Positions 1 to 18,094 of a DNA stretch of 18,094 nucleotides are shown here, piece by piece (positions within the stretch are counted from its first letter, which is position 1; every line of letters begins with the position of its first letter). The notes under the pieces were generated by a model. It made no database searches. It was not told the DNA's origin and saw nothing but the letters and a program-made list of their open reading frames with translations. The stretch is from Candidatus Bathyarchaeia archaeon. Its GTDB lineage: Archaea > Thermoproteota > Bathyarchaeia > Bathyarchaeales > Bathycorpusculaceae. The stretch lies in the NCBI GenBank assembly GCA_049512075.1, contig JBEKXL010000034.1:1-18094 (forward strand), written 5' to 3'. The position numbers were made by a program, and so were the translations under genes.

Positions 1-2
1 GT

Positions 3-89
3 GAGGTTCCTGAAGCTCTCCGGTATTTCGGAGAAGGACACGCCAAAGGAAAGATAGTGATTACTGTCGAACATAATAGCAAAACCTAA
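3..89 (+). CDS. 3' end (partial) of an MDR-family NAD(P)-dependent alcohol dehydrogenase / quinone oxidoreductase
   Basis: Own translation from nt 3: EVPEALRYFGEGHAKGKIVITVEHNSKT*. It matches the MDR C-terminal 'EA.RY...GH..GK.VI' motif. Stop TAA at 87-89. Not in the ORF track. Confidence 0.8.
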   Translation, partial: EVPEALRYFGEGHAKGKIVITVEHNSKT

Positions 90-124
90 CAAAGCGCTGC
101 ACGTGCCGCTATGAAGCGTAGCGG
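84..124 (+). other. Left half of an integron attC-like site
   Basis: ACCTAAC (RYYYAAC, R'') at 84-90 overlaps the stop codon, followed by a 5-bp spacer, GCTGCAC (L''-like) and a CCGCTA/TAGCGG hairpin (106-124). No matching L'/R' (GTTRRRY) seen downstream. Confidence 0.45.
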
Positions 125-517
125 AATGGAAGCAACTACGAAGCGATAGTTTCCCCGGTTCTTCTCGGGCCTGCTATTGCGGAATTGTCACTTTGCTTGT
201 GGCTTTTGCTGAAAGGTGACCAGGAATGAGTCTATCTGCGATGAAAGACAGAATTGCTCGCCAACAATCTCGACACTGATGAAATGATTGCACATTTGCC
301 ATCAAAGAGCTCATGTGCAGTTGTGTCCGCTGAATATTGATGCCGTCATTAAGGTGGTTGACTTCGAGCCGAATCTAGAGGGCAGGCTTCACTTACCAAA
401 GGATATCGATGCCATTGGCTGATACATAACAAAGCACAAATGCTTGCGAGTCCTATTCTATGATCGTCTGAGATTTGTGACCTAGGCCCCTCTGTGGGAA
501 CCATGATTCAATAGTGG

Positions 518-536
518 TTCTCGGCGGCCGCACCAC
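518..536 (+). repeat. tRNA-Gly 3'-end-like sequence (att-like relic)
   Basis: TTCTCGGCGGCCGCACCAC. The 15-mer CGGCGGCCGCACCAC (522-536) recurs exactly at 13631-13645 and resembles the archaeal tRNA-Gly end ...ATCCCGGCGGCCGCACCA. Confidence 0.6.
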
Positions 537-671
537 TCTAGCATTTACTACTGAGGATTCAGGAAAACCAGGGCGCCAGGAGATTTCATATTGTGGAAAC
601 GATAATAGGCCTGAGCTCGACAAAGCTCGATCGATCCCCACACGCTCTTGAACGCAGCCGGGGGTCAAGTC

Positions 672-1505
672 ATGTCCACAATACCTGATGCACTGAAAGA
701 GATTGTAGTTTTCATCTTCATCAAAGGCTCAGGAGGCGAGGATGAAGCCATCGGAACCGGTTTCTTTGTGGGCGTGGTAGACAAGCATAGGAAAAAAGGC
801 GCCTTCCCATACCTCGTCACGGCAAGACACGTGTTAACTGATCGACAAGGTCGATACTACCCTGACATCTATATCAGAATGAACAAGATTTCAGGAGGAT
901 CAGAAATCATCCGGGTGCCTCTTTCCGGAGAGGGTGCTCTGCCAATCTACAAACACGTTGACGAAAAGGTCGACATCGTTGTTCTGCCTGTGAGGCCAAG
1001 GGATGATGTCTATCAATACAGAGTGCTCACTGACAACATGATAAGCACAAGAGAACAATTTGTCGAGGCGGGGATTAGGGAAGGCGACGAAGTTTTCTTC
1101 ACAGGTCTTTTTGCTTCATTCTTTGGTGCGGAAAGAAACTATCCCGTAGTGAGATTCGGTCGAGTGGCAATGCTGCCTCAAGAGCGAATCCCTTGGAAAG
1201 GTGAGATGCTTAGTCTCTATCTGATTGAGTGTCAGTCATTTGGGGGTAATAGCGGATCGCCCGTATTCTTCTATCTTGGCGTTGCGAGAGATCCGTTGTC
1301 TTTCATTTGGAGCGGGCCCAAATTCCTTCTTATGGGCATCATGAAGGGAAGCTTCTTGGAACCGAATGAGGTTCAGCTTGTCGATAGAAGTCGCATCCCC
1401 GTCTCTTTCGAGAATGCTGGAATCGCAGCAGTTGTTCCCGCCTATTATCTACACGAAATTCTCTTTTCGGAGGAGCTGAAAAGGGCACGAGCATCCGCCA
1501 AGTGA
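672..1505 (+). CDS. Trypsin-like (S1 clan) serine protease, no signal peptide
   Basis: Motifs GTGFFV, LVTARHV (His), DIVVL (Asp) and GGNSGSPVF (Ser). ATG 672, after GGGGGT, is preferred over TTG 648. Confidence 0.85.
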   Translation: MSTIPDALKEIVVFIFIKGSGGEDEAIGTGFFVGVVDKHRKKGAFPYLVTARHVLTDRQGRYYPDIYIRMNKISGGSEIIRVPLSGEGALPIYKHVDEKVDIVVLPVRPRDDVYQYRVLTDNMISTREQFVEAGIREGDEVFFTGLFASFFGAERNYPVVRFGRVAMLPQERIPWKGEMLSLYLIECQSFGGNSGSPVFFYLGVARDPLSFIWSGPKFLLMGIMKGSFLEPNEVQLVDRSRIPVSFENAGIAAVVPAYYLHEILFSEELKRARASAK

Positions 1506-1617
1506 TTCTCCTGTATCTGCGTCGCCTGAGTCGGTCCTGGTCGAAGAACTAGGGTACGCACACGGAAGGTTGGTCGTTCATCGCAGGATCCTTACAGCTC
1601 GCCCATCCCTTTCGGAG

Positions 1618-1787
1618 AATCTTGAACCCGTCCAGAACCCTAAACAGGAGACAAAAGGGTATGCCATTTGAACCTACTGGTATCTTTGAAGGTTTTCAGT
1701 TTCAAAGATTCTTTCAAAGATTTTTGAACTTGAGCACTTGCCCAGAACCTTCGAAGAATCTTCGAGAAATCTTTGAGGAATCTTGAA
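1618..1787. repeat. Phased array of AATCTT(T/C)GA-like boxes in both orientations
   Basis: TTCAAAGATT at 1701 and 1713 (12-bp period). Opposite-orientation AATCTTCGA 1757, AATCTTTGA 1768 and AATCTTGAA 1779 (11-bp period). Further copies at 1618 and 1682. Confidence 0.65.
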
Positions 1788-1833
1788 TATTGTTAAGATT
1801 CCACGGGCTCTGTTCGCTAGTCGGCGGGTTTAG

Positions 1834-2049
1834 GTTTCTGTTCGGTTTCAGCAGCTTTGGCGCTTTGAGCAATTAGAGACTTCCATCGGTTCTGCCCAAG
1901 ATTCAAGTCAATACCAGAAGGAGTTAGTAAGCACGAAGCCAGATATCAAGTGGAAGAAGATAGGTCGCTACCGATTATTTTCGAAAAAGAAGCGAGGGAG
2001 AAGTGAGGCTGAATTGAACAGAAATTGGAAATTGGATGCTAAAAGGTGA
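1834..2049 (+). pseudogene. Possible winged-helix protein remnant
   Basis: Stop-free frame with no start codon upstream of the segment ELVSTKPDIKWKKIGRYRLF, which resembles the wing of small archaeal wHTH proteins. Confidence 0.25.
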
Positions 2050-2058
2050 GAAAGAGAG

Positions 2059-2166
2059 ATGAACCATAGGAAACTAACGCTAATCGTTGCCGTGGTTCTT
2101 CTCGCTACTACACTGCTCTTTGCTCGTTCACCAAACGCTTACGCTTGGGACGCATCCAAAGTCTGA
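2059..2166 (+). pseudogene. 35-aa ORF that is almost only a Sec signal peptide (truncated secreted protein)
   Basis: AGGTGA RBS. MNHRKLTLIVAVVLLATTLLFARSPNAYA-WDASKV*: basic N-region, hydrophobic core, AYA cleavage site. Confidence 0.55.
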
Positions 2167-2274
2167 AATCCTTGCAAGTGAACTAGCATAGTGGCTTCCT
2201 GAGATTCACGGCCTGCCCGCATAGAGTTCACCGCCTGCCTGTTTGAAGTCAAAAGCAAGAGAGGAGGTGAGCAA

Positions 2275-2565
2275 GTGAAGTTCATAGGGTTCTGGGAGTA
2301 CAGCTTTGAGGACACTGACAAGGTTCTAGAGAAGTTCATGAAGATGACTGCGGAAAGGGAGAAGGGGACGGAGAAGTTTCCGAAGCTAATCTTTGGACCT
2401 TATCATATCGGTGGGGAGAGCAAGGGCTTCACAATATACGAAACTGATGACATCGACCAACTCACGAACACCACGATTCACTACATGCCCGAGATGAAGT
2501 GGAAGTTCGTACCAATACATGAAGCTAGCAAAGTTGCAGAACTATATCTGAAAAGCAAAAAGTAG
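2275..2565 (+). CDS. DUF3303-like small ferredoxin-fold protein
   Basis: Strong RBS GAGGAGGTGA before GTG. The pattern MKFIGFWEY...GPYH.GGE.KGFTIYET...Y.PEMKWKFVPI is typical of DUF3303. Confidence 0.75.
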   Translation: MKFIGFWEYSFEDTDKVLEKFMKMTAEREKGTEKFPKLIFGPYHIGGESKGFTIYETDDIDQLTNTTIHYMPEMKWKFVPIHEASKVAELYLKSKK

Positions 2566-2800
2566 CTAGAAAAGTTACATGGCTGTATGCCTGTCCCAAT
2601 CCCACTTTCTTCTAAACTCCGGTGCGCCGATGAGGGGCGCAATGACAGGCAAATACCCAAACCGGGCATGGCGAGAAAAAGGACTTGAGTCGATTGGCAA
2701 ACACAAAAGGGCATATGATAAGTCTCGTTACTAGATTGCTTATCCTGACAACACAGAAAGCCCGCTTCGTTATTGGTCTAAGTACATGGAGGTTCGTTCA

Positions 2801-3097
2801 GTGAGAGGGTGCTCGGGATGCACTCGTGACGGGAATTGCCCTCTTCAAGAAATGGGAACGAAAACAAACAGAATCTGTAGATGGCGTGTCGAAAAGCTAG
2901 AGGCGCAATGCTAACCCAAGGGTATCGTGGCCGCCGTTACCGTATCTATTTCAGTGGTGACGGCGATTCTTCTGATACAGAAGTTCGGAGCGACGTGGAA
3001 TGTTGTTCCCGTAATGGTTTTTGCAATCATTGTTCCCGCAACACTCGCAATAGCAATCAACTATCTGCGTTGGCGTCCACGATACAGGGTGCTCTGA
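2801..3097 (+). pseudogene. Cys-rich N-terminus plus two-TM protein split by one in-frame TAA (or two small ORFs)
   Basis: GGAGGT RBS, GTG 2801: MRGCSGCTRDGNCPLQEMG...ICRWRVEKLEAQC*(2912-2914). The same frame continues PKGIVAAVTVSISVVTAILLIQKFGATWNVVPVMVFAIIVPATLAIAINYLRWRPRYRVL* (3097). Confidence 0.45.
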
Positions 3098-3438
3098 AGA
3101 GACATCCGCCGATGCCGAACAACTCCAAAGAACAGCCATAAACCGAACAGAGCCTGTCTCTCCAGAGGTCGTTCAGGACGACGCTACTCTTGTCCTGAAG
3201 AGCCGCGAAAATCGTTGCGCCTTGGGCCTAGACCTGCTCGTAACGCTCAACTAGTGTCAGCGTCCTTCCCGTGGACGATCGCCTGAGAAATCGCTCCTGG
3301 GCGGGCGGACTTGGTAAGGAGCGACGACCCTCAAACTAGGCTACCAACCAACATGCCGGCCCAGAACTGCTCAGCCAAGCGCTCTCTTTCTTCAGAGGGA
3401 CGAGCCTGATGTAATACTCACTTCTGTTTGCTTTTCGC

Positions 3439-4173
3439 TCAGGCTCGTGACTCGTATTCTTCAGCGCGTGCCTCGATGAATTCTTTCACTTTCTCTTCAC
3501 TGAACTTCCTGGCTTCCCGTTGCTTCTGTAGCTGTCCCTTGATTTTTCGCAGCAGGTCTTCCATGGCGTATGGTTTCACAATGTATCCGTCGGCGCCGCG
3601 GTGTCTGGTCTCAAACGCTTCTCTAACATCATCGATGTGTGAAATGACCAGTATCTTCTTAAATCGTTGTCTCAGCGCCTGCAGGATTTCGATTGTGGCT
3701 CTTCTTCCCTCCTCATCAAGCGCTCCGAATCCTTCATCGATCACCAGTGTTTCGATTCTGCCCCTGTAGCCGCTTCTCCTAGTGATAGCTTCAGATACGC
3801 CCAGGCGCAGGGCGAGGTTGATTCGCATTCTCTCCCCACCTGAGTAGCGGCTCACGGGATGGCTTCTGCCTTGGTCAACTGCTTCAACGATTAGTTCCTC
3901 GGTGACTTTCCCTGTCTTGGTCTTTCTGCCGAACTTGAAGTTGATGTCCATTCTGCCGTTGGAGAGGTCCCTGAGTATCTTGGAGGCTTCCTGCTCAATC
4001 TCCGGGACAATCTCGATTAGAAGAGCCGTGGGGATACCGTCCTTGTGAAATATTTCCTTCTCAAGCAGCTCGTATGCCGTTCTGATTCTTTCCTTGTCGC
4101 CCATCTGCTCGACGAGCTCTTTGTGCTTGACCTTTGTCAGTTTGATTTCGTCTAGGTCTTCCTTGGCTGATAA
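3439..4173 (-). pseudogene. Chimera: C-terminal Rad50/SbcC ATPase half fused to the C-terminal end of a response-regulator receiver
   Basis: Contains the signature YSGGE, Walker B/D-loop LVIDEGFGALD and H-switch VISH, but no Walker A half (frame open only to 4173). From about 3600 it reads GADGYIVKPY...KFSEEKVKEFIEARAEE, a receiver beta5/alpha5 tail. Confidence 0.8.
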
Positions 4174-4487
4174 CTAACCATCAGGGCAGTCTTCCAAGAA
4201 ACTCTCGCCTAGATTTCCAATTGCCACTTGACACAGCACCTCTACAATATTGGGTCATGGGAAACGTCTCAGGTTCAAACTGCTTGAATGACCACTTTTC
4301 TAGGTGTTTCATCGGGACCATTTGCCAGTTGACGGACCACCTCTGCAATCACCAGAGCTTGCGAAATGCCCACTTGCCGTTTTACATGCTTTCTTTGTAG
4401 TACGCTCTCACACCTGCAAGTGGTCCTGAATAGCTTGCGAGGTTCCTCTCGCCGTGGAAAAATGTGCCGTAGCTTTCTTACTCCATC

Positions 4488-5306
4488 CTATGTCGGCCCG
4501 GGTAGCCCGAGAGCCATCTCGTCAAGCTCTCGAAGAATTTTCTCCTTCGTCGGCTTGTCACACCTCTTAAGCAGCCGAATGATGGAGTGGCGAACGTAGC
4601 TCTCGATCGTTTGAATATCGTTATCGCTAACTCTAGGTTGGACCCCATGCACGATTTGGCTACGCAAGTCATATAGTTCGCGCATTCGCTTCGCGATTTT
4701 CAGTCGTTCTTGCGGGGTCTCACCGAGCATCCACGCGGCTCTAACAGAGAGTTTGTGTCGCAGTGCTGAGTCGGAGTACAAGGCTTCCAGCGCTATCATC
4801 CAGTTGACGAGAGATTCTTCTGGCCGCGTCGATGATTTCCCGAAATTGTAGTAGTCTATTGCCAGTCGCAGATGAAGGTACTCGCTCTTGTCGAGTATCT
4901 CCTCGTTGTCCCGAAACAGAGTTGTCGCATCAGTGAGCAAGGCAACTCGCTGTTCCTCTGATAGCGTAGGCTTGAGGCGAATGGTTATCGTTCCAGAGAC
5001 GCTAGTAAGGAAACCCGTTCCAGCAACCTGGTTTGCACCCTCATCTCTCTCAATTCCCGCTGCGACCTGAGCAAGGACGTTGTATAGTGATAGAAAGCTG
5101 ATGAGCTGCTTTCTCGACTTGTCCACAGGATCCTCCGTGCGTGGAGACACCGTGACCTGGACCGAGGCGCGAACCCTCGAATTATCTAGTCTTTCAAACG
5201 AAAGCCAGCTCGGACCAGCCACCGCACCTGTTGGGATAAGCAACCCCGCTACAATGAAGTTGGCTTTCCATCTCTCAACTGTCGATGCGTCTTCACTCAT
5301 ACTCAT
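4488..5306 (-). CDS. ApeA-like HEPN domain protein (putative defence RNase)
   Basis: LAIDYY...ESLVNWMIALEALY...LSVRAAWMLG...RELYDLRSQIVHG, an Apea-type HEPN with intact RxxxxH. Confidence 0.8.
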   Translation of the reverse strand: MSMSEDASTVERWKANFIVAGLLIPTGAVAGPSWLSFERLDNSRVRASVQVTVSPRTEDPVDKSRKQLISFLSLYNVLAQVAAGIERDEGANQVAGTGFLTSVSGTITIRLKPTLSEEQRVALLTDATTLFRDNEEILDKSEYLHLRLAIDYYNFGKSSTRPEESLVNWMIALEALYSDSALRHKLSVRAAWMLGETPQERLKIAKRMRELYDLRSQIVHGVQPRVSDNDIQTIESYVRHSIIRLLKRCDKPTKEKILRELDEMALGLPGPT

Positions 5307-5454
5307 TCTAACAACCGCGATCTGGCGAAGAAGAAGGCGAGAACCTGGAATATGAGGACTTGCTACAAGAAGGTGGAGGAATTTCCTAACAACCCCTCTT
5401 TCGGATTCCGTTGAGTTCGTGTGACTTTCTCTATCTAGGCAATCCTGTCATGCA

Positions 5455-6243
5455 TCAAGTGTAACTCGTCGAAATCCAAGGCTTCAGCTCGTGAGCGAAC
5501 TTGGCGAATTCAGGAAATATCAGTAGCGAGGAGTGCGCAGTCTCCGAAGTGACAGGATCCAAGCTTGTGGGATGTCCGGCGTCGTTTCGCGTCATGCGCA
5601 GTTGTCCGCTGAACGATTGCCAAAACGACTCGTAGGATTCCTTGAGACGCGTACCCATGGTATTCTTGCGGTTGTCCAGCATCTTGGTGAGCTCATCGAA
5701 GACCTGCTTGATTCGCCAATCAAGAAGACTTGCTGACGGCGTTTGCCCTAGCGCTCTGATTCTTGTGACAATGCTGTCTCGAAGCTCAAGGACTATGCTC
5801 TCGGCGGCAGCTCCGATCATGACAGCTGTGGCTCTGTAGCAATCTGAGTTGTACGTCTTGAGCGCCTCAGATACGTAGGACTGGGCAACCGAGCTTAACG
5901 TGCATACTTGCGAGAGATATTTGGTGTAGCCATCCGGATTCGCTGGATCCCGACTGAGTGTTTCGAGCGTTTTTCTTCCGAGTGCGGTAACATGACAGAA
6001 AGGTGGCTCTGGGTTGGAAATATTGTAGCCCCAAGCAATCTGTCCGTTCCGGAACAGGTCGTACCAGACCGTCAGCGCGGCCTGTTCAAGCTCGTGGTTT
6101 CCCTTGATCCCTAAGACCTTGGAAGCTTCCTCTAGGACAACCCTAGGCTGGAGACTCGACGTACCCGCGTACTTGCTGACGATTTCCAACAAGACTCTTC
6201 GTATCGCATTGTGGTCAATCTGCATTTTTTCCTCTCCTGACAT
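5455..6243 (-). CDS. wHTH-like N-terminus plus DUF4145/Abi-type HEPN domain protein
   Basis: GGAGGTGA RBS before ATG 6243. N-part ends FCHVTALGRK (wing-like). C-part has EALKTY...YRATAVMIGAAAE...RMTRNDAGHP (RxxxxH). Confidence 0.75.
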   Translation of the reverse strand: MSGEEKMQIDHNAIRRVLLEIVSKYAGTSSLQPRVVLEEASKVLGIKGNHELEQAALTVWYDLFRNGQIAWGYNISNPEPPFCHVTALGRKTLETLSRDPANPDGYTKYLSQVCTLSSVAQSYVSEALKTYNSDCYRATAVMIGAAAESIVLELRDSIVTRIRALGQTPSASLLDWRIKQVFDELTKMLDNRKNTMGTRLKESYESFWQSFSGQLRMTRNDAGHPTSLDPVTSETAHSSLLIFPEFAKFAHELKPWISTSYT

Positions 6244-6382
6244 TGATCTCACCTCCCTTCAATCCCGTTCATGTAGCTGTTCAGCAGAGAAAGCAGTGAA
6301 CTCCACACAGGCAGACCGTGAATCTCGGAAAGCCAGTAGACTATGTTGGTCGTTCAGGATTTCAGACTTTGGGTCAGGAGGG

Positions 6383-6410
6383 ATTGTTAGGGGAGTCTTT
6401 GCCTAACGAT
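6383..6410. promoter_or_regulatory. Dyad ATTGTTAGG-N10-CCTAACGAT between the divergent HEPN and integrase genes
   Basis: 9-bp inverted repeat with one mismatch. Related CTAACAACC boxes at 5308-5316 and 5386-5394. Confidence 0.3.
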
Positions 6411-6450
6411 TGGAGGCGTCAGGATCACGAGAGGAGTTGGACTCGTTTTG

Positions 6451-6472
6451 TGAGTGTGGAAATCATGGTGCG
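6451..6472 (-). repeat. CGCACC-N8-CACACACA family site upstream of the integrase
   Basis: Minus strand reads CGCACC ATGATTTC CACACTCA, the same spacing as the copies at 13638 and 13731. Confidence 0.5.
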
Positions 6473-6694
6473 CACACACACCAAATCAACGGCTCAAATT
6501 CGAAGTCCGCGTCAACGAAGTCCGCGCAACATTCAGGTTCCCCGAACACAACCTGCCCAAATTGCGTGAGATTGCGAACAACTGGGCTGAACGAGGCTAC
6601 ATCAACGCGAAGCACTTGCTCATGCGGATTCACCTACAGAAAGAGAAATCAGCTCGTTTGCCCATTTCAACGATCAGCCAGCAAGGGGCCTTCA

Positions 6695-7662
6695 ATGGAT
6701 CCCATTGAAAGATGGCTTTCCTCGTACGACAATGAAGATAGCCGAATCAGACGTAGGAGAGCGCTTGAACGATTCTCGAAATGTGTCGGTACGCCTCCTG
6801 AAGTGCTGCTTGAGAGAACGCGCGACCAGACACGTTCGGGGCCCCCGAAGGATGCCGAAGATGCGTTGATGAAGTTCTACACCGACATGAGAAACCGCGG
6901 TTTGGCTCGCACCAGCAGGCTGCAATGGGTGAACGTCATTCGTGGTTTCTTCTCAAAGAATGGTGTGCACTTGGCTCCACTTCCTCAACTGAAATCGAGC
7001 GGTCATCCGTCGCCGAGGATACTCATAGTATCCCTTTCAGTCAGAAAGATGTCAAGAGAATGATCAAGTTGACGACCGCCAAAACGCTTGGTTCACTTAT
7101 CGCACGCCGTAACAGAGCTGTGATCGCTTTTCTGGCGCAGACGGGACAAAGAGAAAGCGTCCTAGCGGGGATAACATGGGAAATGATACAGCGAGGCAAA
7201 AGGATCGCACTCGGTCATCGAGATCGATCCCATGCCGTTATTGAGATCGGCCCTGAATTTCCGAAGAACAAACTGCGTCAACGGTACCGATTCGTGATAG
7301 GGTCGAATGCCTTGAAACTCATGGAAAAACTACCGCGCCCGCACGTCGGGAGGGTATTCAAGACTGCCAAAGGCAAGGATAAGATGGCGGTGAGGACGAT
7401 CGCGCGTATCGTAGATGAGGCCGCAGACACCTGCGAAATTCAGTATGAGACCGAGCGGACATTTCGAGGTTGGATGTGGCATGGGGTTCATCCGCATGTA
7501 TTCCGACGATATTGGAAACGGCAGATGAAGTTAGGAGGGGTGAATGACAAGGATCTATTAGAGTACATGCTCGGTCACCGTGTGACCGCGTATGACGCAT
7601 GGACGGACGCTGACTTGCTCAGTAACTACAAGATGGCAGAGCGTAAACTTGCGGTGCTATGA
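6695..7662 (+). pseudogene. Tyrosine recombinase/integrase split by a frameshift near 6985-6995
   Basis: The frame from ATG 6695 gives an N-terminal core-binding domain (MDPIERWL...ALERF...IRGFFSKNG). The -1 frame carries catalytic TGQR, K (PKNK), HVFR, LGH and Y (AYD). Confidence 0.85.
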
Positions 7663-7683
7663 TGACAATGGGAAGTCAAGTTA

Positions 7684-8379
7684 GTGATTGCTTCTAGGGA
7701 CTGGAAGGACCTCGCTGCGAATCCTGAAGCGTTCGGTGAAGCTGAGAAGAAAATCTATTCGACGTTGGAGCCCATCTTATGTGAACTGTTAGATGAACTG
7801 AAGACAAACAACAGGATCGAGACTGTGTATGTGAATGCCGAACTGGATGACTTGAGGGTTGTCGTACACTCTCTGGAAGACTGCGGGAGAAGCTACAATC
7901 TGATCTTGAATGCCACCGACAGCCACGAGAAAGCTATGAACTTCACCCAGGCACTCACGCCCTTCGGGTTCGACAATGTATCTGCATTCAACTTGCTCAT
8001 CCAGGTAGGCGTCCTTGGTACGATACTATCAACCGAAATGTTCAGGACAACCCTGCTATTTCATTCCAAAGGCCTCAAGCCGACTGCAACGATTGGTGAG
8101 CTGCTGAGGGAGCTGCAAAACGACGACGGAGCACCCAAAGCCGTTGCTAAACTCAGGCCATACCTCGACCTCAACTTCCGCAACGCTGTCGCCCACGGAA
8201 TGTTTGGGCTCCAAGGAGACAAGATCGTGCTTTACAAGAACGCAAAGTTCGAGATTTTGGAAAAACTGACCTTTGCTGATTTCATGATTCGATCGAAGAA
8301 GCAGAGCGTGTTGACGCACTGCCTGATCAATGTAATCGTGGAGAAAAAACGAGCGGGATTCTTCATGGAAGGAACCTAG
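7684..8379 (+). CDS. HEPN-motif protein (putative RNase)
   Basis: C-terminal TIGELLREL...LDLNFRNAVAHG (RxxxxH). Lies 21 bp after the integrase stop, same strand. Confidence 0.7.
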   Translation: MIASRDWKDLAANPEAFGEAEKKIYSTLEPILCELLDELKTNNRIETVYVNAELDDLRVVVHSLEDCGRSYNLILNATDSHEKAMNFTQALTPFGFDNVSAFNLLIQVGVLGTILSTEMFRTTLLFHSKGLKPTATIGELLRELQNDDGAPKAVAKLRPYLDLNFRNAVAHGMFGLQGDKIVLYKNAKFEILEKLTFADFMIRSKKQSVLTHCLINVIVEKKRAGFFMEGT

Positions 8380-8429
8380 GACTTGCCCTCAACCTCCCTC
8401 GTAGCGTTGCAGGACCCGAATGGTTCTGA

Positions 8430-8648
8430 CTACCTCCGACTCTCAGAAAACCCACTTGTGTCGGCCTTTAACCGGCTGAGATTTTCCTCGTAGGGTAGCA
8501 TCTTTATTGTGTCGGGGTCGAATGAGAGTCTCTTCCGACATTTCGGGCAGCTCCCGTTGTATCGCAGAATTATCTCAGAAGGTGATTCGAGCTCGAGTCC
8601 ATCGTAGAGGACGGCGCCGCATGCGTCACAGAAAACATGTTGAGGCAT
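8430..8648 (-). CDS. Small Zn-ribbon protein
   Basis: MPQHVFCDACGAVLY...GSCPKCRKRL: two CxxC pairs, typical of small conserved TACK proteins. Confidence 0.8.
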   Translation of the reverse strand: MPQHVFCDACGAVLYDGLELESPSEIILRYNGSCPKCRKRLSFDPDTIKMLPYEENLSRLKADTSGFSESRR

Positions 8649-8823
8649 TCCAGCAGCTCTTCAGTCAGAAATTGGGAAGTGAGCCTCATATCAGGATATT
8701 GGCCCCGCCGACGCTTGATGAATCACTTCTTGGCTCCAGTTAACCGGCTGCGAGAGGCCACAAAAGTGGCGGGGCAAGCGTTGGCTTTCTGAAGGGCGCG
8801 GGGGTCATGCAACGCGGATGGAG

Positions 8824-8865
8824 GACGTAAATTTCGACGCCCGCACCATGAGACCCCACACACAC
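8824..8865 (+). repeat. tRNA-3'-end-like family site
   Basis: GACGTAAATTTCGACGCCCGCACCATGAGACCCCACACACAC aligns without gaps to 13676-13707 (AAATT.CGACGC.CGCACCA.GAGACC). Confidence 0.7.
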
Positions 8866-8951
8866 GAGGATCCATCTAGACAAGTTGATTCTCTATGCTT
8901 CACTTGGCATGCGATAGCCTTGCTTGGGAAAAACGACTACTAGGAAACCGA

Positions 8952-9692
8952 CTATTCACATGTCTCTATTCGTATTCGTCCATCTTTGTTCACTATCGCC
9001 AACTTCCTGTTTCCAAGAGGCTTCCAGGGTGCACTCCAAATCCTCTCCTGGCAGAATACTACACCGCTAGGCGACTCGAAGTAGTACATTGTGTAGTAGT
9101 CTTCCTCCTCTGTGAAATCTCTGAGAACGTAGAGGGATTCGCCATCTGACAGCATGAACGTTAGTGATGAGTAGGTTCTGCCCTTTTTGTCCGGCTCGCG
9201 TAGAATCTCCTCATGAATCAGTCCTACGTTCTTCGCAATGGCCTGCTCGATCGAGGATTCGCTCTCTTCAATTGCCCTCGCGAGCTTGTCAAGAACGACT
9301 CGGCTGTCTGATTGGACGCCGCCAGTATTGAAGCTGGGCGAGTATACTGTGCCGTTATGCCCAAAGCTCCATTTCCCAGAGACGAGTGGCTGAGTGTTCT
9401 CTAAGGATACCGCTCCAGAAGACGTCTTCCTGAGGTGCGCCAAGACAATTCGGTCCGTATTTGTGATTTTTTCGCAATCCAACCTGTACTCCCCGTTCTT
9501 CCAAGCGGGCTCTGTAGACCTGCCTAGGTACTCGGGCGAGTTGTTTCTGTAAGACAAGATCCCCCAGCCGTCCTCATGACCTGGCTGCGCGCCTGTCCTG
9601 ACCTTTCCACATGCGGAAAGGCATCTGAACTTCAGAAGAAGATCTGACTTCTTGATGGAAGAGTCGCCAATGATTGCCATCATCCGGCACAT
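8952..9692 (-). CDS. Class II (Ntn) glutamine amidotransferase, YafJ/EgtC-like
   Basis: True start MCRMM (Cys2 nucleophile) at 9692. Motifs HEDGWG, AHLRKTS, ENTQP, FGHNG and SDS. Confidence 0.9.
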   Translation of the reverse strand: MCRMMAIIGDSSIKKSDLLLKFRCLSACGKVRTGAQPGHEDGWGILSYRNNSPEYLGRSTEPAWKNGEYRLDCEKITNTDRIVLAHLRKTSSGAVSLENTQPLVSGKWSFGHNGTVYSPSFNTGGVQSDSRVVLDKLARAIEESESSIEQAIAKNVGLIHEEILREPDKKGRTYSSLTFMLSDGESLYVLRDFTEEEDYYTMYYFESPSGVVFCQERIWSAPWKPLGNRKLAIVNKDGRIRIETCE

Positions 9693-9766
9693 TGTTCTCT
9701 TACACCCTACTAAGGAAGGTTGCAGCGGATTTACCTTTCCGAATCGCTTTCCCATACACCGGTGTT

Positions 9767-10060
9767 CTAACTACTCAGAGTGGAATCCCCTCTAACACCG
9801 TTTTCATTGGAAAGAAGCCTATCATGGCGTATGTTACAGCACTCATGATGCAATTGACCAGTGGCAGCAATGAGGTTTCAATCAAAGCGAGAGGGCGAGC
9901 CATATCAGCAGCCGTCGACGTCGTTGAAGTGTGCAGAAGACGATTCTTCGAAGGCAAACTTCACGTGGAGAAAATCACTATCGGAACCGAGCAGCTGGGT
10001 GAGGAAGGACAAGTGCGAAACGTCTCAACGATCGAGATCACGGTGACAAAACGAACCTAG
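9767..10060 (+). CDS. albA: DNA/RNA-binding chromatin protein Alba
   Basis: NTVFIGKKPIMAYV, IKARGRAISAAVDVVEV, IGTEQL, RNVSTIEI. Start uncertain: no ATG/GTG/TTG near the expected N-terminus. Confidence 0.93.
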   Translation, partial: LTTQSGIPSNTVFIGKKPIMAYVTALMMQLTSGSNEVSIKARGRAISAAVDVVEVCRRRFFEGKLHVEKITIGTEQLGEEGQVRNVSTIEITVTKRT

Positions 10061-10125
10061 CGGCCACCCAGCACAACAGAGCCCCCAGTTCCATTGTACG
10101 ACAAACGTGACCGGGCTCGGGATTA

Positions 10126-10692
10126 CTAGTAGGTTATGAGTCCCTTCTCTTCAAGTGCTTCCTTCAGTTTTGCGATGGCTCTGGGTACTTCTGCTTCTTT
10201 CTTGGCGCCTGTACACACTAGTTTTCCGCTGGCGAAGATGAGTATGACTACTTTGGGGTCGTCCATTCTGTAGATGAGGCCAGGGAATTGTTCCGGCTCG
10301 TACATCGTCCTCTTCAGCGAGTAAATTACTTTTTCTAGGTCGATGCGGCCTCCCAGCCCAGCTGAGGCTACTATGTTCTGGACCTGGATTTCCGGCTTTG
10401 CAAGGATGACTATGCCGCCCCTCTTGAGTTCGTCGACAACCTTCGTGACGGCCTTCCTCGCTTGACTCTCGGACTTCGCTCCGGTACACACCATCTTTCC
10501 CGAGCTGAAGATCAGTGTCGCGGTCTTCGGCTTCTTCAGCCGGTACACGAGTCCGGGGAACTGCTCAGGCCTATATTCGACGCCAGGAAAGATCCGGACA
10601 ATCGCGTTGAGATCTATCCTCTGGTTGAGTGTGGCCGACGCGACGACGTTCTCTATGTTGATGTACGCGTCGTTTTTGGCCAGAGGGCGCAC
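10126..10692 (-). CDS. tbp: TATA-box binding protein
   Basis: Two TBP repeats: IENVVAS/VQNIVAS, Y.PEQFPGL.YR and LIF.SGK.VCTGAK. The real start is probably CTG at 10683. Confidence 0.98.
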   Translation of the reverse strand: MRPLAKNDAYINIENVVASATLNQRIDLNAIVRIFPGVEYRPEQFPGLVYRLKKPKTATLIFSSGKMVCTGAKSESQARKAVTKVVDELKRGGIVILAKPEIQVQNIVASAGLGGRIDLEKVIYSLKRTMYEPEQFPGLIYRMDDPKVVILIFASGKLVCTGAKKEAEVPRAIAKLKEALEEKGLITY

Positions 10693-10789
10693 CTGAGTGA
10701 TACTTGAGGTGCGCTTTATGAAGGAAGCCTATATGAGCACGGTTTGCGGAGCACGCGAGAAGTTCCTGAACCCTTGATTGAGCGCGATT

Positions 10790-10832
10790 GGCCGCACCAT
10801 GAATGGTGTCGTCGTTGAGGTCTCTTGGTGCG
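10790..10832. repeat. Inverted pair of CGCACCA family sites upstream of tbp
   Basis: GGCCGCACCATGA at 10790-10802 on +, and CGCACCAAGAGACC on - (10832-10819). Same arrangement as the pair at 13694-13731. Confidence 0.55.
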
Positions 10833-11055
10833 CGACGACGAGCCTATCGTCTTTCCTAGAGGTTGCAGCGCCTCTTTTGAGGCATGTCACGGTATCATGT
10901 CAACCAGACCGGAGTGTAGCTAGGATCATGTGCGGGCGCGCTTAAGAACCAAAACTGCCTAAACAGGCGCTTTCGACAGCCCGTCGTTGACAGTGATCAC
11001 ATACTGAACTCTCAAATCGCCGCTAACGCTTGTACGCTGTCCGAGGTAAGTCTCT

Positions 11056-11274
11056 GTGAGTAAGCGGAATCCGTTGACTGAGCCAAGCATCATTGTTGAT
11101 GATGTGCTTTCCATGTTGACTGGACGCCCGAGGGGCACGCTTGTAAGTTTCACTGAGATCACAAAGAACGTCCACGACTACATCAAGACAAAGGGCTTAC
11201 GGAAGAGATTCTGTCCCCATTGCAATGCACCATTGACCCCTTCAGAGCCAATGCAGGCTACGATACCCGGTTAG
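11056..11274 (+). CDS. SWIB/MDM2-like mini-protein with a C-terminal CxxC
   Basis: GAGGT RBS and GTG start. VDDVLSMLTG....LVSFTEITKNVHDYIKTKGLR resembles SWIB 'L..I.G.....RTEV.K..W.YIK...LQ'; then FCPHCN. Confidence 0.6.
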   Translation: MSKRNPLTEPSIIVDDVLSMLTGRPRGTLVSFTEITKNVHDYIKTKGLRKRFCPHCNAPLTPSEPMQATIPG

Positions 11275-11365
11275 GAATGCGCAGTATTGATGGCGGGCCT
11301 TGCTCAAACTGGGGCGAATGGCAGTCATTGCAGGACTTTGATAACTAGGACGTGTGTGGCAAAAT

Positions 11366-11710
11366 ATGGGTGCGGCTCAATCCGTCTTGAAGAAGATCCT
11401 ATCGATTCCGCCCCATAGAACGGACCGAAAACCACCACGCATGTTTTCTGGCCGAGACCCAGACCTCCTCGCAATAGCTGAGATAGAGCATCGAAGGAGG
11501 TTGGACGCGGAGCGAAGCTTGGAGAGCGTGTTCGAAAAGGTGAAACCTATACTCCAAAGGAAGCCAGAGCCAGCATATCTTGTCCACGCTTTAGAGTTGC
11601 CGGCGGATCTCAAGACGCGAATCGCGGCCATGCCCGACCCCGAGGAGAGAATGCGTGCCATTGTAGAGTACAAGTTGTCTACAAGAACGCAGTCGAGCCA
11701 TCACCAGTAG
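11366..11710 (+). CDS. Hypothetical helical protein
   Basis: 114-aa charged ORF co-oriented with its neighbours; no recognisable motif. Confidence 0.55.
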   Translation: MGAAQSVLKKILSIPPHRTDRKPPRMFSGRDPDLLAIAEIEHRRRLDAERSLESVFEKVKPILQRKPEPAYLVHALELPADLKTRIAAMPDPEERMRAIVEYKLSTRTQSSHHQ

Positions 11711-11887
11711 AGTATCGGAGGCGGTCTCTTGTCTTTGCCCGTTCGGTCTGTAGCAAGCGGATTGTCTCGAGTCTTGGCGATGGCTCTTCGAAGCCTCGGA
11801 GAATACGATCGACTGCTTCAACCGTTGAGGGAGAAAGCTTCAAGCCGATCCTCGTGTGCATCTCGTGATGATCTGCGGTGACATGAA

Positions 11888-12391
11888 GTGGTGAACTTCT
11901 GGATCTTTCCGACCACCGCGGAACGCTGGGAACTAGTCAGAACCTATAACGTCTACGCCTTCCAACATGAGGCAGACAGAGACAAGATCAAGCCAGGTGA
12001 CAAGACAATATGCTACATCGTCCGATCGGATCCGCCAGTATTCGTCGGCGCGCACGAAATCGCGAAGCCTTGGGAGGAGGCGAAGGAACCATTCTGGCCC
12101 GAGGAGAAGGCTGAGGGCAGAGTAATCCGGCCTTGGCGGTTCCAGTTGACTCCGCTGAGGCTTGGCGCCGTCGACGCTCGCAAGCTATCGAGGCAGCTCT
12201 CCTTCGTCAAGAACAAGGATTGGTGGTCAATATACTTGAGAGGCTCGCTCGCGAATTTTGGGCGGCGGATTCCGGAAAGCGATTACCGACTCATCTTCGA
12301 GGAGATGCCTAAGCCGTCTATCCCCTACCAGGTGAGACCAGCCCTCAAGCCTAAGGTGCCGTCGGTCGCCGAAGTTCCAAAGAGGAGCTGA
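11888..12391 (+). CDS. EVE (PUA-like) domain protein, C-terminally truncated
   Basis: NFWIF....RWELV...NVY, KIKPGDKTICY, FWPEE, LSFVKNK..WSIYLRG and IPESDYRLI. GGTGA RBS. Confidence 0.85.
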   Translation: MVNFWIFPTTAERWELVRTYNVYAFQHEADRDKIKPGDKTICYIVRSDPPVFVGAHEIAKPWEEAKEPFWPEEKAEGRVIRPWRFQLTPLRLGAVDARKLSRQLSFVKNKDWWSIYLRGSLANFGRRIPESDYRLIFEEMPKPSIPYQVRPALKPKVPSVAEVPKRS

Positions 12392-12559
12392 ACCCTTCCT
12401 AGTCACCACAGAGAAGTTTGAGGATGAAACCAGAAGCCTACTCGTGGAACATTCCACGAGATCAAGCCCCACATCAGAATCATCCACTGGGAGGACATCG
12501 TCGGGCTCTACAAACTTGTGAGAGAGGTCAGCGAGTTCGAGAAGAAACTAAGGCCATAG
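12384..12559 (+). pseudogene. Frameshifted C-terminal tail of an EVE-associated restriction-endonuclease-like domain
   Basis: Reads GAEPFLVTTEKFEDETRSLL, then after a shift GTFHEIKPHIRIIHWEDIVGLYKLVREVSEFEKKLRP*. Out of frame with EVE; no catalytic core visible. Confidence 0.55.
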
Positions 12560-12617
12560 CCGAAGACCCGGTCTCAGGTCTTCCGTTTCTCCCTCTCCAG
12601 CTCCTCGCGTAAGCGCT

Positions 12618-12773
12618 TCAGCGCATAGTTGAGGTTTCCGCCCCCAAGTCTTCGGCAACCATCGAGGAAACGACGGATTACGCATAGAAGACCTCCCTGA
12701 GCTTGAAATTGACAATGAGCACAAGAAGGTCACATTCAAGCTCATTCCAACACGTGTGATAGTTCGCGAGGAA
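12618..12773 (+). pseudogene. Internal fragment of a second archaeal tyrosine integrase
   Basis: SAHS*GFRPQVFGNHRGNDGLRIEDLPELEIDNEHKKVTFKLIPTRVIVREE matches the archaeal integrase segment 'AHSGLRP..LGNY.G.DGL...DLPE......F...PT...VR.E' around the catalytic Arg. Confidence 0.7.
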
Positions 12774-12791
12774 TCCCCGTCAGATAGTGCG

Positions 12792-13136
12792 TTAATTCGC
12801 AAGCCACTCGCAGACCGAAATCAATTTCTTCAGCAGCACGTCCTTCAGCCGACCTTGCGGTCGGTCATTCCAGATTGCTATGGAGTGAACGTGAACGCGG
12901 ATCACGTTAGGCATCTCGCCAAGCCAGACACGCCGTAGCCGACAAGACGAGCAGCTCAGATGAAAGCGGTGTAGATTCAGTCCACAGAGGGTTTGGCAGG
13001 GCATCCCGAACGGGCCCGCCCTCTTAGCTGCGAATTGCTTGGGAACGTGGATGCCGAGCCACCCTTTCCCGTGCTCATCGGCAAAGAACCGTGTGAGTTG
13101 TCCAAAGTCTACTGTGAGGTGATCCACAGGCTTCAA
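12792..13136 (-). CDS. Hypothetical Cys/His-containing protein
   Basis: 114 aa, AGGAG before TTG; CQTLC...H..H..CSSC. No competing gene over most of its length. Confidence 0.4.
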   Translation of the reverse strand: MKPVDHLTVDFGQLTRFFADEHGKGWLGIHVPKQFAAKRAGPFGMPCQTLCGLNLHRFHLSCSSCRLRRVWLGEMPNVIRVHVHSIAIWNDRPQGRLKDVLLKKLISVCEWLAN

Positions 13137-13380
13137 CGACTCCTAACTCTTCAGTTGATGCTGTGAGACGGAAAAGTCTTGCCTGTCAAATAGAGCAAGG
13201 TTAGAGGTTAGCCCTCGTTTTACCGTCAGATAGTGCGCTCAACCAGCAGGAGATGAACATTGACGAATAGCTGAACTTCTCAGCTCTGGAGGAACTTTCG
13301 CTGTAGTTGACAATTGAATGAAGATGTGTTCTTGGCTAACGTGCAGAATCTCGGGAGGCGCCTGGTCCCCCGTGACCTTA

Positions 13381-13421
13381 CACGTGGACTTCCACGTCCC
13401 CCAAACCACATCCACGTGGAC
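13381..13421. repeat. CACGTGGAC direct/inverted repeat cluster
   Basis: CACGTGGAC at 13381 and 13413, inverted TCCACGT at 13391, palindrome TCCACGTGGA at 13411-13420. Confidence 0.55.
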
Positions 13422-13458
13422 ACGAAAAACAGCGCTTTATGTAATATCCCCGGTCAGC

Positions 13459-13749
13459 TGGTGCGGGCGGATAAATTTGAACCCTTGGTGGTGGGTGGTG
13501 GGTAGGCCGGTGCGGGCGTCATAATTTGAACTCTCGTGAGAGACAGCAATTTGAAGTGGGAGGGTTTTCCGCGCGGTGTGTGTCGTTTCAGGTAATGTGT
13601 GTGGTTTTGAACCTGAATGGGTATAGATCCCGGCGGCCGCACCACCTTCCTCACACACATCAAACCAAAACCGACGGTTCAAATTACGACGCTCGCACCA
13701 CGAGACCTGTGTGTGTGGGTCTAGCGGTGCGAGCAACGTATTTTGAACC
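13459..13749. repeat. Cluster of five tRNA-3'-end-like sites including a 74-bp cruciform (attP-like)
   Basis: 24-mers GGTGCGRGC-N6-AWTTTGAACY-like at 13460, 13509 and 13726, inverted at 13676, plus GGGTATAGATCCCGGCGGCCGCACCA at 13619-13644. Confidence 0.8.
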
Positions 13750-13750
13750 A

Positions 13751-13903
13751 ATAGGGGAAGATGACCTACCAACGCGCACAGAGGTACTTAGGCGCATTAG
13801 GGAGAAGGAAGCGGAGCAAGCGCAAGGCCATATGGCCCCACTTCCACCGGGAGACTTCAACATTATTTATGCTGATCCACCTTGGCAGTATCTAGCTAGT
13901 TGA
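13751..13903 (+). pseudogene. Fragment of an MT-A70-family adenine methyltransferase
   Basis: EDDLPTRTEVLRRIREKE...LPPGDFNIIYADPPWQY, then a stop three codons later; DPPW at 13874-13885. Confidence 0.75.
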
Positions 13904-14134
13904 TCGCTTCGGTTTCTTGTAAGTTCGGTATGCTTCTGCAACCTTCGGATCTAATGGCTTGAGTTCTGCTATAGACCACTCCCAAATCTCTACAGTTGTG
14001 GTTCCCTCTCTTACTTTGTCTGCAATCTTATCGGCAACTTTTGTTACATGTTCCTCTTTGGCTCCAGCCTTCTTCAAAGAAGTTTTTAGCTTAGCCTTGT
14101 CAAACTCCTCCGAACGCTTCTTCACTTTAACCAA
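13892..14134 (-). CDS. Stand-alone ATP-cone domain protein 1
   Basis: GAGGTGA RBS, TTG start. VKVKKRSEEFDKAKLKTSLKKAG...VADKI...TTVEIWE...EL...DPKVAEAYRTY. Confidence 0.85.
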   Translation of the reverse strand: MVKVKKRSEEFDKAKLKTSLKKAGAKEEHVTKVADKIADKVREGTTTVEIWEWSIAELKPLDPKVAEAYRTYKKPKRSTS

Positions 14135-14183
14135 CACAATCACCTCTCTCTTCGTTATTCTCTTGAATATTCACTTAAGAATT

Positions 14184-14405
14184 TTGGCCAAACTCATCAA
14201 AAGAGGAGATACCTACAAGGCTGAAAAGCTGAAGGGCTCTATCGTATCGGCCGGAGCAAGTTGCGACGTAGCTGACAAAATCGTCAGTTCCGTCAAGATT
14301 CGCGAGGCCATGTCAACCTTAGAGTTGAGGAGACAGGTCTCAGATCAGCTAAAGAAACTCGATCCCAAGGCAGCCAAGGCCTACGACACTTACAGGTCCA
14401 AGTAG
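14184..14405 (+). CDS. Stand-alone ATP-cone domain protein 2
   Basis: TTG 14184. KLIKRGDTYKAEKLKGSIVSAG...VADKI...STLELRRQV..QL..LDPKAAKAYDTY; clearly paralogous to the divergent gene. Confidence 0.8.
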   Translation: MAKLIKRGDTYKAEKLKGSIVSAGASCDVADKIVSSVKIREAMSTLELRRQVSDQLKKLDPKAAKAYDTYRSK

Positions 14406-14573
14406 TCATCCACCTTCTCGTTCTCTTTTTCTGGCATGTTGCTCTTTGCTGAGCGGAGCTTGGAAATGCTATTGAACATTCAAGTGCAAAGCCTGAAAGA
14501 GAGAGGCGGGTAGGCTACGAATGTCTGCTCATGTCAAGTCGCACTGAACGTGCGCTCGTAAGGAATAGTGTAT

Positions 14574-14774
14574 TTATCGTTCAACGGTGAAGGCTATCTT
14601 GACGTGGGCCTTGTATCTGGCAATCTTGCCATTCTTCACATCTGCTTTGAATCCCAGCACATCTACGCCAACGATGTTCCTCACAGTTTTCGCGGCATCT
14701 CTCAAGGCCTCCTGCACTGCGTCTTCCCAGCTCTTCTCAGAGCTCCCTATCAGTTCCAGTATCTTCACAGCCAT
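14574..14774 (-). CDS. Dodecin (flavin-binding) family protein
   Basis: 66 aa: MAVKILELIGSSEKSWEDAVQEA...A.KTVRNI...NGKI..YKAHVKIAF. GGTGG RBS. Confidence 0.92.
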   Translation of the reverse strand: MAVKILELIGSSEKSWEDAVQEALRDAAKTVRNIVGVDVLGFKADVKNGKIARYKAHVKIAFTVER

Positions 14775-15395
14775 ATGACCACCCGGATGCCAATTGTTCG
14801 AAATCTGTAGATAAGTCTTAGTGAGGTCACTACAGTTTGGAACAGGCGGCCGACCGCCCGCTTCTCCCCCATAATCAGCTTCTCCCACAAGACTATTCAG
14901 TTCAGGGCAAGAGATCGACGTGAACTTGGTTACGGAATAGGAAACACGATCGCTCTCGCCCAAAAAAACGCTGCTGAATGAGGAAAGCGCCGATGTATCT
15001 TGCACCACATCAAGTAGCGTGAGGGTCCAGCGCCCAACAATGAAGAACTGAGCCTACACCAGGACAAGTCATAGGTCTGCAAGAATCTGCTTTGATTCTG
15101 AGCGGAGCTTCATACAGTTACCCGCAGAAGGCAAAGTACATGTCATCTGTAGCCATTTTCAACCGATGTCTGTTCATCAGCTTCAAATCTGGCAAAACGG
15201 ATTCAGAATTCGACTCTTTGCGGGTTGTCGTGTCGTGTAGATCCGGAAATATCGCAAGTTGTCTTCATGTCAAAGACTTTCAGGCACTGAACCTGTCATA
15301 GTAGGTGAACGATGCAACGAATACTGTCAAGGTGCAATCGAAAAGAGATAGTTGTTTATGTAGTAGCGCGCGCGACGAAATTTCGGTAAATCATT

Positions 15396-17360
15396 ATGAT
15401 ACGCGCTGGTCGAAGGATTTATTCTCCGGACTCCCCCGACGAGAGATCAAAAGTCACCTGGGGTTTGCTGCGACGCGTCTTGAACTATGCTCGCCCCTAC
15501 CGTTGGTGGATTCTCTGGATGTTGATCCTTACCTTGGTCACCACGGGCCTCTCTTTGCTGACCCCCTTGATCCTTCGTGACCTGATCGACCGGACCCTCC
15601 CGGAGCGCGATGTGTCACGCCTGATCGTGCTCATCGTTGGACTGTTGACGATCCCCCTCTTGACCGGTGCCCTCAACGTGTGGCAACGGCAGCTCAATGC
15701 CCGGGTGGGCGAAGGCGTAGTCTATGATCTGCGCACGGCGCTCTTTTCTCATCTGCAACGGATGTCTCTGAGGTTTTTCACCCATACCAAAGTTGGCGAA
15801 TTGATGAGCCGCCTTAACAACGACGTGGTTGGGGCACAGAATGCTATCAGCAACACCTTCGTCAACATCGTCACGAGTCTCATCCAGGCAGTGGTGCTGC
15901 TCTCTGTGATGTTCGCATTGGAGTGGCGGTTGACGTTGATCAGCATTGCAATCTTGCCATTATTCCTTGTTGCCGCACGCCATTTGGGGAATCGTATGCG
16001 CAAGATTGCCCGTCTGCAATTGGATCTCAATGCAAACATGAACGCGATGATGAACGAGATGCTCAATATCAGTGGCGCATTGCTGGTCAAGCTCTTTGGG
16101 CGCATTGCCCAGGAAGATACACGCTTCGAAGAACGCGCCGCACGGGTACGCGACAGCGGCGTCGCGCGGGCCGTGTCGGGTACGCTTTTCTTTGTCAGCG
16201 TGGGGTTGTTGAGCGCGATCGGCACGGCGCTGGTCTATGGCGTCGGTGGTTACTTGGTTATTCAGAGTACGCTTACCATCGGTACAATTGTTGCCTTGGG
16301 CCTATACTTGAGCAGCCTGTATGGCGCATTGCAGAGCCTGACCAACGCACCGATAGACTTTGCCACATCCTTGGTCAGTTTCGAGCGCGTCTTTGAAGTA
16401 CTGGATCTGCCGCTGGAGATCGCCTCAAAATCTGGAGCACATGTATTGCAGGACGTTCGTGGCGTGTTGGAGTTTGACGACGTCACCTTCCGGTACACGG
16501 TGGATGAGAAGGGCCTGCTCAAGGATGTGCGGCGTTTTGGCCAGATGCAAGATGTCAAAGCAGTTCTCTCTGGCGATTCGATGAAACAGCAGCGAAACTT
16601 CGACAACGTAGCTGAGGATGAGAAACAGGCCGCCCTCAGTCAGACCCGTGACGAGGTGCTTGAGCATATTTCCTTCCGAGCCGAACCGGGGAATCTGGTC
16701 GCATTGGTGGGGCCGAGTGGCGCAGGCAAGACAACACTCACCTATCTCATCCCACGTCTTTACGATCCGACTGCCGGTCGCATCTTGATAGATGGACACG
16801 ATTTGCGCGATGTGACGCTCGCCTCGCTCACAGCACAGATCGGCATGGTCACGCAAGAGACATATCTGTTTCATGACACGATCCGGATGAACTTGCGGTA
16901 TGCCAAGGCGGATGCCACACAAGACGAGATCGAAAATGCAGCCAAAGCGGCCAATATCCACGATTTTGTGATAGGTTTGCCGGACCGGTATGAGACAATT
17001 GTCGGGGAACGCGGTTATCGACTGAGTGGTGGCGAAAAGCAGCGGTTGTCACTGGCGCGGGTGATTCTGAAGAACCCACGCATTTTGGTGCTCGATGAGG
17101 CGACCAGCTCTTTAGACAGCGAATCCGAAGCCTTGATTCAGGAGGCCCTCAAGCGGGTTATGGCCAAACGTACCTCTATTGTGATCGCCCACCGTTTGAG
17201 CACCATCTTGGCCGCGGATTTGATCCTCGTGATAGATCAAGGACAGATTGTCGAACGAGGTACTCATAACGAACTCCTCAAACGAGCGGGATTGTATGCA
17301 CGGTTATATGAGACTCAGTTTCGTCAAAACTTGAGAGAAACAACCCATAGGGAAGCCTAA
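15396..17360 (+). CDS. ABC exporter, fused permease and ATP-binding domain (MsbA/MdlB-like)
   Basis: Six-TM domain with GELMSRLNNDV; Walker A GPSGAGKT, signature LSGGEKQR, Walker B LVLDEATSSLD, IAHRLST. Confidence 0.96.
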   Translation: MIRAGRRIYSPDSPDERSKVTWGLLRRVLNYARPYRWWILWMLILTLVTTGLSLLTPLILRDLIDRTLPERDVSRLIVLIVGLLTIPLLTGALNVWQRQLNARVGEGVVYDLRTALFSHLQRMSLRFFTHTKVGELMSRLNNDVVGAQNAISNTFVNIVTSLIQAVVLLSVMFALEWRLTLISIAILPLFLVAARHLGNRMRKIARLQLDLNANMNAMMNEMLNISGALLVKLFGRIAQEDTRFEERAARVRDSGVARAVSGTLFFVSVGLLSAIGTALVYGVGGYLVIQSTLTIGTIVALGLYLSSLYGALQSLTNAPIDFATSLVSFERVFEVLDLPLEIASKSGAHVLQDVRGVLEFDDVTFRYTVDEKGLLKDVRRFGQMQDVKAVLSGDSMKQQRNFDNVAEDEKQAALSQTRDEVLEHISFRAEPGNLVALVGPSGAGKTTLTYLIPRLYDPTAGRILIDGHDLRDVTLASLTAQIGMVTQETYLFHDTIRMNLRYAKADATQDEIENAAKAANIHDFVIGLPDRYETIVGERGYRLSGGEKQRLSLARVILKNPRILVLDEATSSLDSESEALIQEALKRVMAKRTSIVIAHRLSTILAADLILVIDQGQIVERGTHNELLKRAGLYARLYETQFRQNLRETTHREA

Positions 17361-17393
17361 CGGGTGAAGAGGCATCTCTCGATAAGGTGAAGG

Positions 17394-17690
17394 TTAAGTA
17401 GCGATGGATGGATGCGCCTTTGAGCACTCCATGCAGTAGTAGAGCTCTCGCATTTTCCGAAGGGGGTGCTCCTTGTGCTTCTCGCGGTACCAGCACGGCG
17501 GGCAGAGATACTTTGCATTCAGCTTTGAGGACGTTCTAGCCTTGGTCTTGCATGAGGGATTCTGGCACGACACATTTTGAGGTGAGCGGTTCTGATAGTA
17601 CTCCTCAAGCTCGGCCGTCGTGAAGCCGAACCCCAGAAAGTTCCAGCCGGCAACTCTCTGAGGAACCTCTGCCGTAGCCTGCTGCGACAA
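17394..17690 (-). CDS. Cys/His-rich Zn-finger protein (B-box-like)
   Basis: CQNPSC...YLCPPCWYREKHKEHPL...YYCMECSKAH; TTG start. Confidence 0.6.
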   Translation of the reverse strand: MSQQATAEVPQRVAGWNFLGFGFTTAELEEYYQNRSPQNVSCQNPSCKTKARTSSKLNAKYLCPPCWYREKHKEHPLRKMRELYYCMECSKAHPSIAT

Positions 17691-17975
17691 TGCAACCCCA
17701 GACCATCAGAAGCCATCAGGGGACCTTATGTCACTTCTGTCGTGGTTAGTGTGAATAAGACGACTGGGACGAGACCCACCGTACTCATTTGTGCGAAGTT
17801 TTCACCGTTCTCATGTCCTTCCCACAATTTGCAGAAGTATGGTGAGTGAAAAGGTCCATACTTCCTTTCCAAGGAGATGCGCTGGAAGAGGTTCAAAGGC
17901 GCGTGAGACCGCTCAGCCTACGCGTGAGTTATGTAGTGCAAGGGAGCGCCTGAGTCGCTTCTTTCGAAAACTGGT

Positions 17976-18094
17976 TCATAGGGTCTGTTGCTCATACTTG
18001 AAGACAATCAGGCCAGAGAATTCGTTCGGCTCCAATTGTTTGAATTCGTGTTGTGGAATCATGAGGTATTGCCATCTAACGTCGGTCAAGTCAC
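17976..18094 (-). CDS. 3' end (partial) of a probable type III restriction enzyme Res subunit / helicase-nuclease
   Basis: Own translation DLTDVRWQYLMIPQHEFKQLEPNEFSGLIVFKYEQQTL*. It resembles the 'LTG..W.YL.VPQ.EF..L.P' tail of type III Res proteins. Only 38 aa visible. Confidence 0.5.
   Translation of the reverse strand, partial: DLTDVRWQYLMIPQHEFKQLEPNEFSGLIVFKYEQQTL

Follow-up and report, generated by a model that had tools for sequence, protein, structure and literature searches.

The window analysed here, which is the whole 18,094-nt stretch, carries ten copies of the heptamer CGCACCA on its two strands (529+, 1124−, 6466−, 6908+, 8842+, 10793+, 10826−, 13459−, 13638+ and 13694+), set among genes that include a trypsin-like ORF (648-1505), a frameshifted tyrosine integrase (~6695-7662) and one of several TBP paralogues. 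A sequence-only reading had reported nine copies where about two were expected. It overlooked 1124−, and the excess it claimed is real: shuffled versions of the window hold 1.97 copies on average (maximum 8), none of 200 shuffles reaches ten, and the whole assembly has 209 copies in 2 × 2.73 Mb. That is only ~1.4 per window against the ten found, so the enrichment is local, not a genome-wide background. The two CGCACCG variants of that reading also exist, but their coordinates were one base off (13508− and 13725− are correct); further CGCACCG copies at 2620− and 16346+ both lie within ORFs. The common flanks that it described are equally genuine, each being found on several copies: GGTTCAAA(T/A)T stands 18 nt upstream of 13459−, 13508−, 13694+ and 13725− (site 8842 has a degenerate AAATTT in place of this leader motif), N-GAGACC lies downstream of 8842, 10826− and 13694, and a CA-repeat downstream of 6466−, 8842, 13638 and 13725−.

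These sites belong to a composite repeat, present in several Bathyarchaeia families, that is made up of a leader, a target (T) and element ends. The 18-nt leader resembles a tRNA T-loop/acceptor, reads GGTTCAAATT-N5-GCY and is often preceded by ACGACG; the adjoining T is 14 nt long (CGCACCA-NN-aGACC); and the element ends are (CA)n or (TG)n, or a CCG-rich repeat in some autonomous copies. The window contains the following units and heptamers:

521-542, plus strand: tRNA-Gly-like 3′ fragment (521-535, matching a relative's tRNA-Gly end at 14 of 15 positions) with an overlapping T (529-542, CGCACCA-CT-CTAGC) and no downstream CA-repeat.
1124-1130, minus strand: CGCACCA inside the trypsin-like ORF, without the family flanks.
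6445-6482, minus strand: junction unit, with (TG)n end 6482-6473, T 6472-6459 (CGCACCA-TG-ATTTC) and CA-rich end 6458-6445.
6908-6914, plus strand: CGCACCA (GCTCGCACCAGC) in the N-terminal frame of the frameshifted tyrosine integrase, without leader or CA-repeat.
8824-8865, plus strand: degenerate leader 8824-8841, T 8842-8855 (CGCACCA-TG-AGACC) and CA-repeat 8856-8865.
10793-10832, two facing T-like sites upstream of the TBP gene: 10793-10806 (plus) and 10832-10819 (minus, CGCACCA-AG-AGACC).
13377-13483, minus strand: unoccupied target, with leader 13483-13466, T 13465-13452 (CGCACCA-GC-TGACC) and a module at 13451-13377.
13501-13532, minus strand: second leader (13532-13515) and T (13514-13501, CGCACCG-GC-CTACC), in tandem 49 nt upstream of the preceding unit.
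13627-13659, plus strand: 18-nt copy of the tRNA-Gly(GCC) 3′ end (13627-13644), overlapping T (13638-13651) and CA-repeat (13652-13659).
13676-13749, head-to-head pair: leader 13676-13693 (plus), T 13694-13707 (plus), TG/CA run 13708-13717, T 13731-13718 (minus) and leader 13749-13732 (minus), forming a ~74-nt palindrome around the common TG/CA run.

From their sequence context, the heptamers at 1124− and 6908+ are probably chance matches; alternatively, the latter may be an in-gene att site. The window is thus a mosaic of an empty site, leader-plus-T units with solo ends, two tRNA-Gly 3′ fragments and a junction unit, in which we found neither Cas1, fragments included (tblastn), nor an intact duplication-flanked element. 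As the sequence-only reading had proposed, the sites fall at module boundaries. Similarity to relatives ends exactly at 535, within the first unit (425/466-535), and begins at site 8842 (8842-8927), while the TBP paralogues diverge at 10793-10832 through insertions of 0.9 and 2.5 kb and an inverted site, the region upstream of this multi-copy gene being a breakpoint hot spot. The module directly after the T of the unoccupied target is a conserved sequence of ~75-85 nt that starts GGGGATAT, and it recurs directly behind the T on the right of a Cas1 element of 9.4 kb at another locus (L174), so that an empty site can be set against a filled one. Separately, the window contig matches contigs of a MAG assigned to a different family with 100% identity, and is therefore probably mis-binned; as a practical warning, these repeats break assemblies, and contigs that carry them are binned into wrong genomes.

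The repeat consensus was derived from 135 unique copies, and the T position matrix (268 sites) reads CGCACCA NN a-G-A-C-C. A pattern scan found at least 117 loci, nearly all in Bathyarchaeia MAGs, and three long-contig genomes hold 13-39 copies each and none of the reversed pattern. The suggested likeness to a tRNA 3′ end holds, as the unit matches the lineage's tRNA-Gly(GCC) 3′ end at 21 of 26 positions, with nucleotides 1-7 of T being the final 7 nt of tRNA-Gly, and the two fragments in the window are near-exact. These are not tRNA genes: bases 5′ of TTCAAAT do not pair with bases 3′ of it, no cloverleaf forms, and no tRNA was found in the window (ARAGORN 0; Rfam none). Variant copies (L148, L149, L152-154) were likewise rejected as tRNAs. 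Most copies (173 of 189) are intergenic, and together with a loosely TATA-like TTCAAATT, T-runs after some units and TBP paralogues close by, this might fit either a signal for transcription, be it promoter, operator or terminator, or a set of genes for small RNAs resembling tRNAs. However, orientation to neighbouring genes is unbiased (79/70 and 78/76), distances are broadly spread, and copies lie closer to gene 3′ ends than to gene starts (medians 134-156 versus 303-344 nt), so the operator alternative raised earlier is not supported, neither distance nor orientation to genes being fixed. The small-RNA version is opposed by the missing cloverleaf and T-stem pairing and by the lack of any Rfam or ARAGORN match, and either version leaves the duplications and terminal inverted repeats described below unaccounted for; we judge it very unlikely.

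The proposal that the sites are recombination targets with gene cassettes in between is supported by pair-specific duplications. The comparison took in 166 pairs on the same strand, arranged as T+(CA)n … (TG)n+T and separated by 150-15,000 nt; 18 have identical 14-nt flanks, including all seven variable positions, and 148 have an imperfect match. For other configurations at these loci the corresponding figure is 24 of 699 (Fisher p 3.6e-4), and for pairs drawn from different loci it is 1.56% (binomial p 2e-10). One additional identical-flank pair lies in L186, but across all adjacent site pairs T identity is only weakly raised (NN equal in 20% versus 11%). Terminal inverted repeats of (CA)n, reading CACACACA… inward at both ends, bound 17 of the 18 perfect-flank segments listed. 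Inserts with a duplicated 14-nt unit measure 0.6-11 kb, and most inserted segments (0.6-4.3 kb) hold one or two ordinary genes without Cas1. In L118 the order is leader-T-2.4 kb-T-1.75 kb-T, with one T common to both elements and terminal inverted repeats of about 50 nt on the first. A KaiC-TPR cassette is flanked by CGCACCAGCTGACC in one genome (G001) and by CGCACCATTAGACC in another (G147:C163), the cargo being the same and the duplication different. No insertion polymorphism was seen at one orthologous locus.

Simple insertion does not account for tandem leader-plus-T units with a 49-66-nt period, in which T is identical in 0 of 62 pairs. Such units could point instead to a REP- or MITE-like dispersed repeat, spread by another transposase or by replication slippage, with modules shuffled by homologous recombination and Cas1 as incidental cargo; the clustering of units in tandem and head-to-head, the (TG)n/(CA)n hairpins formed by junction units and the lack of intact Cas1 in many repeat genomes suit that explanation as well. 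Yet the pair-specific duplications, at 14 nt, are exactly casposon-sized, the leader and CGCA target fit experimentally defined casposase targets, Cas1 lies within three duplication-flanked elements, and no other transposase recurs near the sites (gene families around the 117 loci). A dispersed repeat of this kind therefore seems to us unlikely.

The sequence-only reading had itself favoured a tyrosine recombinase, namely the window's frameshifted integrase, acting on att-type sites reused integron-like or by serial tRNA-gene integration. A Phage_integrase-family ORF (6925-7662, E 4e-7) does adjoin the junction unit at 6466, GCTCGCACCAGC falls at about codon 70 of the integrase frame, and, as with att sites, the inserted DNA lies between direct repeats that stem from a tRNA 3′ end. 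In M. mazei, moreover, a tyrosine-integrase element and a casposon use a common tRNA site (PMC4779613). This mechanism nonetheless finds no support beyond the window: its integrase is matched in one of five repeat-bearing genomes searched, that one being the identical contig, and occurs neither among 62 ORFs of six repeat clusters in a near-complete relative (G001) nor among the recurrent gene families near the 117 loci. Against the NCBIfam XerA/integron-integrase model the score is 28 bits, with a cut-off of 220, and no attC-like hairpins were found. Att cores are constant and tyrosine-integrase elements lack terminal inverted repeats, whereas here the variable half of the flanking repeat changes between elements, each of which terminates in inverted repeats. 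Such inverted ends, combined with pair-specific 14-nt duplications, are the mark of a transposon rather than of a fixed att core, and we consider the tyrosine recombinase very unlikely.

Cas1 is carried by three duplication-flanked segments: the 9.4-kb L174 element and a 10.96-kb element (L179), both with flanks identical at 14 of 14 positions, the latter with a ~17-nt GC-rich (CCG-rich) terminal inverted repeat, and a segment of about 4 kb (G000:C37) with flanks CGCACCATGATACC versus CGCACCATGAGTACC. A further Cas1 locus (L175) borders on a true T-arm/acceptor end, after which come 7 nt and (CA)n. The best solved relative of the L174 Cas1 is the M. mazei casposase 6opm_A, matched full-length (E 5e-76), and the next match is a CRISPR Cas1 (E 5e-25); the paper on the M. 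mazei casposase (PMC6977970) cites 6OPM. The two arginines that read CGCA in the M. mazei structure align with T-H-Q in the Bathyarchaeia Cas1, and the generic Cas1 model is the sole one to pass its cut-off. Close homologues occur in 8 of 21 repeat-bearing and 1 of 180 other genomes, kin among these 201 genomes not being independent. Full-length Cas1 of this casposase-like family is absent from four repeat-bearing genomes (fragments only in G147 and G197, none in G002 and G003), and one genome (G170) has Cas1 and no leader pattern. There is no Pfam match to Cas2 or another cas gene beside Cas1, and none to PolB in eight Cas1 loci (L054, L106 (plus L042, L109), L174, C37, L178, L179, L173 and L175), the PolB search covering ORFs within the loci down to 70-90 aa. 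The elements thus miss one defining casposon feature and are not self-synthesizing.

Taken with the repeat architecture, the pair-specific duplications and the co-occurrence of Cas1 and repeat, the Cas1 homology makes it probable (roughly 0.75) that the sites are targets of, and scars left by, a family of casposon-like transposons in Bathyarchaeia. We infer the following catalysis and order of events. A Cas1-family integrase (casposase), kin to that of family-2 casposons, would recognise the leader, a mimic of the tRNA-Gly T-loop and acceptor 3′ strand, together with the adjacent 14-nt CGCA target; element ends, (CA)n or CCG-rich, would be joined to both strands 14 nt apart, and gap repair would then duplicate the target. 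The leader-proximal copy of T would remain a usable target, so that tandem arrays would accumulate, and small Cas1-less segments would be moved in trans.

Described casposons offer close parallels. The A. boonei target combines a 15-bp TSD with an 18-bp TΨC-loop segment of tRNA-Pro, and the analogy between casposon target and CRISPR leader-repeat is drawn in the same source (PMC5137440); in M. mazei a 14-bp TSD with invariant 5′-CGCA overlaps a tRNA-Leu end, tandem casposons have a common TSD, and solo TIRs occur (PMC4779613; PMC6977970). The leader-plus-T unit fits the known family-2 target, an 18-bp TΨC segment plus a 14-15-bp TSD starting CGCA. Like the family-2 casposons of Methanosarcina mazei and Aciduliprofundum boonei, the Bathyarchaeia elements have 14-15-bp duplications, a target that begins with CGCA and overlaps a tRNA gene's final bases, a tRNA T-loop segment upstream of it (~18-30 bp, required in family 2), tandem elements with one common duplication and solo ends; they also share a Cas1-type integrase of ~400 aa with a C-terminal extension and, in L179, an HNH gene. 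Unlike them, the Bathyarchaeia loci (eight) lack PolB, the ends consist of two- or three-base repeats ((CA)n or CCG-rich), the target is a tRNA-Gly mimic with a 7-nt overlap, leader and target are scattered in tens per genome beyond the tRNA gene, and most inserts are small Cas1-less gene cassettes. In the literature searched, casposons were nowhere paired with Bathyarchaeia, and the one paper that contains both casposon and Bathyarchaeota treats the two separately.

The units also recall three other systems. CRISPR arrays consist of regular 24-47-nt repeats and 26-72-nt unique spacers, with Cas2 beside Cas1. The likeness is a leader beside a short sequence that would be duplicated at each Cas1-catalysed insertion, yielding leader-proximal repeat arrays, but CRISPR identity was rejected on a duplicated unit of 14 nt, gene-sized inserts (0.6-11 kb) with inverted ends, and no Cas2 or effector genes beside Cas1. 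Integrons comprise an IntI-type tyrosine recombinase, an adjacent attI and an attC array; here too mostly single-gene cassettes stand in arrays with short recombination sites between them and build variable regions. That identity was rejected as well, since the window integrase is missing from four of five repeat-bearing genomes and from all six clusters; there is no IntI-type integrase beside an attI and no attC hairpin, and the sites are targets that have undergone duplication and carry inverted ends of the transposon type. Finally, tRNA-gene integrative elements (tyrosine-integrase islands and tycheposons) similarly leave partial tRNA 3′ copies across variable islands that gather cargo, and the tycheposons of Prochlorococcus reportedly pile up at tRNA genes with such copies, but enzyme class and end structure differ.

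A broader interpretation, to which we would give slightly less than an even chance, is that some Bathyarchaeia possess a PolB-less, casposase-driven cassette system, in which a tRNA-Gly-like leader with its 14-nt CGCA target has been copied to tens of places per genome and every copy gathers small (CA)n-ended cassettes in tandem, with Cas1 copies few and acting in trans. The cargo would be ordinary or defence-type genes (KaiC-TPR, MarC, CBS and possibly TBP/Alba paralogues), and the resulting leader-repeat-insert-repeat arrays would represent a living counterpart to the intermediate proposed between casposons and CRISPR arrays, as well as an archaeal counterpart of integrons built on another enzyme.

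Few lineages are known to carry casposons, which by definition are large Cas1+PolB elements, and Bathyarchaeia are an abundant uncultured class of soil and sediment. If confirmed, our findings would extend casposons to this class, show that a casposase can function when the element brings no polymerase of its own, and supply a natural case of Cas1, leader and duplicated short repeat forming arrays, a point of relevance to how CRISPR arose. Being short and clearly delimited, the target lends itself to direct in vitro testing. The related Cas1 appears to serve a far larger population of small Cas1-less cassettes, which stand in leader-proximal arrays with a common 14-nt duplication, and the system, which would account for the assembly of variable regions and of paralogue families such as TBP, appears to shuttle ordinary genes as small cassettes in soil archaea.

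The CGCACCA sites of the window are best explained as target sites and insertion scars of casposon-like elements, which would be served by a casposase of the Cas1 family. The heptamer occurs ten times in the window (shuffled sequence gives a mean of 1.97, with ten copies in 0 of 200 shuffles), and as it is unremarkable across the whole G000 assembly (209 occurrences, rank about 12,500 among all 7-mers) the excess is local; the commonest 7-mer of that assembly, GCGCGCG/CGCGCGC, occurs 1775 times. All copies listed by the sequence-only reading are correct, with one at 1124(−) overlooked, and the two CGCACCG variants that it reported exist, each one base away from where it had placed them. Its further suggestion that the copies share flanks beyond the core is borne out by eight of them. 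A leader of the form GGTTCAAA(T/A)T-N5-GCY occupies the 18 nt upstream of 13459(−), 13508(−), 13694(+) and 13725(−), with a degenerate form at 8842; near-exact copies of the last 15–18 nt of tRNA-Gly(GCC) replace it upstream of 529 and 13638; and a TG-repeat is the upstream flank of the junction unit at 6466(−). The downstream flank is NN-aGACC, followed mostly by a CA-repeat. The copies at 1124(−) and 6908(+), both inside reading frames and lacking any family flank, are probably chance matches. The units of the window are as follows.

Target-like units of the window (descending coordinates as read)
521–542: further tRNA-Gly-like fragment
6482–6445: junction unit
8824–8865: degenerate leader with a CA end
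10793–10832: breakpoint hot spot upstream of the TBP gene
13483–13452: empty target
13532–13501: second unit in tandem
13627–13659: tRNA-Gly 3′ fragment with a solo CA end
13676–13749: head-to-head pair about a short TG/CA run

The window contains no Cas1, whole or fragmentary, and no intact flanked element. No tRNA gene was found in it by ARAGORN or Rfam, and true or split tRNA genes were ruled out as the identity of the sites with these tools and by checking copies of the unit as tRNAs.

The window is an entire contig of G000, an archaeal MAG of 2.73 Mb in 86 contigs, and it carries TBP and Alba genes. Two contigs (C50 and C77) of the f35-family genome G147 match positions 228–10353 and 10261–17491 at 100% identity. 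Composition sets the window apart, together with a second G000 contig, C37: their GC contents are 51.1% and 49.5%, against 47.6 ± 1.3% in large G000 contigs, and their tetranucleotide correlations with pooled G000 are 0.74 and 0.73, where the fifth percentile of 18-kb chunks from the large contigs is 0.83. The extended motif was present in 21 of 201 genomes in a class-wide scan, in three families other than that of G000 (f35, f26 and f27); all 27 further genomes sampled in the family of G000 lacked it, and none of its order had it. A recent transfer is a possible origin for such a contig; given the G147 identity, the outlying composition and the absence of the repeat from G000's family, the window most likely belongs to a Bathyarchaeia organism of genus g101 (family f35) and was wrongly binned into G000. 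Within G000 the motif is confined to the window and to C37, C45, C49 and C79, with a degenerate form on C56 (all short contigs besides the window), and all of these are probably mis-binned from a repeat-fragmented assembly. The TBP gene was the sole match in 40 of 41 genomes of G000's relatives, which therefore offer no usable synteny breakpoints, and sites were compared within the repeat-bearing lineages rather than among these relatives. Past the left end of the window the G147 contig runs on into two modules, DUF4386 and alcohol dehydrogenase, and on C37 these modules recur in a different order, next to its Cas1.

A scan of species-representative genomes for the exact pattern returned at least 117 loci, and among the matches listed the labels are nearly all Bathyarchaeia or Bathyarchaeota MAGs, the few labelled otherwise probably being binning errors too. 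Over 135 unique copies the consensus reads aaaACGACGGTTCAAATT-.cG.T-GCCCGCACCA-nnaGACC-CACACACA-aaa. Copies at two or fewer mismatches number 39, 28 and 13 in three long-contig genomes (none for the reversed pattern) and are clustered within a few kb. The 14-nt target, in a matrix built from 268 sites, comprises an invariant CGCACCA, two free positions and a-G-A-C-C; in a second unit type, (TG)n-CGCACCA-NN-aGACC-(CA)n, a TG-repeat replaces the leader, and poly-C and CCG-rich ends occur besides CA. The real tRNA-Gly(GCC) of the lineage ends GGGTTCAAATCCCGGCGGCCGCACCA, and the unit agrees with it at 21 of 26 positions. The sequence-only reading had offered operators of one DNA-binding protein as an alternative. 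That does not fit the distribution of copies: 173 of 189 are intergenic, gene 3′ ends are closer to the copies than gene starts are, and their orientation is unbiased with respect to adjacent genes, which argues against a promoter or operator; a terminator was likewise ruled out on these orientation and distance statistics.

Several further observations concern repeats and tRNA genes in these lineages. Most copies in three f26 genomes (G125, G132, G182) have GCTCTCACCA in place of GCYCGCACCA, such that the target starts CTCA and not CGCA, which could co-vary with their Cas1 clade. Another dispersed repeat of about 90 nt, with no sequence relation to the CGCACCA units, lies at 6283–6372, 2152–2234 (inverted) and 15261–15346, and is common to G147, G163, G188 and G197. 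Genes for tRNAs with long or multiple introns occur in loci L150, L151 and L175 and on G000 contig C15; ARAGORN misses them and Rfam finds some, so that the ARAGORN count of 29 in G000 is an underestimate.

The architecture of the unit resembles that of published casposase targets. In A. boonei the minimal target is described as the duplicated 15 bp plus an adjacent 18 bp encoding the tRNA-Pro TΨC loop, with a 5-bp overlap between the duplicated segment and the tRNA end (PMC5137440). In M. mazei, a 14-bp duplication starting with an invariant CGCA overlaps the final 4 bp of tRNA-Leu, 15–30 bp of upstream tRNA sequence are required, tandem elements have one duplication in common, and solo ends lie beside CGCA (PMC4779613; PMC6977970). 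Like these targets, the Bathyarchaeia unit has an 18-nt T-loop-like leader followed by a 14-nt segment starting CGCA; here the first 7 nt of that segment are the last 7 nt of tRNA-Gly.

When 846 ORFs from 117 loci among the matches listed were clustered, no family was dominant, and a Cas1 family recurred at 7 loci, from 7 MAGs, as full-length copies (403–405 aa) or as fragments; Cas2, PolB and further cas genes were not found beside it. Cas1 homologues (at least 47% identity) occur in nine of the 201 genomes, namely eight of the 21 that bear the repeat and one of the other 180 (Fisher p = 3e-8, relatives not being independent), and one is on C37, the most repeat-rich contig of its assembly. 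The Cas1 of locus L174 aligns over its full length, including the C-terminal extension, with 6opm_A (E = 5e-76), CRISPR Cas1 following at 5e-25 and weaker; the paper on the M. mazei casposase (PMC6977970) cites 6OPM. Among NCBIfam models only the generic Cas1 model scored above cut-off. As PolB, one of the features by which casposons are defined, was not found in eight Cas1 loci, we speak of casposon-like elements rather than casposons. Cas1 itself is the only gene common to all of the Cas1 elements, and a generic repeat search around Cas1 in locus L054 gave no convincing terminal inverted repeats. Neighbours of Cas1 are often defence-like (AIPR, TIR-domain, DUF4365, HD-CE, YaaC-like and HNH; loci L178, L179, L174, L175 and G000 C37).

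If elements end in the CA/TG repeats and the target is what is duplicated, a target with (CA)n after it and a subsequent target preceded by (TG)n would share their variable bases. All seven variable positions are identical in 18 of 166 such pairs (three of the 18 belonging to one array and not being independent), compared with 24 of 699 pairs in other configurations at the same loci (Fisher p = 3.6e-4) and 1.56% of inter-locus pairs (binomial p = 2e-10). This end-aware test was used in place of a duplication test on all adjacent sites, which had given a weak signal. The identical-flank segments span 0.6–9.4 kb and read CACACACA… inward at both ends; the leader precedes the left target in 14 of the 18, and a second tandem unit lies just inside the leader-proximal end in 10 of 18, and just inside the opposite end in 2 of 18. 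Tandem leader-plus-target units (period 49–66 nt) have identical targets in 0 of 62 pairs. Locus L118 reads leader, target, 2.4 kb, target, 1.75 kb, target, with a single shared target, the order expected from repeated insertion beside the leader; its flanks were unmatched in five genomes searched for an orthologous empty site. Three elements with Cas1 conform to this layout.

Cas1 elements
L174: 9.4 kb; flanks identical at 14/14 positions
L179: 10.96 kb; flanks identical at 14/14 positions; CCG-rich inverted repeat of about 17 nt; HNH, TIR-domain and TPR genes
G000 C37: about 4 kb; flanks differing by one indel; Cas1 N-terminally truncated and fused

In the C37 Cas1 ORF (3251–4528) the first ~41 residues come from an unrelated membrane protein, of which G147 has an intact copy (L136, G147 C50), indicating truncation and fusion by rearrangement. 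At L175 the Cas1 locus adjoins a well-paired T-arm and acceptor end, then 7 nt, then (CA)n; the right end of this element was not found. Rfam made no whole-tRNA call for the abutting tRNA, which by our own reading of the sequence would be tRNA-Glu(UUC).

The KaiC-TPR cargo of a G001 cassette recurs at 77–82% identity in four places in G147, several in G234 and also in G163, flanked by an identical pair CGCACCATTAGACC on G147 C163 and by CGCACCAGCTGACC in the G001 copy. At 13483–13377(−) of the window and at a G001 locus, both empty sites, leader and target run directly into a conserved module starting GGGGATAT; in L174, the filled counterpart, that module follows the distal target of the 9.4-kb element. 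The module itself (13377–13451(−), about 75–85 nt, with CACGTG-type palindromes) follows unoccupied targets at several loci of G001, G147, G188 and G157, and may be a promoter region or small RNA. Logan contigs from peat and wetland metagenomes have joints at repeat units, with short sides (21–61 nt), which may stem from paralogous loci or other organisms as well as from excision or polymorphism.

The proposal that the sites mark module boundaries holds. Five paralogous copies of the sequence upstream of the window TBP gene agree up to …AGGTCTCTT and diverge inside the site at 10832–10819, where two copies have inserts of 0.9 and 2.5 kb and one has a TG-repeat junction unit; in another the site is inverted and its right half different. 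Short homologies to relatives likewise begin or end exactly at the sites 535, 8842 and 13465. The enzyme that the sequence-only reading had proposed, a tyrosine recombinase, is not sustained: among five repeat-bearing genomes the window integrase matched only the identical contig, on which ground it was ruled out, and 62 ORFs taken from six repeat clusters of G001 contain no integrase at all. Its gene (6695–7662) is split over two frames (6410–7063 and 6925–7662), and GCTCGCACCAGC lies near codon 70 of its N-terminal part. In-gene att sites are known for SSV-type integrases, and GCTCGCACCAGC may be such a site or a chance match, both being possible.

The TBP paralogue expansion is situated among these transposon sites. 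Its region in the window (9776–11337) comprises Alba (9776–10060), TBP (10126–10692) and 10946–11337, at a contig depth of about 6–8 times baseline; TBP is multi-copy in genus g101 genomes at 77–96% identity (at least seven places in G147, several in G188, G163 and G001), as are Alba, a zinc-ribbon ORF (8395–8681) and 10946–11337. An ORF fragment at 13757–13903, ending …NIIYADPPWQY, begins just past the leader at 13749 and ends early; it has no Pfam match, and its DPPW motif is typical of N6-adenine methyltransferases.

In the literature searched (subscription papers and supplements lying outside it) no work paired casposons with Bathyarchaeia, and a single paper mentioned casposons and Bathyarchaeota, separately. 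A 2023 review describes four casposon families, all cas1-polB islands. An earlier description of PolB-less Cas1 elements is possible, for instance in the Asgard Cas1 survey cited in PMC9939771. What we would rate as new is a putative PolB-less casposase system in which mimics of tRNA-Gly would serve as the target and which would include many small non-autonomous cassettes.

Follow-up and report, generated by a model that had tools for sequence, protein, structure and literature searches.

Among described systems, the closest to the locus analyzed here are the bacterial repetitive extragenic palindromes (REP/BIME), which are spread by RAYT transposases, and the MITEs. The locus lies in a window of 18,094 nt, the whole stretch of DNA that was analyzed, which is the entire contig C34 of the archaeal MAG G000 (2.73 Mb). 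Its repeats are built from a unit that we call the L-module, and from a shorter relative, the S-module. Like REP/BIME, these modules have units of ~25-45 nt, are strictly intergenic, reach tens of copies per genome and have a lineage-specific sequence. They also form mixed-orientation clusters that can fold into hairpins, carry no gene and show no target duplication. However, a single L-module is not palindromic or self-complementary, it combines a core resembling the 3' end of a tRNA with a CA microsatellite tail, and its host is an archaeon. In addition, the RAYT family (Y1_Tnp, PF01797; IS200-like, REP-associated Y1 transposases) was above cut-off in only one of five module-rich genomes.

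MITEs, including archaeal ones, are likewise multicopy, non-coding and patchy among relatives. Two arrangements of the modules, the composite of an inverted S-module followed by an L-module (S-/L+, ~95-110 bp) and a 74-bp pair in the window, resemble them further in having inverted arms that end in TG...CA. In contrast to MITEs, most module copies are single arms, and direct tandem arrays are common. No target-site duplication was seen by eye at ~7 composites. An autonomous partner transposon was not found either, as 0 transposases or integrases were present among the 100 neighbouring ORFs scanned (plain ORFs, the 100 largest of the 174 collected from 80 loci with flanks).

Two further systems share parts of the layout. 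The stretch from T-loop to CCA is the part of a tRNA gene that integrases duplicate, and two tRNA fragments in the window (the third 25-mer of the cluster described below, and 519-536) fit such att sites. The L-modules differ from these in that they match no tRNA found, lack a T-stem, form tandem arrays and have no adjoining integrases. As in the cassette arrays of integrons, which have been reported in Archaea, individual genes of variable islands are set apart by modules, and two modules together can fold into an imperfect hairpin. Unlike attC sites, their orientation is not fixed relative to the genes, and the 100 neighbouring ORFs contain 0 integrases; the L-module core is presumably also different from the R' and R'' motifs of attC. 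No account of the repeat family was found among published abstracts, and at that level it is apparently undescribed so far.

Modules and tRNA fragments in the window

A sequence-only reading had described five 25-mers resembling tRNA ends within a short stretch of the window, together with a symmetric 74-bp palindrome. All five 25-mers are present where that reading placed them, at 13459-13483 (-), 13508-13532 (-), 13620-13644 (+), 13676-13700 (+) and 13725-13749 (-), and the symmetry 24-3-AGACC-(TG)5-GGTCT-3-24 at 13676-13749 is exact. They had been taken as one kind, which did not hold: four are copies of the L-module, a dispersed repeat, and copy 3 is a scrap of a tRNA 3' end. The features of the window are as follows:

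519..536, plus strand: second tRNA 3'-end fragment, TCTCGGCGGCCGCACCAC; 17/18 identical to 13628-13645, a direct repeat in the same orientation
6460..6490, minus strand: S-module, (GT)nGTGCGCACCA followed by TGATTTCCACAC
8824..8865, plus strand: degenerate L-module, GACGTAAATTTCGACGCCCGCACCA followed by TGAGACC and (CA)n
10767..10840, no single strand: degenerate module pair, GGCCGCACCA on the plus and TCGCGCACCAAGAGACC on the minus strand, between the TBP gene and the next block
13377..13455, minus strand: P-module, a dispersed unit distinct from the others and ~79 nt long; it contains a TATA-like box, TTACATAAAG, and three boxes of the CACGTG type, and borders on the tail of copy 1
13452..13483, minus strand: L-module copy 1, core GGTTCAAATTTATCCGCCCGCACCA at 13459-13483, short tail GCTGACC at 13452-13458
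13484..13532, minus strand: L-module copy 2, core AGTTCAAATTATGACGCCCGCACCG at 13508-13532, tail GCCTACC and CCA-type C/A tract at 13484-13507
13620..13660, plus strand: tRNA 3'-end fragment (copy 3), not an L-module; TCCCGGCGGCCGCACCA at 13628-13644, trailer CCTTCCT and (CA)4
13676..13707, plus strand: L-module copy 4, core at 13676-13700, tail CGAGACC at 13701-13707; left arm of the palindrome
13708..13717, no single strand: (TG)5, i.e., (CA)5 of the minus strand; canonical CA tail of copy 5, common to the head-to-head pair
13718..13749, minus strand: L-module copy 5, core at 13725-13749, tail CTAGACC at 13718-13724; right arm of the palindrome

When the window was searched with the pattern GTTCAAA-N7-GCNCGCACC, allowing up to three mismatches, four sites were found, all of them within 13459..13749 and all with 0 mismatches. 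In the shuffle control 0.52 sites were expected, and four or more sites occurred in 0 of 200 shuffles. Copy 3 falls outside this pattern. Copies 1 and 2 stand in tandem with a period of 49, and the 74-bp “cruciform” is two head-to-head L-modules with one common CA/TG tract. As single-stranded DNA, 86 nt around the palindrome fold at -25.9 kcal/mol (z = -5.8), a value that was equalled by 0 of 200 shuffles.

The degenerate copy at 8824 had been read as carrying the CA/TG tract in the opposite orientation, which hinted at inversion or strand exchange within the loop. The (CA)n after GAGACC is indeed there, and it is the normal tail orientation. No inversion is required, since (CA)n is the canonical 3' tail and the tail of copy 5, seen on the other strand, appears behind copy 4 as (TG)5, and since the same head-to-head pair recurs in other genomes. 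Forms of the locus with an inverted loop or inverted flanks, which that hint had suggested looking for, were absent from the contigs compared. Joints between opposite strands were seen in run X18 only, with short sides, and these most likely come from other repeat copies.

The sequence of the cluster is reproduced in assembled metagenome runs. A contig of run X12 covers 13380-13936 with 0 differences, and contigs of X1 and X4 cover 13273-13681 and 13678-13936, each with 0 differences. At least half of the sampled words are present in 16 of the 24 listed runs, all of them peat or wetland metagenomes and some possibly the source sample. Word depth over 13656-13778 is 10-25x that of the adjacent sequence, as is expected of a repeat. 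In contigs of two runs (X4 and X18), a CA-unit length variant is present at 13651, within the tract that follows copy 3.

The tail of copy 1 runs straight into the P-module, in place of (CA)n. The same L+P junction is found in loci L067, L076, L092 and L106. Matches to the P-module are numerous in genus g91, and in at least five loci the unit is linked directly to an L- or S-module tail. Judged by its sequence alone, it may be promoter-like. Separately, the ORF 13750-13903 ends in ...NIIYADPPWQYLAS followed by a stop; it has no match in Pfam and looks like what we take to be the start of an adenine methyltransferase, cut just after the DPPW motif.

Copy 3 is what remains of a genuine tRNA 3' end, a type of remnant that integrases leave behind. 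Its fragment TCCCGGCGGCCGCACCA matches the end of GGTTCAAATCCCGGCGGCCGCA, a putative tRNA with a proper T-arm that is listed once each in genomes G155, G301 and G260, and through this match the identity with a resident tRNA that an att remnant should have is found in part. The fragment and its trailer CCTTCCT also recur in the relative G302. Neither copy 3 nor 519-536 lies within an intact tRNA. Between the direct repeats 519-536 and 13628-13645, which are 13.1 kb apart, lies a tyrosine integrase (6410-7662). This recombinase is probably frameshifted, because it is split over two overlapping frames, 6410-7063 and 6925-7662. Such a pair of direct repeats around an integrase is what integration into a tRNA gene usually leaves. 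The integrase is 100% identical in G111, and relatives of it are present in only 4 of the 301 genomes of the class.

MAG G000 has intron-bearing tRNAs, and C34 carries TBP and Alba genes. Within this MAG the motif is confined to small contigs with a GC of ~0.50 (C34, C37, C41, C45, C49, C56, C79 and C86), and the large contigs have a GC of ~0.47. Positions 11000-16000 of the window are 100% identical to a contig of G111, which belongs to the same class but to a different family (f30, genus g91). The module-bearing contigs of G000 appear to have been binned in from a g91-type organism, i.e., from another genus of Bathyarchaeia; the stated contamination of the MAG is 4.19%. The main genome of G000 has a ~200-nt repeat of its own (...TTTGGCTCCAAATAG-22 nt-CACACACAAAA..., on C1 at ~203386 and on C2, C4 and C7), with a layout like that of the L-module: an A/T box, a 22-nt GC-rich spacer, and a CA tract with an A-run.

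A dispersed repeat family of peat and soil Bathyarchaeia

The four L-module copies of the window belong to a dispersed non-coding repeat family of some peat and soil Bathyarchaeia genomes. The L-module reads GGTTCAAATT-N5-GCYCGCACCA-N3-KACC-(CA)n. Two conserved 10-nt blocks, GGTTCAAATT and GCYCGCACCA, surround a variable pentamer and are followed by N3-KACC and a C/A microsatellite; as the blocks are themselves the search pattern, their conservation across loci is partly ascertainment. The S-module reads (GT)nGCGCACCA-N3-GACC-(CA)n.

When a single genome of each prokaryote species was scanned, GGTTCAAATT-N5-GCYCGCACCA in its exact form was found in at least 128 loci, and among the 80 loci listed nearly all are in MAGs of peat or soil Bathyarchaeia. 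These loci provided at least 134 distinct copies, a dispersed family that fits the short non-autonomous element which the sequence-only reading had offered as one alternative. Within the class, 19 of 301 sampled genomes contain the exact pattern, most of them from two families: it is present in 14/43 genomes of f30 and 3/15 of f21, in 1/10 of four further families together, and in 0/48 other genomes of f1, the family of the window's own genome, where all of these family comparisons rest on MAGs. A reversed control pattern gave 0 matches in every one of the 301 genomes.

An anchored, ungapped consensus of the copies extends to the tail agAcC-CACACACA. Among the 134 copies, the tail is (CA)n with at least three units in 87, a CCA-type tract in 6 and poly-C in 5, and the pentamer takes 65 distinct forms. 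Pairwise alignments of the copies show sharp unit edges at 0, +25 and ~+42. The family is largely outside coding sequence, with 117 of the 134 copies located outside any ORF of at least 120 aa.

The modules occur singly, as tandem repeats, preceded by an inverted S-module, or in head-to-head pairs. A census of 178 L- and 51 S-modules counted 29 tandem L+L+ pairs (gaps between 37 and 59 nt), 22 S-/L+ composites and 8 direct S-then-L pairs. Three head-to-head L pairs are present among the 134 copies (gaps of 23-25 nt): the 74-mer of the window, L038 and L122. In 36 of the 134 copies an inverted S-type arm lies within 75 nt upstream, and these would fold as long hairpins; the remaining 98 have no inverted partner. 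A CRISPR array was considered and rejected, as the cores differ in the pentamer and the “spacers” have the same low-complexity make-up.

A further unit, the Q-module (GGGGATTCTGACCCC-AATTTACCGG-TACATATAAGCC), stands ~60 nt before the L-core in L041, L072, L125, L059, L110 and L009. Before it, the first three of these loci contain GGTGCGGGG, whose pairing with CCCGCACC of the L-core gives a Y-shaped fold of ~75 nt. Neither the Q-module nor the longer Q+L versions had an Rfam match.

The layout of the L-module copies the geometry of a tRNA 3' end from T-loop to CCA, with a 7-nt T-loop, 5 nt, 7 nt, A and CCA. The form GG-TTCAAAT-5-7-A-CCA is present in copies 1 and 4 of the window and in 134 family copies, and this is a likeness of sequence only. 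The 5-nt segments on the two sides of the T-loop do not pair with each other in any of the five window copies or in the family copies. The earlier claim that T-stem pairing is lost in four copies was therefore right about the loss but not about the count, as all five are unpaired. ARAGORN found 0 tRNAs in the window, and Rfam gave no tRNA match in the window nor at the longer Q+L versions. The hairpin arms were compared in the 30 of the 36 copies with an inverted arm that could be registered. In these, 44 of 120 variable positions match, compared with 36.8 ± 4.8 in shuffled arms, and this level was reached in 168 of 2000 shuffles, i.e., covariation was not detected. Nor is there a G.U bias, with 34 G.T versus 53 A.C mismatches. 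The sequence-only reading had preferred recognition of the DNA by a protein over folding as tRNA, and the missing T-stem and the lack of covariation in the hairpin arms favour the same view, recognition as DNA.

Module-filled islands and the search for a mobilizing enzyme

The scanned neighbours of the modules are mostly housekeeping enzymes and transporters. The right-hand neighbour is on the minus strand in 48 cases versus 28, a mild excess in which the 3' ends of genes face the tail. In some stretches (C37, C49, G111:C5 1-7000 and G111:C90) a module is found in nearly every gene spacer, and such module-filled stretches are mosaic between relatives. The homology of G111:C5 with G302, G128 and G155 begins at 6962-7058, beside a module cluster at 6872-7009, one module of which is orthologous in G128. 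The ORF at 7767-8858 of C37 is 93% identical in G301, where its gene neighbourhood is another one; in both genomes modules flank it, though not the same ones. Loci L035 and L062 diverge exactly at +25, and several locus pairs are alike on one side of the module only, with the break at 0, +25 or the end of the tail.

Modules are often found at gene-order breaks between relatives. Several mosaic breakpoints or block edges in the window are without a module, and no clean pair of filled and empty sites was found between the relatives compared. A consistent terminal-inverted-repeat layout around genes is absent, with direct modules in C49 and inverted ones in C37. At one orthologous site a module is kept in four species, which could mean a host function; because the loci were found with the pattern itself, this conservation is partly ascertainment.

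Several candidates for an enzyme or vehicle that spreads the modules were considered. The integrase of the window was rejected, since it is present in only 4 of 301 genomes. The reverse transcriptase family RVT_1 was found in 0 of the five module-rich genomes. A viral origin of the modules was also rejected, as only two viral contigs carry the exact pattern.

A solo Cas1 is encoded at 3251-4528 of C37 (locus L001), in a module-rich island; it matches Pfam Cas_Cas1 at E = 5.5e-50 and has a C-terminal extension. No other cas genes were seen in this 9.3-kb contig. Matches to this Cas1 at E <= 1e-20 are present in 26 of the 301 class genomes, several of which have 2-4 copies. Many copies are without their 5' part and retain the 3' end, and fragments of Cas1 are found near modules. 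When only high-identity matches, sorted by us, were counted, solo Cas1 was present in 10/19 genomes with modules versus 8/282 without. The link fails when relatedness is taken into account, because within the two module-bearing genera the corresponding numbers are 7/14 versus 2/7; in addition, modules are not regularly located at the ends of Cas1. We therefore rejected Cas1 as the partner of the modules.

A promoter reading, with TTCAAATT as TATA box, 22 nt and a start in (CA)n, was set aside as well, as the support is too weak. The geometry fits, and the unrelated repeat of the G000 main genome has the same layout, but the downstream neighbour of the modules is on the same strand in only 28 cases versus 48. 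For (CA)4 tracts of the G000 main genome, an ORF start lies within 150 nt in 29/69 versus 17/69 on the other strand.

Origin of the modules and competing explanations

Our preferred explanation, to which we assign a probability of roughly 0.55, is a lineage-specific interspersed non-coding DNA repeat of REP/BIME- or MITE-like type, which is recognized as DNA and spread by a trans-acting enzyme. The modules would be spread and reshuffled at the DNA level by a recombination or transposition activity acting in trans, which would recognize the conserved blocks. They may pile up in the spacers of variable islands and there act as, or mark, recombination hot spots. The core of the L-module may derive from a tRNA 3' end, or mimic one. 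It is from a repeat family at breakpoints that we infer both the spread by a trans-acting enzyme and the recombination hot spot.

The modules could instead serve the host. Especially the hairpin pairs flanked by T- or A-runs might be transcript-end signals, mRNA-stabilizing hairpins or bipartite protein sites that are kept by selection and not by mobility. We consider this alternative possible but rather improbable. It is consistent with the intergenic position of the modules beside housekeeping genes, with the mild excess of gene 3' ends toward the tail (48 vs 28), with the composite kept at one orthologous site in four species, with the strong fold of the window pair and with the A-runs that commonly follow the tails. 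However, the hairpin arms show neither covariation nor a G.U bias, and 98 of the 134 copies have no inverted partner within 75 nt to fold with. A host element would also have to be reconciled with the patchy distribution, which is seen even inside family f30, and with the different module content at orthologous spacers of genes that are 93% identical, and the four-species conservation is in part a product of how the loci were found.

It is doubtful that the modules are attC-like sites of gene cassettes, at which a dedicated site-specific recombinase cuts out and inserts module-bounded single genes and thereby builds the variable islands of peat Bathyarchaeia. The layout of one gene and one module in the islands is what such a system would give, and there are candidate cassettes: C37 7719-8850 matches G301:C9 in another context, and C90 5959-7284 matches G301:C18 at 94%, with an S-module ~60 nt from the left edge. 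The homology breaks at or inside the core also agree with it. Against this, no recombinase is linked to the modules, neither among the 100 neighbouring ORFs scanned (0 integrases) nor through the window integrase with its 4/301 genomes, and module orientation relative to the genes varies. Tandem arrays with a period of 47-69 nt contain no cassette, many copies stand singly between housekeeping genes, and some block edges have no module.

Equally doubtful is that the copies are leftover att sites, i.e., duplicated tRNA 3' ends from the integration of viruses or plasmids, with the cluster as a much-used integration spot. Copy 3 really is such a fragment, with its direct-repeat partner 13.1 kb away and the frameshifted tyrosine integrase between them. 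The tRNA-like geometry of the L-module, and a few L-modules just after tRNA genes (L025 and L060), would also fit. The attP-like role that had been proposed for the cluster does not carry over to the L-type copies, since the tRNA lists and pattern searches yielded no tRNA that ends in this way and 0 of the 100 neighbouring ORFs encode an integrase or transposase. None of the 44 ARAGORN tRNA calls in G000 ends in CGCCCGCACCA, and matches of the CGCCCGCACCA type in the five module-rich genomes are modules again, with ARAGORN calling one unrelated tRNA in the six loci checked. In addition, integration at a site without a T-stem would not restore a working tRNA, the tandem arrays are too tight for an integrated element, and the pattern is on only two viral contigs. 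For the L-type copies, this origin is less likely.

Also less likely for the L-type copies, and very improbable overall, is that they were derived from RNA, either as DNA copies of a tRNA-like RNA 3' fragment with post-transcriptional C/A tails or as small RNA genes. The tails are almost purely C and A, in the three types counted above, and the longer version in L041, L072 and L125 has a matching 5' strand (GGTGCGGG) and two hairpins. However, the N3-K that follows CCA contains G and T, the 5' edge of the unit is sharp and not ragged, RVT_1 is missing from all five module-rich genomes, and there is neither an Rfam match nor covariation.

Finally, a conserved coding repeat (VRAxxFEP) or an assembly artefact, both of which the sequence-only reading had named beforehand as fatal to it, can be dismissed with near certainty: ORFs of 111 aa and 125 aa overlap the stretch, but the copies lie intergenically and vary in frame and strand, the 125-aa ORF matches no Pfam family, and independent contigs (X12, X1 and X4) give the same sequence without a difference.

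Bathyarchaeia are abundant and uncultured, and knowledge of their genome evolution is scant. A repeat that occupies the spacers of variable islands, and that is found at gene-order breaks, provides a handle on this genome plasticity. In practice, the module family also causes MAGs to be fragmented and mis-binned. If the modules did bound gene cassettes, they would be a functional parallel to integrons with unrelated sites and an unrelated enzyme, and a previously unseen archaeal system. Under the preferred explanation of a DNA repeat spread in trans, an enzyme that recognizes the tRNA-end-like core would, if found, represent a new archaeal mobilization or recombination system.
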